From positions 24,338 through 88,337 of the forward strand of contig JBMZDF010000001.1 in assembly GCA_049614105.1 (NCBI GenBank): DNA of 64,000 bases. Direction: 5' to 3'. Below the pieces are notes generated by a model. The model worked only from the letters and a program-made list of their open reading frames with translations. It searched no databases and was not told where the DNA came from. Below, piece after piece: positions 1-64,000 of this stretch. The DNA comes from Candidatus Promineifilaceae bacterium (GTDB lineage Bacteria > Chloroflexota > Anaerolineae > Promineifilales > Promineifilaceae). Made by a program: the position numbers and the translations under genes. How positions within the stretch are numbered: the stretch's first letter is position 1; every line of letters begins with the position of its first letter.

Positions 1-229
1 TATTAACGTGTTAAAGAAACAAAAACAAACAGGAAACTTTCCTTTAGCCAACTCTAACTCATAAAACAGGTGTTTAAGGAGTACTTTGCACCTATCTATC
101 TTGCTCTAAAATCTAATTGGTCATTGTTTAGCGGAAATTTCTCTATAAAAACACGTACGTTGTTACATATATTTTTGATATGCGTGTTGATAGGCGCAAG
201 ATATATTTGTTATTTGTAGGTCTTAATAA

Positions 230-3200
230 ATGAAACTACCTTTTTCACTCTTATTTACCATTATGATGTTTGGCGTTTCAGTGTTGCGGGTTTCTGCATC
301 TTCTGGTTCGGATGATACATTCTATGTTGATAGTACCGTTGATGCAGTTGATATAAATATTGGTGATGGTGTGTGTGCATCATCAACAGGTGCATGTACA
401 TTACGTGCGGCTGTCCAAGAAAGTAATGCGTTGTCAGGTATAAACACGATTAGTCTTCCAGAAAATAAATACGTACTGTCTTTGAGTGGGGGGAATGAGG
501 ATTCATCGGCGTCGGGTGATTTAGACATCAGAGATGCATTGATTATCATAAACCCTACGCCAGAGATTGGCGCTAAAATAGAAGCAAGAGGTGATCGCGT
601 CTTTCATATTCATACAGGAGCAACTTTAACGGGATCATGGTTGGTGCTGGCAGGTGGTTTTGCGCAAAATGGGGGAAATATATTTGTTGAGAATGGGGGG
701 GAGGTTACGCTAAACCATACGCTTATTCGTTCTGGGTATGCGACAGACTATGGAGGAGGAGTTTATAGTCATGGTACGGTAAATTTACATAATTCTGGTG
801 TAGATGATAACTGGTCGTCTGGGCAGGGCGGGGGAATCTGGATTTCTTCTAACGGGCGTCTTGGTCTCGTTGGGACCAGAGTTGAGGGCAATCAGGCAGG
901 CAGCGGAGGGGCTGGGATTGCAAGTAGTGGTGTTGTAACAATTACACATAGTCGTATCGAGAACAATAAAACAAATATTGCCGATACATCACCTGATAAC
1001 GTCAGCCGTGTACATATGGGGGCAGGTATTTATAACAATGGGGAGATGACGATAGGAAACACCACGATCGCTTCAAATAAAACAAATGCGGGCGGCGGCG
1101 GTATTTTTAATACCGGTCATACAAATGGTGCTGAACTAAAAATTTATAACAGCACAATTTATGATAATGAAGCTATTGCGGGCGGTGGGTTGCTTAATAA
1201 TGCTCCAGCCACATTAATCAATACAACTATCAGCGATAATCGTGCCATTTTTGGGGAGACTAATTGGTCTCCTTATGTTGACAATCTTAAAGCCAGATAT
1301 CCTTTGTATATTGGTTTGATTAACTCGGTTGATCCACAGCCAGAGGATGTGCTGGGCGGCGGCGGTATTTTACACTATGCTGAAACAGATAAACTGTTGC
1401 GTCTGATTAATGTCACACTAAGCCATAATGAAACAGATTTATCTGGCGGAGGGCTACGAATTGTTGCAGGTGATGTGAGTAGTGTGAACACAATTATAGC
1501 CAAAAATAGGCCCAATAACTGTTATTATGGCTTCCCATCCGAAGAAAAATGGAACCCAATCAGGGCTATACAGAGCCTATATGGGGCTAGTATCAATTTT
1601 CGATCAGATGGTTACAATCTGGAAGATAGCAATATCTGTGAGTTGACAGGTATCGCAGATCGGGTTAACGCATCACCGTTGCTTGGCCCACTGGAAGATA
1701 ATGGCGGTGTTAGCTGGACGCGGGCGCTTTCTGTCACAAGTGCGGCCATAGACAATGGTGTGTCGATTGCGGCAGAAACCGAAACGGATCAACGTGGTAT
1801 TTCTCGGCCGCAAGGCGGCGCTTGGGATATTGGTGCGTATGAGTTAATTCCTCCAACGGTAGTTGCACCCTCTAATAAGGCGGAGGGCGTACTTGTTCTC
1901 TATGCATTCTCGCTCGATGGGGTCGTGCAAGATAACCACAATCTGACGGGGATGTTTCGGCCGATTATCAACACCCTAGAAACAACAACACGCGGGATGA
2001 CCCAAACACAGGTTGTCGCCCTAGTTGATTTAACAGGTGCTGACAACACATTCATCTTAACAGCTCAGAATGGTGTAGTCAGTCGGATTGACGGGCTGCC
2101 AGATGCAGCAGGCCAATTACAAACGCACCTAACCGAATACAATATGACCGATCCCCAGAGCTTGGGGGCCTTTATCAGTTGGGCACGCCATGCATACCCC
2201 CTACGCCAAACAACATTCTCATTTGTGGGACATGGGTCTTATGCTGTGCCAGATGTCCCAGACTCACCTTCAGCAAGAACAAGCCACGTTGTAAACTCAA
2301 ATCCTGTTGTGCCAGCGCCAGTCAATTGGCCGTTGCCAACCCTGCCTACATTTTGGGTGCTGCCCACGTTTTGGGTGCTGCCCACGTTTTGGGTCTTAAC
2401 GAATGTAACCGATGCGTACCCACAGCCTAGTATTATCTCGCCATATGACATCTCGGAAGCATTGCGAATCGGGACAAACGACGGGGCCGACCCGATTGAC
2501 GTACTCGACCTATACCACTGCTTTTCAGCATCGTTAGAAGAATTATATGAAGTATCAAACCCTAACGATCCGGAACGCCCTTATGCTCACAAGTTTCTCG
2601 CATCCCCCAGTTATGTTTATCTGGATGCGTCACTAATTGGCAACGCGCTGGCAACCTTACGGCCTCAAGCGAGTGCCGAGGCTTTGGGTAGAGGGATGAT
2701 AGATGGGTATGAGGATGCGTTGACAGCAGCAGAAGCAGATGGCCCCAGCGAACATCCGCGCAAAACTATTATGGTGGACAGCTTAAAAATCGCGGAGCTT
2801 AAGCCTGCTTTGGATGCACTCTCACAAAAAATTCTTGAAGAGGACGAACCAGATACGTTAATAGCAGCCTACACTAATGCTAAACGCTATGATACAGATT
2901 TCCAGTGCGGTATTCATGAATGGGAACTCAATGCAGACGACCCGTTTATTGACCTTCACAGTTTTACTGTCGAACTTGCCAATCGTTATGGGGACGCAAC
3001 CCCCGTTGGTATTAAAGCCAATACGCTTGCAATTAAGATCAGTAATGCTGTTGAATATAGCCGTACCGTTCATGGAACGCCGTGGTTTGCGGATGAATCA
3101 TCTGAGTGGCAATTAGATGGGATGGGGATTGCATTATGGGCTGATTTAAATGGTCGTGCATGTAATGGAGGCACCGCTTTAAGCTGGCAGGCAGCTTACT

Positions 3201-4531
3201 ACACTGACACAGTTTCGGTTGTTCAATTTGGCGACAACCCTCACCCCTTTAGCTTGCTTAAAGGTGGTGGCTGGTCAGATGTAGTGCATAAGAGTTGGGA
3301 AACGGAGATCACAACGCTTATTACACCAACAGTCAACATGCCAGCTTTAGTGACCCTGCCTGTCACCGTTGAGGCAGGGTTGAGTGAGATTGTCTTGCCA
3401 CGTACTGGTTCGCTCAGCGTCGACACCCCTGTCCCAATGGGGGTTGTTATCTCGGCCACTTCTATTGTCGAGAACCCCCGTGTGAATTTTGAGGTGCAGG
3501 CAGCGAATGGCGATACAGTTTTCCGCACACAGATAAACGCAGGTTACTTAGTGACAGGCACACATCCTATCTATATTGCCTCAGCCCCAGAGGCGAATTT
3601 ATGGATACCACAGCAAAACGGGCATTACACCTTAACTGTGACGCTTGACCCCGATCATTATCTTGTTGAGACAGACAGAACGGACAACGTACTTGTACAA
3701 CGATATGTGGTTGAGGGTCAGGGAAGTACGACTAAATTCTCTGTTTCCTTGAGAGATAACAAGGTTTGGTTTGATTCATCAACGCTGGAGCTAATATTGA
3801 ACAGTCAGGATACGCTCGGGATGGCATTTGTGGAGGTTTATCACTATCCAGCGGCAGGAGAAACAACTCACAAACCAGCTCTTTTAACGACGGATACACT
3901 TAATTTGAGCAACCCGATTTTGACACTACCTGCGGAATTGTTGGCTCGGGGGCGTGTGGAGCTATTTGTATGGGGTTGGGCAAACAATGGTGACTTTATC
4001 CCGCAGCCAGCTCGTTTGTCTTTGAGCTATGTGCCAGAGTCGTTAACGTTGGGCGCGAATGAGAGCCACTTTTTCTACTATAACCATCGTGCGGTGGATG
4101 GGACGACTTTAGCTTGGACATTGAACGAGTTGGCGGATTCGGCCGAAATGTTCATTTTTGAACCATACAATCATTGGCAGTCGCTGTATTCGGCCGATAA
4201 CACTATCACCGTGTCCCCCGCTCTCTCTGGAAACTATCTTGTTGAAATCCGCGCGGGCGAAAACGGGGCAACCTACTCTCTTAGTAACCAAGTTAGCCGC
4301 AGAGCGGCCGAGGCAACAACAACCCGCGTTACTCGTCCGCGCCCTAACCAGCTTCAACCCGTACCCGTGCCGCCGAAAAGCCCTGGGGTGTCCGCCATTA
4401 CAATCGCACAACATGAAGTTTCATCGCCTGTATACCCCATTGGTTTGATTATGTTCCTCGTACTTTCAACCGCGTGGGTTCTGCTCTGGCATACACATCG
4501 CGCCATTTTTCATCAGCGCACAAATAGATAG
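230..4531 (+). CDS. Giant secreted, C-terminally anchored protein with a parallel beta-helix N-terminal half and a clostripain (C11)-like region
   Basis: The ORF is 1433 aa. The N-terminus MKLPFSLLFTIMMFGVSVLRVSASS looks like a signal peptide. GACTLRAAVQESNA resembles the CSLREA motif. Gly/Asn-rich beta-helix turns repeat through the N-terminal half, which ends in DQRGISRPQGGAWDIGAYE. FVGHGSY and LDLYHCFSAS resemble a clan CD His/Cys dyad. The C-terminal hydrophobic helix is VYPIGLIMFLVLSTAWVLLW. Confidence 0.7.
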   Translation: MKLPFSLLFTIMMFGVSVLRVSASSGSDDTFYVDSTVDAVDINIGDGVCASSTGACTLRAAVQESNALSGINTISLPENKYVLSLSGGNEDSSASGDLDIRDALIIINPTPEIGAKIEARGDRVFHIHTGATLTGSWLVLAGGFAQNGGNIFVENGGEVTLNHTLIRSGYATDYGGGVYSHGTVNLHNSGVDDNWSSGQGGGIWISSNGRLGLVGTRVEGNQAGSGGAGIASSGVVTITHSRIENNKTNIADTSPDNVSRVHMGAGIYNNGEMTIGNTTIASNKTNAGGGGIFNTGHTNGAELKIYNSTIYDNEAIAGGGLLNNAPATLINTTISDNRAIFGETNWSPYVDNLKARYPLYIGLINSVDPQPEDVLGGGGILHYAETDKLLRLINVTLSHNETDLSGGGLRIVAGDVSSVNTIIAKNRPNNCYYGFPSEEKWNPIRAIQSLYGASINFRSDGYNLEDSNICELTGIADRVNASPLLGPLEDNGGVSWTRALSVTSAAIDNGVSIAAETETDQRGISRPQGGAWDIGAYELIPPTVVAPSNKAEGVLVLYAFSLDGVVQDNHNLTGMFRPIINTLETTTRGMTQTQVVALVDLTGADNTFILTAQNGVVSRIDGLPDAAGQLQTHLTEYNMTDPQSLGAFISWARHAYPLRQTTFSFVGHGSYAVPDVPDSPSARTSHVVNSNPVVPAPVNWPLPTLPTFWVLPTFWVLPTFWVLTNVTDAYPQPSIISPYDISEALRIGTNDGADPIDVLDLYHCFSASLEELYEVSNPNDPERPYAHKFLASPSYVYLDASLIGNALATLRPQASAEALGRGMIDGYEDALTAAEADGPSEHPRKTIMVDSLKIAELKPALDALSQKILEEDEPDTLIAAYTNAKRYDTDFQCGIHEWELNADDPFIDLHSFTVELANRYGDATPVGIKANTLAIKISNAVEYSRTVHGTPWFADESSEWQLDGMGIALWADLNGRACNGGTALSWQAAYYTDTVSVVQFGDNPHPFSLLKGGGWSDVVHKSWETEITTLITPTVNMPALVTLPVTVEAGLSEIVLPRTGSLSVDTPVPMGVVISATSIVENPRVNFEVQAANGDTVFRTQINAGYLVTGTHPIYIASAPEANLWIPQQNGHYTLTVTLDPDHYLVETDRTDNVLVQRYVVEGQGSTTKFSVSLRDNKVWFDSSTLELILNSQDTLGMAFVEVYHYPAAGETTHKPALLTTDTLNLSNPILTLPAELLARGRVELFVWGWANNGDFIPQPARLSLSYVPESLTLGANESHFFYYNHRAVDGTTLAWTLNELADSAEMFIFEPYNHWQSLYSADNTITVSPALSGNYLVEIRAGENGATYSLSNQVSRRAAEATTTRVTRPRPNQLQPVPVPPKSPGVSAITIAQHEVSSPVYPIGLIMFLVLSTAWVLLWHTHRAIFHQRTNR
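2342..2395 (+). repeat. Three tandem 18-bp units encoding (L)PTFWV x3 inside the giant ORF
   Basis: The DNA reads ctgcctacattttgggtg / ctgcccacgttttgggtg / ctgcccacgttttgggtc, and the protein reads LPTFWVLPTFWVLPTFWVL. Confidence 0.9.
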
Positions 4532-4560
4532 GTCCTTCGTTCTCATCAAGGTCGTGATCA

Positions 4561-6021
4561 ATGATAAAGTTGCCGTTTTCAAGAATTAGCTTGTTTGTAG
4601 TCTTCCTGTCGCTATTTATCTACTCAAATGCGTATGCACAGGCAACAGGTGGCTCTCTAATCCACAGCATAGAGTCTGGCGGAACCGCAAGAGGGCATCT
4701 TAATCAGAGCAAGACGCCACTTATTAATTCGAGGTCGCTTAGTACGCTGCCTCGTACACTTTTCAACAATATCACCATTATAGACAACGGCATCACGCTC
4801 AATTGCCAAAATGAGATGTTGTGCTTCAGTATTGGAATTGGTGATGCGGAACAGATTGATCGGCTTGTGATAAGGGTGGACGATTCAGGGGGAATGAGTG
4901 TCACCGATAGGTCTATCAACAATCCCAAAAATTCTGAAACCGTGACTTTTAACCTTGCAAACTTTATACCAGAAGAAACTTATTCTTTTCAAGTGTATGC
5001 GCTCAATCGAAATAACGAATATATCGTTCCAGAGGGCGAAAATAGCGAAGTCTTGTTGACTAAATCGTTCACTATGCCTGCGGTGCGCGTATCTACGTTT
5101 GAGTCTAAAATTGAGACGGTTAATGTAGAGTATGAATCGATGCGCTTTATCATTGATCTAGCATTGCCAAGCGGCAACAAGATTCAACTATACTCAGGCC
5201 AGATTGTCGAAAATGATTCGGGTCGTAGTGTTCATAAGTTTGAAAGTAACGTTTTCAATGGGGATACAATCATCACGCAGCTTCCGCAAGAACTGCGTAC
5301 ACCTGAAGCCAAATATGATTATACGCTTGAATTAATATTAGAAATATCGGATGAGAATGACAACTGGTCTAAATCCGAAGTTTCCCGCGAGTTCTCTCCT
5401 AATCTACCTGTTGCCCCTAGCTTTATACAGACGTTGATCTCGCGCTTGGGTAGCAGTCCTGTTTTTTTGTTTGCGATTATGACGGTTGCACTCTCTATCC
5501 CTATCCTTATCATACGTCGCAGGCGTCAGGCAAAAGCGGCAGAAGTTAAAGTAAAACGCCCCCCTGTAGATAATTACACCATACTGGCTGAAGATTTGGT
5601 TTTTCCGCCAGTGACACGTGAAAGTAACGCAGGCGAGGTGGGTAATCTGGGGCGAGCTCCTGAGGGGCGGCTGCAACAGACCTTATTACACTCACAGAAT
5701 CGGGTTACACAACAGATTCAACCAATCCAGGTACGGGTGTTTCGTATGCCCAAAAATGAGATTGTTCATGAGTGGCGTGTTTCATCGTTGCCAGCGACTT
5801 TGGGACGTGCGAATTGTGATTTGGTAATTCGAGGGGACAATCATATTTCACGCCTTCACATTGAGATCGGCCGAGAAGATAACGCTATTTATGTTAAAGA
5901 TTTAAACAGCAAGGTGGGCGTACGAATCAATAAGCGACGTTTGCCCGTTGGGGTTAATGTAACGATTCGGCCGAAAACACAGATCCAGCTAAGTTCCAAA
6001 ACAACCATCGAGCTGATGTAA
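4561..6021 (+). CDS. Single-pass membrane protein with an extracytoplasmic N-terminal region and a cytoplasmic C-terminal FHA domain
   Basis: There is a signal-like N-terminus and a TM segment VFLFAIMTVALSIPILIIRRRRQ. The C-terminus LGRANCDLVIRGDNHISRLHIEIGREDNAIYVKDLNSKVGVRIN matches the FHA G-R...S-R-x-H...D-L-x-S-x-x-G pattern. Confidence 0.75.
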   Translation: MIKLPFSRISLFVVFLSLFIYSNAYAQATGGSLIHSIESGGTARGHLNQSKTPLINSRSLSTLPRTLFNNITIIDNGITLNCQNEMLCFSIGIGDAEQIDRLVIRVDDSGGMSVTDRSINNPKNSETVTFNLANFIPEETYSFQVYALNRNNEYIVPEGENSEVLLTKSFTMPAVRVSTFESKIETVNVEYESMRFIIDLALPSGNKIQLYSGQIVENDSGRSVHKFESNVFNGDTIITQLPQELRTPEAKYDYTLELILEISDENDNWSKSEVSREFSPNLPVAPSFIQTLISRLGSSPVFLFAIMTVALSIPILIIRRRRQAKAAEVKVKRPPVDNYTILAEDLVFPPVTRESNAGEVGNLGRAPEGRLQQTLLHSQNRVTQQIQPIQVRVFRMPKNEIVHEWRVSSLPATLGRANCDLVIRGDNHISRLHIEIGREDNAIYVKDLNSKVGVRINKRRLPVGVNVTIRPKTQIQLSSKTTIELM

Positions 6022-6309
6022 CAAACGGTGATATTCGGCCGAAATCAAAGCCATCATGAAAGCTATGTAAAAGAGCGTTTACATAACCTATGTGAGGTGG
6101 ATCACATCCGCCAAAATAATTTAGGCGGTTAGTCCAAATAACCTTTGAACTGCACGGCGCTTTATTATAGTAGAGACCTTGATTTTATTCGGGGCGTGCC
6201 CTAGACGAAAACCGCAGAGGTTTGTTGTCATCTACTCTGGTTTGTGCATAAAAACCTCTGAGGTTTATTGACTTAGCAAAAAAGCTTAATAGATTGTTAT
6301 AATTGTTAT

Positions 6310-6546
6310 ATGGAACATAGTCAGCTTATAAATGATGATAAAGAACGGCTAATCTCACTTGCTGAAGCGGCAGGTAAATATGGCTTGACCCAACGATATT
6401 TGAGCAAGTTAGCCAAAAAAGGACGCTTGCAAGCTCAAAAGTATGGGCCGATTTGGCTTACTACCCCAAAAGACGTTGAAATCTATATTGCTAGCCGTCA
6501 AAAACGTGGTGTATATCGTGAAGATATTGATGTCACCAATTTTTGA
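6310..6546 (+). CDS. Excisionase/MerR-type HTH protein, paralog 1 of 5
   Basis: It starts MEHSQL, and RLISLAEAAGKYGLTQRYLSKLAKKGRLQAQKYGPIWLTTPKDVEIYI fits the HTH_17-like pattern (EAA..G......L...G.L.....G..W). The other four copies align over their full length. Confidence 0.8.
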   Translation: MEHSQLINDDKERLISLAEAAGKYGLTQRYLSKLAKKGRLQAQKYGPIWLTTPKDVEIYIASRQKRGVYREDIDVTNF

Positions 6547-6572
6547 CAAATGGCCTTTTATGTAGCTATAAT
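6543..6572 (+). promoter_or_regulatory. Near-consensus sigma-70 promoter (TTGACA-18-TATAAT) overlapping the stop codon of paralog 1
   Basis: ttgaca lies at 6543-6548 and tataat at 6567-6572. A conserved leader (agaaatcaaagcgcaaattgcgaagatag) follows and runs into the ATG at 6617. Confidence 0.55.
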
Positions 6573-6616
6573 TGCAGAAATCAAAGCGCAAATTGCGAAG
6601 ATAGTTTAATTATTGT

Positions 6617-6853
6617 ATGGAACACAATCAAACTGCGAGTGATAATAAAAGACGGTTGATTTCTTTGCCTGAAGCGGCTGAGCTTTATGGTTTCCATTCC
6701 GAGTATTTAAGTACACTAGTACGGAAAGGACGGCTAGACGGTCTGAAAGTTGGAGGGCGTTGGATTACAACCCCACAGGATGTAGAAAATTTTATCCGCA
6801 GCCGACAAAAACGCGGTGTTTATCGTGCTGATATTCAATTGGATTGCGAATAA
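6617..6853 (+). CDS. Excisionase/MerR-type HTH protein, paralog 2 of 5
   Basis: MEHNQTASDNKRRLISLPEAAELYGF...GRWITTPQDVENFIRSRQKRGVYRADIQLD is colinear with the other copies. Confidence 0.8.
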   Translation: MEHNQTASDNKRRLISLPEAAELYGFHSEYLSTLVRKGRLDGLKVGGRWITTPQDVENFIRSRQKRGVYRADIQLDCE

Positions 6854-6872
6854 CTGTTGAATCAGTTATAAT
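6844..6872 (+). promoter_or_regulatory. Sigma-70-like promoter (TTGCGA-17-TATAAT) overlapping the end of paralog 2
   Basis: ttgcga lies at 6844-6849 and tataat at 6867-6872. Confidence 0.4.
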
Positions 6873-7041
6873 AGCCCAAGAATGCAACAGATAATAAACT
6901 GCAAAAAACGTATTCATTTCAAAGAAGCAAGAGAATAGCTTTTGCAGGTTGTTGCAATTGACGAGGCCAACCATCCAGATTTAGATTATATTTGGGTGAG
7001 AGAAATCAAAACGCAAATTGCGAAGATAGCATAATTATTGT

Positions 7042-7269
7042 ATGGAACACGATCAAATTGCGAGTGATAATAAAAGACGGTTGATTTCTTTGCCTGAAGC
7101 GGCCGAGCTTTATGGGTTTAATGCTGATTACTTACGCCATTTAGCACATAGAGGCCGCTTACAAGCTCAAAAAGTTGGTCGAAATTGGATCACAACACCA
7201 GCACAAGTTGAAAGCTATATTGCCAGCCGAAAAAAGATGGGTGTTTATCGTGGCGATATTCAACTTTGA
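7042..7269 (+). CDS. Excisionase/MerR-type HTH protein, paralog 3 of 5
   Basis: MEHDQIASDNKRRLISLPEAAELYGF...GRNWITTPAQVESYIASRKKMGVYRGDIQL aligns with the other copies. Confidence 0.8.
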   Translation: MEHDQIASDNKRRLISLPEAAELYGFNADYLRHLAHRGRLQAQKVGRNWITTPAQVESYIASRKKMGVYRGDIQL

Positions 7270-7295
7270 CAAATAATCCTTTACAGGACTATAAT
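7266..7295 (+). promoter_or_regulatory. Near-consensus sigma-70 promoter (TTGACA-18-TATAAT) overlapping the stop codon of paralog 3
   Basis: ttgaca lies at 7266-7271 and tataat at 7290-7295. Confidence 0.55.
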
Positions 7296-7361
7296 TGCAA
7301 CCATCAACTAGCCGCTGAGAGAAATCAAAGCGCAAATTACGAAGATAGCATAATTATTGTT

Positions 7362-7592
7362 ATGGAACACGATCAAGTTGCGAGTGATAGTAAAAAACGG
7401 TTGATTTCTTTGTCCGAAGCGGCAGAAATCTATGATTTCAATAACGATTATTTGGGTCAGCTTGCTAGACGAGGAAGACTTAAAGCTCAAAAAATCGGCA
7501 ATTCATGGGTGACAACCCCTAATTATGTTGAAGACTTCATTCGTAGTCGAAAACAAAAAGGATTGTTCCGAAAAGATATTCAGATCAGTTGA
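7362..7592 (+). CDS. Excisionase/MerR-type HTH protein, paralog 4 of 5
   Basis: The start is set at the internal MEHDQVASD (ATG 7362) by homology with the other four copies and the conserved leader upstream. The track ORF beginning at 7266 would read through the promoter and leader. Confidence 0.75.
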   Translation: MEHDQVASDSKKRLISLSEAAEIYDFNNDYLGQLARRGRLKAQKIGNSWVTTPNYVEDFIRSRKQKGLFRKDIQIS

Positions 7593-7618
7593 CGCGTGCT
7601 CGTTTGATCGAGTATAAT
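7589..7618 (+). promoter_or_regulatory. Sigma-70-like promoter (TTGACG-18-TATAAT) overlapping the stop codon of paralog 4 and driving repeat copy A
   Basis: ttgacg lies at 7589-7594 and tataat at 7613-7618. Confidence 0.5.
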
Positions 7619-7812
7619 GCGTGCAATCAAATAGTTGATTATGCAACAACAGTACAGTGCAACAACACTGCGCAGTTGCCTAACCCAAACCCTGCAAAGA
7701 CAGGCGGCGGACTGTGTTCAGCGTACTCAGGTAGCTAACTGACTTCAAGTCAAAAAGCAAATGAGAATGCAAATCCAGCCAATTTCAAGCGGTTGAAGTC
7801 ACAGACTTCTCT
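7611..7812 (+). repeat. Copy A of a duplicated ~202-nt element, a candidate structured leader RNA of paralog 5
   Basis: It aligns base-for-base with 8089-8290 apart from scattered substitutions. It contains the hairpins CAGTG-N6-CACTG and CCTG-N6-CAGG and the 9-bp stem TGACTTCAA(7740-7748)/TTGAAGTCA(7793-7801). Confidence 0.7.
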
Positions 7813-7843
7813 GCGCAAATTGCAAAGATAGTTTAATTATTGC

Positions 7844-8071
7844 ATGGAATACAAGAGTGTGAATGACAATAAAGGGCGGTTAATTTCGTTGCCTGTAGCC
7901 GCAGAGATTTACGACTTTAATCCTGCCTATCTGCGACAACTTGCATTAAGAGGCAGGTTGGATGCACAAAAAGTAGGTAATAGCTGGGTGACAACCCCTG
8001 CAAACATCGAATTGTTTATTCGTAGTCGAAAAAAGACAGGCGCATATCGAGAAGATATACAATTAGATTGA
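7844..8071 (+). CDS. Excisionase/MerR-type HTH protein, paralog 5 of 5
   Basis: MEYKSVNDNKGRLISLPVAAEIYDF...GNSWVTTPANIELFIRSRKKTGAYREDIQLD aligns with the other copies. Confidence 0.8.
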   Translation: MEYKSVNDNKGRLISLPVAAEIYDFNPAYLRQLALRGRLDAQKVGNSWVTTPANIELFIRSRKKTGAYREDIQLD

Positions 8072-8095
8072 CTTAGCTCTTTAGCGTAGTATAAT
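8068..8095 (+). promoter_or_regulatory. Sigma-70-like promoter (TTGACT-16-TATAAT) overlapping the stop codon of paralog 5 and driving repeat copy B
   Basis: ttgact lies at 8068-8073 and tataat at 8090-8095. Confidence 0.45.
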
Positions 8096-8290
8096 CATAG
8101 TAATTAAATAGTTTATTATGCAACAACAGCACAGTGCACAAACACTGCGCAGTTGCTTAACCCGGACCCTGAAAAAAGCAGGCGGCGGGCTGCGTTAAGT
8201 GTACTCAGGTAGCTAATTGACTTCAAGTCAAAAAGCAAATGAGAATACAAATCCAGCCAATTTCAAGCGGTTGAAGTCACAGACCTCTCT
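8089..8290 (+). ncRNA. Copy B of the duplicated ~202-nt element, a candidate stand-alone small RNA (promoter upstream, terminator downstream, no ORF)
   Basis: It has the same stems as copy A with variable loops (CAGTG-cacaaa-CACTG; CCTG-aaaaaag-CAGG; TGACTTCAA 8218-8226 / TTGAAGTCA 8271-8279). An intrinsic terminator follows at 8303-8342. Confidence 0.35.
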
Positions 8291-8302
8291 ACCTTACTTG
8301 TC

Positions 8303-8342
8303 AAAAAGCCGTTTTCACAGGAATGTGGGGGCGGCTTTTTTT
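8303..8342 (+). terminator. Rho-independent terminator-like hairpin with a T-run
   Basis: AAAAAGCCG (8303-8311) pairs with CGGCTTTTT (8332-8340), and a run of T residues follows to 8342. Confidence 0.55.
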
Positions 8343-8396
8343 GTTGTCAGAGTAGGCTAGTTGAGAAAAGGTTACAGTTCTAAATAAGTTTAATTA

Positions 8397-9500
8397 ATGG
8401 CACCTGTTGACAGTTCCCACAATCCCGCAGAGCAATCTGCTAGATTACAATTGCTCACCACAGCAAATGCACCATTGCATCTGTTGCGTGAGCCGTTTGC
8501 GCGAACCGAGACAGAAACACCGCCACCCCCTCCCCAACCAACATTTGAAGAAAAGCCGTCTGAATCTGATCCTGTTCCCCAACCGCCCCCAATCTTTGCC
8601 CCCAACTTCACCCTGTACACCAATGTAGCGCACGCTATTCTCAGGCACGAAGTGGCAGCGGCCGCCCGCGTTTGGCTGCTTTTGCGCTGCCTAGACCACG
8701 ACCGTTGTGGTTGGATCACAGTCGAGGAAGCACGCTATCACTTGACGAGCAAACAATCGCCGCACCGCGTTTTCGGGTGGCGACAGCTCCGCAACTTATT
8801 GAAAGCGGGTCAGGACACATTCTGGCAACGGGATAAACAACGCATCTGGCTGCGTTCAACGGCCAAAGTGGCTAAGAAACTGGAGGTTTCACGACTTCAT
8901 AAACAACCGATCGTCATTCCCACAAATATTTTATTTGGAAAAATCCAAGGAGTACGCGCCCAACTATTTGCGCTGATGCACCACGGTCGCGATGATCGCC
9001 CGATCAGCCGCGCCAAACTACAAGATATCACAAGCGTCAATGAACGCACCCAACGCCGCTATGATCATGCGGCGAAGATTAAAAAGAAAGCCAGCTATTG
9101 TATAGAGCTAGCTAGCAAAAAGTCGCAAGATGCGGCTTGGCATCATCGACATGCCGCATTCGACTTTACGGACAGGAAAGGCGAACACGGGGAAGCAGGT
9201 ACAAAATATTATGCTTACCAACTGCCTAACAGTTATTCAGTCAATTATCTGAGCGCCGCTAAAGGGCGCACACACAAAATCAACCAACAATTACGAGAAG
9301 ACCTTGTGAATAATAGGGCGCAGGGGAACAATCGTGATGAGGGTGAAAATGTGTGTGCGGTTGAGCGTGTTGAAGATCGGCCGAATTTCACACAACTGTT
9401 CTTCGAGGGTGGAAAAAAAGCTAGCAGAGCAAGAGGAGAACGTTATCTGAAAATAACGGATAAATCACGCCACTCTTTTTGGGTCCACATGACAGATTAA
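8397..9500 (+). CDS. Hypothetical protein with a Pro-rich N-terminus, a possible replication-initiator-like DNA-binding protein
   Basis: The ORF is 367 aa and matches no family I recognise. The Rep-like suggestion rests only on its position directly upstream of the iteron-like tandem repeats and on segments that look like a winged helix (ISRAKLQDITSVNERTQRRYDHAAK). Confidence 0.35.
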   Translation: MAPVDSSHNPAEQSARLQLLTTANAPLHLLREPFARTETETPPPPPQPTFEEKPSESDPVPQPPPIFAPNFTLYTNVAHAILRHEVAAAARVWLLLRCLDHDRCGWITVEEARYHLTSKQSPHRVFGWRQLRNLLKAGQDTFWQRDKQRIWLRSTAKVAKKLEVSRLHKQPIVIPTNILFGKIQGVRAQLFALMHHGRDDRPISRAKLQDITSVNERTQRRYDHAAKIKKKASYCIELASKKSQDAAWHHRHAAFDFTDRKGEHGEAGTKYYAYQLPNSYSVNYLSAAKGRTHKINQQLREDLVNNRAQGNNRDEGENVCAVERVEDRPNFTQLFFEGGKKASRARGERYLKITDKSRHSFWVHMTD

Positions 9501-9595
9501 AGCGATCTGACCTTCACAGGCTTGGAAACGTTTGTCCGTCCTTTATTAGGGTGTTTTATATCTTTTTAAATATTTATGATCTTGTGTTTGATCTA

Positions 9596-9896
9596 ACCTA
9601 GGATCAATATTGACTCAGTGATAGTTAAGAGTTGACTTAGGTGATAACTAATTTCTTAGTAAACTAGTTTTAGACCTAGGATCAATATTGACTCAGAGAT
9701 AATTAAGAGTTGACTTGGGTGATAGCTAATTTTTGAGTAAACTGGCTTTAGGCCTTGGAGCAATATTGACTCAGTGGTGGTTAGGTTTTGGTTTAGCAAT
9801 AGCTAATTTTTGGGTAAACTGGCTTTAGGCCTTGGAGCAATATTGACTCAGTGGCGGTTAGGTTTTGGTTTAGCAGCAGCTTTTGGGTAGACAGAC
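9596..9896. repeat. Four tandem ~78-bp repeats (the last partial) with internal TTGACTYAG-GTGATA sub-repeats spaced 22 bp apart, iteron-like
   Basis: The units span 9596-9673, 9674-9751, 9752-9828 and 9829-~9896. All share caatattgactcag. Sub-repeats lie at 9610/9632 and 9688/9710. Confidence 0.85.
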
Positions 9897-10013
9897 TTTT
9901 CGCCGTTATCGTAACGAGACCTGTTACGGTGACTTCGGCCGAAACTATGATCCTAAGACCCTAGGCAAATAAAATGAACATGGTAACTTTCAAGATCACA
10001 AATCAACATAATT

Positions 10014-12230
10014 ATGCTGCTTCGTCATCCAACATCATCCATCAGCCTACGTTCTCTCACCAAGTCGCTACAGCAGCGCACGCCCATCAGCCGATCGACG
10101 CACACGCTATCTGAGCAACTGACACAAAATGCACCGCACAAGCCAAACCGACCTATCAGCCCAGCAACCAATCGGCAGTCGTTGGCACAAAGGCTAAACA
10201 GCTCTCAGCCACAAAAGAGCGTTGCCACACCCCGAACGATCGAGCAGGTTCGGCAGCATTACACAAACATCATTCGGTCCGTTCTCCAGATGAACGAAGC
10301 ACGTGACCAACAGTTACGCGCAATTTCCGAAGACATACCAGCCATCAGCGCGGCCGAAGCTGAACTCAACCGCAAAAGTCGCCTTTTCCTCACCTCCTTT
10401 GGCACTGCAAGCGTCGCCACACTCATCAGCCCTCAATTGGCTATTCTGGGATTACCAGCTTGTTTGTACATTCTCAAAGACGTTTACAAAGGCAGTTACG
10501 AGGCGTTATTCAAACAGAATGAGCTAACAATCGACACATTGGTTGCGCTGCTCGTTACGCTTTTCATCGCTAGCGGTTCCTACCTACTTTGCAACCTCTA
10601 CCTCGTTTTATTTCTCTCCAATCGCAAACTACTGTTCAAACTCAAAAATCAATCGAGCAACAATATTGTTGATGTTTTTAAGCAACAGCCACGTACCGTC
10701 TGGCTTTTAGCCGATGGTGCGGAAACAAAAATCGCGTTTGATCAGCTTAAACTAGGTGACAAGGTTGTGGTACATGCGGGTGAAACAATTCCCGTTGACG
10801 GCACGATTGTGACGGGCGTTGCCACAATTGATCAGCAGTTGCTGACAGGTGAGTCACAACCTGTTGAGCGCGAAGCTGACGACAAAGTATTCGCGATGAC
10901 CGTTGTGCTGTCGGGGCGCGTTGTGCTGCGTGTTGACAAGGCTGGCACAGAAACGACAGTTGCCCAAATTGGTCAAATTCTGAACCAGACCGTTGACGCT
11001 AAAACAGATATGCAGCTTTGGGCAGAACGCATCACGGATAAAACGGTGCTGCCTACCGTTGTACTAGCCGGGCTGGCATTACCGTTCGCGGGATCGCTGA
11101 GCGCCATGATTGTTTTGAATTCCCATTTTCGCTATCGGCTGAATATTATTACAGCCACCAGCGTGCTTAATTTTCTTAATTTGGCGTCGCAGCAAGGGAT
11201 ATTAATCAAAGATGGGCGGTCGCTAGAAGTACTTAATCAGGTAGATACGGTTGTGTTTGATAAAACAGGGACGCTGACGCTGGAGCAGCCCCATATCGGC
11301 CGAATTTACACCAACCCCACACACAACGAAGAAACTATCCTGCAATACGCAGCAATCGCTGAATACAAACAAACCCACCCTATCGCCAAAGCGATTCTTG
11401 ATGCGGCAGCGGCTCGCAACTTAGAACTGCCCAAAATTGATCAGGCTGAATACAAAATCGGCTACGGTGTTATCGTTACCTTGGGCAACCGTACCATCCG
11501 CGTTGGCAGCACGCGCTTTATGCAAATGGAAGCGTGCGCCATCGACGCCACAATTGAAGCGGCACAGACGCATTGTCAATCGCAAGGACATTCCCTTGTG
11601 CTGGTTGCTGTTGATGACAAGGTGATCGGCGCAATTGAACTACACGCGACTATCCGCCCCGAAGTGGATACCATCATCGAAAAATTGCGGGCGCGGTTTG
11701 GGGAGTCACTCTATATTATTTCGGGCGATCAGGAAATGGCGACCCGCAAACTGGCTCACGATGTCGGCATTCACAACTACTTTGCCGAAACGCTGCCTGA
11801 AAACAAATCTGAACTGATTGGACAATTACAGGCGTCTGGCAAATCGGTTTGTTACATTGGAGATGGGATCAACGATTCAATCGCGCTCAAGAAAGCGGAG
11901 ATTTCAGTCTCGCTGCGCGGTGCCTCCAGCGTCGCCATTGATAGTGCTGATATTGTTTTGATGGACGGAACCTTAAACCAATTGGAAACGCTATTCACAC
12001 TTGCCGAATCGTTTGAGAACAATTTGAAATGGACATTTCGAGGCATCGTCGCCCCTTGTTTACTCAATTTGGGCGGGTTGCTGCTGCCGCAATTCACGCT
12101 CATGCACTCTATGGCGTTGAGCGGTGTCAGCGTCGCGGCAGGATTTGGCAGCGCGATGCAACCGTTATTGAGTCATCACGCAGCCCAAGTTGCGTCAATT
12201 GCTGCTCATCACAACGGCAGCACCGCATAG
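10014..12230 (+). CDS. P-type ATPase related to the P1B heavy-metal class, lacking the CPx membrane motif and of unknown substrate
   Basis: The motifs LTGESQP, FDKTGTLT, ISGDQEMATRKLAHDVGI and GDGINDSIAL are present. The TM6-equivalent reads LNSHFRYRLNIITATSVLNFLNLAS instead of CPC. The N-terminal ~100 aa are low complexity, so the start is uncertain. Confidence 0.8.
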   Translation: MLLRHPTSSISLRSLTKSLQQRTPISRSTHTLSEQLTQNAPHKPNRPISPATNRQSLAQRLNSSQPQKSVATPRTIEQVRQHYTNIIRSVLQMNEARDQQLRAISEDIPAISAAEAELNRKSRLFLTSFGTASVATLISPQLAILGLPACLYILKDVYKGSYEALFKQNELTIDTLVALLVTLFIASGSYLLCNLYLVLFLSNRKLLFKLKNQSSNNIVDVFKQQPRTVWLLADGAETKIAFDQLKLGDKVVVHAGETIPVDGTIVTGVATIDQQLLTGESQPVEREADDKVFAMTVVLSGRVVLRVDKAGTETTVAQIGQILNQTVDAKTDMQLWAERITDKTVLPTVVLAGLALPFAGSLSAMIVLNSHFRYRLNIITATSVLNFLNLASQQGILIKDGRSLEVLNQVDTVVFDKTGTLTLEQPHIGRIYTNPTHNEETILQYAAIAEYKQTHPIAKAILDAAAARNLELPKIDQAEYKIGYGVIVTLGNRTIRVGSTRFMQMEACAIDATIEAAQTHCQSQGHSLVLVAVDDKVIGAIELHATIRPEVDTIIEKLRARFGESLYIISGDQEMATRKLAHDVGIHNYFAETLPENKSELIGQLQASGKSVCYIGDGINDSIALKKAEISVSLRGASSVAIDSADIVLMDGTLNQLETLFTLAESFENNLKWTFRGIVAPCLLNLGGLLLPQFTLMHSMALSGVSVAAGFGSAMQPLLSHHAAQVASIAAHHNGSTA

Positions 12231-12242
12231 AAACGGGACAAT

Positions 12243-13088
12243 TTGTTTGTGAAAACTTTAACTTTAGTCAACGCGTTGGTTGGTCGGGATATCGGCCGAA
12301 AACGATCCCCATTCAAAAAACGCCTCCCTCGTTTCAGGCGCAAAGCACACCGCAGCAGTTTCGCAAGCGCCATCGCCCCAACGCAAAAACAGGTTAAACA
12401 GGCGGCAATTATTGGTGGGGGGAGTGCTTTGGTTGCAGCAGGTCTTTACCTGACAACAGCTCACAGTTTGACACCAATTATTGTTGTCAACCGTTTTGCC
12501 TCAGTTATTATCACGTCTCGCTTTGGCCCACTTATTTATATTGCTGGGACAGTCATATTGCCCCTCGTATTTTTCCCACAAACGTTTATGACAATTGCAG
12601 GGGGCGTACTTTACGGCGTTTGGTATGGAACGCTGTTGGCGACAGGTGCTCAGGCGATTGGTGCATGGATCGGTCACATGGTCGGGCAACAAATTGGAGA
12701 TCAAACCCCGTTTGGTCAAAAAATGCGGCAACATATAGATCCTTATCTTGACCGTTTGCATAGCAACCAGCTTGAAACAGTGATGCTGACGCGCCTAATC
12801 TACTTGCCACATGAAGTGATTACCTACGCTTGTGGGATTCTAGGGGTTGATACTCGGCCATTTCTGATTGGCACGATCTTAGGCACGTTGCCCAGCACTG
12901 TTTTTCTTGTTCACGTGGGTGCTGCGATCACGGGCAGCGTGATTACAGGTGCGATTCATATCAACCCCGTTGGGCTTGCTCTGAGCGGTGGGGCGGCCAT
13001 CATCAGCGGATTGACCGCAATATACATCCGAAATCAAGCCGACCGTTCACCAAAAAACGTAATTGTTGATATGGCTCCACATCATTAG
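12243..13088 (+). CDS. DedA/TVP38-TMEM64 family membrane protein
   Basis: FFPQTFMTIAGGVLYGVWYGTLLATGAQAIGAWIGHMVG is typical of the TVP38/DedA core. The protein is polytopic. The start is non-ATG and uncertain. Confidence 0.65.
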   Translation: MFVKTLTLVNALVGRDIGRKRSPFKKRLPRFRRKAHRSSFASAIAPTQKQVKQAAIIGGGSALVAAGLYLTTAHSLTPIIVVNRFASVIITSRFGPLIYIAGTVILPLVFFPQTFMTIAGGVLYGVWYGTLLATGAQAIGAWIGHMVGQQIGDQTPFGQKMRQHIDPYLDRLHSNQLETVMLTRLIYLPHEVITYACGILGVDTRPFLIGTILGTLPSTVFLVHVGAAITGSVITGAIHINPVGLALSGGAAIISGLTAIYIRNQADRSPKNVIVDMAPHH

Positions 13089-13098
13089 GGTGTCTTTC
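13053..13098. repeat. Left copy of a ~47-bp direct repeat that contains the 3' end of the DedA-like gene
   Basis: aaaacgtaattgttgatatggctccacatcattagggtgtctttcat matches 13398-13445 apart from one substitution and one 1-nt indel. Confidence 0.85.
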
Positions 13099-13397
13099 AT
13101 TTGAGTAAAGAGCGGTGGCTGAGCATGTCGAAGCCTGAGCAACACACCGCTGCGACTTCGACAAGCTCAGTCTACCAGGGCGATTGCATTCCAACTCAAC
13201 TACAAAATTGGTAGGGCTAAATGCCAATAAAGCCCCTTGAAAGCGCCCCTTTTTTCCTTTCTGTATACCTCGTTCCACTGCTCTGCGGTGGAACGCCCCT
13301 CTTGCCGCTCCGCGGCCTCTTCTATGCCAAGAAAAGTCCTCCACAGGCCGCAGAGCGGCAAGAAAAAACACTCCCACGCGGAGCGTAGGAGCGAGTC
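13099..13397. mobile_element. ~300-bp non-coding insert between the direct repeats, rich in hairpins (MITE/REP-like)
   Basis: It is flanked by the 47-bp duplication. It contains the stems CGTTCCAC/GTGGAACG (13271-13295), CTTGCCGCTCcGCGGCC...GGCCGCaGAGCGGCAAG, and interleaved GCGGTG/CACCGC and GTCGAAG/CTTCGAC pairs. It holds no convincing ORF. Confidence 0.4.
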
Positions 13398-13445
13398 AAA
13401 ACGTAATTATTGATATGGCTCCACATCATTAGGGTGTCTTTTCAT
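13398..13445. repeat. Right copy of the ~47-bp direct repeat that contains the 3' end of the minus-strand ABC gene
   Basis: See 13053-13098. The minus-strand stop codon at 13429-13431 lies inside this copy. Confidence 0.85.
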
Positions 13446-16167
13446 GCAATGTGCCATTTTCCAGCCGCAGATGCCGCCATTCGGTACTTTCCCAAAGGCC
13501 GCGCCGCACTGCGTCTTCCGCGTCAAGCAGCTTGCGATAAGCCGAGTCAGCCTGTTGCGCCAGCACGTGTGGGGCGGCATCTTCTACTAACTGCCCTTCA
13601 TCAATCACAAATACGCGCTCAAATGTTTGCGTATCGCTCACATCATGGGAGATAAACAAGAGCGTTGCGTCAGACCAATAAGCACGCAGTTTGGCAAGCA
13701 GTGCCTGCCGTTGAGGGCGATCCAGACCGCGAAACGGTTCATCAAGGATAATCAAACGGGCGTCTTTGCGCAGCAACGAGCGACCCAAACGCACGCGCTG
13801 GCCCTCGCCACCTGATACAAGTCCGCCCCCTTCGCCTAATTTTGTTTGCAGTCCATCGGGTAAACGTTCGAGCACATCGTACAGGTCGGCTTGGTCGAGA
13901 ATGGGGTTGAGGTGGCTTGGTTCGGCCGAATTGCCATACAACAAATTATCGATCAGCTCACGATTCCAAATCTGCACCGTCGGATCAACCCATGCCGTTT
14001 CCTGCCGAATGGTGTCTAGTCGCGAACCATGCAGCGGCACACCATCAATCGACACCACACCTTCGCTGGCCCAATACCAGCCCAACAACAGCCCAACCAG
14101 ACTCGACTTCCCTGCTCCCGATGCCCCCACAATGGCGACATGCTCACCCGCTCCAATCGCAACATCAATGCCGCGCAAAATCGCATTGCCACCCGCTTCA
14201 ACATGCACATTCTGCATCTGAATTGCCATGCCGCTTTCCGCTGCCACAGGTGTTTCTGAAATAGGATCTCCGCTCCAGCGGTCAGACTCATTTGGCGCAC
14301 CAAGCGGCTCTAAAATCCGCAGCACGCGGTTGCGAATTTGCGGATATTGCAACGTGACAGCGGCAAGCTGTTGTCCAAGCTGGGGCAGATTGAGCACCCA
14401 ATAAAAAAGCAGCAGGACACCTGACGCGCTGCCGCCGATGGCAAGATAACGCAGCATAATCGCGACCGCGCCAACTGTGCCAACGAGCGCTTGGATGCCT
14501 TGCACCCAAAGCGCAACTTGGTTGTAGCTGCGTCCCGCTTTGACCCATTCAGTGAGCAGCATTTCGTGGGCGGTTTCAATGGCGTTTTCGGCCGAATGTG
14601 CCTTAATCGTCACAAGCCCCAACAGCCCATCTAAATAAAAGCGACTTAGCCCGCCGCTGTGCGCCCGCAAGCGTAAATCATGCTCCTGCAACAACGGCTG
14701 CATCAACAGACTAGGCAACACAGCCGCCACCAGCACAACCAGCACAACCCCAAACATTTGTGGGATCAAAATCGCCACGCCTAGCGTGGTCAGCAACAGT
14801 TGGAACGTCAGCCGCAAAAAGCGAACGCCCAACGATGGGAATTGCCGCACGCTTGCCAGCTCATGCGCCCGCATGCTCATGTCGGAAATTAACCGACTTT
14901 GAAAGTAACGATCGCCCAAATGTGGAATTTTTGACAAAAAGGCGATGCGTAACCGCATATCGAGATGGCGTCCCATCCGCTGCACCGTGTCAGACAGCCA
15001 AAATTCGAGCGCTATCATTAAAATGCCAAAACTTAATACCAACAGCAGCGCATTAGTCCGCTGGGCTTGCAGGGTAAGCAGCGCCCCTGCATCAAGCACG
15101 CCACGCAGCAAAAGTGCTTCCAACGTCACGCCAATTGCGGCCAGCGCGGTGGCTAGCGTCACAACGGAGGGCGCTAACAATCCATCCTCGCGCAGCAGTC
15201 GCCACATTTCCCAAAACGGGTGTGGCTCTGGTTCGGCTAGGGCTTGGGCTAATTCGGCCGATAATTCATCTACTTCCTCATCCTCATCCTCACCCTCCGC
15301 TTCTTCTTCTAACGCCTCATCCAAATCAGACGCCGCCTCCTGCACCCCCGTCACGCTCACCAACACCGCGCCGCGCACCATCACCGTTTCGTCCTCATGC
15401 GCCCCGTTTGCTGGACGCACAAACCAATAGTGTGCTGGGATTTGTTGCCACGCAGTCGCCATCGTACTTGATTCGATTAGCTGTGTTAGCAACGTTGCCG
15501 CTTCATTTCCCGTGCCGATCGCTTCCGCATGTACCAAACTGCTAACCAACCGTGTCGCCGCATCGAGCGTCGCAAGGGGAAACCAGCCGTCATCAGCCAA
15601 AGCGTGTGCTAGCAGTTCATCCCGTTGCGTGGCATCAATATGCAACGCCGTCAAACGGGCCGTCAGCGGATCGGTAAACCCTTCCGTGCCAGCCCATTCG
15701 CGCCATGCAGCGGCCGACATATCAAATTCATGCACATAGAGTTGTTCGAGGAGTTGCGCTTCTGTCAGCCAACGACGCCCAATACTTGGGTCCATCACCT
15801 GCACACGTCCGCCATCAACCCGCCACACCACGATAAAGTGGGTTAGCCCGTTGGGGAGACGTACCACCAAAATTGCGGGCAGCACAGCCGTTTCAGGCAG
15901 CAGCAGGTGATCAACAGGAACCATCACTTCCTGTGCTTCTAGCCCCAATTGGTTTGATACTTCTTCGAGAACTTGGATTGATGTGCCGTCTACGCTTGTC
16001 TGACATGCTTCGCGTAGGCGGCCGAAATGGACGGGAATCCCAAACCCTTCTAGGATCGATTTAAGCGCGGCAGGGCCGCAGTCCATGTTAGAGGTTTGTA
16101 CCGTTTCAGGAACTAACCAATGTTGGCCTGATTCGAGCGGAGGGATCCATGCTTGCCAGAAGGACAT
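13429..16167 (-). CDS. C39-peptidase-domain ABC exporter (PCAT type, peptidase-TMD-NBD)
   Basis: The N-terminal C39 triad context is present (NMDCGPAAL, THFIVVW, VMDPSIG). An acidic insert reads EEAEGEDEDEEVDE. The NBD has Walker A GASGAGKSS, signature LSGGEGQR and Walker B LIILDEP. Confidence 0.85.
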   Translation of the reverse strand: MSFWQAWIPPLESGQHWLVPETVQTSNMDCGPAALKSILEGFGIPVHFGRLREACQTSVDGTSIQVLEEVSNQLGLEAQEVMVPVDHLLLPETAVLPAILVVRLPNGLTHFIVVWRVDGGRVQVMDPSIGRRWLTEAQLLEQLYVHEFDMSAAAWREWAGTEGFTDPLTARLTALHIDATQRDELLAHALADDGWFPLATLDAATRLVSSLVHAEAIGTGNEAATLLTQLIESSTMATAWQQIPAHYWFVRPANGAHEDETVMVRGAVLVSVTGVQEAASDLDEALEEEAEGEDEDEEVDELSAELAQALAEPEPHPFWEMWRLLREDGLLAPSVVTLATALAAIGVTLEALLLRGVLDAGALLTLQAQRTNALLLVLSFGILMIALEFWLSDTVQRMGRHLDMRLRIAFLSKIPHLGDRYFQSRLISDMSMRAHELASVRQFPSLGVRFLRLTFQLLLTTLGVAILIPQMFGVVLVVLVAAVLPSLLMQPLLQEHDLRLRAHSGGLSRFYLDGLLGLVTIKAHSAENAIETAHEMLLTEWVKAGRSYNQVALWVQGIQALVGTVGAVAIMLRYLAIGGSASGVLLLFYWVLNLPQLGQQLAAVTLQYPQIRNRVLRILEPLGAPNESDRWSGDPISETPVAAESGMAIQMQNVHVEAGGNAILRGIDVAIGAGEHVAIVGASGAGKSSLVGLLLGWYWASEGVVSIDGVPLHGSRLDTIRQETAWVDPTVQIWNRELIDNLLYGNSAEPSHLNPILDQADLYDVLERLPDGLQTKLGEGGGLVSGGEGQRVRLGRSLLRKDARLIILDEPFRGLDRPQRQALLAKLRAYWSDATLLFISHDVSDTQTFERVFVIDEGQLVEDAAPHVLAQQADSAYRKLLDAEDAVRRGLWESTEWRHLRLENGTLHEKTP

Positions 16168-16179
16168 GAAAAAATACGA

Positions 16180-16627
16180 TTATTGTTTGGTCAACATATT
16201 CCACAGAAATTGCACGGGGGATACCGTCTCGATTTCAACCGCCACTTCACCTGTCAGCGCCTCACTCAGTTCGACACTATCAGACAACACATCAATATGC
16301 GCCACAACGGAGCCATCAGTATGTGGCACAAAGCGATGCACGTAGGCTGGCAGCACGCGCAAATCATTGCCATCCGCATCTTGCAAATGCAACCGCGCAC
16401 CGACCCCTGTCATAAGCGGTGGCAGCCCGTCGTCAAACTTGGCGGTGATCAGTCCGTCTCGTGTTTGGTCAAGCTGGCCACTGACTTCGTGCAGGGCGAT
16501 GTTACCTGTGGCGAACCAAATAAGCCACGCCACAAACAGCGGCGCAACAAGCAAAAGCCCCAGCAGTCCGTTGTGATAGCTGTCGGCTTCTAACGAGCGC
16601 AGAGATCGGGTGAAAGGTAGAGACATA
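16180..16627 (-). CDS. Short HlyD-like membrane-fusion/adaptor protein
   Basis: The start is taken at MSLPFTRSL. It has one N-terminal TM (LLGLLLVAPLFVAWLIWF) and then a beta-rich region loosely resembling the HlyD C-terminal barrel. The longer track ORF to 16890 overlaps the divergent gene. Confidence 0.45.
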
Positions 16628-16682
16628 GCGCACCTAACATATCGTTTGACCGCCTTTTCAAGTCGCGCCGTTGCATTTTGAC

Positions 16683-16701
16683 CGCAACGGAAATCGTTGC
16701 G
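16683..16701. repeat. CGCAACG-N5-CGTTGCG hairpin, family copy 1
   Basis: The sequence cgcaacg gaaat cgttgcg lies in the divergent intergenic region. Confidence 0.8.
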
Positions 16702-16760
16702 TTTCAATGTGTCAAGTTGGATCGCAAAATGCTGTTGCACGGTACACTTTAGCGGTGACG

Positions 16761-18845
16761 ATGTTGCAGACAATGAGCTGGACAAAAGCCGATCTTGGCA
16801 ACGGCATACACCTTTTGGCGCAGCGGGCGGGGTTATCGGCTGGCGCGTCGAATGAGGGGAGTGTTTCGGCCGAAACAAGCACCATCCCACATCTTGCGGC
16901 TTCCCTTGGACTCACCGCACAAGCGGTGAACTGGCGCTATCGCGATTATCGCATGCTGCTCCAGCTTGCCGCGCCTGCTGTCTTGCAGGTTGAAATTTCG
17001 GCCGAAATTCGCTACCTCCTGTTGCTCCGCCGTGGGCAAAAACAAATCACACTGCTCACCCCTGACCAAAAACAGGTGCGTTTACCGATCGCAACCCTGT
17101 TAGCACCACTGCAAGCGCAAGAAGCTGGCTCGCTCGGCGCAGAGGCCGATGCGCTGCTTGCCAAAACGCAGTTGCCAAGCGACCGCATCCCAATTGCCCG
17201 CGCCGCGTTGCTGGCTGAACAGCTCAACGGCAAACAACTGTCAGGCTGCTGGCTGCTCCAACCCGCCGCAAATGCCTCCCTTTGGCAACGATTGCGGCAA
17301 ACGCGCCTCATGCGCCACCTGCTCACCATTTTTAGCACCGCCGTCACCCAACAAGCATTGACCTTGGGGGCTTGGTACATGATCGGCCGCAGCGCCCTGC
17401 GACAGCATTTTGAGCCGTTTGTGGTCGCCGCATGGATTTTATTGTTGCTCACCGTCATTCCTGTGCAAATGACGGGGCTGTGGGCGCAGTCGGTTTTGGC
17501 CCTCGACACTGGCAAATTGTTTCGCTCACGGCTGCTGCGCGGCATTCTCAATCTGCGCCCCAACGACATTCGCCATCAAGGATCGGGTCAATTTTTAGAG
17601 CGCGTGATGCAAACAGAATCGTTTCAGTCGCTGCTGCTGGGGGGGGGGCTGACCATTCTGCTTGCGTTGATACAGCTCGTTTCAGCTTTTGTTGTGCTAT
17701 CGCTCGGTGCAGGTGGATGGCTACATGCTTTCTCGCTTGCTGGCTGGATGATGCTGACTGGGCTGGTGATTGCTCGATATACTTTTGCTTACAATCGCTG
17801 GTCTGACACGTATCGCAGCCTTACCAATGATCTCGTTGAGCGTATGGTGGGGCAGCGCACGCGGCTGGCGCAAGCGTCCCAGGCAACATGGCACGTGGCG
17901 GAGGATGCCCAGCTTGAGCAGTATCAACAAACGACGCAGCAGGTTGATCGGTGGCAGTTAGTGCTGAATGCGCTTGTCAATCGTGGCTGGTTAGTTGTTG
18001 GATTGGCAGGCATTGCGCTGCCGTTTGTCAGTGAGACGCCTGATGCGACGCACCTTGCGATCAGTTTGGGCGGCATTGTGTTGGCCAGCGGGGCGCTGTC
18101 GGCTATTTCAGCAGGCGTGTTGAGTTTGGCGCGGGTGATGAAAACGTGGCGTGATATTGGCCCGCTGCTGCAAGCGGCTGCAACGTCGGCGGAAAATCGT
18201 GAGATTGTGCTTGATACGACGGCGTCGGCGGGTGGGGCGTTGGTAGTGGCGCGGGATATTGAGTTTAATTATCGGCCGAATGCCAAACCAGTTTTCAGCG
18301 GCATAAACCTTGATATTGCGCACGGCGACCGACTTCTGCTTGAAGGTGCGTCGGGCGGTGGCAAATCAACCTTCGCCAGCTTGTTGATGGGGTTGCGCCA
18401 GCCAACTTCGGGCTTGCTATTGCTGCATGGTCTTGACCAGCCAACAATGGGATTAACCAACTGGCGGCAGCGTGTTGTGGCCGCCCCGCAGTTCCACGAA
18501 AATCATATTTTGACCGAGACGTTTGCTTTTAATTTGTTGATGGGACGGCGTTGGCCCGCCACTGAGGAGGATTTGCGAGCGGCCGCGCAAATTTGCTACG
18601 AGCTAGGTCTTGGTGATCTGCTAGAACGGATGCCGAGCGGGATGCAGCAGATGATTGGCGAGGGTGGCTGGCAGTTGTCGCATGGTGAGCGGAGTCGGCT
18701 ATTTATTGCGCGAACGTTGTTGCAAAATGCCGATCTTATCGTGCTTGATGAGAGCTTTGCGGCACTCGATCCAGCTAATTTGCGGCTGGCGATTGAGTGC
18801 GTTCTGCGGCGAGCGCCAACACTGCTTGTAATTGCTCACCCCTAA
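16761..18845 (+). CDS. ABC exporter, fused TMD-NBD, partner of the C39 exporter
   Basis: It has Walker A GASGGGKST, signature LSHGERSR and Walker B LIVLDES. The start is set at MLQTMSW because the TTG-initiated extension from 16671 contains the hairpin repeat. Confidence 0.75.
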   Translation: MLQTMSWTKADLGNGIHLLAQRAGLSAGASNEGSVSAETSTIPHLAASLGLTAQAVNWRYRDYRMLLQLAAPAVLQVEISAEIRYLLLLRRGQKQITLLTPDQKQVRLPIATLLAPLQAQEAGSLGAEADALLAKTQLPSDRIPIARAALLAEQLNGKQLSGCWLLQPAANASLWQRLRQTRLMRHLLTIFSTAVTQQALTLGAWYMIGRSALRQHFEPFVVAAWILLLLTVIPVQMTGLWAQSVLALDTGKLFRSRLLRGILNLRPNDIRHQGSGQFLERVMQTESFQSLLLGGGLTILLALIQLVSAFVVLSLGAGGWLHAFSLAGWMMLTGLVIARYTFAYNRWSDTYRSLTNDLVERMVGQRTRLAQASQATWHVAEDAQLEQYQQTTQQVDRWQLVLNALVNRGWLVVGLAGIALPFVSETPDATHLAISLGGIVLASGALSAISAGVLSLARVMKTWRDIGPLLQAAATSAENREIVLDTTASAGGALVVARDIEFNYRPNAKPVFSGINLDIAHGDRLLLEGASGGGKSTFASLLMGLRQPTSGLLLLHGLDQPTMGLTNWRQRVVAAPQFHENHILTETFAFNLLMGRRWPATEEDLRAAAQICYELGLGDLLERMPSGMQQMIGEGGWQLSHGERSRLFIARTLLQNADLIVLDESFAALDPANLRLAIECVLRRAPTLLVIAHP

Positions 18846-18865
18846 CGCAACGAATCTCGTTGCGT
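18845..18865. repeat. ACGCAACGA-N3-TCGTTGCGT hairpin, family copy 2, terminator-like position
   Basis: It lies immediately after the ABC gene stop codon. Confidence 0.8.
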
Positions 18866-19017
18866 TTGCAAAATAAACTGTATCTGCCAAAAGGCGATAA
18901 GACGTTAAAATAATGAAAAGTGATTGAAATAAATGCGATCTTGATACCAGTGTTTTTACCAAGTCGCTTAACCTGATGAAATTGTGCGCGGAACAGTTTC
19001 ACGACAAAGGAAACAAC

Positions 19018-19194
19018 ATGAAGAAAACAAAAAACAAAAAACAGGCACAGTTAAAAGTAAACACAAATGTACGTGCGGGTTTTAGCTTCAATGCATTCGT
19101 TGACAATTTGCAAGCGTTTGCTACCGATGTTGGCGACGCGGCACAGGGTGCTGTGGCTGGTGCGAAAGACGCAATAGCGGATAACGTTGTATAG
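19018..19194 (+). CDS. Small (58 aa) Lys-rich/Ala-Gly-rich peptide of unknown function
   Basis: The peptide is MKKTKNKKQAQLKVNTNVRAGFSFNAFVDNLQAFATDVGDAAQGAVAGAKDAIADNVV. An aaagga RBS lies 6 nt upstream and a 13-bp hairpin follows. Confidence 0.45.
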   Translation: MKKTKNKKQAQLKVNTNVRAGFSFNAFVDNLQAFATDVGDAAQGAVAGAKDAIADNVV

Positions 19195-19225
19195 GCGATT
19201 ATCAAAGATCATTCCCTCGAATTGA

Positions 19226-19255
19226 AAGCTCAACTTTCTGCTGAAAGTTGAGCTT
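19226..19255 (+). terminator. 13-bp perfect hairpin after the small peptide gene, with no T-run
   Basis: The structure is aagctcaactttc-tgct-gaaagttgagctt. Confidence 0.45.
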
Positions 19256-19454
19256 CCTGTCTATCATGGCGTTTTCATCATTTAATTGACATACTTGCCG
19301 TGCAAAAATGCCTGCACCCACCTTCTTTTTCAGATGAAACCAAGTGCGCCACAAAAAGTTTTGATCAGTTCTGAGCACATGTGTGTTTCATTTCTACCCG
19401 ACAGAGACAGGGTTTTCATAGGCTAAAATTTAAAAACGACAAGGGGAAATTTTC

Positions 19455-19628
19455 ATGTCAGCTCTAGCAATATTTCTTTCAGGTGCATTTGTTGGTAGTA
19501 GTGTCAAGTGGATTTGTGATGAGTGGCAGTTGCGCTCGCAGAACGCGCAGGTTGCAAATACAGACGATGATCTGTTAGCCCATGACAAACTATCTGATAA
19601 CCCACCTGTGGCTCCTACAAACTCATAG
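19455..19628 (+). CDS. Possible 57-aa small membrane protein, below the ORF-track length cutoff
   Basis: The peptide MSALAIFLSGAFVGSSVKWICDEW... follows an aaggggaaa RBS 7 nt upstream of the ATG. It conflicts with the 86-aa minus-strand track ORF, which has no such signal. Confidence 0.3.
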   Translation: MSALAIFLSGAFVGSSVKWICDEWQLRSQNAQVANTDDDLLAHDKLSDNPPVAPTNS

Positions 19629-19684
19629 GCATCGTGTACGTCACAGTCTGAGTTCTCTAAATCACTTTCCATAAGTTTTATCCC

Positions 19685-20803
19685 ATGCAATCTCTCGATC
19701 TCGATCTGCTGTTACAAATCGCCTCACAGATTACCTGGGTCTTTTTCTCAGTCTATGTCGTCACTGTTACTATTCGGTCGGCAATTCGACACGGTATTCT
19801 GCGTGCAGGTCTCGAACTGCTGACCTTTCGCGTTCTCCTGCCGCTCATGTTGCCGATTGTTATGTCGTTGATCAGCATGTCGGTCGTTTTTGTGCATCCA
19901 CAGCAGGTTGGCGTCGTTGTGTCGATTATGCTGCCTGGTGGTGTGCGTCCAGAGGCAATGCCGGCTGGTCTGCACTTCATCATCCCTCTGATCGAATATG
20001 AGGTAATCTATCCAATTTCTTGGCAAACATATACGATGTCAAGCAAAGTCGGCGAAGGAAACGTTCTGGGCGATGACTCAATTCGCGCTCGTACAAGCGA
20101 CGGGCAGGAAGTTCTAATCGACACGTCCGTGATTTTCCGCATCGATCGCGAACAAGCCGTGACGCTTTATATCGACTGGCAAGAACGGTACATCGAAGAT
20201 TTTATGCGCCCTGTGTTGCGCGGCTATGTGCGCCGCCAAGTGTCACAATTCACGGTTGAGGAAGTTAACAGCTCATCACGGCGCGATCTTGAAGCATTAC
20301 TTGATCGCCTGTTGCTAGATGAATTTGAGGATAAAGGCTTGGTTCTCGATCAGTTTTTGTTGCGCGATATTGCGTTTTCGCCAGAGTATGCGCTAGCGGT
20401 TGAGAAGAAACAGGTGGCGCTAGAAGGGCAACAACAAACGCTGTATGAGGCACAACAAGCGATCAACATTGCCACAGGCAACGCCAGCGCGATTGAAATT
20501 GAGGCAAACGGACGGGCAACAGCGATCAAACTGGAAGCGGAAGCGGAAGCAGAGGCCTTAAAGCTGATTGCGGCAGCATTGGAAACAAACGACCAGCTAC
20601 TGACGTATGCGTATATTGAGCAACTCGCCCCCAACATTGATGTTATGTTGCTTCCAAACGACGCACCGTTCCTCTTTCCACTGCCTGACCTTAAACAAAA
20701 TGATGTGGTGACACAAACGATTACCACCACAGTCGAAGAAACGCTCGAAATCGTGCCTCCCCCATTTCTGACACCTGTGCCAGAAAATGCTATTAAGGAA
20801 TAA
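19685..20803 (+). CDS. SPFH/band-7 (prohibitin/HflC-like) membrane protein
   Basis: Two N-terminal hydrophobic segments are followed by GLHFIIPLIEYEVIYPISWQTYTM...DGQEVLIDTSVIFRI...LLRDIAFSPEYALAVEKKQVA and an Ala/Glu coiled coil. Confidence 0.8.
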   Translation: MQSLDLDLLLQIASQITWVFFSVYVVTVTIRSAIRHGILRAGLELLTFRVLLPLMLPIVMSLISMSVVFVHPQQVGVVVSIMLPGGVRPEAMPAGLHFIIPLIEYEVIYPISWQTYTMSSKVGEGNVLGDDSIRARTSDGQEVLIDTSVIFRIDREQAVTLYIDWQERYIEDFMRPVLRGYVRRQVSQFTVEEVNSSSRRDLEALLDRLLLDEFEDKGLVLDQFLLRDIAFSPEYALAVEKKQVALEGQQQTLYEAQQAINIATGNASAIEIEANGRATAIKLEAEAEAEALKLIAAALETNDQLLTYAYIEQLAPNIDVMLLPNDAPFLFPLPDLKQNDVVTQTITTTVEETLEIVPPPFLTPVPENAIKE

Positions 20804-20805
20804 GT

Positions 20806-21543
20806 ATGGAGCATAAAGCACCCCAATTGAGTCGTATCAGTCAGAAACAACTGTTGGTCGATAAATTCTTAACTTGGATGCCTGCTAGCGATGCAACCGC
20901 TTGGCTGAGAGCCTTGTCTGCAACTGAGCAGGCGACAGCCATCCACGAGATCGCCGCGTTTTGCCAAGATGCGGGCTTTGAGTTGTCGTGGGTTGTCGAA
21001 AACCAAATCGGCAATGAGCAGTTGGCCGATCTGTTGAAGCAGTCCGTGTTGCGTAGCGTCGAAACGCTGCACAGCGCCAGCATCGCGCAGCCGTTGCTAA
21101 CAACGTACACGGCACTCGTCAAATGGTTAAACAACCCGATCAAGCGTGGCTATCGTAAACAAACGCGCCAAATTTATATTCGGCTAGTCGAACAAGGCGT
21201 CATTGCAAATGCAGACGCAGCTATTTTGCTCAATAGTGACAAATTGCGCTGGGACTATGTTCAGAAAGCGCTGTTGACGGCGTACCGTGAGGACGCGGCA
21301 GCGGTTGAATCGGCCGTGCAAGCAATCATCGTTAATGAGCCAGAGGCGGCTGAAACGCCGCAGCGGGCGTGGTGGTATTTCAGCCACAGGATAACCATCA
21401 TGCCGATTGGAATTGTGGAAACAGCCCTCGTTCTAACATTGGCACGTGGCGCACAGGGGCGCATTCGCAAACGGCGGCGACGTAAACGCCGCCGACAATT
21501 TTTTCACGCTCAGCGTTCACTGAGCAAACAGGAGTCACAATGA
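20806..21543 (+). CDS. Uncharacterised paralog family X, copy 1, with a C-terminal hydrophobic segment and a poly-Arg/Lys tail
   Basis: It shares the core W(L)..L...E......FC...GF.L.WVVE.QI..E.L... and the region ...YR(K/P)(Q/K)T(R/Q)..Y..L..(Q/D)GVI with 33790, 37509(-) and 38561. Confidence 0.6.
   Translation: MEHKAPQLSRISQKQLLVDKFLTWMPASDATAWLRALSATEQATAIHEIAAFCQDAGFELSWVVENQIGNEQLADLLKQSVLRSVETLHSASIAQPLLTTYTALVKWLNNPIKRGYRKQTRQIYIRLVEQGVIANADAAILLNSDKLRWDYVQKALLTAYREDAAAVESAVQAIIVNEPEAAETPQRAWWYFSHRITIMPIGIVETALVLTLARGAQGRIRKRRRRKRRRQFFHAQRSLSKQESQ
21472..21504 (+). terminator. Intragenic GC-rich hairpin plus T-run, terminator-like, inside the poly-Arg coding segment
   Basis: cggcggcg (21472-21479) and cgccgccg (21487-21494) flank the loop acgtaaa, followed by acaa and tttttt (21499-21504). 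Confidence 0.35.
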
Positions 21544-21977
21544 TTACACTCACTTCAATCCTTACTTTTGTATCTGGCTCGCTGATTGGCGGATTCTGTA
21601 CTCGCCAGGTACGTCGCTGGCGGCAACAACGTACGGTAGTTATGCTGAAGGAACCTACCCCAAACGAGCCTATACTGACTGACCCTGTTGTAAACGCGCC
21701 TGTTTTAGAGGAGCCGACACCAAACGAGCCAGTCTTGGTTGAATCTACACCAGATGAGCCTGTTGATGTCCCTGAAGCGAAAGAGGATAATCTTCAACAA
21801 ATTGCGGGCATCGGCAGGGTCTATGCAAAACGGCTGCAAGCGGCAGGTATTCGTTCATTTGCCGATCTCGCGCAACGTACACCACAAGAAATCGTCGCTT
21901 TTGTTACAGCAAGCGGCACGCCGCAACCTAACGTTGAGCCATGGATTATTGATGCAGCACGACTTGCTGCGGCCTAA
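21540..21977 (+). CDS. Membrane-anchored Pro-rich protein with a C-terminal helix-hairpin-helix motif
   Basis: It has an N-terminal TM, EPTPNEP(I/V)L repeats, and IAGIGRVYAKRLQAAGIRSFADLA (HhH-like). Its ATGA overlaps the upstream gene. Confidence 0.6.
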   Translation: MITLTSILTFVSGSLIGGFCTRQVRRWRQQRTVVMLKEPTPNEPILTDPVVNAPVLEEPTPNEPVLVESTPDEPVDVPEAKEDNLQQIAGIGRVYAKRLQAAGIRSFADLAQRTPQEIVAFVTASGTPQPNVEPWIIDAARLAAA

Positions 21978-22017
21978 TGTTGAGTCTCTTGTTAACATCT
22001 TTTAATAACTAAAAATT

Positions 22018-23397
22018 ATGACGCTTACGCAGTCTCTAGCACCACGCCCGATCACACAGGCACGCACCGTTTTATCTCGTTGGTGGCAAAAAACGCTTGC
22101 CCCGGCTGTTGATCGACTGGTGATGGAATCGGCCGAACATAATCAGACCCTCTCTACAGCAAGCGTTGGCCTGTCTGCTGCAAGCGTTATTTTCTTCCCA
22201 CCGCTCAAGCTACTTATTGCCCCAACGTTGTTGTTGACCGCCCTACCAGCTTGTCAGACCATGATCGAAACATGGCGGCGCGACAAAGCGGTTCACAACC
22301 ATACGCTCAAGGTTTTGCTGACGGGTGGACTGATCGCGACTAATCACCTGTTAGTGGGTGCGGTTGGGACGTGGCTGCTTACCCAATGTGATAACAACAC
22401 CACTGAAACAGATGGCCCACCATTGACGTTATCGGGGTTAGCAATTGGGGTGCTGGCTTTGCCCGTTGCAGGTGTTTCAGGTGGTTTGGCCGCGTTGTTT
22501 GCCGCTGCGGGCTATGATGCGCTGAAACCAATTGCCGCCCCGCTGCATAACAAACATGACATGGTGGTGCGTAATTTGCCCGCTGCATTACGATTGCCCA
22601 CAGTGGATGTGGTGCTGCTCGATCAGAACTGTTTGGTGCAAACAGAGCTGTTGGGCGTACAAGCCTATGGTCATCATGCGCCAGATGAGATTATCTACTT
22701 CGCCATGCTGGCCGCGACGCCAACGCTGCCCGCAACATTACGCAAACATTTCCCCCAGCTTGTCCCTGACACACACCAGATCGACGTGCTGCTCAGACCA
22801 GCATTAGACACACAGGATTTTGATAGTTGCCCAGAGGCCATCGCCATGCAGCGCCTTGAAGTTGTTGTGAGCGGTCACAGCATTGGCGCACTTGATCTGA
22901 CGTATGTGCCGCTCCCGCAAGCGCGGCTGTTGCTGCACGCTTTGCGCGAAAAGGGGTTCACAACACAGCTACTGTCTAATCTATCTGAGCCGCAAACGGC
23001 TAAATTAGCGTCTGAATTTGATATAGATGCGTATCAGGCTGAGCTTTCCACCGATGATAAGCGTCTGCAAATTTTTACCTTGCAGCAGAATGGTCAAACG
23101 GTTTGTTTTATAGGACGTGAACAGGTGATCGCTTCCGATCTCACGCTGTCACTTGAAGCAGGGTCATTAGATTCGGATGTTTCGCTGTCTGAGAACGCAT
23201 TACCTCAGTTGTTGTCTCATGTTGAACAGCAGACACGGCAGCTCAATCTGTTCAAGCGGCTGCGCGTTGTGCCTGTTGCGTTGACAACGGGCAGTATCTT
23301 TTTCTTTCATTGGGGACTCCCTGCGGCGGTGACTGTGCAGGCAGTGGGGTGGTTTGGCTATCAGTTGTTGGCAGCGTCCCGGCGACGTGGTTCGTGA
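22018..23397 (+). CDS. Degenerate P-type-ATPase-like membrane protein with no actuator domain and lost catalytic motifs
   Basis: The N-terminal TM pair aligns with 10014 and 39505. The DKTGT position reads LLDQNCLVQ and the GDGxND position reads FIGREQVIASD. No TGES region is present. Confidence 0.6.
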   Translation: MTLTQSLAPRPITQARTVLSRWWQKTLAPAVDRLVMESAEHNQTLSTASVGLSAASVIFFPPLKLLIAPTLLLTALPACQTMIETWRRDKAVHNHTLKVLLTGGLIATNHLLVGAVGTWLLTQCDNNTTETDGPPLTLSGLAIGVLALPVAGVSGGLAALFAAAGYDALKPIAAPLHNKHDMVVRNLPAALRLPTVDVVLLDQNCLVQTELLGVQAYGHHAPDEIIYFAMLAATPTLPATLRKHFPQLVPDTHQIDVLLRPALDTQDFDSCPEAIAMQRLEVVVSGHSIGALDLTYVPLPQARLLLHALREKGFTTQLLSNLSEPQTAKLASEFDIDAYQAELSTDDKRLQIFTLQQNGQTVCFIGREQVIASDLTLSLEAGSLDSDVSLSENALPQLLSHVEQQTRQLNLFKRLRVVPVALTTGSIFFFHWGLPAAVTVQAVGWFGYQLLAASRRRGS

Positions 23398-23561
23398 AGC
23401 GCTTTTCTCTAATTGGTAATTATCAATTATTCATTATCCGTTGTTTTCGGCACTGTTTTGATGTGGTTACTCTGGCAATCCTAACTACCTATGAGTTGTT
23501 ACCAATTGATAACGGATAACGGATAACGACCAATGAAGCATTATCACCACTGTTGAGTGCG

Positions 23562-25406
23562 TTAACTATATAGCTCTGCAAATGCTTCACCTAGTGCTTC
23601 CTGAAAGGTGTTGCGTTCTTGCCACGTAAGTGTTTCGTACAAATGATGACGTACAAGCGGGTGTTGAAAACGGTAGCGGGCGTAGCGTTGTCGATTGATG
23701 ATGAGCGGTTGTTGCTCGATGAGGAGACGATAGCGGCGCACCAGTTCTCCCAGTTGGTGTGCAAGCGTTTGCGAGGTGATGTGACAAACTGTGCCAATGG
23801 CATCAGCGGTAAACTCCTCACCTTCGACGCTGGCGGCACGCAACAGATAACAGAGTGATTCGGGCAAAACACCAACCCAACGTGTTAGGAGGGCTTCGAT
23901 TTCGGCCGAAACTAAATCCTCCCAAACCACATCCTTCACCAACATCCACGCCCCTTTACTATCACGCTCTACATAAGATTGAGCCTGTAACGTGCGCCAT
24001 ACCTGCACCACAATGGCAGGATGCCCACACGTAAAACGGTAAAACTGTCTGCGAAAAGCAAACGGTAGTGTATTTGGCTCGTTATCAAGCTTGGCATCTA
24101 TAAACCTTAAACCGTCCTGTTGCCACACCGCATCGAGATCAATCATGGCACTGTGTTGGGCTTGTAGCACAGGCGTCACATCCCAATGTGAGCGATAGGA
24201 ACCGATCAACATAATCTGCTGCGATCCAAGACGGGTTGCAAGCTGTTCAAAAAGCAACTGTGATGCGGTATCGGCCCACTGCAAATCGTCTATGACCAAA
24301 AGCAACGTTGTGCGCTGAACCATTGTTTCCAGCAGTTGGATCAGTTGAGATATGGTTGGGTAGGTGTTTTGCGGCCAGTTTAACCCAAGCTGTGCAAATA
24401 GGTGTTGTACAGAGGTATAGGGCTGTGTCCCGTTTTGTTGGCACGCTGTTTTTGCGCTGATTAATGTGCTGTGGGCCAAGATCGCCTGTTCGGTGAAGGT
24501 GTGTAACAGGCAGCTTTTGCCGCTGCCCGTTTGCCCTTTGATAAGAGCTAGCTGACCTTGCCCATGTCGTGTTTGGGTCAGCAGTTGGGTAAGCTGGTCA
24601 AGCTGGGTGTCTCGGCCGAGACAGCGGCTTATTTCGGCCGATTGTGTTTCGCCCATAGCAGGCAGCGGCGGGAGTTTTCCAAGTTTGATCTGATTGTAGA
24701 GCGTGGATGTTTCAGCCGAAACATCCACATCAACCTCTCTCCGCAGCGCCGTCACACAGCGATCATACTGCGCGATGGCCCCCGCCATATCTCCGTTACG
24801 CGCCTTGATTTCCATCAATAGCCGATGCCCGCCCTCATGATACGGTTGAAGCTGTAGCAGACGGGCCGCCGCTGCTTCTGTCTCATCCGTTCGCTGCTGC
24901 ACCCAATAACGATGCGCCACCACCAACCACCCCTTGAGCGCCAGTTGATACAGTCGCTCACGTTGTGTAATGACCCACTGCTCAAAAATTGGCGCATCTG
25001 GGACATAGAACTGCTGTAGAAAGTCGCCCTGATATTGTTGCAATGCATGGTGTAAAGTCGGTAGTGCGATCTGATGCAGATTGCCCGTCAACACCCGCTC
25101 AAACAGTGCAACATCGACCAGATGCGGCAACGTAACGTTAAACTCAACTGTATGGTGAGAAATAAGCAGGGTTTTGGGAAGATGTTGGCGCAACGATGGG
25201 AGAACATTACGCAGGTTTTTCTTGGCTTGAGCTGCGTCTGCGCTTGACCAGAACATTTTGCCAAGAAAATCACGTGCATGAATGCCTTTACACAAAGCGG
25301 TGTAGTAAAGCAGCGCCTGCGCCTTTTTCGGCAGCCGTTGTTGTCGCTGTTGTTCACCCCATGTAATTGTTGGCTCGCCTAACTGGCGAATGTACAGTTC
25401 ATCCAT
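23562..25406 (-). CDS. SARP-type regulator: OmpR-like wHTH, BTAD and a P-loop ATPase
   Basis: The N-terminal winged-helix region is followed by BTAD-like helices (...LLQLQPYHEGGHRLLMEIKARNGDMAGAIAQYDRCVTALRREV) and Walker A GQTGSGKS. Confidence 0.75.
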   Translation of the reverse strand: MDELYIRQLGEPTITWGEQQRQQRLPKKAQALLYYTALCKGIHARDFLGKMFWSSADAAQAKKNLRNVLPSLRQHLPKTLLISHHTVEFNVTLPHLVDVALFERVLTGNLHQIALPTLHHALQQYQGDFLQQFYVPDAPIFEQWVITQRERLYQLALKGWLVVAHRYWVQQRTDETEAAAARLLQLQPYHEGGHRLLMEIKARNGDMAGAIAQYDRCVTALRREVDVDVSAETSTLYNQIKLGKLPPLPAMGETQSAEISRCLGRDTQLDQLTQLLTQTRHGQGQLALIKGQTGSGKSCLLHTFTEQAILAHSTLISAKTACQQNGTQPYTSVQHLFAQLGLNWPQNTYPTISQLIQLLETMVQRTTLLLVIDDLQWADTASQLLFEQLATRLGSQQIMLIGSYRSHWDVTPVLQAQHSAMIDLDAVWQQDGLRFIDAKLDNEPNTLPFAFRRQFYRFTCGHPAIVVQVWRTLQAQSYVERDSKGAWMLVKDVVWEDLVSAEIEALLTRWVGVLPESLCYLLRAASVEGEEFTADAIGTVCHITSQTLAHQLGELVRRYRLLIEQQPLIINRQRYARYRFQHPLVRHHLYETLTWQERNTFQEALGEAFAELYS

Positions 25407-25549
25407 TGTTGTCGCCTGGATATATTGTGGGGCAAGGTTAACGCCTCGTATAGACTCTTAACGCAACTAGAGCGCAACGAAGTCTTGCTATCTACAAGGA
25501 TTGGGAGTTATATGCCCTGAGCTGACTGATTTTCCAGCGAAAAGATAGG

Positions 25550-26560
25550 CTAACTATGAATGCTTGTCAAATTGTGTTTGAGGGCAAACTTGACAAGGCC
25601 AGGGAGGTGAGAAATATTTAGCTTGCGCATAATATGAGCGCGATGGGTGCGGATGGTGACGTCGCTTAAGCTAAGCTGGATACCAATCTGGGCGGTTGTG
25701 TCGCCGTTACATAACAAGCTCAAAACCTCGCGCTCGCGTTCTGACAAACCAGCGAGTGCTGTAGATTCGGCATTGAGGGGGTTATTTTCGGCCGAACGAG
25801 GCGCAACCACAATCCCGTGCAAGTACCGCTGCATCTGATCCGCCCGCTGCCACACAGTTTGTAATAAATCAATGCTTCTACGATTTGTTGAGCTGTGCGC
25901 CGTTAAACTTTGAGTCGCTAAGTGCAAGTCAGTTGTTATAGCCGTTAAGTTGTCGAGCAACTGTTGATTAATAATATTAGCTAGCTCTAACTGCGTCATC
26001 GGCCGCGTTTGTAAAAGCTGGCTTGTGAAAGAATAGAGCTGTTGATTTTGCTCTTGTAGCAATCGCAACAGTTGTTCTTTCTCTAGCTGCTGCTGACAAC
26101 GTAACTCGATTTCAGCCTGTAACTCAGCCGTTTTGGCTGTCACTGTTTCTTCGAGCTGTTCGTTTGTTGTTATCAATACCTGCTGTAGGGTCGCAAGCGT
26201 GATATGAGTGCGGATGCGGGCCAAAACGTCCGCTGCGTTAACTGGCTTCGTGATGTAATCGACCCCTCCTGCCTCGAACCCCATTAGGCGATCGTCCGTA
26301 TCAGTTAGAGCAGAAAGAAACAGGATAGGCGTGTTGGCAATATCTGGGTTGGCTTTAATGGCACGACACGTCTCATAGCCGTTCATGCCTGGCATTCGTA
26401 CATCAAGCAAAATCAGATCGGGGCGTGCTTGTGCCGCCAGTTCAACGGCATCAATGCCGTTTCCTGCGGCGAGTATGTGGTATTCCTCTGAATCTAAATA
26501 GTCAAAAAGAACAGCGAGATTAGCAAGGTTATCATCAACGACCAGAAGTGTATGTTTCAT
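25550..26560 (-). CDS. Response regulator: REC, coiled coil and a LuxR-type HTH
   Basis: MKHTLLVVDD...LILLDVRMPGMNGYE...ILFLSALTD...GGVDYITKPV is a REC domain. The C-terminus LSEREREVLSLLCNGDTTAQIGIQLSLSDVTIRTHRAHIMRKL is a LuxR-type HTH. Confidence 0.8.
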   Translation of the reverse strand: MKHTLLVVDDNLANLAVLFDYLDSEEYHILAAGNGIDAVELAAQARPDLILLDVRMPGMNGYETCRAIKANPDIANTPILFLSALTDTDDRLMGFEAGGVDYITKPVNAADVLARIRTHITLATLQQVLITTNEQLEETVTAKTAELQAEIELRCQQQLEKEQLLRLLQEQNQQLYSFTSQLLQTRPMTQLELANIINQQLLDNLTAITTDLHLATQSLTAHSSTNRRSIDLLQTVWQRADQMQRYLHGIVVAPRSAENNPLNAESTALAGLSEREREVLSLLCNGDTTAQIGIQLSLSDVTIRTHRAHIMRKLNISHLPGLVKFALKHNLTSIHS

Positions 26561-26976
26561 ATTGTAGATTGTGTTGCGGTGGTTTCTTCTGCAAGCCACT
26601 AACATCGTTTGTGTATACAGAACGAGCGGAGCAGGATCAATGCTTGTGTGCTAAATGTCGGGTATTCGGCCGAAATTGTTTCCAACACGCCTTTTACCCC
26701 AGAAATATCCCTAGTTCCCCAGTTAATGCAACTGTAGCCGTCACGCAACGGATGGGAGGGTAAGCGTTTATTCTGGAGTTTTGTTGTCTGGATGATAGGT
26801 TTATTCGATGTGGAGCAATGCTTAGTTCGTATCTAGCAACTATTCTATAAAATGGATTAGGTGAAAAGTCGTTGGTCGCCAGCGTTCGGACAGATAAATT
26901 CAATCAGTTTCGTATAATGTGGTTTGTATCATAATAAGGGGGCGTCGTCTGTAGGGCTATTTTCGGCCGAGTTCAC

Positions 26977-26995
26977 CGCAACGAATATCGTTGCG
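26977..26995. repeat. CGCAACGA-N3-TCGTTGCG hairpin, family copy 3
   Basis: The sequence cgcaacga ata tcgttgcg lies in the intergenic region upstream of 27084. Confidence 0.8.
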
Positions 26996-27083
26996 ATAGA
27001 CAGGCCTTTCTCGTCTGTTAAATCAATCAATAAGGCGGTTGGCCTCTACCCTCCTAGGGTAGACCTACCCGCAATGATTCCAA

Positions 27084-29300
27084 TTGTGCGCTGTAAAAGC
27101 TCACCACTATTGCATGTACTTGTTTTTCCTGTTTGCTGTTCTTGCACTCATGGTGCTCGTTTCGATTGTCACTCTTGATGCAAAAGAGGCTGCACTCGGT
27201 CGCCTAGGCTGGCGCATTGGATTTCTGTTGCTGTTCATCATTGGTGGATTGGTTGGCGTGCGCTATTCAATCACACGTGCCGTTCCCTGTTTTCCAGATT
27301 GCACAGGTATTAATTTTTTAGATCGCAACTTCAGTGAACGCGACTTTACCAGTGGTAATTTCGTGGACTCTTACATGCCGCGCGTCGATTTTAGCAATGC
27401 AGATCTACGCAATAGCGACTTTTCGGGTGCAAACCTTCGGCACAGTGATTTTAAGGGCGCAGATTTGCGATTCACTTTTTTCATTGGGACTGATTTGGAA
27501 AGCGCCGATTTGGGTGCGGCTCAATTGCAAAATGCATCGTTTCAAGGGGCAGATTTAACCGAGAGCAATTTGGCAGGTGTGAATCTCTCACAGACCGATT
27601 TATCAGGTGCAATACTCAACCGAGCCACGTTGGTTGGTGCAGATTTGTCGGGTGCGCGGCTTACAGGAATTGAGTTGCGTGGCGCAGATTTAAGTGGCGC
27701 AGATTTAAGTGGCGCACAGCTTGCTGGTGCATCTTTGAGCGAGGCAAATCTAAGCGGCGCGGATTTAAGCGGTGCTAATTTGCAAGGCACATTCATAAAC
27801 CTTGCCACCCTAACTGGAGCCGATTTGACCGATGCGAAATTAGCAGGGGCGAGTCTGATCGGCACCGATTTATCATCGGTGAATTTACGGCGTGCCGAGC
27901 TAGTCGGTGCGCTCATTATGGGCGCTCGATTTGACGGGGCCGATTTACGCGGCGCACAGCTTCGTTATATGCGCGATGTCGATCAGGTTACGCCCGAAGA
28001 TTTAGAACTGGACCCTGTACTTGCGGGTATGAACGCCCTTCAACGCGAAGCGATCACCGTCCCTAGCCGTCTTGAGGGCATTGTTGTGGATGCCAACACG
28101 CTTGCCCCGGCCGAACTATTGCCTGCTGTTGCCCAAGTAGCCGAAGATACGACAGAGCGACAGGTTAATGTCGCTATTTTGCATTCTGTTAGCGGCGATT
28201 TGGCGTTTGGGGAATCGGCCGTGCTCGATGCAACGCTGCTTGCCATCCGCGAGATCAACGCGGCAGGTGGCATCTTGGGACGCAAGATCGTGCCAATTGT
28301 TGAAGATGGGGCTAGCGACCCAAGAGTGTTTGCAGAGAAAACAACCAAATTGTTAGAAATCGACGAAGTAGACGTGATGTTTGGCGTCTCAACAACCGCC
28401 AGTCGCAAGGCAATCATTCCTATCTTAGATAAAAACAGCAGTTTGCTTTTCTATCCCACACAGCACGAAGGGTTGGAAGTATCTGACAATATTATTTACA
28501 TGGGCGCTGACCCATCTCAGCAAATTGTGCCAACCATTGAATACCTTTTAGCGGAAGGGTTTGAAACCTTTTTCTTGATCGGCTCAGATCGTGAATATGC
28601 CCACATTGCCCACCCGCTTATCAAAGCACAGCTTGCCAATGCGGGTGCAGAGGTCACTGGTGAAGTGCTGGTTCCCCTTAAAAACACAAACTTAGCGGCT
28701 GCCGTGCGCGAAATCGCCTTTTTGAAACCAGCCGTTGTCATCAATACGCTGGTTGGCGTTTCCAACAAAGCTTTTTTTGAAGCTTTTGCCGAAGAACGCA
28801 TCGCACCGACATCGTTGCCGATCATATCGTTTGGCATGGGTGAAACAGAGGTACAGGAGGTGGGCGTTGAATTTGTTGCGGGTCATTTGATTGCTGCCAG
28901 CTATTTTCAGACGGTTAACACCATTGAGAATTTCACATTTGTCGATGCCTATAAAGAAACACACGGGCGAGAGTCGGTTACCTCAGATGCGATTATGTAT
29001 GGGTATGCGTCTGTCTATTTGTGGGAAGCCTTGGTTCGACAAGCGCGGTCTTTTGATGTGGAGGCGATCAAACAAGTAGTTGAGGAAATCCCCATTGAGT
29101 TAGAAACGCCCAACGGGATGATCCAGCTTGATGCTGAGACAAAGTATATTGCCAAACCGTTACGCATCGGCCGAATTCGGGATGATGGTCTAATCGAAGA
29201 GATATTTACCACAGGGAACCTGATCGCCCCCGACCCGTTTCTGACAGAGTACGATTGGGCCGAGGAAATAGTAACCCTTTTGTTGGAGGAAGAAGAATGA
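27084..29300 (+). CDS. Membrane protein fusing a long pentapeptide-repeat array to a type-1 periplasmic-binding (AmiC/UrtA/Liv-like) domain
   Basis: Two TM segments are followed by ~40 A(D/N)LxG-type pentapeptides. After these comes VNVAILHSVSGDLAFGESAVLDATLLAIREINAAGGILGRKIVPIVEDGASDP..., typical of PBP1 amide/urea/branched-chain binders. The exact start is uncertain. Confidence 0.7.
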   Translation: MCAVKAHHYCMYLFFLFAVLALMVLVSIVTLDAKEAALGRLGWRIGFLLLFIIGGLVGVRYSITRAVPCFPDCTGINFLDRNFSERDFTSGNFVDSYMPRVDFSNADLRNSDFSGANLRHSDFKGADLRFTFFIGTDLESADLGAAQLQNASFQGADLTESNLAGVNLSQTDLSGAILNRATLVGADLSGARLTGIELRGADLSGADLSGAQLAGASLSEANLSGADLSGANLQGTFINLATLTGADLTDAKLAGASLIGTDLSSVNLRRAELVGALIMGARFDGADLRGAQLRYMRDVDQVTPEDLELDPVLAGMNALQREAITVPSRLEGIVVDANTLAPAELLPAVAQVAEDTTERQVNVAILHSVSGDLAFGESAVLDATLLAIREINAAGGILGRKIVPIVEDGASDPRVFAEKTTKLLEIDEVDVMFGVSTTASRKAIIPILDKNSSLLFYPTQHEGLEVSDNIIYMGADPSQQIVPTIEYLLAEGFETFFLIGSDREYAHIAHPLIKAQLANAGAEVTGEVLVPLKNTNLAAAVREIAFLKPAVVINTLVGVSNKAFFEAFAEERIAPTSLPIISFGMGETEVQEVGVEFVAGHLIAASYFQTVNTIENFTFVDAYKETHGRESVTSDAIMYGYASVYLWEALVRQARSFDVEAIKQVVEEIPIELETPNGMIQLDAETKYIAKPLRIGRIRDDGLIEEIFTTGNLIAPDPFLTEYDWAEEIVTLLLEEEE

Positions 29301-30271
29301 AACAGTTCAGTTTACTCTGCTTCCTGCTTTTGTTGATTGCCTGTGGCAACAACACCTTGCAGTTGCCCGCAGGATGCCCGCCAGCCTGCAACGGCATTAA
29401 CTTGCGGGGGCGCAACTTGCAAGGGGCAGATTTAGCAGGTGCAGATTTACAAAAAGCGAACCTTGCACGCGCCAATTTGCGAAATGCACAGCTTGCGGGG
29501 GCAAATTTAAGTGGCGCAAATTTAGACCAGGCGGTACTCTCGCAGGCCGATCTGACAGAGACAAACTTTACAGGCGCATCAATGGTAAAGGCGACTTTAA
29601 CCAGTGCGATATTAGATGGCACAATTTTGGCAAGCACCGATTTAACAGAGGCGACGCTTACACGTGTGGATCTGACTTCGGCCGATTTGACAGCCATCAC
29701 GCTTAGAAGTACACGACTTATCGGCGCACGCCTGTTTGGTGTCGATCTTAGCGGGGCCGATTTGCGGCAGGCCAATCTGACGGGGGCAAACCTAACGGGG
29801 GCCAATCTTTCAGGGGCCAACCTTAGCACCGACGACGAGCGACAAGATGGCGCAGACCTCAGCGGGGCCGATCTACGCAGCGTCAATTTGAACGGTGCAA
29901 ACCTGACCCGCGCACGGCTGCGCGGCACGCTTTTCGACAACGCCTCACTCATTGAAGCGATTCTACATGCCAATCTATCTGGTGCGCGTATGATCAATGC
30001 CGACCTCAGCAACGCCAATATGGAAGCGGGCATTTTCAGCGGTGTCGATCTAACACGTGCGACGCTCAATGGGGCGCAGCTAGAGGGCGCTTTGCTCAAC
30101 GGCACAAATCTACACGGCGCATCACTTCAAGAGGCGACACTTATTACACGTGAAGGCAACACGATAGAAATAGTCAACCTTAGCGGCGCTCATTATGATT
30201 CTGAGACACGCTGGACGACAGGATTCGCCCCACCACCCATCGCAATTTTTGATGCCGACCCCACAGAATAA
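29297..30271 (+). CDS. Pentapeptide-repeat lipoprotein
   Basis: MKQFSLLCFLLLLIACGNN is a lipobox-type signal, followed by continuous pentapeptide repeats. Its ATGA overlaps the upstream gene. Confidence 0.75.
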   Translation: MKQFSLLCFLLLLIACGNNTLQLPAGCPPACNGINLRGRNLQGADLAGADLQKANLARANLRNAQLAGANLSGANLDQAVLSQADLTETNFTGASMVKATLTSAILDGTILASTDLTEATLTRVDLTSADLTAITLRSTRLIGARLFGVDLSGADLRQANLTGANLTGANLSGANLSTDDERQDGADLSGADLRSVNLNGANLTRARLRGTLFDNASLIEAILHANLSGARMINADLSNANMEAGIFSGVDLTRATLNGAQLEGALLNGTNLHGASLQEATLITREGNTIEIVNLSGAHYDSETRWTTGFAPPPIAIFDADPTE

Positions 30272-30273
30272 TT

Positions 30274-31488
30274 ATGAGCACTCGTCGCAAGCTACTTATC
30301 TGGTTGTTTCTAAGCATCATCACGGCCATAGGGGCAACCGCGATTTATCGCCAGGTGCAGCCAACAACTGGCGAAGATGGTGCTTCGGCCGTGTCGGATG
30401 ACCCCACTGTTGCAGAAGAACAAGACACATCGGCGTTACGCTCTAACGTCGAACAAATTCAAGAGCAGCTACAGGATTGGGTTGTAGAAGTACGCGCTTT
30501 AGTTTTGTCAGAGGAGCCGATCGGCACAACCACAGAAGGCTCCCTTGTTATTTACAGCACGGCATTTGAAGAGTCGCTGATTAACTACATCACGGCATTC
30601 CGCACAAAGTACCCCGAAATCACGATCACCTATGAGTTGATGGAGATTGCTGAATTAACGGCCCGCGTAACGGCGGAGAGGGACGACCCATATGCGGATG
30701 TGCTTTGGGGTGTACCTGCTACAACTGTTCAATGGCTTGCGTGGCAGGATACGCTTGCCGCTTATGCTCCCTCGCATGTTCAAAAGCTGCCGCTCTCGTT
30801 TCGTGACAATCTGACCCCCCCAGAGTGGGTTGGATTCGCTGCGTGGATGAATGCTATTTGCGTCAACAAACAGATGTTGCAAGCGGCAGGGCTTCCCATT
30901 CCTAAAACATGGGCGGACTTAACTGACCCACAATATCAAGATATGATCTTGATGCCAAACCCTAAAGCGTCTCAAACGGGGTATTTGGCCTTACAAGCTT
31001 TCATAGATTTATATGGTGAAGTTGACGCTTGGGCGTTTATGGATTTGCTCGACAAAAATATTCGCGCCTATCCTGACTCAGCGACAGGGTCATGCAGGGC
31101 GGTGGGCGATGGTGACGTGCCGATTGCTATTTCATACGCATTTGTGGCCACAGAACAGGCTAAAGAAATAGAATCTGCTATTGCAGTCTTTCCCAGCGAG
31201 GGCACAGGATGGGAAATAGAAGCTGCGGGTCTCATTCGCAAGTTTCCTGTCAAGCCTGCCGCGATGACTTTGATGGACTTTATTATTAGCGAAGAGGCGA
31301 TGCACGAGTATGGTCAAAGCTTTGCTGTTACCGCCATCGAATTAGACTATTTACGAGTTCCAGTTGGGTATCCTGAGGAGCCTAGCGCCATTCTGGTTAA
31401 AAAGGATTTTACGTGGGCAAGTGCAAACAGTACCCGTTTGTTAGATGAGTGGCAGCAGCGCTATGAACGGTCGGCCCAAGAACCGTAA
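30274..31488 (+). CDS. Orphan ABC-type extracellular solute-binding protein (family-1, Fe3+/polyamine-like) with no permease or ATPase nearby
   Basis: It has an N-terminal anchor. LVIYSTAFEESLINYITAFRTKYPEITITYELMEIAELTARVTAERDDPYADVLWGVPATT has the SBP family-1 signature architecture. Confidence 0.65.
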   Translation: MSTRRKLLIWLFLSIITAIGATAIYRQVQPTTGEDGASAVSDDPTVAEEQDTSALRSNVEQIQEQLQDWVVEVRALVLSEEPIGTTTEGSLVIYSTAFEESLINYITAFRTKYPEITITYELMEIAELTARVTAERDDPYADVLWGVPATTVQWLAWQDTLAAYAPSHVQKLPLSFRDNLTPPEWVGFAAWMNAICVNKQMLQAAGLPIPKTWADLTDPQYQDMILMPNPKASQTGYLALQAFIDLYGEVDAWAFMDLLDKNIRAYPDSATGSCRAVGDGDVPIAISYAFVATEQAKEIESAIAVFPSEGTGWEIEAAGLIRKFPVKPAAMTLMDFIISEEAMHEYGQSFAVTAIELDYLRVPVGYPEEPSAILVKKDFTWASANSTRLLDEWQQRYERSAQEP

Positions 31489-31506
31489 GGATGGAGTAAC
31501 GAGGCA

Positions 31507-33756
31507 GTGAAGTTTTTTAGAGACCTCAAAATCCGAACAAAAGTTACAATGCTTTTGTTTACCGTTGTAATCATCGCCTTTCTGGCCGTAAGCAGTATTG
31601 CTTGGTTTACGACCCGTTCGGTTTTGCAAACGGATGCTTTTAACCAGATTACGAGTGTGCGTGAAGTGCGGAAAGATGAGATCGAGCGTTATTTCAAAAC
31701 ACTGCGCAGTGAGTTGCAGTTGTTGTCGCAGGACGAAAATATCATCGATGCGATGCAGACATTGCACGCAGGTTTTATTGAGCTGGAAAATGTTGTTATT
31801 TCGGCCGAACAAGAAACCAATCTCAACAACTTCTACGACAGTGAGTTTTTGCAAAAGCTAGAAGCGAACATGCGGCGTGATTTATCAATTGAGGACTATC
31901 GGCCGCAGGGAAATGTGGCCGCTTACCTACAGTATCACTATCTTGCAAACAACCCGAATCCCACTGGCGAAAAACACCTGCTCGACCAAGCGGACGACGA
32001 CAGCAGCTACAGCAACGCACACGCTCGCTACCATCCGTTGCTGCGCACCTTTCTCGATCTTTTCCAATATTACGATCTCTTCCTCATAGACCCAGAAACA
32101 CGCACTATTGTCTATTCTGTGTTCAAGGAAGTGGACTATGCATCCAACCTGATCGATGGTCCCTATGCAACAAGCGGTCTTGGCGAGGCGGTTGACCGCA
32201 TACTAGAAAATCCTGACCCAGCACGGATTGATGTGGTTGATTTCCGTGCATATGATCCGTCAGCACAAGCCCCTGCTATGTTTTTGGGCATGTCACTTTA
32301 TGCGGGTGAAACATTGATCGGCGTGCTGGTTATTCAAGCCCCAGTTGACGAGATTGATCAAGTGATGACCAGTGGGCAAGCATGGGAAGAAAAAGGTCTA
32401 GGGGTGAGCGGTGAAACCTATCTGGTCGGAGCCGACCACCTTATGCGCTCCATGTCCCGTTTTTTAATCGAGGACAAATTAGGCTATTTGCAGGCGCTGC
32501 GTAACGCGGACACGAATCAAGAACAGATCGACCTGATCGCCAATCTCGAAACATCAATTTTGCAGCAAGAAGTGAACACGGCGTCTGTTGAATTGGCGCT
32601 AGCGGGTCAGGATGGCGTCCACATTGTCAACGATTACCGTGGCGTAGCCGTGTTGAGTGCCTATGCGCCTGTTGAAATCGAAGGCTTCGACTGGGTGATT
32701 TTAGCCGAAATAGATGAGGCTGAAGTGTCGCAACCCATTATTAAGCAGCAGCGTTTCTTTCTGATGAGTGCGGGGGGCTTTGCGGTTGTGCTCAGCATTT
32801 TGTCCTATGTTGCCGTCAATTTGTTGATGCGCCCTATCGGCCGTCTCGTCGACAGGCAAAAGCGCGTTCGTGAAGGGGATTTTGAAACGCTTGTCCCGAC
32901 GAACTCGGCCGATGAAGTCGGCATCTTAACGTCATCATTTAATCAAATGGTTGAGAGCCTGCATGCACAACGCAGCGAACTCAAAAAACAGATCGGCGCA
33001 AATGATCGCTTGATGCTCAGCATTTTGCCTGATTCAATCGTGACACGTGTCAAACAGGGTGAGAAAAATATCGCGGAGCCAGTTGGTCAGGTAACGCTGT
33101 TGTTTGCCCGTTTGCGTGGTTTGTATGCGATGGAGACACGTTTTGAAGATGACAAGCACATCGCCCAATTGCTCAATCTGTTGTCTAACGAGTTAAATCG
33201 TGCGGCTGATACAGTTGGTGTGGTGAGACAGCCCGCTGTAAGCAATCGTTACACGTTTACCTGTGGTTTAGACGATGCTGCGCCCGATCACACAGAGCGA
33301 ACTATCAAATTGGCGTTGATGATGCGCAAACTGCTCAAAACGTTTAACGAACAGCACGGCACGCAATTAGCGGCCCAAATTGGGATTCACACGGGGCGTG
33401 TGTTGGCGACTGTTTCTGAAACACGCAAGCTGCATTTTGATTTGTGGGGAACAACTGTTGCCATCACAGACTCTATCGTGTCGATGGCGGCATCGGATGA
33501 GCTTTTAGTCTCACATGAGGTATACCAAAAGCTGCGTTTGGCGTATGATTTTGAGCAGCATGAGCCAGTTCTGTTGGAAAACGGGACGATATGGCGTGTG
33601 TGGCGGTTTGTGCCGTCGATAGAAGATGATATTTCGGCCGAATTAGCTACCGAAAACCTCAACCAAATATTAGCGCAAACTGGCACAGCGCTCACGTTAC
33701 CCGCTTCGATAAAGCCACGGCGCAGACGTCTGTGGAGACGATTTGTGCAGAAGTGA
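31507..33756 (+). CDS. Double-Cache-like sensor, HAMP and a class III cyclase-homology domain with substituted catalytic residues
   Basis: The architecture is TM, a ~370-aa extracytoplasmic region, TM, then HAMP (RPIGRLVDRQ...DEVGILTSSFNQMVESL). In the CHD, FADIxGFT reads FARLRGLY, the GD position reads SNRY, and GDTVNxASR reads GTTVAITDS. Confidence 0.7.
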   Translation: MKFFRDLKIRTKVTMLLFTVVIIAFLAVSSIAWFTTRSVLQTDAFNQITSVREVRKDEIERYFKTLRSELQLLSQDENIIDAMQTLHAGFIELENVVISAEQETNLNNFYDSEFLQKLEANMRRDLSIEDYRPQGNVAAYLQYHYLANNPNPTGEKHLLDQADDDSSYSNAHARYHPLLRTFLDLFQYYDLFLIDPETRTIVYSVFKEVDYASNLIDGPYATSGLGEAVDRILENPDPARIDVVDFRAYDPSAQAPAMFLGMSLYAGETLIGVLVIQAPVDEIDQVMTSGQAWEEKGLGVSGETYLVGADHLMRSMSRFLIEDKLGYLQALRNADTNQEQIDLIANLETSILQQEVNTASVELALAGQDGVHIVNDYRGVAVLSAYAPVEIEGFDWVILAEIDEAEVSQPIIKQQRFFLMSAGGFAVVLSILSYVAVNLLMRPIGRLVDRQKRVREGDFETLVPTNSADEVGILTSSFNQMVESLHAQRSELKKQIGANDRLMLSILPDSIVTRVKQGEKNIAEPVGQVTLLFARLRGLYAMETRFEDDKHIAQLLNLLSNELNRAADTVGVVRQPAVSNRYTFTCGLDDAAPDHTERTIKLALMMRKLLKTFNEQHGTQLAAQIGIHTGRVLATVSETRKLHFDLWGTTVAITDSIVSMAASDELLVSHEVYQKLRLAYDFEQHEPVLLENGTIWRVWRFVPSIEDDISAELATENLNQILAQTGTALTLPASIKPRRRRLWRRFVQK

Positions 33757-33789
33757 TACCAACCCAAATTGGCATCAACTTGATCCCTT

Positions 33790-34431
33790 ATGTTGCTACT
33801 GATAATTCCCACCCTTTTGCTCTTCTTTAGCATTGGTACGTTCACAACAATCCGCATGCGCCGTCAAAAACAGACTGGCGAAAAAATCATACCGCCACGC
33901 CTTAGCAAGCGCTCCGACAAGAAACGGCGCAAACTGCCGCAGTTGCTTGTTGCATGGTTTGAGGAGCGCGATAAGCACGGCGTTGGGGCATGGCTGCGCA
34001 AGCTACCCGCCAAAGAGCTAGCCTTGTTGACCAAAGATGTCACAGCTTATGCACACGATATGGGGTTTGATTTACTGTGGGTTGTGGACAAACAGATTGA
34101 TGATGTCGCCTTGCGCGAACAAATCAGCAACGCAGTTTACCAATATGTCTACTCATTTTATGCAGCAGTTGTTTCACGTGATGAGATGCAATTTTATATG
34201 TCGTTGACTGATTTTCTCAACAATCTCAACAGCCGTAAACATCGGGCGCAAATGCAGGCCGTCTTTAAACATTTAACTGACGATGGGGTTATTCCGTATT
34301 CGGCCGAACTTATATTCCAGCCCAAACACAAACGCCGCTATCAAATTGAGCAGTTGATCCTCAAAGCTTCCCAGACCAACCGTGAAGCCCTCAAGCAGGC
34401 ATTGCGTGCCACAAGTGTTACCCAGCAGTGA
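33790..34431 (+). CDS. Uncharacterised paralog family X, copy 2, with an N-terminal TM anchor
   Basis: The segment AWLRKLPAKELALLTKDVTAYAHDMGFDLLWVVDKQIDDVALREQI...RKHRAQMQAVFKHLTDDGVIP is colinear with the other copies. Confidence 0.6.
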   Translation: MLLLIIPTLLLFFSIGTFTTIRMRRQKQTGEKIIPPRLSKRSDKKRRKLPQLLVAWFEERDKHGVGAWLRKLPAKELALLTKDVTAYAHDMGFDLLWVVDKQIDDVALREQISNAVYQYVYSFYAAVVSRDEMQFYMSLTDFLNNLNSRKHRAQMQAVFKHLTDDGVIPYSAELIFQPKHKRRYQIEQLILKASQTNREALKQALRATSVTQQ

Positions 34432-34830
34432 TTTGTCCATATCTTGTGGTATTGTTGTCAATATAAAAGCCATGTTTTTTCGATATTAATCGTTTCAATG
34501 ATGGGAATCCATTGTTTCGATAATAGTAAAAAAAGGTGATTCAGTGATAATTATTGCTAGGAAGTATGTATATGATACTTTTCAGAAGCAGTGCTTAGTG
34601 TAGTTATAGAAAAATCAGGAAAAGCTGTAGCCCAATTTCCATAGTACCAATATCAATCTGAAGTAGCTTGGCGCAAGGTTCAGGCAAATTTTAGGTGCGT
34701 TGCAAGCAGAGTTAGATTAATTAATTTGTGGTTTCCTCAAAATTAGTTCAATCTGGGTTTGGTCTGCATTATTGTGACTTGTCTGGGAATCATTCCGCAA
34801 TCTTGAATAAAGGGGAATAGAATCAATACT

Positions 34831-43389: not shown

Positions 43390-44865
43390 TTAGGCTGTGG
43401 ATGGTTTAAGCGACTCGCGTAGCTGGGTTACATTTAGCTCTAAACGTTTGAAAAAATCTGTTTCGACAATCGCATCCAGCCGCTCTTTTTTCTGGTGATG
43501 ATTGATTTTGATATGCAAAGCGGCTACCTGTTCCTTCAAATCGGTTTCACGTTCCCACACCTTGCCAGACATTTCGTTGAATGCGTTGGCAAGTACAACC
43601 AGTTCATCAAATGAGTTGACCTGTATTTTGTCCGCTTTGTTATCGGCCGAAACCTGTTGAACACCTTGCAAAAGTTGGGCAATCGGCCGATGAATAAGCT
43701 GTGTTAAATAAATCGCCAGCGCAGATGCGAGAATCACCAAAAACAACGTCACAAATAAAACACGCATCCGCATTTGAATGGCTGGCGCAACCACCTCTTC
43801 ACGTGGAACCGTGATACCAAGCCGCCAGCCAGTTGCTTCAATCGGGGCATACACCAATAACGAAGTATCGTTGTTGGTATCGTTGTTGTAATAGCCAAGC
43901 CCTGTGACATCTGAAAGCATCGAATTGACAAGCTGACGAAATTCGGCCGAACCTGTCTCCTGCAACTTTATCGCCTCTTGCTCCCCTTTTGTTGCGTCAT
44001 TGTCTTGAAAATCGGGGTGCGCAATAATGCCGCCCGTATGATCGATCAGAAACCCATGCCCCGCGCCTTCGAGCACTTGGATATTGAGGGCGATCTCCTT
44101 GAGCGACCCAATCGTGACATCATGCGACATAATGCCCAAAAAATCGCCGCCGCTGCCGATCAACGGTTTTGAGGCGGTGACCATCCAGCCTGCCCCGGCA
44201 AAATCGACATAGGGGGCGGTCCATTGCAACGCATAAGATGGATTATTAGCTGGCTCCGCGACCGTATAAAAAACAATTTGGGTTGGGTCCCACGCATCAG
44301 GATAATGATCATTACTGGCCCAAGGATAAAGACGCATCATACCCTCTGGCGTCGTCATGTAGATCCACTGTGTATCTGGGCTGACACCCTTAATGCCTTC
44401 AAATATCGTGTCGAGCTGTTCCGTTTGGATGATCGTTTTGGCAACTGTGGCGTCCACATCGGCCGATGCCCAGTAAACATTTGAGAGCGTGTCACCCAAA
44501 CTGTCGGCCCCTCCGCTGCGATTATAGTAATCGTCTAGCCCTAGAATGCCGCGATTGTCTAGCTGATAACGCATTAGCTCAGTGGTCACTATCTCGTCAT
44601 CAATTGGCGTTTCTAACACTTCCACAGCCTGATGCGCGGCAATCTGTGTGGTGTTGGCGACCTCGTTCAAACGAATATTGATTTCTTCCGCACGGGCGGA
44701 CGCAAGCTGCAATAAGTTTGCTTCCATTTGAGCGGTCAATGCTCGCATACTTTGGCTTGTAAATAGAATCGAAACGATCAGAATGGGGATCACTGAAAAG
44801 GACAACAGCGCAATTAAAATCACACGAGTGAGGGAGCGTTTGAGCCAAGACAATATCGTATTCAT
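43390..44865 (-). CDS. Cache-like sensor and HAMP protein with no recognisable output domain
   Basis: The architecture is TM, an extracytoplasmic ~330-aa region, TM, HAMP (IHRPIAQLLQGVQQVSADN...FDELVVLANAFNEMSGKV) and a short coiled coil. Confidence 0.7.
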   Translation of the reverse strand: MNTILSWLKRSLTRVILIALLSFSVIPILIVSILFTSQSMRALTAQMEANLLQLASARAEEINIRLNEVANTTQIAAHQAVEVLETPIDDEIVTTELMRYQLDNRGILGLDDYYNRSGGADSLGDTLSNVYWASADVDATVAKTIIQTEQLDTIFEGIKGVSPDTQWIYMTTPEGMMRLYPWASNDHYPDAWDPTQIVFYTVAEPANNPSYALQWTAPYVDFAGAGWMVTASKPLIGSGGDFLGIMSHDVTIGSLKEIALNIQVLEGAGHGFLIDHTGGIIAHPDFQDNDATKGEQEAIKLQETGSAEFRQLVNSMLSDVTGLGYYNNDTNNDTSLLVYAPIEATGWRLGITVPREEVVAPAIQMRMRVLFVTLFLVILASALAIYLTQLIHRPIAQLLQGVQQVSADNKADKIQVNSFDELVVLANAFNEMSGKVWERETDLKEQVAALHIKINHHQKKERLDAIVETDFFKRLELNVTQLRESLKPSTA

Positions 44866-44875
44866 AGGTTTTTTC

Positions 44876-46522
44876 CTAAACTAATATCAGCTTGTTGTCC
44901 ACATCGATTGCAACAGCTTCTTGTTGCATGTCGCGCTTTAGAGCGGTCGCAAAGTGCAACACATCTTCTAAATTGGAGTCTAGGGCGCGTTTTGACACAA
45001 AAGTGCGGACGATCGTGACAACCTCGGTCACCAGCCCACCCTGATCGCTTTTCCAAATGCCGTCCGCCCGCGAACTTGTTGCGCCACCAAAGACAGACCC
45101 AAGAAATGACAACGTATCATTCACCTGCGTCTCGTTATTGGTTTGCTGATCAACCGTTATCGTTGAGGGTACAAAAATCGCGATGGTGTGATTGAGCGAA
45201 AGGCGGCGGAACAGTTCGGCGATGGTGTGAGATAGGGTTGATGCGGTGCGGTTGGTGGGGAAATCGGCCGAAAATGGCAGCACACATTGGAAAGTAAACT
45301 GCGCCGCCTGTTGTGCATCCTCTGGGTTTGTCTTGTTGAGCAAGACCAGCCGTTTTTGCTGTGGTGGCGTTGGAATCGCCTGCCACTTGTCACGACACGT
45401 TTGCGCAGAAGCTGCACAGGTTGTGATGCTGATCACAACAGAGGCGCTTGCGATCACCTCGCGTTGCAACGGATCTGGGTGATGACCTAGATCGATCAAG
45501 ATGTAATCAAAGCGTGCTTTTAGCTCCGTGAGCAAAATATCGGCATAAACAGCGGGTGGATAATCAACAGATTGGTGAGCATGGAATAACATAATCCCGT
45601 TGCTCAACTGTTGAATGATGCCAAACCCACTGGGGGTTTCGGTTACGATAGTTGCGGATAGCAGATCGCGATAGGGGTTTACTTCTGTTTTCCAATCCCA
45701 GATGACAACGCTGGGGCTGTTTTCGGCCGAATCCAAAGCGCACAATGCAAGCTGCGCCGCAATTAACGAGGCACCATCTCCCGCCGCCAAGCCGTCAACC
45801 GCCCACACGTGACCCGCCCGTCGCCCACCATGACATAGGCAATTTCTTAGCTGTTTGCTCAGGTATCGCGCCACGGCGGTTGCCAAATCGTGCTGAACAG
45901 ACTGCATCGCAACAAATGCTTCAATCGGCCACAGCATCACTGTACATGCTGTCACCGCTTTGTAGGTTTCCTGCGGCTGCTGATTGCCAAACAGCTCCGC
46001 CACGCCCAGCCATTCCCCCTGCCGCAAATACCCGTTTAAGGTTTGCGCCCTGTTGCCGCTAATCTGCACTTTGCCAAGTAAACCGCTGCGAACCACCCCG
46101 ATAAAAGGAAATGATTTCCCCTGCCAGGCCAGCACTTCGTTGGTCTGTAGTTTGCGGACACGGCATATTTGCTGCATTTTTTCCAGCGTTACCTTTGACA
46201 ATGTTTGCCCAATATCGGTATTGGACAGAAATTCGTCATCAGGTTGTGCTAGTAATGCTTGAATCGGTGCTGGCAAATTGCGAACGTTGGCTGCGCGTAG
46301 CTGAAAACGGGTCACAAAAACACGCTCGTTATTGACAAGCTGTTCAACGAGTTTGGCGCGTGTCACCAGTTCTTCGATGGTTATGGCAACTTCGGCCGAA
46401 GGGAGATTAATCCGTTCCGTTATTGCACGAACGCTCAATCTTGGAAATCGCGTGACGCAGCGCAAAATATCTTGCTCTACAGGGTTCGCGTTTAGAAGGT
46501 CGAGGGTCGATAAATACGACAT
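44876..46522 (-). CDS. Multidomain protein: wHTH, cNMP-binding-like domain, degenerate ParA/MinD-like domain and an unknown C-terminal domain
   Basis: The N-terminus is paralogous to the 46528 protein. The beta-roll-like segment reads LQTNEVLAWQGKSFPFIGVVRSGLLGKV...GEWLGVAELF. The Walker A position reads GLAAGDGAS (no Lys) and FDYILIDLG is Walker-B-like. Confidence 0.55.
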   Translation of the reverse strand: MSYLSTLDLLNANPVEQDILRCVTRFPRLSVRAITERINLPSAEVAITIEELVTRAKLVEQLVNNERVFVTRFQLRAANVRNLPAPIQALLAQPDDEFLSNTDIGQTLSKVTLEKMQQICRVRKLQTNEVLAWQGKSFPFIGVVRSGLLGKVQISGNRAQTLNGYLRQGEWLGVAELFGNQQPQETYKAVTACTVMLWPIEAFVAMQSVQHDLATAVARYLSKQLRNCLCHGGRRAGHVWAVDGLAAGDGASLIAAQLALCALDSAENSPSVVIWDWKTEVNPYRDLLSATIVTETPSGFGIIQQLSNGIMLFHAHQSVDYPPAVYADILLTELKARFDYILIDLGHHPDPLQREVIASASVVISITTCAASAQTCRDKWQAIPTPPQQKRLVLLNKTNPEDAQQAAQFTFQCVLPFSADFPTNRTASTLSHTIAELFRRLSLNHTIAIFVPSTITVDQQTNNETQVNDTLSFLGSVFGGATSSRADGIWKSDQGGLVTEVVTIVRTFVSKRALDSNLEDVLHFATALKRDMQQEAVAIDVDNKLILV

Positions 46523-46527
46523 AGTGA

Positions 46528-46806
46528 TTAGTTAAAGAAGGAGTCTAGCAACCCACCCGACGGGCGTTTCCTGGGCGTATTGCCCTTTGGTGAGATTTGA
46601 ACTGAATAACGCAGCTCGCTCTCATCATGCAAAATGAGTTTGGCGGAACGCACCATCTGGCTGAGCACTTGGTCGAGTTCTCTAAGCGGGATGCGTGTTC
46701 TACGGGCAATTTCGCGTTTTGTTTGAAATGGGCGTCGTACTAAACAGCGAATCACATCCTGTTCGGACGCAGAGACTTGTAGTAGATCGAGTGGGCTAAG
46801 CAACAT
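46528..46806 (-). CDS. Small winged-helix protein, paralog of the N-terminus of the 44876-46522 protein
   Basis: MLLSPLDLLQVSASEQDVIRCLVRRPFQTKREIARRTRIPLRELDQVLSQMV aligns with LSTLDLLNANPVEQDILRCVTRFPRLSVRAITERINLPSAEVAITIEELV. Confidence 0.6.
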   Translation of the reverse strand: MLLSPLDLLQVSASEQDVIRCLVRRPFQTKREIARRTRIPLRELDQVLSQMVRSAKLILHDESELRYSVQISPKGNTPRKRPSGGLLDSFFN

Positions 46807-46814
46807 AGTAATCT

Positions 46815-48074
46815 TTATAGTTGTGAGCTGACTGGGGCATGTGCTTGTGAAAAAGGGGCGGGTTGTTTTTGATGTACCATGTTGATAATCAGGTTTGCGG
46901 CATGGTTGCATTCGCGCATGTCGGCGAAGTCGGCCGCCATGCGCTGTGCGTTTGTTTCTAACGTTTGATCGCTGGTTAATCGGCCGAAACTTTCCCGCAG
47001 CCGCGCTTCGGTCACATCCTCAACAGGCAGGCAAATAGCCACGCCAGTCTCCGCACAACGTTCAGCCACCAAAAAGTTCTCACTGGCCGTCACAATTTGC
47101 AACATCGGCAGCCCGTGGCTCAACGCAGCAAGCATCACGCTTGATGTCCCCGTTGCGATCACATAATCAGCCCGTGGGAAAATTAGTTGATGCGGAATAA
47201 AGCGGTCAACAAAAAAGTTGTCTGGTTGGGTTGCTGTGACTAAATCTGAATCGTTGGTTGAAACAATGACGCGTACAGGGCGATCGGCCAGAACGGATAC
47301 AAGGGTTTCCCAGAAATCAGGTATCCCCTCCCTCATGTGATTTTCTTGTTCAAATTGGCGCGACCAGCGATTATCGTGTTGTACAAAACAGATCGGCATG
47401 TCGGTATCAAGTGCCGCTGCCAGCGTGCGGTAAGCATTTTGGTCAACAGACGGATACCATGTGCAAGCACCGACCAGCCGTACTTTGGTTGGTAAGCGCA
47501 AGTGATTTGCCTGCAAGGCTGAAATTGAGCGCAGTAAGTATAAATCGCCTAAAAGCGGGAATTGGTCATAGTCGCCTTGATACGGCGTGTGGCCGCAAAT
47601 AGAGGCGATTTGGTTGGCGATGTGCATGACGGTCAGATAGCGTAAGCCGCTGTCGGTATGAACTTCATCAGGTGTACTGTTGGGCAGCGGCGCATTTTCG
47701 CAAGTCGGCCACATATACGTGCCTAAACCAAGTACTGCAACTGGAATGTGATGCCATTTGGCGAAAAGAATCGCTCCCAGCGCCATTGAGGAGGCGACGA
47801 TTGCATCTGGTTGAAATACGGCTGCTGCTTCACGAACAAGCGCCACTTGCAACACGTTCGGTTTGGTGCTGCCCCACAAACTGACCCGAAAAGCGACACG
47901 GCTCGGCTCGCTGCCGGTATTGACGCGAGGGCAATTTGCTTCGTCCAGTTCAGAATCAAACCCTGATCCCGTTACAAAGCCGACGGTGTGCCCTAATGCC
48001 TGAAGCGATTGGGCAACGCGAATGGCTGGATAGATATAACCGTGGCTGGCAAGTGGACAAAACAAAAAGCGCAT
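46815..48074 (-). CDS. GT-B fold glycosyltransferase (GT1/MGT-like)
   Basis: MRFLFCPLASHGYIYPAIRVAQSLQALGHTVGFVTG is typical of the GT1 N-terminus. The C-terminal donor-binding region reads ATGTSSVMLAALSHGLPMLQIV...AERCAETGVAI. An aaaggag RBS precedes the chosen start. Confidence 0.7.
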   Translation of the reverse strand: MRFLFCPLASHGYIYPAIRVAQSLQALGHTVGFVTGSGFDSELDEANCPRVNTGSEPSRVAFRVSLWGSTKPNVLQVALVREAAAVFQPDAIVASSMALGAILFAKWHHIPVAVLGLGTYMWPTCENAPLPNSTPDEVHTDSGLRYLTVMHIANQIASICGHTPYQGDYDQFPLLGDLYLLRSISALQANHLRLPTKVRLVGACTWYPSVDQNAYRTLAAALDTDMPICFVQHDNRWSRQFEQENHMREGIPDFWETLVSVLADRPVRVIVSTNDSDLVTATQPDNFFVDRFIPHQLIFPRADYVIATGTSSVMLAALSHGLPMLQIVTASENFLVAERCAETGVAICLPVEDVTEARLRESFGRLTSDQTLETNAQRMAADFADMRECNHAANLIINMVHQKQPAPFSQAHAPVSSQL

Positions 48075-48122
48075 AAGGTTGCTCCTTTGAAAATAGCGGT
48101 TGAACAAACAGCCTGTCAGTTC

Positions 48123-51100
48123 TTACGCCGCGCGAACCAGCGGCAAAACGGTTAAGAGCGATGGTAGTTTGCTGGGTGCGATGTAGCGCACTAAGCCATA
48201 GCCAATCCCTGCTAAACCTTGTATCAACCCTGCCGCCTCAACTGCAAGCGGCAAGCCACATTGAATCGCATCTATGGTTAAGTTAGCGAGGTGTTGTGCG
48301 GCTAGTTGTTCAGTTGTGTGCTGTAGGATTGGGTCGGCTAATATTTCGGCCGATGTGTGCAAAAAATCGAGTGATCCAAATAGCCCATTTGCTAATGAAT
48401 GATCCCGTATTTCAGCATCCGAAACCTGTCGGATCGCTTGGTCAATTAAGTTGGAAGCCTGCACCGTTCTGTGTTCAGGCGGGAGCGACAGCCAACCGAG
48501 CGCATACCCGATCGCGCCATCATGCCAATTTGTCGCGGTTGGCATCGCTGGCACATGTTCAAGTAGTTGATTGGCCGCAATCGCAAAACGAGGCTGTCCC
48601 GCCCACTGTGCCACCCGATATAGCTCTGCCGCGATACCGATGAGTCCGCTTGCATAGCCTGTCCCCAAGCGCACATGGGTGGGCAACTGCCACGCCTCCA
48701 CGCAAGGCTGTAGCTGTTGCAGCAGCCGCTCCCCCGCTTGAACGGCGTAGGCCAATAAGTCCTCAGACGGGTCTATTTCGTTGAGACACCAGAGTGCGGG
48801 TATCAGACCTGCTGTGCCAGACAAAACGTTGAGATAGCCGTCTGAATCGATTTTATGCGAGCTGAGTGTTGCCCACGCATGCGCCTGTGACAAAAGCGCT
48901 GGATCGTCAAATTGTTGTCCAAGACGGGCGCAGGTTGTGATGTATCCCGCAATCCCGTCATATGCGCCCAACAGGGTCCCGTTGAGATGTGCCTCAATTG
49001 AACTCGTATTGGCAAGCGTGGCTTGCAGCGGGGCAATTGTTTTACGGGCTAGATTTTCCCAGCGGACATTGTTTGTGACGCGGGCAAGTGCGGCGAAAAA
49101 CAACGCGATCCCACAGCTACCGCTGTAAAGCGTCAGATTGTTTGGCCCAACATAGTGACGATGCCGATAGCTAGATACAGAAATCCATGCCAAGGAAGTT
49201 CCATCATCAACCGCTTGCGCTGCCAGCTTGTCGCCAATCGCACAGGCCAATTCAAGCGGTGACTGTGTTCGTTTTGACGGAGCAGGGGGCGTTAAACTAT
49301 TTTCGCGGGTTGAGCTACAGGCGAGCGTTGCCCGAATGTACCAAAGTTGTTCACGACAGCCACGATCGCTGATTGCGTCAACGCGAGCCATCGCTGCATC
49401 TAATCCGCTGCGATCTGTGACCTGAGAAAACCGTTTGCCGCTGCTTGCCCAAACGTCACGCGAGTCAGCTTGCGTGTAGAAGTACGGCACATCAAATGTG
49501 CGTAGCTCGCGCTTTTCATCGGCAATAAAGTTGGCATACTGCTCGCCTTGATTCACACGCCCCCATAATAGGTCGAGCGTGCGCTCTTGGGTTAAGCCAC
49601 GACGCAGTTGGTCGGGCTGTCGCAGTTGTCGCAACAACATGTCGTAAATCATTGTGTCGCGGAACAAGAATCGGATACGTGCGCCAGCAAAGGTTGAAAG
49701 TTGTTGACGTAAAGCGGCCTGATTATTTTGTGCAATGCGGTAGGCGGTGCGGAAGCCCTGTTCGATTTGGTCAATGTAGTCAGTTGGATCTGCTTGGGTT
49801 TGGTTGAATTTCGGCCGATTTTGCGCCTCATCCCCCGCCACAGATACCCAAATTTGTTCATAACGCATCTGGTCACTCTGTGCATCAAGTACCTTCAACC
49901 GCAGCGCCAGTTTTGTTGCATTCCCACCAAGCCCCCCATCCGCCGCATCATCAAACTGATTCGGCCGAATGTTTGGCAGCAACAACGTTGTGATCACTGA
50001 ACTATAGAAACGCGCATACGCCTGTTGTTCAGCCTCGCTCAAATCGTCTGTCTGGTCTGGAATATCAGGGTGAAATAAGCCCTCAAGATCGATCAGAATC
50101 GGATGTGCTCCGCTGGCAATCACGTTGTCGCTGTGGAAATCTGTGCCGCGTACCAAATATAAAATTGCAAGCAGTGCGCCTAACCGTTCATAGAACTGGG
50201 CGACCTCACCACTTGTTAAACAGCTTTCGTGGGTGACAAATTCGACCCAGCCATAGGCGGGACGCTCAACAATCGTGAGCAGCCGCAGCGGCGGCAGTTG
50301 TCCCTGTCCATGCTGATTAAACCAGTTGAGCAAAGTCTGAAATTGTGCATCAACCGTCAGCGGTTTGGGCTTGTAAAGAAGACGTGCGCCGTTGCTATCG
50401 TGCAGAATATAAACGGTGCGTCCGCTATCGTGTCGGTCGCTAACTGAGTCCTGAATCTGTTGAATAGCGGGCGCAGAGTCTGTGAAAAATGTTTTGGTCA
50501 AGGTTGACCAATCGGCCGCCAGCCGATCCAAAAATTCGACGCGAGCCGCTAGCCAATTTGTGGTGAAGTCATGCAGCAATCGGCCGAGCACAGGATACGC
50601 CTTTAACAGCGTCAACGCCCCCGCCGCACTGCGATACAGGTCTAAAAATGATTGAAAACGCGCTTGTGAGGTTTCCCCAGAGAGCTGTTTGAGAAAACGG
50701 GCTGACTGTAGTTCGGTTACAACAATCGGCGTCAAAATATCATCACAATCGTCAAGCAGGGCGGTCACCCATAGGGACAATGCTGTTTCAGGAAAAGCTG
50801 CTTGACCAAGGTGTGCCGCCGTTGTTGCGTAAGCGTCATACAGGTCATTTAGAATTGAATAGATGAGCGGGCGCACAATAACCAAGAGCGTCTCGTCAAG
50901 CCGTGCTTGTTGTGCGGTTGAGGTGAGAGAGGGCGTTTGACAGGTTGTATAGCGTTGTTTTAAGGCTGTCACCCAGTTTAGATTGGGGGTTCGTGTTTTG
51001 AGCTGGCCCAGCGGTTCACTGAGAATGCCAACGAATTGAGGTTCTGACAGGTTATCTTTTGCCAAACGTTGGGCGAAATCGGTCGATTGCGTAAATGTCC

Positions 51101-51239
51101 CCACTTTACGCCATTTGTTGTAACGAAAACGCCCCACGCCTGTGACGGGCTGAGTACTTAGCTGTTGTAATTCGGCCGAATTACAAGACGCAACCCGCTC
51201 ACTCAATGTCAACGCATCAAACCAAGCTTCATCCATCAT
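48123..51239 (-). CDS. lanM: Class II lanthipeptide synthetase (LanM): dehydratase domain plus a LanC-like domain with non-canonical active-site positions
   Basis: LLYKPKPLTVDAQFQTLLNWFN and HSDNVIASGAHPILIDLE belong to the LanM dehydratase. The C-terminal LanC-like repeats include GTAGLIPAL, GYASGLIGIA, NWHDGAIGYALGW, SLANGLFGSLDFL and GLIQGLAGIGYGLVRY. Confidence 0.85.
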   Translation of the reverse strand: MMDEAWFDALTLSERVASCNSAELQQLSTQPVTGVGRFRYNKWRKVGTFTQSTDFAQRLAKDNLSEPQFVGILSEPLGQLKTRTPNLNWVTALKQRYTTCQTPSLTSTAQQARLDETLLVIVRPLIYSILNDLYDAYATTAAHLGQAAFPETALSLWVTALLDDCDDILTPIVVTELQSARFLKQLSGETSQARFQSFLDLYRSAAGALTLLKAYPVLGRLLHDFTTNWLAARVEFLDRLAADWSTLTKTFFTDSAPAIQQIQDSVSDRHDSGRTVYILHDSNGARLLYKPKPLTVDAQFQTLLNWFNQHGQGQLPPLRLLTIVERPAYGWVEFVTHESCLTSGEVAQFYERLGALLAILYLVRGTDFHSDNVIASGAHPILIDLEGLFHPDIPDQTDDLSEAEQQAYARFYSSVITTLLLPNIRPNQFDDAADGGLGGNATKLALRLKVLDAQSDQMRYEQIWVSVAGDEAQNRPKFNQTQADPTDYIDQIEQGFRTAYRIAQNNQAALRQQLSTFAGARIRFLFRDTMIYDMLLRQLRQPDQLRRGLTQERTLDLLWGRVNQGEQYANFIADEKRELRTFDVPYFYTQADSRDVWASSGKRFSQVTDRSGLDAAMARVDAISDRGCREQLWYIRATLACSSTRENSLTPPAPSKRTQSPLELACAIGDKLAAQAVDDGTSLAWISVSSYRHRHYVGPNNLTLYSGSCGIALFFAALARVTNNVRWENLARKTIAPLQATLANTSSIEAHLNGTLLGAYDGIAGYITTCARLGQQFDDPALLSQAHAWATLSSHKIDSDGYLNVLSGTAGLIPALWCLNEIDPSEDLLAYAVQAGERLLQQLQPCVEAWQLPTHVRLGTGYASGLIGIAAELYRVAQWAGQPRFAIAANQLLEHVPAMPTATNWHDGAIGYALGWLSLPPEHRTVQASNLIDQAIRQVSDAEIRDHSLANGLFGSLDFLHTSAEILADPILQHTTEQLAAQHLANLTIDAIQCGLPLAVEAAGLIQGLAGIGYGLVRYIAPSKLPSLLTVLPLVRAA

Positions 51240-51331
51240 TCAACCACCCCGTAAACCTAACAATAAAAATAAACAATGGCCTACCTTGAGGGTAAGCCAT
51301 TGCCTGCAATTAGATTATTGCTACCAGGTTT

Positions 51332-51571
51332 TTACGCCTTTTCCTTCTTCGTGAAGGTGCAGCCTCTGGTGCAAATGCAGATGCCTCGACCGCCAGCAAT
51401 TTGCTCAAGCTCTTCATCAGACAATTCAGCCATGTTTGAAGGGGCGTCTGGAAGGCCTGCTTGCTGGTCTGAGGTCAATGAAGCGCGAAATTCTTCATCT
51501 TTCCATGCGCGAACGACGTCGTCTGAGGTCAAACCAATATCTTCTAGTGTGTGTTCAGTGTTGTTAGACAT
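51332..51571 (-). CDS. lanA: Lanthipeptide precursor (79 aa) with a mersacidin-type leader ending in GG and the 18-aa core RGICICTRGCTFTKKEKA
   Basis: An aggag RBS lies 6 nt upstream of ATG 51571. The leader ...DDVVRAWKDEEFRASL...ELSDEELEQIAGG resembles the mersacidin leader (IIRSWKDPFSR...). The core has 3 Cys and 3 Thr. Confidence 0.8.
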   Translation of the reverse strand: MSNNTEHTLEDIGLTSDDVVRAWKDEEFRASLTSDQQAGLPDAPSNMAELSDEELEQIAGGRGICICTRGCTFTKKEKA

Positions 51572-51672
51572 TCTTAACTCCTGTAGAGGTAGTAGCTCAA
51601 CCAACCGATTTTGGCCGAGTAAATGATGTGAAAGAAGGACATACAGCCGTTAGGGTTGTGCGTCTGCACGCA

Positions 51673-51951
51673 TTACTCAAGAAAAATAATGCGTTTGTCC
51701 AATAGCAGATGATGCCACCAGCCATCTTCCGACGGAATGGTGTCACTTTGCCAGTCAGCTTCAACGCCAAAAACACCAAAGCGATCCCCATGTCCGTCTG
51801 TCTTTTCAGCAATAAATCGTTGGGCGGTTTCTACATTTTGAAAAACGCAACCACCCAGATAATCATCGCTGCGGCCAACTTTTAACAGGGGTCTTCCCCA
51901 TACTTCGGCTTGTGCTTTGTATACATTTCTAGGACCAACTGTATAGAGCAT
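51673..51951 (-). CDS. Hypothetical 92-aa protein at the head of the lan operon
   Basis: A ggaga RBS precedes the start. I see no recognisable domain. Confidence 0.5.
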   Translation of the reverse strand: MLYTVGPRNVYKAQAEVWGRPLLKVGRSDDYLGGCVFQNVETAQRFIAEKTDGHGDRFGVFGVEADWQSDTIPSEDGWWHHLLLDKRIIFLE

Positions 51952-52237
51952 GTTTTCTCCGTTTCAGCTTGCGATTGACTCACCTCTCAACAGGTTAAAG
52001 CGTAATTTGGGGTATGCATGATGCCATCTACATATCGTGGACTATGCCAACTGGCACAGCCCGTTGTGCCAACAGGAACAGATGGCCTCTACTCAACAGA
52101 CCATCAGGGATGGGTAAATGTGGCGTATGGTTTGAGGACAATTTGATGTGGGCATATACATATCAGGCAGATGAGCACGCCTACGCAGACTAAAGCACCA
52201 ACTTCTTGCTCAAAACAAGCTGCAAACATCTGCGAGA

Positions 52238-53317
52238 TTGGCACAGACTCTACTTATGTCTTTGGAATCATATTTAAACGTTCAACTAGCAACCTATCGT
52301 GACAAACCGCAGCCAACCGTCTTTATAAACCAAGCCTCGATTCAGGTTTGGCGTGAGTATGCGTCTGTTGCGGAGCGACTGGGGGCGTATGTTGTTTTGG
52401 CGCAACATTTGTTGCAATTACAGTTTCCAGTTGAGATGGGCATACAGCAGACCCCTGCTTATCAAGCGGCCATCCGTCGCGGCATTCGGCCGAAATCCAA
52501 CCACGCACTACAGCTAAACGCTCCCCAAGCGGTGCATCTTTCTTTGCATGAAGGCGTGGGGGGAACCGTGCCGCTGATTCACGTGCCGCAACGGGCGGAC
52601 TTTCTAAAAGTGGCGGCAGCGCTGGCGTTTCGCAACGAACCGCAAACGTTTAGTGCCGCCATTGGGGCGTTTTTGGTGAATGGGTACAGCAATTGGGATC
52701 GGATAGAGCGCAAACAGGTTGAATGGGTGCGTACACGGAATTCGGCCGAATGGGGCCATTTATTTCAACAGCTATTGGCCGATCGAGCAAGCTATCAAGA
52801 CAGCTTCATGATTATCACAAAGCAGCCATACAGCGGCGTAGACAGTCACGTTGCGGGAATGTCGCCGCAGCGATGGCTGGCCCGGTCCCACACAATCCGC
52901 GTGGCCCATGAGTCGGCCCACCTATTTACAAAACGAGCCTACGGGCAGCTTAATCACCATCTACTAGATGAATTAGTCGCTGATTATTGCGGGTTGGTTA
53001 CCGCATTTGGAACCTATGATGCGTCGTTAGCTCTCCGTTTGCTTGGTATCGACACGACACAGCGCCCCACAGGCCGCGTATCGCACTACCTGCCTCCCAT
53101 GCTGCGAGAGGATGAAATCTATCGCCAGCTTGCAACAATCGTGACACGGGCCGCACATACCTTGCAGGCGTTCACCTGCTGGGTTTGCCCCGATCCAACC
53201 TCTATTTCAGCGATGCGGCTGTTGCTGCACACAATTTCACAAGCATCACTGCAATCTCTTGCCTGCACAAACGCGCTGGCCGCGCTTCAGGCTTGCTATC
53301 AAAGGAGTAGAAAATGA
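52238..53317 (+). CDS. Hypothetical protein with an HExxH...E motif, a possible zincin-like metallopeptidase
   Basis: The motif is VAHESAHLFTKRAYGQLNHHLLDE. It is the first gene of the exporter operon and its ATGA overlaps the next gene. Confidence 0.4.
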   Translation: MAQTLLMSLESYLNVQLATYRDKPQPTVFINQASIQVWREYASVAERLGAYVVLAQHLLQLQFPVEMGIQQTPAYQAAIRRGIRPKSNHALQLNAPQAVHLSLHEGVGGTVPLIHVPQRADFLKVAAALAFRNEPQTFSAAIGAFLVNGYSNWDRIERKQVEWVRTRNSAEWGHLFQQLLADRASYQDSFMIITKQPYSGVDSHVAGMSPQRWLARSHTIRVAHESAHLFTKRAYGQLNHHLLDELVADYCGLVTAFGTYDASLALRLLGIDTTQRPTGRVSHYLPPMLREDEIYRQLATIVTRAAHTLQAFTCWVCPDPTSISAMRLLLHTISQASLQSLACTNALAALQACYQRSRK

Positions 53318-54078
53318 GTTCTTCCATTTTTCGCAAGGTCTCAATTGACCGACTGTCATCGCCTGAGCAGCTTGATATGCTGTTAGAGGTGGTTAATCCG
53401 CGTAGCTGGCTTGTTTTTGTTGCACTGGTTGTTGTGTTGATCGGTGGGCTGGCGTTCGGTGCGTTTGTTCGCGTGCCGACCACTATTTCGGCCGAAGGCG
53501 TCCTGCTCAATCATGGGAGCCTTGTGCCAATCGATGCACCTGCCAGCGGCTATGTCAGCAACCTATCAATTGACGAGGGCGACGTCATCGCCGTTGGTCA
53601 GCAGCTTGCCATGCTGGAAACAGAAGCAGGGCCGCGACCGCTGTTTAGTATGCAGGATGGCCGTGTTATTCAACTGCTCATTGCGCGTGGGAACACGATT
53701 GAGGTTGACGATCTGCTGCTTGTTCTAGAGCCGCTCGACGAAACGATTCTCCCCTCCGTGCTGGCGCTCTTGCCTGCGGATCAGGCGGACGAAGTAACGG
53801 CCGATACCCTTGTTGACGTGTCAATTGCAAACCAGTCAATCGTTGGGCAAGTTCGCACAGTGAGCCAGTTACCGATCAATGCGGCGGCACTCACGCGCCT
53901 TGTGGGCAGCGATAACGTGGTTGATCAGCTAGCAACGATGACCGACCATGTTTTAGTGGATATTGCATTAGCCAACACACACGATACCAACATACCGTCT
54001 GGCGTGATTGCTGATGTTGATTTTCGCATCGCAGAACAACAAATTTGGCGTTATGTTGTGCAGCAAGGAGGAGAATAA
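53314..54078 (+). CDS. HlyD-family adaptor of an NHLM-type bacteriocin secretion system
   Basis: MSSSIFRKVSIDRLSSPEQLDMLLEVVNPRSWL, a TM segment and a lipoyl-like segment (GYVSNLSIDEGDVIAVGQQLAML) follow the pattern I recall for the NHLM bacteriocin secretion protein. Confidence 0.7.
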   Translation: MSSSIFRKVSIDRLSSPEQLDMLLEVVNPRSWLVFVALVVVLIGGLAFGAFVRVPTTISAEGVLLNHGSLVPIDAPASGYVSNLSIDEGDVIAVGQQLAMLETEAGPRPLFSMQDGRVIQLLIARGNTIEVDDLLLVLEPLDETILPSVLALLPADQADEVTADTLVDVSIANQSIVGQVRTVSQLPINAAALTRLVGSDNVVDQLATMTDHVLVDIALANTHDTNIPSGVIADVDFRIAEQQIWRYVVQQGGE

Positions 54079-56291
54079 TGAGGCTATTTCGACGCATTCG
54101 CCGAACGCCAACGGTGCTCCAAATGGAAGCTGTCGAGTGTGGCGCAGCGGCGCTTGGCATTATTTTGGCCCATCATGGCAGCTATATCTCCCTCGAAGAA
54201 CTGCGCAATGATTGTGGTGTCAGCCGCGATGGGAGTAAGGCCAGCAATATTGTGCGTGCTGCCCGTCGTTTTGGTTTTGAAACACGCGGTTTTCGTGCTG
54301 AGCCAGCGCAACTATGGGATCTGCCTATGCCAGCCATTATTCACTGGAATTTCAATCATTTTTTGGTGCTTGAGGGGCATGATGACGATACCGTTTATCT
54401 GAATGACCCTGCGTTTGGTTCGCGCAAAGTGACGATGCAGGAATTGGACATGGCGTTTACGGGGGTTGTTATTACGTTCGAGCCGACTGATGCGTATCGG
54501 CCGATGGGCAAAAAACCAACCCTCGTTAGCACACTTCGCAAGCATCTTGTTGGCACTGAAAAAGCGATTGGCTACGTTGTTTTAGTCAGCCTTGCGCTTT
54601 TGGTGCTAGGGATGTTGGTTCCCACATTTTCAAGCTTTTTTATCGATCAAATCGTCGTTGCCAACAAAGTTGCTTGGACCAGACCGCTGTTAGGCATCAT
54701 GCTGTTGTTTGCCATGGCAACCGCTGCGCTTGTGTGGTTACGCCGCACCCATTTGATGCGGCTTGAAGCACGTCTCTCAATTGCCAACTCCAGCCGCTTT
54801 TTCTGGCACATTCTACAGCTCCCAATCACATTTTTTAATCAGCGCAGTGCTGGCGACATCAATGCCCGCATCGGTCAAAATGATCATGTCGCTACGTTAA
54901 TCTCCAATGATTTGGCGGCAACCTGTATTAATCTGCTGCTGATTGGGCTGTATGCGCTCTTGATGTGGCAATACAGCATCCTCCTAACGTTGATCACCAT
55001 AGTTGCCGCGCTAGTCAATTTTGTGACGCTGCGCGTGATGTCGCAGCGGCGCATGCAGCACAGCCAGCGGATGGTTCAAGAACAGGGCAAACTGCTGGGC
55101 ACAACGTTTGGCACGCTCCAGCAAATCGAAACGGTTAAAGCGGGCGGTGGCGAAAACGACGCCTTCGCCAAGTGGGCAGGGTATCACGCCAAACTGGTCA
55201 ACGTGACGCAGGAAATTGCGTTGAGCAGCAGCATTCTGAACGTTGTCCCTGCGATGTTGCAGCAAATCACATTAATGCTGATTTTGGGCATTGGCGGGTG
55301 GCTGATTATGCAGAATCAGATGACGCTTGGGTTTCTGCTAGCGTTTCAGATTTTAGCCAATCGCTTTTTGCATCCCGTTCGTGAGCTGATGGGTTTTGGG
55401 GCAAAGCTCCAAGAAACGGAAGGTATTTTGAACCGTATGTCAGATGTTCTCAACTATGCACCTGAGGTAAATATTGTGCTTACATCGGCCGAACCAGAGA
55501 ACGTTGAAGATCTGCCACCATTGGTTGGCGGGCTTGAAATACGCGATCTGACGTTTGGGTACAGCCGACTAGACCCGCCGCTGATTAAAGGGTTCTCGCT
55601 CACGTTAAAACCTGGCAAGCGTATCGCGCTTGTGGGCAGCAGCGGCAGTGGAAAATCAACCATTGCGCGACTAATTGCGGGTCTTTACACACCTTGGGAA
55701 GGCTCGATCCTTTTTGATGGGGTGGAACGTGCAGCATTTCCTGCCGTGATGCTCAGTAACGCCGTGCGATTTGTCGATCAGGAGATATTTCTGTTTGCCG
55801 ACTCGATCCAAAACAACATTACGTTGTGGAATGATGAGATTGCACAGAAACAAGTGGTCCAAGCCGCACAAGATGCGGTGATTCACTCTGAGATTTTGCG
55901 GCGAGAGAATCAGTATCAATTTATGTTGACGGAGGGCGGGGCAAATCTAAGCGGTGGACAGCGGCAGCGAATTGAGATCGCACGTGCGCTTGTGAGCAAT
56001 CCGCGCTTGCTGATTATGGACGAGGCGACGAGTGCGCTCGACCCGATTACAGAGCTAGCGATTGCCGATAATCTGCGACGCCGTGGGTGTACCTGTCTGA
56101 TTGTGGCGCACCGTTTGAGCACAATTCGTGATTGCGATGAAATTATTGTGTTGGACAAAGGGCGTGTGGTTGAGCGCGGGACACATGCCGATCTGTGGCG
56201 TGCAAATGGCGTTTATGCACGTCTATTGCAAAGTGATGGGGTGGAATCAGAGCACCTCATGGAGTCGCTTTGGAAAAAGGTGACGGGATGA
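54078..56291 (+). CDS. C39-peptidase ABC exporter (NHLM-type peptidase/ATP-binding subunit)
   Basis: MRLFRRIRRTPTVLQMEAVECGAAAL, NHFLVLEG and LNDPAFG form the C39 triad context. The NBD has Walker A GSSGSGKST, signature LSGGQRQR and Walker B LIMDEATSALD. An aaggaggag RBS precedes the start. Confidence 0.85.
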   Translation: MRLFRRIRRTPTVLQMEAVECGAAALGIILAHHGSYISLEELRNDCGVSRDGSKASNIVRAARRFGFETRGFRAEPAQLWDLPMPAIIHWNFNHFLVLEGHDDDTVYLNDPAFGSRKVTMQELDMAFTGVVITFEPTDAYRPMGKKPTLVSTLRKHLVGTEKAIGYVVLVSLALLVLGMLVPTFSSFFIDQIVVANKVAWTRPLLGIMLLFAMATAALVWLRRTHLMRLEARLSIANSSRFFWHILQLPITFFNQRSAGDINARIGQNDHVATLISNDLAATCINLLLIGLYALLMWQYSILLTLITIVAALVNFVTLRVMSQRRMQHSQRMVQEQGKLLGTTFGTLQQIETVKAGGGENDAFAKWAGYHAKLVNVTQEIALSSSILNVVPAMLQQITLMLILGIGGWLIMQNQMTLGFLLAFQILANRFLHPVRELMGFGAKLQETEGILNRMSDVLNYAPEVNIVLTSAEPENVEDLPPLVGGLEIRDLTFGYSRLDPPLIKGFSLTLKPGKRIALVGSSGSGKSTIARLIAGLYTPWEGSILFDGVERAAFPAVMLSNAVRFVDQEIFLFADSIQNNITLWNDEIAQKQVVQAAQDAVIHSEILRRENQYQFMLTEGGANLSGGQRQRIEIARALVSNPRLLIMDEATSALDPITELAIADNLRRRGCTCLIVAHRLSTIRDCDEIIVLDKGRVVERGTHADLWRANGVYARLLQSDGVESEHLMESLWKKVTG

Positions 56292-59206
56292 GTGAAAAGC
56301 AAACAACGTCGTCAGTTGCCGAAATGCTGTTGCTGCATTTGCGTTACAAAGAGGTTGCGGGGCTTGTCAATCAGGGAGGAACAGAATGGTTGTTAGATGA
56401 TCCGAGCCGTGCGTTTATTCTTTATGATGGTTCGGCCGATCTGTTTGCCGTCCCGTTGCAGGCGGGACGTATTGTGGGGGCGCGAACACATCTCATGCAT
56501 TTGGAAGCGGGCGACATTGCGCTCGGTTGTGGAACGTTGGGGGAGACGCTTGGCTATCTACTCGTCAGCGGGCATCGCACAAAGGTGATGCAAATCGGCC
56601 GAAATCGACTCGACAAAATCGCCAACAACGAAGGGTTTCAAACTGAGATTGCCACCATGCTCAATCGCTGGATTGTGAACCTGACCCACGCGGTCGTCAC
56701 CGATCTGCCCCCCAAAGAAAGTATCAAATTAGCCGCCAATCATGCGCTGCCGCTGAAAAAAGGAACAAGCGCCAGCGTCCAGCGTGGCGTTCTCTGGATC
56801 AAGCACGAACAGGGCAAATCTCAGTTTGGCAATTTGGAACACATGCCTCATCTAAACGGGGTGGGGCGCTGGCCGCTTGGCGAGCGTCATTGGATTCGGG
56901 CTTTAGAAAATGGCCAGCTATCGAGCATCGACACAAACAAATGGCTTGAGAAGGGAGCTGATTGGGCTGACGTTGACCAGTTTCATCAGTTTATTTCAGG
57001 GGTGCTTGAAAAGTGGCTGTTAGATTCGGCCGAAACACAAGCCCGCCAGCTTGCCGCACAGGTCACCGCCAGCCAGCAAGCGATCAATCAGGGACTGCGC
57101 CAGCTTGCACAGCCGTTGCTGCCAAGTCAAGAGACGCCGCAACGCCAATACACCAAACGCGAAGCGCTACAGGCAACGTATCAGCTTGTTGCAGACACCA
57201 TTGATGCTGACATTGTGATGCCAGCCAGCAAATCTTGGTGGAGTTCAACCGCAAAAATTGCGGCGGCCTCACAGCTACAGGCGCGTCGTGTGGCGCTCAA
57301 AGGGGAATGGTGGCGTGAAGATCACGGCGCACTGATTGGCATTGTTGGAGAAAGCGAGGATGAAGTTGCACTGCTTCCGACTCGCCGAGGCTACAAACAA
57401 ATCAACCTGTTTACAGGCAGTGAGCAGGTTGTTGATGAGGCGGTTGCGACCGCGATGTGGCCCGTTGCCGACATGCTTTATCGTGGTTTAGCGGATCGGC
57501 CGCTCACGGCATGGGACCTGTTGCGTTTTGGCATGAAATCGACAAAACGGGATGTGGTCAAGATTTTCGCGCTAGGCATCGCCATTGGGCTGTCCGGGCT
57601 TGCGCTGCCGCTGGCAACCGCGTTTATGGTTGATACGATTATTCCCATTGGACAGCCTCAACTGCTTGTGTCGATGATGTTACTGCTGCTGCTTGTCATT
57701 GGCGCGTCCGCTAGTTTTCAGTTCGTTCAGGATTTGTTCGTGCTGCGATTACAGATGCGGTTAAGTCGTGATCTCCAAACGGCAATTTGGATGCGTGTGT
57801 TGAATCTGCCCGTTTCATTTTTCAAACGGTACACGGCGGGTGAACTAGGCAAACGTGTTTTGGGCGTGCAAATGATTCAGCAGGTTGTATCTGGCATCTT
57901 GCCAATGATGTTGATTGCCGTCTTTTTCGCGCTTTTCAACTTTGGGTTACTGCTGTACTTTGATATACGGTTGGCCGCCGTTGCGATGCTGCTTGTGTTA
58001 TTCTCCAGCAGCGTTTCATTCACCATTGGTCTGCGTCAGCTTTCTGCGCGTCGTCAGGTCGCGCATAGTGAGGGGGAATTGTCGGGGCAAGTGTTACAGT
58101 CGTTGGAAGGAATCGCGAAGTTGCGCGTTTTTTCGGCCGAAGGGCGTGCATTCGCCAACTGGGCACAACAGTTTGGGGCGCTCAAACAGCTAGAACTCTC
58201 TATCGAATCTAAAAACAATCAGCTAAGCGTCTTTAACGCCGCCTTTGGCATCGTCACTAATGTCGCATTATTTGCAATGGTCGTGGGGCTGGGACAAGGC
58301 AACATGACGGTCGGCCAGTTTTTGGCATTCAACGCGGCGTTTATTCAATTTCTGTTTGGGATGTTGACGTTGAGCGATGGCGCGATTGAGATTTTAGACA
58401 GCATCCCACTTTATGAACGACTTCGGCCGATAATCGAACAACAGCCAGAGCTAACCCAAGACAATCTCTCGCCGGGCAAGCTAGCAGGCATGATTAGCTT
58501 GCAAGATGTTCAATTTAAGTATCACGATGACGGCCCGCTTATTTTGCAACAGCTCTCATTGACCGTTCAGCCGGGCGAGTTTGTTGCGGTTGTTGGCCCA
58601 TCTGGATCTGGAAAATCAACGTTGTTGCGCTTGCTGCTTGGTTTTGAAGCGCCCAGCGTGGGCGCGATTTATTTTGACGGCAATGATGCCGCAATGCTGA
58701 ACTGGCGTGAAGTGCGGGCGCAGATAGGAACGGTGTTGCAGGATGGGCAAATATTGCCTGAGAGCATTTTTCAAAACATTGTCGGTGTCGCATCTAGTTT
58801 GACACATGATGATGCATGGGCCGCGTTAAAGATGGCGGGTTTAGAACGGGACGTTCGTGCGATGCCAATGGATCTTAGCACCGTGCTGACGCAAGGCGGG
58901 GGAACGCTTTCAGGTGGGCAGCGGCAGCGGTTGCTGATTGCACGGGCGCTGGTTCGCCGCCCGCGCATCATTCTTCTGGACGAAGCAACAAGCGCCCTCG
59001 ACAACAAGACACAAGCCGAGGTCATGAAAAGCGTTGAGGCACTGCAATCAACGCGCATCGTCATCGCACATCGTCTGAGCACCATCCGCAACGCCGATCG
59101 CATCATCGTGATGGATCATGGGAAAGTGGTCCAAGAAGGCACTTATCAACAGCTATTGCGGGAAGATGGTTTATTTGCTGAGCTGGCCAAACGCCAGCTT
59201 GCATGA
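56288..59206 (+). CDS. ABC exporter subunit with an N-terminal cNMP-binding-like domain (NHLM-type ATP-binding subunit)
   Basis: An N-terminal ~150-aa beta-roll-like region (FILYDGSADLFAV...GDIALG) precedes the TMD and NBD (GPSGSGKST, LSGGQRQR, ILLDEATSALD). Its ATGA overlaps the upstream gene. Confidence 0.8.
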   Translation: MSEKQTTSSVAEMLLLHLRYKEVAGLVNQGGTEWLLDDPSRAFILYDGSADLFAVPLQAGRIVGARTHLMHLEAGDIALGCGTLGETLGYLLVSGHRTKVMQIGRNRLDKIANNEGFQTEIATMLNRWIVNLTHAVVTDLPPKESIKLAANHALPLKKGTSASVQRGVLWIKHEQGKSQFGNLEHMPHLNGVGRWPLGERHWIRALENGQLSSIDTNKWLEKGADWADVDQFHQFISGVLEKWLLDSAETQARQLAAQVTASQQAINQGLRQLAQPLLPSQETPQRQYTKREALQATYQLVADTIDADIVMPASKSWWSSTAKIAAASQLQARRVALKGEWWREDHGALIGIVGESEDEVALLPTRRGYKQINLFTGSEQVVDEAVATAMWPVADMLYRGLADRPLTAWDLLRFGMKSTKRDVVKIFALGIAIGLSGLALPLATAFMVDTIIPIGQPQLLVSMMLLLLLVIGASASFQFVQDLFVLRLQMRLSRDLQTAIWMRVLNLPVSFFKRYTAGELGKRVLGVQMIQQVVSGILPMMLIAVFFALFNFGLLLYFDIRLAAVAMLLVLFSSSVSFTIGLRQLSARRQVAHSEGELSGQVLQSLEGIAKLRVFSAEGRAFANWAQQFGALKQLELSIESKNNQLSVFNAAFGIVTNVALFAMVVGLGQGNMTVGQFLAFNAAFIQFLFGMLTLSDGAIEILDSIPLYERLRPIIEQQPELTQDNLSPGKLAGMISLQDVQFKYHDDGPLILQQLSLTVQPGEFVAVVGPSGSGKSTLLRLLLGFEAPSVGAIYFDGNDAAMLNWREVRAQIGTVLQDGQILPESIFQNIVGVASSLTHDDAWAALKMAGLERDVRAMPMDLSTVLTQGGGTLSGGQRQRLLIARALVRRPRIILLDEATSALDNKTQAEVMKSVEALQSTRIVIAHRLSTIRNADRIIVMDHGKVVQEGTYQQLLREDGLFAELAKRQLA

Positions 59207-59254
59207 TGTTGGGACAGAAAGGCGTTAAGAACGCCGAGTTGTTATTGCCCCTTG

Positions 59255-59905
59255 TCAATAAGGGGCCAAACTAACAACGCGATTTTCCCACGCCCAGACA
59301 ACTGCCTCAGAGCGATTGCCTACGCCCGGCAGCTTAGAATAAATATTGTTCATGTGATTTTTGACTGTGCCAGGGGTGATAATCAGCCGATTGGCGATGC
59401 GTTGATTACACCATCCGTGCGCCGCCAGTTTCAACACTTCACGCTCACGCTCGCTGAGTTCGCTCTGCACCCCTTTACGGCGCTGTAAGATGATTTTTTG
59501 TACGGCCGTGCTTAGGGCGGGTTCCCCATGATAAACATCGCGAATACTTTGCATGACGCGGCGCGGCGGCTCATCTTTGAGTAAGTAGCCAGCCAGTTCA
59601 AGCGTGAGGAATTTTTCAACAAGGAAGCTGTCACATAAGCTTGAAAGCAAAATAATTTTTATCGAAGGTTGCTGCTGACGTAATTGCTCGGCAACTTTTA
59701 GGCCGTTCATATCGGGCATTTGAATATCAATGAGGAGAATATCAAGGGGATGCCGTTTTGCCAGTGCGATAGCCGCGACACCGCTGCTGGCTTCCGCTAC
59801 AAAGCACAGGTCTTCTTGGGTGTCTATAGCCGTTTTCAGCCCTATACGGACCAAATGATGGTCATCAGCAATTGCAACGCGAATAGGAGGAGGTATTTTG
59901 TACAT
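59255..59905 (-). CDS. NarL/LuxR-family response regulator
   Basis: The REC domain reads IRVAIADDHHLVRIGL...ILLIDIQMPDMNG. The HTH reads LSEREREVLKLAAHGWCNQRIANRLIITPGTVKNHMNNIYSKL. Confidence 0.85.
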   Translation of the reverse strand: MYKIPPPIRVAIADDHHLVRIGLKTAIDTQEDLCFVAEASSGVAAIALAKRHPLDILLIDIQMPDMNGLKVAEQLRQQQPSIKIILLSSLCDSFLVEKFLTLELAGYLLKDEPPRRVMQSIRDVYHGEPALSTAVQKIILQRRKGVQSELSEREREVLKLAAHGWCNQRIANRLIITPGTVKNHMNNIYSKLPGVGNRSEAVVWAWENRVVSLAPY

Positions 59906-60274
59906 AAATGGGGTAATTGAGGTGTGAATCCCTACTTACTTGTCATTTTTGGACTGTGCCTCGGTTTGTGTGCGTTGTGTGTAGCAGGTTGATACCTCTT
60001 TGAACATTGCCACCCATACCCTCACAAACTGTTAAAAGGACACAAATCACACTATTTCACAGGCGTTCATGTGCGTGTGTCAATCTGGCCGTTATGAACC
60101 CCTGCGTCAAGCTGCTTAGTCATGATTCAAACAATCATGCCTGCATCGTTTGATCAATCAACAAGCAAGTCGTGACAAAATCTGCCATGAGACGAATCGT
60201 AAAAGAAAATACTCACGTTGTTCATAGCAGAAAAATAAATCTCCCATTGTTTATTACAATAGAGGAAAAGTTTA

Positions 60275-61054
60275 ATGCTAATCGAGGCACAAACAAGTGT
60301 GAACTATACATTTTTTGAAGAAGACGCAGAACGACCCTCAAATAATCTAACGCATTTGCCGATTGATCTGTTAGAAAAGCATTGCCTAGTTGAATCCCAA
60401 CGTTTTCAGCAGACGGGACAATGTAAAACTGAATTTGGATACGAACTATGTCGGCGTGCGCTCAAGCTCCAAAATGAGTCTGCTTGGACAGTACTGATGC
60501 GCGTTTATCAGCAGTTGGTCGCCCATTGGGTACGCAATCATCCTAGCTTTTTGAGCAGTCGCGAGGACGAATTTTTTTTTGTCAATCGAGCTTTTGAGCG
60601 ACTGTGGCGCAATATTGCGTGTAAACCGCAGAAATTTGAAAAATTTACCTCATTAAAAGGATTGCTGCGATTTTTGAAACTGTGTGTCCATTCGGCCGTC
60701 CTTGACGACGGCCCACGGCGCTCACCAGTTGATGAATCCTCCATTGAATCAGTTGAATCGTTGCTGATTGGGGAACGCGGTGTGAGGCTAGACCAGCGCA
60801 ACAAGTTCTGGCAGATAGTTCAACAACAACTCAACAATGAGGCAGAGCGGGTGGCAATTGGTGGCTATTTCCTCTTTGGTATGAAGAACCGCGAGATAGC
60901 CGCCGCCTATCCATCCCTATTTGAAGATGCTAAGCAAATCGCAAATTTGCGACTTACAGTTATACGTCGATTTGCTCGGATACCCGCATTTGAGGCGAAA
61001 TTGCGCGATATCCTTGGGCAGGAGCCGACACATCAGCAACATTTGACGTGCTAG
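60275..61054 (+). CDS. ECF-like sigma-70 family protein, divergent
   Basis: The region-2-like segment is WTVLMRVYQQLVAHWVRNH...FFVNRAFERLWRNI. The region-4-like segment is MKNREIAAAYPSLFEDAKQIANLRLTVIRRFAR. An anti-sigma-like gene lies downstream. Confidence 0.45.
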   Translation: MLIEAQTSVNYTFFEEDAERPSNNLTHLPIDLLEKHCLVESQRFQQTGQCKTEFGYELCRRALKLQNESAWTVLMRVYQQLVAHWVRNHPSFLSSREDEFFFVNRAFERLWRNIACKPQKFEKFTSLKGLLRFLKLCVHSAVLDDGPRRSPVDESSIESVESLLIGERGVRLDQRNKFWQIVQQQLNNEAERVAIGGYFLFGMKNREIAAAYPSLFEDAKQIANLRLTVIRRFARIPAFEAKLRDILGQEPTHQQHLTC

Positions 61055-61731
61055 AGGAACCCATGATCTTTCTAACAGACAATGAACGGATGCAGTATTT
61101 AGATGGTGTGGCTTCGGCCGAAATCACCGCGCTCATCGTCAACTCTAGCAGCGAACGCTCACGCGTGGCGCAATTAGCCACCCTGCATAAGCGATTTCAC
61201 CAGTTAATCAACCCCAATTGTTGCCCTGACGTGATGGAACTGGGCGAATACTATCTTGATACACTCGACTTTGAACAAAGTTTCAGTGTGTCACTTCACG
61301 TGCAGCATTGCACGCTCTGCCAACAGAAATTGGCGCAAACTATGCACTTACTTGATGGTCAGGAAACGCAGCAACTTTTTTTTCTATATCCGCAGCGGGG
61401 TGACTTGTTGCAGGCAACCCGCAGCGCCTCGATGCCAGAAGTGCCAGATTCTTATACATTCCGCATGAATGAGGCGGAAATCAACGTTGCCTTGCAGCAT
61501 AGCACCACCCACAGCGGGCAAATGTCGCTGTGGGGGTTGTTGACAGGGCTTGATTTGAATATGCAATATTCGGCCGAATTGCGTTCCCTAAACGATCGCG
61601 CCTCTATTACGACCGCTGTCGCAGGACTCGGTGATTTTAGTTTTGAGCAAGTCACAAATGGCGAGTATGAACTCGTCATCCGTAGCAGCATCATGGATTA
61701 TGTGTTGCGCGGTATTGTGGTTGCTGCATGA
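61048..61731 (+). CDS. Putative zinc-finger (HxxxCxxC) anti-sigma factor
   Basis: HVQHCTLCQQKL matches the zf-HC2 pattern. The gene overlaps the sigma gene. An alternative ATG start lies at 61063. Confidence 0.45.
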   Translation: MLEEPMIFLTDNERMQYLDGVASAEITALIVNSSSERSRVAQLATLHKRFHQLINPNCCPDVMELGEYYLDTLDFEQSFSVSLHVQHCTLCQQKLAQTMHLLDGQETQQLFFLYPQRGDLLQATRSASMPEVPDSYTFRMNEAEINVALQHSTTHSGQMSLWGLLTGLDLNMQYSAELRSLNDRASITTAVAGLGDFSFEQVTNGEYELVIRSSIMDYVLRGIVVAA

Positions 61732-64000
61732 CCCCCCAGGAAACTGTTGAAGTATTAATTGCAGGTGACCCCATAACGCGCATCGATGCGCCAAAACTTG
61801 TCCAAACCCAACTCAAAACAATAGCACGGCAGACGGTTCGCCAAAACGTGGCGGCTGCAAATGAGGTGGTGCAAGCCGCCTATCGGTTTGCCGATCTTGT
61901 CTCAGCCGATTGGTCCCGCTCGTTTGCACTCACGCTTGCGGCCAATGTGCAACTGCTGGCCGTGGGCAACTACGAACAAGCGATCGGGCTGTTTGACAAA
62001 GCGGCCGCGCTTGCTGAGACACCGCTCGATCGTGCCGTCATACAGGTGGGCACAATTGCCGCGCTGCTGCATCAAGGGGCATTTGACAAAGCGGTACAGC
62101 TTGGCGACCTCATTGCCCCCATTCTTGAACAACATGGCGCAAATGAACAACTGGCAGGGATGCTGAACAATCTCGCGTTGGGGATGCATATTCGCCAAGG
62201 GAACGATGCGCTGGCGCTCGAACATTTTGAGCGTGCCGCCGCATTGTTAGACCCTAGTCATCCTTATTACGCGCTCATCCAGATGAACCACAGCGTGCCG
62301 TTGCGCCACTTGGGGCGGTTTGCTGCGTCGTTGCACTTTAGCACAACCGCCTATGACCAACTGATGGCGCAGGGCGCGACGGCCGAGGCGATCCGCGCAC
62401 ACCAGAATGTGGCGATGACCTATTTTACGCTGGGCAACTATAACGAGGCGTTGCGCTTGTTTGACGAGGTGCGTCAATTTTGGCTGGCAGACGGACGTGA
62501 GCGGGATGCGTTGGTTGTGGAGCTATTTGTCAGTGATGGCTTGTTTCAACTGTATCGTTACGGCGATGTCATCACGCGCTGTGAGCAAGCAATTGAGGGG
62601 TTGGCAACGCGCCAACTGCCGGGGGAACTGGCGCAGGCGTGGCTTCTTCTGGCACGCGCCTACGCCGCAATCGGGCGCACGGCTGATGCGCTGGCGGCGG
62701 TTGAACACGTGACCCAGCTATTTGCAGAGATAAATAATCAGCATGGTCAGCAGGTGGCGCAGCTAGAACGGGCTGCGATTTTGCTCCAGCAGGGCAAACA
62801 ATCGCAGGCGGCGATGCTGGCGGCGTCGTTAGTTGCGCCGCTGGGCGAACAGATTATGTTGCAGATGCGTGCTAAATTGATCGTTGCGGCGGCTAATTTG
62901 GCTGATAGCGCGACGGAAGGGCATCTGGAGCGCGTGATTGCGTGTGCAAAATCGGCCGAACTCAGCGGCGTACTTTATCGTGCCTATGCGCTGCTGGGGG
63001 ATTGGCACAGTCAGCACGGCCAGCCGTTGGCGGCGCTCAAACGTTATGAATCGGCGCTAGAGATTATTGAGTTGCTTAAAGGGCGGCTGATGGTTGAGTT
63101 TCGCATCAGCTTTGCCGATGGTGCGTTTGATATTTATGAAAAAGCGACCGCCCTGTGTATTGAGCAAAAAGCGTATGTCATGGCGCTTGATCTTGCAGAA
63201 CGGGCTAAATCGCGTGCGTTGCTCGATATGATTGCGCATCGCTTGGATTTGAGCATTCAAGCACGGCAGCCTACTGATGAACCGCTGGTGCGCGAACTGC
63301 TTGCGCTGCGTAAAAAGCGGGATCAGCTTTATCGGCAGTTGGGCAGCCGTGATGATTTGCGTTTGTCGACGATTGTTTCGACAACGCCTGCGCTGGCTGG
63401 GGTGCAGCAGCAGATCCAGCAGTATGAGGCGCAAATTACCGCCTTGTGGCATCAGTTGTTAATCCGCAACGCGGACTACACGCGGGAGTCGGCGCTGTGG
63501 CAGGTGCAGACGCAACGGCCACAGCTTGATGCTGATACGTTGCTGATTGAATACTTTACGCTGCAAGATCGGTTTGTGGTGTTCTTAGTTTCGGCCGAAA
63601 CGGTCGACGTGATCCAGCTTGAAGTCACAAGCAAAATGGTTGAACGCTGGCTTCAATTTTTCAAAATAAACTGTCAACGCGCCGTTCCAAATCGCCATTC
63701 TCCTAAACTGTATCGCGCCCTCACCGCACAAGCCGTTCAGTTTCTCCAAAATTTATATTCACAGCTCATCGCCCCTATTCGTTCGCGCCTCACCCACTAT
63801 CCCAATCTGATTATTGTGCCGCATGACATGCTGCATCATGTTCCGTTTCATGCGCTGCATGATGGAACCTGTTTTCTGCATGAAGCGCATGTTGTCAGCT
63901 ATTTGCCGAGCGCCACGCTGTTTACGCCGGCCCGTCGTCGTTCATCAATCGGCCGATTTGTCGCGTTTGGCTACTCCAACGCGGATCAGCTTCCCCACAC
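61728..64000 (+). CDS. TPR and CHAT-domain protein, 3'-partial because it runs off the window
   Basis: I translated this ORF myself; it is absent from the track because it has no stop codon. It reads MTPQETVEVLIAGDP..., followed by many TPR-like helices (GNYEQAIGLFDKAA, GNYNEALRLFDEV) and then LIIVPHDMLHHVPFHALHDG, typical of the start of a CHAT domain. Its ATGA overlaps the anti-sigma gene. Confidence 0.7.
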   Translation, partial: MTPQETVEVLIAGDPITRIDAPKLVQTQLKTIARQTVRQNVAAANEVVQAAYRFADLVSADWSRSFALTLAANVQLLAVGNYEQAIGLFDKAAALAETPLDRAVIQVGTIAALLHQGAFDKAVQLGDLIAPILEQHGANEQLAGMLNNLALGMHIRQGNDALALEHFERAAALLDPSHPYYALIQMNHSVPLRHLGRFAASLHFSTTAYDQLMAQGATAEAIRAHQNVAMTYFTLGNYNEALRLFDEVRQFWLADGRERDALVVELFVSDGLFQLYRYGDVITRCEQAIEGLATRQLPGELAQAWLLLARAYAAIGRTADALAAVEHVTQLFAEINNQHGQQVAQLERAAILLQQGKQSQAAMLAASLVAPLGEQIMLQMRAKLIVAAANLADSATEGHLERVIACAKSAELSGVLYRAYALLGDWHSQHGQPLAALKRYESALEIIELLKGRLMVEFRISFADGAFDIYEKATALCIEQKAYVMALDLAERAKSRALLDMIAHRLDLSIQARQPTDEPLVRELLALRKKRDQLYRQLGSRDDLRLSTIVSTTPALAGVQQQIQQYEAQITALWHQLLIRNADYTRESALWQVQTQRPQLDADTLLIEYFTLQDRFVVFLVSAETVDVIQLEVTSKMVERWLQFFKINCQRAVPNRHSPKLYRALTAQAVQFLQNLYSQLIAPIRSRLTHYPNLIIVPHDMLHHVPFHALHDGTCFLHEAHVVSYLPSATLFTPARRRSSIGRFVAFGYSNADQLPH

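Follow-up and report, generated by a model that had tools for sequence, protein, structure and literature searches.

[quoted passage not shown] The gene lies within a RiPP cluster, and the genome is that of a member of Ardenticatenia (Chloroflexota, Promineifilaceae). By its alignments and AF2 model, the LanC-like domain of the encoded protein has kept its fold and Gly repeats and has lost its catalytic apparatus. The reading that we favour, with a probability of around 0.6, is that this LanM is a Thr dehydratase whose zinc-less C-domain survives as a scaffold, without canonical ring closure.

The synthetase and its cyclase site

The lanM gene (48123..51239, minus strand) encodes 1038 aa and was identified through its ORF, Pfam, TIGR03897, AF2 modelling and Foldseek, with the NCBIfam LanM profile TIGR03897 (cut-off 304) scoring 680.7 bits. 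The protein consists of a DUF4135 dehydratase (kinase/eliminase) domain at aa 215-589 (49473..50597, minus strand; Pfam PF13575, E = 2.5e-103, and CylM alignment) and a LanC-like alpha/alpha-toroid domain (LANC_like, PF05147) at aa 699-1029 (48153..49145, minus strand; Pfam E = 2.4e-34, 118.9 bits). Its best sequence match in the PDB, using phmmer, is LicM2 (6st5; E = 2e-89, aa 163-1031 aligned), which has the same two-domain architecture. The AF2 model (pLDDT 92.6, pTM 0.93) likewise has LicM2 as its top structural match in Foldseek (TMt 0.76), followed by CylM (TMt 0.70), and NisC was reached by profile search (E = 3.5e-9). The class III profile NF038151 gave only 56 bits (cut-off 575), confined to aa 747-894, and neither the kinase nor the lyase Pfam domains of class III LanKC were matched in the protein.

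An earlier reading, made from the sequence only, had described the dehydratase half as canonical, and the equivalents of CylM D252, H254, K274, D347, H349, N352, D364, R506 and T512 are indeed all present. The catalytic residues D268, H270, K290, D367, H369, N372 and D384 are situated inside the DUF4135 domain, with R523, R527 and T529 just past its end. The same reading noted well preserved Gly-rich repeats in the cyclase half, and G707, G710, G808, G811, G952, G1008 and G1011 are invariant.

The residues around which cyclisation is normally organised have, on the other hand, been replaced. Asn804 (48828..48830, minus strand) stands in the family alignment where 89% of the LanM family have Asp (YLNVLSG vs HLDILSG), a position that is probably the equivalent of NisC Asp141. 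The motif GYASGLIGIA (aa 861-870; 48630..48659, minus strand), placed by LicM2 alignment and MAFFT alignment with sister proteins, has Ser864 (48648-48650, minus strand) in the alignment column of NisC His212 and CylM His835, the His that protonates the enolate (PMC9934072). W905-H906-D907 (48519..48527, minus strand) aligns with W-C-(H/K/N), which puts His at the first zinc Cys and Asp907 at the enolate-stabilising position, held by His, Lys or Asn in LanMs and by Tyr285 in NisC (PMC9934072). A950-N951 (48387..48392, minus strand) aligns with the C-H zinc ligands (NisC Cys330/His331), and no residue of the Cys-Cys-His (or Cys-Cys-Cys) zinc site usual in class II synthetases is left. LicM2 has GFSHG, WCHG and LCHG at the sites where the window protein has Ser, His-Asp and Ala-Asn (phmmer pairings tgyaSgligia/tgfsHgltgia, nwHDgaigy/ywCHgapgi and hslANglfg/hslCHglig), and a loop of ∼20 aa preceding W-C-H-G is absent from the window LanM and its two closest relatives.

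LicM2 and ∼88% of related LanMs keep the proton-donor His, W-C-H and C-H, and the lost positions are 85–96% conserved in canonical relatives; on this comparison the losses are not a matter of chance. The proposal that the zinc site and the proton-donor His are missing was upheld against LicM2 and 90–150 homologues, with the codons for aa 906 (48522-48524) and aa 950-951 located correctly.

Decay of the cyclase site across the clade

The window LanM belongs to a seven-member clade (95% NJ bootstrap) in which the named members are Ardenticatenia and to whose members the gene cluster is common. Pairing of the window protein with P0002 as sisters was considered but received a bootstrap of only 22%, and was not adopted. 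A complete cyclase site is found in none of the seven, and the parts retained differ between members: the five cyclase positions read N/N/D/D/N/D/D, S/Q/N/T/H/T/G, H/C/C/C/F/A/R, A/C/C/C/G/D/G and N/H/H/H/T/S/S across them. All three zinc ligands are still present in three members, whose domains may therefore still bind zinc. The 11 dehydratase catalytic positions, meanwhile, are invariant in all seven (Thr or Ser at 529).

As no site is intact and different parts have been retained, the pattern points to parallel decay rather than to a redesigned site. Within the LanC domain, Gln962 is the one conserved substitution specific to the clade (six of seven members, with Thr in the window protein), and thus offers no sign of re-engineering. 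The best explanation is a relaxation of selection on the cyclase site at or near the base of the clade, followed by independent decay in each lineage.

Erosion was measured as the retention of family-conserved columns in place of dN/dS, since the nearest relative is 34–36% identical and synonymous sites are saturated. The LanC domain of the window protein keeps 60% of such columns, where its two sisters keep 81% and the median for other LanMs is 89%; in the dehydratase the window protein keeps 72%, compared with 81–83% in the sisters. The cyclase half has therefore eroded more. Among the three closest clade members compared, erosion has gone furthest in the window LanM. Of the highly conserved LanC-domain columns, 48 of 65 are nevertheless kept in at least six of the seven members, which would also fit a surviving non-canonical catalytic role of the class III kind.

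LanMs lacking at least one zinc ligand made up 12 of 92 homologues (13 of 93 when the window's own is counted) and 16 of the 147 representative LanMs closest to it. By alignment and tree, the window cyclase domain sits among zinc-bearing LanMs and is a class II domain that decayed secondarily. The seven proteins of the clade have decayed to differing extents and form a natural series, which bears both on the role of a LanC-like domain after catalysis is lost (substrate binding or support of dehydration) and on how Cys-rich cores mature without a cyclase site.

The precursor peptide and neighbouring genes

The lanA gene (51332..51571, minus strand; ORF, and TIGR03898 at 65 bits with a cut-off of 23.5) encodes a 79-aa precursor with a mersacidin/lichenicidin-type leader ending in ELSDEELEQIAGG. 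The core, RGICICTRGCTFTKKEKA (51335-51388), contains three Cys, three Thr and no Ser, in agreement with the earlier mention of a Cys-containing core paired with the synthetase. It is alone of its type, with no second precursor in the 64-kb window. Between lanA and lanM is a terminator-like hairpin followed by a T-run (51271..51305, minus strand), formed by a 15-pair stem and then ATTTTTATTG.

Every core peptide of the clade keeps two to three Cys in partly conserved patterns, with CxCTxGCTxTK present in the cores of the window and of the related locus L001, and three conserved Cys in four of four precursors at L015. This suggests that the thiols matter and that some catalyst for them is to be expected. 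Spontaneous addition of Cys to Dhb is slow, and as a core with Thr only would give Dhb, a non-enzymatic route to rings is weakened.

Directly upstream of lanA, a conserved 92-aa protein with the motif PSEDGWWHHLL (51673..51951, minus strand; ORF and synteny) is found in this position in all six full clusters (the window, L001, L006, L015, L016 and L018), and is 59% identical to its L001 orthologue. It had no sequence match in Pfam, NCBIfam or the PDB, and its AF2 model (pLDDT 87.7) returned nothing below E = 1 from the PDB by Foldseek. When this protein was used as a marker, JGI metagenomes yielded no further cluster members and the genome-collection scan returned only the known Ardenticatenaceae locus.

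Directly downstream of lanM is a GT1-family (GT-B, EryCIII/MGT-like) glycosyltransferase gene (46815..48107, minus strand; Pfam and NCBIfam), with its probable start at the ATG at 48074 and with PDB matches to CalG1, YjiC and OleD. The slot next to lanM is occupied by GT1 in the window, L001, L006 and L015, by DUF6875 in L016, and by a stand-alone LanC in L018. In this last locus the zinc-less LanM (P0115) is adjoined by a LanC of 400 aa that carries GFSHG, GWCRG and HLCCG and shares 41% identity with cyclase domains of the ProcM (CCG) type. The 64-kb window itself encodes neither a further LanC nor a further LanM.

On the plus strand, a DUF7005 protein (52238..53317; Pfam E = 4.5e-88) has an HExxH motif (HESAH at aa 224) that is kept in the L001 and L006 orthologues, and is a candidate for the cluster's metallopeptidase on the strength of that motif; it had no PDB sequence match, and DUF7005 was not mentioned in the literature searched. 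An export module follows (53314..59206, plus strand), consisting of an HlyD-like adaptor (53314-54078; TIGR03794), a C39-peptidase ABC transporter (54045-56291; TIGR03796, 1008 bits) and a second ABC subunit (56270-59206; TIGR03797, 820 bits). An accessory module on the minus strand (42543..46806), with all four genes assigned by Pfam, encodes a ParA-like ATPase (42543-43349), a dCache/HAMP protein (43390-44865), a cNMP-binding protein (44876-46522) and a small wHTH protein (46528-46806). This module is syntenic in L001, L006 (without the dCache gene), L016 and L018, its proteins being 39–73% identical to their L001 orthologues. No Pfam match to YcaO was obtained among the ORFs at 34.8–46.9 and 59.3–61.7 kb or the cluster genes at 46.8–59.2 kb, and none appears in the gene lists of six related loci with LanM. 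The literature searched on glycosylated class II or Ardenticatenia lanthipeptides held nothing on this type of cluster, in a phylum, Chloroflexota, that has barely been explored for natural products.

Proposed function, alternatives and known systems

In the pathway that we infer for this cluster, the C39-ABC/GG-type leader would direct LanA to LanM, and the DUF4135 domain would phosphorylate the three core Thr and eliminate phosphate to give Dhb. By analogy with CcaM, dehydration would depend on the zinc-less toroid as a structural element or for peptide binding, but the toroid would not carry out zinc-dependent thia-Michael ring closure. The conserved Cys may be handled otherwise, whether by a trans-acting LanC as in L018, by slow spontaneous addition or by a modification linked to GT1, and the DUF7005 protein (HExxH) together with the ABC/C39 system would process and export the product. 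The sequence-only reading had offered three possibilities, namely non-enzymatic or differently catalysed ring formation, a dehydratase-only role, and new chemistry. The set was well chosen, and the comparative data favour the second, as parallel decay without conserved replacement and a complete zinc-bearing LanC in L018 both point to a dehydratase with cyclisation elsewhere.

The best functional analogy, going by its published description, appears to be CcaM/LanMbC of the dehydrazole (carnazolamide) pathway, where a single protein likewise combines DUF4135 with a LanC-like domain devoid of zinc ligands. Biochemical characterisation found this zinc-independent cyclase domain to be required for dehydration, with no rings being made (PMC10676384). 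A further precedent is given by LctM zinc-ligand mutants, which kept dehydration and cyclised poorly, according to the account of them cited in PMC11356792. There are, however, differences between the CcaM system and that of the window. CcaM clusters co-occur with YcaO/dehydrogenase, which the window lacks in respect of YcaO, and the partners in the window (GT1, DUF7005 and the 92-aa protein) are unlike those of CcaM. The CcaM cyclase domain is class III-like according to its authors (PMC10676384), whereas that of the window is a decayed class II domain. CcaM also acts on azole-containing cores and has no need of a leader, while the precursor in the window has a classical GG leader, the conservation of which would argue against leader-independent dehydration here. 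In its leader family (TIGR03898) and C39-ABC export logic the window instead resembles the LicM2/mersacidin type.

If the dehydratase reading is extended to the Ardenticatenia family as a whole, its LanMs might be pure Thr/Ser dehydratases, with the Cys-rich core finished by a swappable partner encoded next to lanM, or else the family might hold the first metal-independent class II cyclase; we offer this pair of possibilities tentatively. Were the swappable-partner version true, clusters with GT1 would be expected to make a glycosylated (S- or O-linked) Dhb peptide rather than a conventional lanthipeptide. Such a product would constitute a new subclass of RiPP in whose synthesis a peptide glycosyltransferase of the GT1 family takes part. 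If GT1 acts on the peptide, RiPP chemistry would gain a new scaffold as well as a peptide glycosyltransferase of the GT-B type.

It is also conceivable, but in our view rather unlikely, that the zinc-less domain still adds Cys to Dhb without a metal, so that LanM alone makes a (methyl)lanthionine peptide. The Cys found in every clade core would be accounted for, the T-R-G-C and T-Q-G-C spacing in the window and L001 resembles an ordinary i,i+3 MeLan ring, and the LanC-like fold shows strong conservation and was modelled with high confidence. Class III LanKC enzymes, moreover, have a LanC-like toroid without the Cys/Cys/His ligands, as in the window, and that of ThurKC, with Ser726, Phe770 and Asp771 at the ligand positions, still cyclises in a metal-independent manner (PMC10604976). 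Class III domains thus prove that a zinc-less LanC fold can support ring formation. LanKC, however, uses separate lyase and Ser/Thr-kinase domains where the window protein uses DUF4135, and the window domain is by phylogeny a decayed class II rather than a class III type. The former catalytic positions also vary in almost every clade member with no conserved substitutes, and a stand-alone zinc-bearing LanC beside the zinc-less LanM in L018 would be redundant if the latter were a cyclase.

A second alternative is that lanM no longer functions and is becoming a pseudogene, either by itself or along with the rest of the cluster. Among the three closest members, the window LanM diverges furthest in both halves. 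A search of 1.84 billion representative proteins gave it no relative with more than 36% identity, and the L006 orthologue has a frameshift at a G9 run within its cyclase domain. Sequencing error may, however, account for that frameshift, which affects a homopolymer in a metagenome assembly. The window ORF of 1038 codons is intact, its dehydratase catalytic residues are all invariant and the AF2 confidence is high. Each of the 13 cluster genes that were compared is undamaged and retains synteny with relatives of 30–73% identity, and the clade has persisted through deep divergence, which together make a dying cluster very improbable.

Less probable still is a rebuilt site, in which His906 together with H895, H923, H961, H983 and His947 would form a new His-based metal or acid-base site, either restoring cyclase activity or supporting different chemistry. 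The first zinc Cys has been changed specifically to His, a competent zinc ligand, and the window C-domain has several lineage-specific His. These are common to no other clade member, however, and Ala and Asn occupy positions 950 and 951, while Asp907 would disfavour enolate stabilisation. No replacement zinc ligands were found among the other Cys and His of the window C-domain, which are all lineage-specific except His947 and Cys994, two residues that occur family-wide in LanMs at non-ligand positions.

That the motifs were misregistered, with the zinc ligands present elsewhere in the domain, is scarcely credible: one global MAFFT run did put a gap opposite W-C-H, in a region sensitive to alignment method, but HMMER to LicM2 and local-pair MAFFT of the C-domains give an identical registration that agrees on W905-H906-D907 and bears out the column assignment proposed earlier, two sister proteins that still have GWCHG/TWCDG and HSLCHG anchor it, and the domain offers no further conserved Cys or His.

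The earlier implication that such an enzyme would be unique does not hold, as zinc-less LanM-type proteins have already been published (CcaM/LanMbC, a Pseudanabaena LanM-like protein and CA_C0082) and ∼11–13% of related LanMs lack ligands. For genome mining, this share of about one in nine calls for caution, and a LanM annotation above cut-off (680 bits here) is no guarantee of a lanthionine product. The LanM-like protein of the cyanobacterium Pseudanabaena galeata, OA858_24670, lacks zinc ligands (PMC11356792), and the name cyanotins has been given to Cys-free Nif11-core products (PMC7268733). As in the window, cyanotin systems place a zinc-less LanM-like protein by a precursor with a GG leader and an ABC exporter of the NHLP type, and comparable cases were found among the homologues in P0083 (Rivularia) and P0058. 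As cyanotin cores have no Cys, their loss of the cyclase is self-explanatory, whereas in the window, in L015 and in P0051 (Phormidium) the cores that accompany a zinc-less LanM do contain Cys. The clostridial CA_C0082 proteins are also LanM-derived and without the zinc motif, but are truncated (670–728 aa) and have lost the dehydratase catalytic residues, unlike the window protein with its complete dehydratase, and have been tied to agr quorum sensing (PMC10301443).

Fold and active sites of the window LanM

The only LanM-type gene in the window (48123–51239, minus strand) encodes a 1038-aa protein in which Pfam places DUF4135 at aa 215–589 (E 2.5e-103) and LANC_like at aa 699–1029 (E 2.4e-34), and which scores 680.7 bits against the NCBIfam model TIGR03897 (cut-off 304 bits). 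The AlphaFold2 model, built from a 93-sequence alignment, has a mean pLDDT of 92.6 and a pTM of 0.93, and its best Foldseek matches are LicM2 at a TMt of 0.76 and CylM at 0.70; as modelled, the fold is intact. All catalytic residues known from CylM are found in the aligned dehydratase half, in agreement with the sequence-only reading, which had called this half canonical. The dehydratase retains 72% of family-conserved columns, compared with 81–83% in the two closest relatives, and the LanC domain 60%, compared with 81%.

The same reading had described a cyclase domain without zinc ligands or catalytic His. Phmmer aligns aa 163–1031 to the solved class II enzyme LicM2 (PDB 6st5, E 2e-89), pairing tgyaSgligia with tgfsHgltgia, nwHDgaigy with ywCHgapgi and hslANglfg with hslCHglig. 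In one global MAFFT alignment, the window protein has a gap opposite W-C-H; a local-pair alignment including the two sister proteins, which retain GWCHG/TWCDG and HSLCHG at the aligned motifs, sets the registration at W905-H906-D907 and A950-N951. The column assignment, residues and codon coordinates are therefore confirmed, and misregistration is unlikely. Ser864 stands in place of the His that protonates the enolate (PMC9934072), and Asp907 occupies the position held by His, Lys or Asn in LanMs and by Tyr285 in NisC, which stabilises the enolate oxygen (PMC9934072). Asn804 replaces an Asp conserved at 89%, and a loop of ∼20 aa preceding W-C-H-G is deleted.

The gene cluster and its relatives

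The RiPP cluster is compact. The minus strand carries a gene for a conserved 92-aa protein (51673–51951), lanA (51332–51571; 79 aa), lanM, a GT1-family glycosyltransferase gene (46815–48107) and a wHTH/cNMP-binding/dCache/ParA module (42543–46806). A terminator-like hairpin between lanA and lanM (51271–51305, minus strand), a 15-bp stem followed by a T-run, resembles the attenuating terminators that lantibiotic operons typically have. Encoded on the plus strand are a divergently transcribed DUF7005 protein with an HExxH motif (52238–53317) and an HlyD-like adaptor, a C39-peptidase ABC transporter and a second ABC subunit (53314–59206). LanA carries a mersacidin/lichenicidin-type leader (65 bits against TIGR03898) that terminates in ELSDEELEQIAGG, and its core is RGICICTRGCTFTKKEKA. 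No second LanM, LanC or precursor was found within the 64-kb window, and no YcaO match among its Pfam-scanned ORFs.

Promineifilaceae belong to the Chloroflexota, class Ardenticatenia. Neither among 5.8 billion proteins, searched by word index, nor among 1.84 billion representatives, searched exhaustively with phmmer, was a relative exceeding 36% identity found. The nearest proteins group with the window LanM, namely P0002 (encoded in an Ardenticatenaceae MAG), P0113, P0115, P0117, P0118 and the LanM of locus L006. NJ bootstrapping supports this group of seven at 95% and its inner five at 88.5%, and the gene architecture of the window recurs in their loci. The L006 protein was included after repair across a frameshift, which splits the gene (906 + 180 aa) at ∼12620–12632, in a G9 homopolymer exactly in the G-x-x-H-G motif, and reflects either genuine damage to the cyclase domain or a fault of the assembly. 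Compared with the orthologous Ardenticatenaceae cluster L001, identity ranges from 30% (HlyD) to 73% (ParA), with LanM (34%) comparable to GT1 (35%) and DUF7005 (35%).

Parallel decay of the cyclase site and the fate of the thiols

Eleven dehydratase catalytic positions are invariant in all seven clade members (Thr or Ser at 529), and five cyclase positions are variable. In the order window, P0002, L006, P0113, P0115, P0117 and P0118, the conserved Asp (804) reads N, N, D, D, N, D, D; the proton-donor His (864) S, Q, N, T, H, T, G; the first zinc Cys (906) H, C, C, C, F, A, R; the second (950) A, C, C, C, G, D, G; and the zinc His (951) N, H, H, H, T, S, S. The full set is present in none of the seven: three retain the zinc ligands and have lost the proton donor, one shows the reverse, and three, including the window protein, have neither. 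Since the parts that survive differ between lineages, the ancestor possessed all of them and the losses were parallel, a pattern that would be expected for a dispensable active site in a domain that is still needed. Consistent with this are the column retention given above, the preservation of 48 of the 65 highly conserved LanC columns in at least six members each, and the finding that Gln at 962 (six of seven; Thr in the window) is the only clade-specific conserved substitution in this domain. The single strong clade signature, H541Q, lies in the dehydratase/linker region (∼49615–49617), in the 'HPD' motif that follows the dehydratase core, with Gln in all seven members vs. His in 96% of other LanMs; at aa 538, Gln likewise takes the place of Glu.

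Every clade core retains two to three Cys, the cores besides that of the window being RLQDDDCTCTQGCTGTKGFTAF (L001), GWTCIGSCGNTQIR (L006), ADWCVGTCKQTCNKESSFTKE, VEDDCTKNSCTRTCKRSSEFTKE, RDVCVGTCNQTCNKGSKFE and LEDSCQQGSCTDTCNKKSKMS (L015), MQSGGCKCGCWGGTVTWTDSETLQ (L016) and RCVCCTIIISLTTIESEVA (L018). GT1 adjoins lanM in the window, L001, L006 and L015; in L016, which has no DUF7005, a 223-aa DUF6875 protein (10364–11035, minus strand) takes the place of GT1 or LanC. In L018, the locus of the zinc-less P0115, the GT1 slot holds a stand-alone LanC of 400 aa (11260–12462, minus strand), whose motifs GFSHG, GWCRG and HLCCG make up a complete CCG-type zinc site. It resembles ProcM-type cyclase domains (41% identity) more than the clade's own LanC-like domains. 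This recruitment argues against continued cyclisation by the LanM itself and for rings still being wanted, at least in L018. Most cores of GT1 clusters share a C-terminal F/G-T-K or S-K (L006 ends in NTQIR), which, speculatively, could be a glycosylation site.

The best-supported reading, with a probability of roughly 60%, is an active Thr dehydratase with a kept, non-cyclising toroid and thiols handled otherwise. The window LanM would dehydrate Thr, the zinc-less toroid would be retained as a structural or peptide-binding module, and the protein would carry out no canonical ring closure, the thiols being left to a LanC encoded elsewhere in the genome, to slow spontaneous addition or to GT1-linked chemistry. 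There is precedent in CcaM, whose zinc-independent cyclase domain is needed for dehydration and does not form rings (PMC10676384). The main rival, metal-independent cyclisation by the zinc-less domain as in class III enzymes (PMC10604976), would agree with the conserved core Cys and the strongly constrained LanC-like fold, but the variable ex-catalytic residues and the stand-alone LanC of L018 oppose it, leaving it rather doubtful. A rebuilt His-based site is unlikely, the window C-domain holding no other conserved Cys or His beyond the family-wide His947 and Cys994, as is a dying cluster, given the invariant dehydratase positions.

Known zinc-less LanMs and conserved partner proteins

Zinc-less LanM-type proteins include the biochemically characterised CcaM/LanMbC (PMC10676384), a LanM-like protein of Pseudanabaena whose core is Cys-free (PMC11356792), a case linked to the 'cyanotin' concept (PMC7268733), and CA_C0082 (PMC10301443). 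At least one zinc ligand is missing in 12 of 92 homologues (13 of 93 sequences with the window counted) and 16 of 147 representative LanMs, or ∼11–13% of related LanMs, spread over several independent lineages (e.g., loci L012, Phormidium sp. ETS-05, CP051168.1; L013, a Rivularia MAG; and L014). Cores beside such proteins are Cys-free for P0083 (two Nif11 precursors) and P0058 (very Ser-rich), and Cys-containing for P0051 (two Cys, AMHTSCPVHCVALARS). The window LanM poses a well-defined, cheaply testable question and is not a categorical surprise. What is new is a distinct Ardenticatenia clade nested phylogenetically among ordinary class II enzymes, stepwise and parallel active-site decay inside it, its conserved Cys-rich cores, and its conserved uncharacterised partners (GT1, DUF7005 and the 92-aa protein), with LanC for GT1 in one member. 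A literature search found no paper on this cluster type.

The HExxH of DUF7005 is conserved as HESAH, HECTH and HECAH in the window, L001 (16426–17559) and L006 (14531–15706), and the protein is probably a zinc metallopeptidase belonging to the cluster. A sequence search of the PDB gave no match, and no mention of DUF7005 was found in the searched literature. In L001, an extra S9 prolyl-oligopeptidase-type gene (14441–16402, plus strand), absent in the window, lies between GT1 and DUF7005. The 92-aa protein (92–114 aa across loci) is invariably encoded directly upstream of a mersacidin-type lanA (L001 9261–9548, L006 9115–9390, L015 3341–3640, L016 6458–6781, L018 7136–7456, L008 10001–10345), carries the motifs YTVGP..., GGCVFQ and PSEDGWWHHLL, and has only eight homologue clusters among 5.8 billion proteins. 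No PDB structure matches its confident AlphaFold2 model (pLDDT 87.7); possible roles for the protein are those of immunity factor, chaperone or new modifying factor. Genes for wHTH, cNMP-binding (548 aa), dCache-HAMP (491 aa) and ParA-like proteins and a LuxR-type response regulator (window 59255–59905, minus strand) keep synteny with the RiPP genes across as many as five divergent clusters, forming a conserved regulatory or accessory set that is unusual for a lanthipeptide cluster. A gene upstream of the window cluster (34831–37503, plus strand) encodes 890 aa, with a Trans_reg_C DNA-binding domain at the N-terminus and a STAND ATPase domain of the NB-ARC/AAA_16 type.

Follow-up and report, generated by a model that had tools for sequence, protein, structure and literature searches.

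The zinc site of the LanM synthetase, with Cys/Cys/His or Cys/Cys/Cys ligands, and the active-site histidine of its cyclase are both regarded as essential to class II lanthipeptide chemistry; the role of the histidine has been described (PMC9934072). Among class II products the TxTxEC motif is a feature of the mersacidin subgroup of lipid II binders (PMC7268733). The precursors of the mersacidin and lichenicidin family have a RAWKDE box and a leader ending in ELxxxxGG, with an adjacent LanM and a C39 exporter. The cinnamycin group has cores of 19 amino acids with three cysteines, at positions 1, 5 and 14, and its synthetases KyaM and CinM are canonical zinc enzymes. In cinnamycin, duramycin and kyamicin Thr11 and Thr18 build thioethers in nested bridges, and it is KyaM/CinM itself that forms the lanthionine bridges (PMC6974636).

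Related enzymes exist in which the zinc ligands are missing. CcaM, the characterized zinc-less LanM-type enzyme ('LanMbC') of the dehydrazoles such as carnazolamide, has a DUF4135 dehydratase and a retained LanC-fold domain devoid of the ligands. It acts together with a YcaO protein, requires cores that contain azoles, does not depend on a leader and makes no rings (PMC10676384). The class III LanKC enzymes, for example ThurKC, have a LanC-fold domain in which all three zinc ligands are replaced, act on Cys-containing substrates and provide a precedent for metal-free (methyl)lanthionine formation (PMC10604976). The 'cyanotins' have a LanM-like enzyme without the Cys/Cys/His ligands, Nif11-type leaders ending in GG, an NHLP/Nif11-type exporter and, in the described case, a Cys-free core (PMC7268733, PMC11356792). 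Zinc-ligand mutants of LctM are reported to dehydrate their substrate but to cyclize it poorly (Paul et al. 2007, cited in PMC11356792).

Glycosyltransferase-like genes accompany RiPP precursors in the glycocins (sublancin and glycocin F), in class III NAI-112 and in class V cacaoidin. The glycocin S-glycosyltransferases SunS and GccA are GT2 enzymes with the GT-A fold; the peptides are helix-loop-helix structures with two nested disulfides, and glycocins combine a disulfide with a modified Cys. We found no example of a glycosylated class II lanthipeptide in the literature.

We have analyzed a 64 kb stretch of DNA from a Candidatus Promineifilaceae bacterium, which we call the window. Within it lies lanA, which is a real gene for a peptide-antibiotic precursor. 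The open reading frame occupies 51332-51571 on the minus strand and is translated into 79 amino acids, the leader MSNNTEHTLEDIGLTSDDVVRAWKDEEFRASLTSDQQAGLPDAPSNMAELSDEELEQIAGG followed by the core RGICICTRGCTFTKKEKA and a stop codon. Its elements are:

51389..51571, minus strand: leader peptide, residues 1-61, with the RAWKDE box and the double-Gly end ELSDEELEQIAGG (translation, TIGR03898 and leader HMM)
51335..51388, minus strand: core peptide RGICICTRGCTFTKKEKA, residues 62-79, with the stop codon at 51332-51334 (translation)
51578..51582, minus strand: Shine-Dalgarno sequence AGGAG, 6 nt upstream of the lanA ATG (read from the sequence)
51271..51305, minus strand: hairpin of 15 bp, then a T-run, in the gap that separates the lanA stop from the lanM start (consensus scan)

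The leader matches the NCBIfam model for mersacidin/lichenicidin family type 2 lantibiotics (TIGR03898) with E = 4.3e-18 and a score of 65 bits, where the cutoff is 23.5. The Nif11 leader model gives 17.4 bits, under its cutoff of 32.3. NCBI lists an identical 79-aa protein, encoded by a Candidatus Promineifilaceae MAG, under that family name. A six-frame search of the whole 64 kb window with the leader HMM gave lanA as its sole match (E = 2.7e-30; runner-up 0.14). Cleavage is predicted at a double-Gly site, between ...EQIAGG and R, and the core of 18 amino acids carries a net charge of +4. It contains no Ser; its Cys occupy positions 4, 6 and 10 and its Thr positions 7, 11 and 13. A single precursor with a mersacidin-type leader and a short cationic core of this composition had been described in a sequence-only reading of the window, and that description holds. 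The hairpin and T-run 3' of lanA are terminator- or attenuator-like and may function as such.

The likeness of the core to mersacidin is partial. The sequence-only reading noted that the mersacidin core begins with CTFT, which is correct (PMC10006061), and the same tetrapeptide occurs in the window core. The TxTxEC motif was not found there, however, and in the C-terminal stretch CTFTKKEKA the Glu is not followed by a Cys. Compared with the mersacidin/lichenicidin family, the window also lacks a C-terminal Cys and a LanD for AviMeCys formation, no LanD or flavoprotein being present among the Pfam matches of the cluster ORFs. Its Cys residues mostly come before Thr, its LanM has neither catalytic His nor zinc ligands, and its exporter is of the two-subunit NHLP type with a DUF7005 protein.

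The synthetase is divided as follows:

48123..51239, minus strand: LanM-type synthetase, 1038 aa (TIGR03897, 680.7 bits, cutoff 304)
49473-50597, minus strand: DUF4135 dehydratase domain of the LanM (PF13575, E = 2.5e-103)
48153-49145, minus strand: LanC-like domain of the LanM, without catalytic His or zinc ligands (PF05147, LANC_like, E = 2.4e-34)

The enzyme has the DUF4135 plus LanC-like architecture, and its full-length match to TIGR03897 exceeds the cutoff. Alignment to LicM2 and CylM shows that the dehydratase motifs YKPKP, DFHSDN, IDLE and RFLFRDT are all present, and with them the kinase-like DxHxxN...DxE residues, a Lys and the Arg/Thr of the elimination step. In the cyclase domain ASG stands in place of SHG and LANG in place of LCHG, and the WCHG loop has been deleted, leaving NWHDGAIG. 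Comparison with LicM2 (PDB 6ST5) and around 100 LanM homologues shows that both the enolate-protonating His (NisC His212, CylM His835) and all three zinc ligands are missing. The cyclase had already been called ligand-less; that is confirmed, and the loss now extends to the catalytic His. The LanC-like domain is full length and mildly relaxed, with a ratio of C-domain to N-domain identity of 0.78-0.99, compared with 1.10 +/- 0.12 for canonical pairs.

In the PDB the enzyme comes closest to LicM2 (E = 2e-89), and canonical class II enzymes are its nearest relatives. Because of this, and because the LanC-like domain aligns full-length with LicM2, the loss of the ligands looks independent of that in CcaM. 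The two enzymes share their domain arrangement, but the window has a classical leader and Cys-rich cores, and no YcaO (PF02624) match turned up among the ORFs, whether inside the cluster or elsewhere in the window. With class III LanKC the enzyme shares a LanC-fold domain in which all three ligands are replaced and Cys-containing substrates, whereas LanKC has separate lyase and Ser/Thr-kinase domains in place of DUF4135, SxxSxxxC labionin motifs and other leaders. The GG leader, exporter and ligand-less LanM recall the cyanotins, from which the window differs in its mersacidin-type leader and three conserved Cys.

On either side of lanA and lanM lie two further genes:

51673..51951, minus strand: protein X, 92 aa, directly upstream of lanA in five of five cassettes
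46815..48074, minus strand: GT1 (GT-B) glycosyltransferase-like protein of 419 aa, counted from the ATG (EryCIII-like_C, E = 6.7e-15), in five of five cassettes

The cassette has the order protein X, LanA, LanM, GT1-like protein, plus an NHLP-type exporter. It is present at five loci, the window and four metagenomic loci (L001, L006/7, L092/93 and L094), and in each the X-LanA-LanM-GT genes are accompanied by DUF7005, HlyD and the two exporter subunits ABC1 and ABC2. Scans of the genome collection with the LanM and with a GT alignment returned no relatives, nor did a metagenome scan with protein X; the cassette is rare and was reached solely by protein-level searches. The LanMs of the five cassettes form one clade among 103 sequences, with 30-37% identity and preserved synteny. 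The catalytic His is missing from all five; those of the window, L001 and L006 also lack every zinc ligand, while those of L092 and L094 keep them. L006 additionally carries a CinX-like Asp/Asn beta-hydroxylase gene. A group of leader relatives (P0003-P0009, with cores ...GSCCWSSCN) was considered as siblings and rejected, as their LanM is canonical (SHG, WCHG, CHG) and the recovered contigs of 5-7 kb have no GT or X gene.

Protein X is 57% identical to its L001 copy, occurs also in L092 and L094, and yielded only nine relatives in searches. Its AF2 model has a pLDDT of 93.5. No match was found for the model among PDB folds (best E = 2.3), and searches of Pfam and NCBIfam gave no family. The GT1-like protein is 40% identical to the L001 copy, and among solved structures CalG1, YjiC and OleD come nearest (E down to 4e-15). 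The catalytic His of the N-terminal GHxxP motif is replaced by Tyr and that of the C-terminal HGG...(D/E)Q donor motif by Thr, and both changes are kept in all five cassettes.

The export operon and the remaining neighbors are:

52238..53317, plus strand: DUF7005 protein with an HExxH...E motif, first gene of the export operon (PF22541, E = 4.5e-88)
53314..54078, plus strand: HlyD-like membrane-fusion protein of short length, 254 aa (100.7 bits to TIGR03794, under its cutoff of 156)
54045..56291, plus strand: NHLP-type bacteriocin ABC exporter with C39 peptidase domain (TIGR03796, 1008.4 bits, cutoff 853.3)
56270..59206, plus strand: second subunit of the NHLP-type ABC exporter (TIGR03797, 819.8 bits, cutoff 709.4)
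59255..59905, minus strand: LuxR-type response regulator (Pfam)
46528..46806, minus strand: winged-HTH-like protein, 92 aa (weak HTH_9 match), orthologue of 90-91-aa genes in L092 and L094
44876..46522, minus strand: cyclic-nucleotide-binding / ParA-like protein, 548 aa (cNMP_binding, E = 5.4e-9; weak TIGR03896 match)
43390..44865, minus strand: Cache-HAMP sensor protein, 491 aa (Pfam), syntenic in L092
42543..43349, minus strand: ParA/CbiA-like P-loop ATPase, 268 aa (Pfam), syntenic in L006, L092 and L094

The C39 domain of the exporter (E = 4.9e-36) has its catalytic Cys (ECGAAAL) and His (NHFLVL) and thus looks active, and the earlier matching of the double-Gly site to this exporter is borne out. 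The HlyD-like protein is likewise short in L006, L092 and L094. Genes for a histidine kinase and two response regulators flank the cassette in L092 and L094, and the LuxR-type protein of the window is probably the cluster regulator. The cyclic-nucleotide-binding protein is of the type associated with bacteriocin transport and is syntenic in the same two loci.

In the DUF7005 protein H224, E225, H228 and E245 are invariant across 42 sequences, marking it as a putative gluzincin-type metallopeptidase. Single-sequence structure prediction yielded no confident model (pLDDT 35), profile and sequence searches of the PDB found nothing credible, and our search of the literature found nothing specific to DUF7005 or to this cassette. 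In 80 metagenomic loci it accompanies NHLP-type (NHLM) exporters, 41 of them with ABC2. We considered it as a substitute zinc cyclase and rejected the idea. It stands beside a LanM in just three of the 80 loci, all of canonical CCG type, and beside a GT or X gene in none of the 80.

The arrangement of Cys and Thr is shared by the related cores, two of which (P0125 and P0126) come from contigs of less than 1.2 kb. Nine of ten have exactly three Cys in nearly invariant columns, and in seven of eight there is no Ser or Thr ahead of the first Cys. Thus the odd polarity is a family trait. Every Cys can be paired with a downstream Ser or Thr in all eight cores tested, and the window, L001-A3 and P0126 have as many Ser/Thr as Cys (3:3). 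The window core and that of L092, RLQDDDCTCTQGCTGTKGFTAF, have the motif CxCTxGCTxTK in common. Across the leader family, every Cys can be matched to an upstream Ser or Thr in 83 of the 106 cores with at least two Cys, and 6% of the 106 have at least two Cys unmatched upstream as in the window. The sequence-only reading had pointed to the Cys lying mostly ahead of the Thr; the feature is real and uncommon, and the search for homologous cores finds it conserved. Because of this conservation, an atypical topology, or an atypical fate of the Cys, is a reasonable inference.

The residues of the window core form mirror pairs around an Arg-Gly turn (C4-T13, C6-T11 and T7-C10), with a shuffle p = 0.013 in a test devised post hoc, once the pattern had been noticed. 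By the same test mirror pairing is complete in L092 (p = 0.08), P0126 (p = 0.009), A2, A4 and P0125; in A1, A3 and L006 two of three pairs are mirrored, which is not significant. Nested pairing is complete in six of the nine three-Cys cores. The two inner mirror pairs switch identity between core types, (T,C)/(C,T) in one and (C,T)/(T,C) in the other, and this looks like covariation. Together, the 3:3 count and the mirror pairing lend indirect support to a lanthionine product.

Reverse polarity had been linked to the Cys1-Thr2 ring of mersacidin. This was incomplete, as such polarity also occurs in the cinnamycin, duramycin and kyamicin group, where Thr11 and Thr18 build thioethers (PMC6974636). 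The nested mixed-polarity pattern of that group is the closer precedent. Both systems have three Cys, in 19 residues there and 18 here. Nested bridges of mixed polarity, in which Thr lies on the C-terminal side of the Cys it is joined to, belong to that group and are predicted for the window. The cores have no sequence similarity, however, leader type and exporter differ, and the window has no gene for LanN (lysinoalanine formation) or CinX.

We tentatively prefer the reading that lanA encodes a functional class II lanthipeptide-type precursor in a rare conserved cassette, with three zinc-independent, nested, mixed-polarity methyllanthionines in the product. The kinase-like domain of the LanM would bind the mersacidin-type leader and phosphorylate Thr7, Thr11 and Thr13, and elimination of phosphate would give three dehydrobutyrines, as the intact catalytic motifs suggest. 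Addition of the three Cys to these would yield three methyllanthionines, two or more of which would have reverse polarity, with Cys before Dhb. The likeliest topology would be a nested beta-hairpin ladder around the Arg8-Gly9 turn, with rings C4-Abu13, C6-Abu11 and Abu7-C10. Since the LanC-like domain has no acid His and no zinc site, the ring step would be zinc-independent; the domain might serve as a scaffold or as a non-canonical catalyst, as in class III, helped by pre-organization of the substrate hairpin. The C39 exporter would cut after Gly-Gly and export a short, cationic (+4), cross-linked peptide, and the HExxH protein would assist such exporters in general and might trim the peptide as a protease. 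Protein X and the GT1-like protein may act on the peptide or on producer immunity. The analysis establishes gene content, motifs, synteny and family conservation; all of the chemistry in this scheme is predicted.

The GT1-like protein and the acceptors fit less easily. Three rings would leave that protein with no Ser, Thr or Cys in the window, A3 and P0126, and it lacks two canonical His; in addition, all three acceptors would be Dhb. These observations speak against the preferred reading, as do the poor cyclization by the LctM zinc-ligand mutants, the absence of rings in the CcaM system and the post hoc nature of the mirror-pair test. It is unlikely, if conceivable, that the cassette represents a distinct subclass of RiPPs derived from class II, in which a His-less, zinc-less LanM yields three nested methyllanthionines of mixed polarity on a pre-organized beta-hairpin core, with ring formation or stereocontrol dependent on protein X and/or the His-less GT-B protein. 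As part of that joint claim the GT-B protein would glycosylate a non-hydroxyl site or have a non-glycosyl role.

The serious rival to three rings, though we think it somewhat unlikely, is a product with free or otherwise modified Cys. The LanM would make Dhb alone, its LanC-like domain being structural or substrate-binding, and no lanthionines would form. The Cys would remain as thiols, or two of them would join in a disulfide and leave the third free or modified, or they would be S-glycosylated by the GT1-like enzyme, so that the product would be a linear or loosely cross-linked dehydro- or glycopeptide. The absence of the catalytic His and all zinc ligands is in accord with this, and non-enzymatic addition of thiols to Dhb is very slow (PMC9934072). 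A conserved GT needs an acceptor, for which Cys or Thr alone is plausible in the window core. GT1 enzymes are capable of S-glycoside formation, and by analogy S-glycosylation of the Cys-rich core is possible in principle. The odd number of Cys would fit one disulfide and one modified Cys in the manner of a glycocin, although the window has a divergent GT1/GT-B protein (EryCIII-like) without the canonical His, three Cys within 18 amino acids and a class II-type system, unlike that of either NAI-112 or cacaoidin. The lack of those His also counts against this rival. Moreover, the known zinc-less LanM systems tend to Cys-free cores (the cyanotins; PMC11356792, PMC7268733), whereas the clade here conserves three Cys, and the 1:1 ratio of Cys to Ser/Thr and the mirror pairing are left unexplained. 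Finally, the sister LanMs of L092 and L094 keep their zinc ligands and act on the same core motif, which suggests that the ancestral chemistry was cyclization.

Rings might instead be sequential or overlapping, for example C4-Abu7, C6-Abu11 and C10-Abu13, in a reverse-polarity i to i+3 pattern that mirrors the D/E rings of nisin. Pairing of Cys(i) with Ser/Thr(i+3 or i+4) suits all the Cys of L001 A1-A4 and L006 and two of the three in the window and L092. It fails at C6 of the window, at C9 of L092 and throughout P0126, and with complete nested pairing in most three-Cys cores we consider this arrangement decidedly unlikely.

We think it very unlikely that the LanM dehydrates only and that a canonical LanC or LanM, encoded beyond the 64 kb window, forms the rings in trans. 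Several LanM genes with distant precursors are frequent in cyanobacterial and Chloroflexota genomes (PMC7268733). Our inspection of the source genome for cyclases covered the 64 kb window, where the LanM is the sole LanC-like protein among the large ORFs. The ligands have been lost at three independent loci with the cassette still intact, which argues for a self-sufficient system.

A decaying cluster with a dead enzyme and a remnant core might be read from the four catalytic residues lost in the LanC-like domain, the unusual GT substitutions and the single precursor, but it is extremely improbable, as every ORF is intact, the dehydratase motifs and the precursor motif shared with L092 are conserved, and the same losses across five diverged, syntenic loci indicate long-term purifying selection.

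Here, then, an entire LanM clade is His-less and most of its members are zinc-ligand-less, while the substrates keep three Cys with Thr/Ser partners mostly downstream. The sister locus L092, with the same core motif and its zinc ligands intact, is a natural control. Should thioethers not form, the cassette would define a novel Cys fate within LanM pathways, in which the divergent GT-B protein might take part. Should they form, it would offer a naturally occurring class II case of metal-independent, reverse-polarity ring formation and a simple 18-residue model for substrate-encoded lanthionine regiochemistry, and its small, cationic, stapled hairpin would be of interest as an antimicrobial-peptide scaffold.

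The precursor is encoded by a 79-codon ORF on the minus strand at positions 51332-51571 of the window, beginning with ATG and specifying the leader MSNNTEHTLEDIGLTSDDVVRAWKDEEFRASLTSDQQAGLPDAPSNMAELSDEELEQIAGG followed by the core RGICICTRGCTFTKKEKA. The precursor finding is real. Its product scores 65 bits against NCBIfam TIGR03898 (mersacidin/lichenicidin family type 2 lantibiotic; cutoff 23.5), and a 100% identical protein from a Candidatus Promineifilaceae (Chloroflexota) MAG carries the same family name in the database. The core has Cys at 4, 6 and 10, Thr at 7, 11 and 13, no Ser and a charge of +4, in line with the sequence-only reading. Across all six frames of the 64 kb window, a leader HMM matched no other precursor.

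Genes and elements of the precursor locus
6 nt 5' of the precursor ATG: Shine-Dalgarno sequence AGGAG
Between the precursor stop codon and the next gene: 15-bp hairpin and T-run
51673-51951, minus strand, directly 5' of the precursor: protein X, 92 aa
3' of the precursor, same strand: LanM, 1038 aa (TIGR03897, 681 bits, cutoff 304)
46815-48074, minus strand, 3' of the precursor: GT1/EryCIII-like protein
3' of the precursor, same strand: wHTH-like protein, 92 aa
3' of the precursor, same strand: cNMP-binding protein
3' of the precursor, same strand: Cache-HAMP sensor
3' of the precursor, same strand: ParA-like ATPase
52238-53317, plus strand, divergent orientation: DUF7005 protein, with an invariant gluzincin-like HExxH...E motif
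Divergent orientation, with the DUF7005 gene: short HlyD; pair of NHLP-type ABC exporter subunits

Both NHLP-type subunits exceed their equivalog cutoffs, and both catalytic residues of the exporter C39 domain, Cys and His, are in place. The window encodes another, divergent ABC exporter with a C39 peptidase, together with an ABC partner (13429-16167, minus; 16671-18845, plus); these two score far under the NHLM cutoffs, and no GG-leader precursor was detected near them. Elsewhere, five paralogous ORFs in tandem, each 75-78 aa long (6310-8071, plus), resemble excisionase/HTH proteins and share the pattern MEHxQ...RLISLxEAA..YG...GRLxAQKxGxxWxTTPxxVExxIxSRxKxGxYRxDI; the one examined had no NCBIfam match. 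Signaling and STAND-type protein genes occupy 230-6021, 23562-25406 and 27084-37503, among them one for a protein of 1433 aa that has a clostripain-like C11 domain and adjoins an FHA protein. Also encoded there are ATPases of the BTAD-AAA and NB-ARC types, proteins with pentapeptide repeats and a Cache-HAMP adenylate/guanylate cyclase that could supply the cNMP-binding protein of the cluster.

Protein-level searches recovered four further metagenomic loci with the same cassette: L001, which has four precursors (A1-A4), L006/L007, L092/L093 (NCBI GCA_011525915.1) and L094. In each, X lies directly 5' of lanA, followed by LanM and the GT1-like gene. DUF7005, HlyD, ABC1 and ABC2 lie close by, and cNMP, Cache, ParA and response-regulator genes recur in several. 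The cassette is rare: 185,579 species genomes, scanned twice, yielded no relatives, and neither did one metagenome scan. Tailoring genes vary among the siblings. L006 (804-1583, 9995-10156, 13153-16315) has a CinX-like Asp/Asn beta-hydroxylase, an acetyltransferase, a sulfotransferase and a degenerate leader-only ORF; L094 (7721-8836, 10001-13160) has a Zn-ADH, possibly LanJA-like, and a LanM split into ORFs of 906 and 135 aa; and L092 (6497-8769, 14441-16402) has two SDRs, a PNP_UDP_1 protein and an S9 peptidase. A related leader subgroup (loci L002-L005, precursors P0003-P0009) has paired precursors ending in GSCCWSSCN and canonical LanM, with striking conservation of the CC-W-SSC-N tail; neither GT nor X was found on the recovered 5-7 kb contigs.

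The window LanM aligns end to end with the class II synthetase LicM2 (PDB 6ST5; E = 2e-89), and its dehydratase motifs YKPKP, DFHSDN, IDLE and RFLFRDT, the last containing the elimination Arg/Thr, are intact. The LanC-like domain, which carries G(F)SHG, WCHGAPG and SLCHG in about 90 homologues, is altered at all three motifs: GFSHG has become GYASG, the WC loop has been removed by a deletion joining NW.D to GA.G, and SLCHG has become SLANG. The enolate-protonating His (its role is given in PMC9934072) and all three zinc ligands are therefore lost. The five cassette enzymes group in a single small clade of the neighbor-joining tree built from 103 LanMs, and every one of the five lacks the catalytic His. 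The zinc ligands are all missing in the window, L001 and L006 enzymes; those of L092 and L094 keep WCHG/WCDG and SLCHG. The LanC-like domain of the clade is full length, with a C-domain/N-domain identity ratio of 0.78-0.99 versus 1.10 +/- 0.12 for canonical pairs, and is only mildly relaxed.

Core sequences of the cassette precursors and two further precursors
Window: RGICICTRGCTFTKKEKA
L092: RLQDDDCTCTQGCTGTKGFTAF
L001 A1: ADWCVGTCKQTCNKESSFTKE
L001 A2: VEDDCTKNSCTRTCKRSSEFTKE
L001 A3: RDVCVGTCNQTCNKGSKFE
L001 A4: LEDSCQQGSCTDTCNKKSKMS
L006: EDKCNGTCTNTCGGVKTEAGAQQ
L094: GWTCIGSCGNTQIR
P0125 (orphan short contig, whole-library profile search): RKGICFSKTCRDVTCTGTTNVSPAEN
P0126 (orphan short contig, whole-library profile search): LADGGCKCGCWGGTVTWTDPN

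Three Cys, no more and no fewer, occur in nine of the ten cores, and their alignment columns hardly vary; the window and L092 cores share CxCTxGCTxTK. Seven of the eight related cores tested have no Ser/Thr before the first Cys, and in all eight every Cys can be given a Ser/Thr partner downstream. The unusual Cys/Thr polarity remarked on earlier is thus a conserved family property and not an accident of one ORF. In the leader family at large, full pairing in the normal direction is possible in 83 of 106 cores, and just 15% have a first Cys with no Ser/Thr ahead of it. This is consistent with the great majority of known bridges, in which Cys is joined to a preceding Ser/Thr (PMC11251773).

The window core places its three Cys and its three Thr in exact mirror symmetry about Arg8-Gly9, pairing C4 with T13, C6 with T11 and T7 with C10, and Ile5 faces Phe12. 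Complete mirror pairing arose in 1.3% of shuffles of this core. Nesting is also complete in L092 (p = 0.08), P0126 (p = 0.009), and A2, A4 and P0125 (p = 0.17-0.23); A1, A3 and L006 have two of the three pairs and miss the third by one or two residues. The two inner pairs swap Cys and Thr on both sides between core types ('CT' and 'TC' dipeptides), an exchange that resembles covariation. The test was designed once the pattern had been seen and the sequences are related, so mirror pairing is a lead and not proof. Sequential reverse-polarity rings from i to i+3/4 would fit L001 and L006 fully, but only two-thirds of the window and L092 cores and not P0126. In the cinnamycin group the Cys lie at positions 1, 5 and 14. 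Its bridges are nested and of mixed polarity, with Thr11 and Thr18 as bridge donors (PMC6974636).

Protein X is the most conserved component of the cassette (57% identity between the window and L001 copies), and a search of 5.8 billion proteins turned up just nine relatives. AF2 models it with confidence (pLDDT 93.5), but no fold in the PDB matches, and X falls in no family of Pfam or NCBIfam. Relatives at greater distance lie in unrelated contexts, for example beside an HTH_3 gene at L008. The GT1-like protein shares homology with CalG1, YjiC and OleD, which are natural-product GT1 enzymes. All five cassette copies have Tyr in place of the catalytic GHxxP His (GY(I/V)YP), and in all five the HGG His is replaced, so the chemistry of this protein may be other than ordinary glycosyl transfer. 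Formation of three rings would leave the window core with no Ser, Thr or Cys as its target.

A metagenome scan gave 177 relatives of DUF7005. Among the best 80 (L012-L091) the neighbors include NHLM ABC2 (41), ABC1 (26) and HlyD (24); LanM adjoins in only three, all canonical CCG types, and GT or X in none. We therefore reject DUF7005 as a cassette-specific cyclase. In these 80 loci it adjoins NHLP/Nif11-type HlyD/ABC1(C39)/ABC2 exporters and not particular modification enzymes, and it looks like a general, widespread accessory of RiPP export systems, perhaps a trimming protease. The leader is removed in two steps in the lichenicidin family (PMC10006061). No paper on DUF7005 was found in the literature searched.

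The product we favor, tentatively, carries three zinc-independent methyllanthionines, preferably nested. A precedent for ring formation is given by class III cyclase domains, which make (Me)Lan although these ligands are missing there too (PMC10604976). Against it, LctM mutated at its zinc ligands dehydrates but cyclizes poorly (as cited in PMC11356792), and CcaM, a characterized zinc-less DUF4135 enzyme, makes no rings, its cyclase-like domain being kept solely because dehydration requires it (PMC10676384). Zinc-less cyanobacterial LanM-like enzymes are moreover paired with Cys-free cores (PMC11356792, PMC7268733). A product that is only dehydrated, its Cys put to other use, is the chief rival reading and somewhat less probable; cyclization in trans, other topologies or a dead cluster share the remaining probability. 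The interpretation of the precursor in the sequence-only reading, an atypical topology with reverse-polarity rings or disulfides, is supported in part: the polarity stands, and the rings keep the tentative standing just given. No description of this cassette system was found in the literature searched. As a form of class II lanthipeptide biosynthesis the system is new, and its central puzzle is that three Cys have been kept across a clade whose catalytic apparatus was lost.
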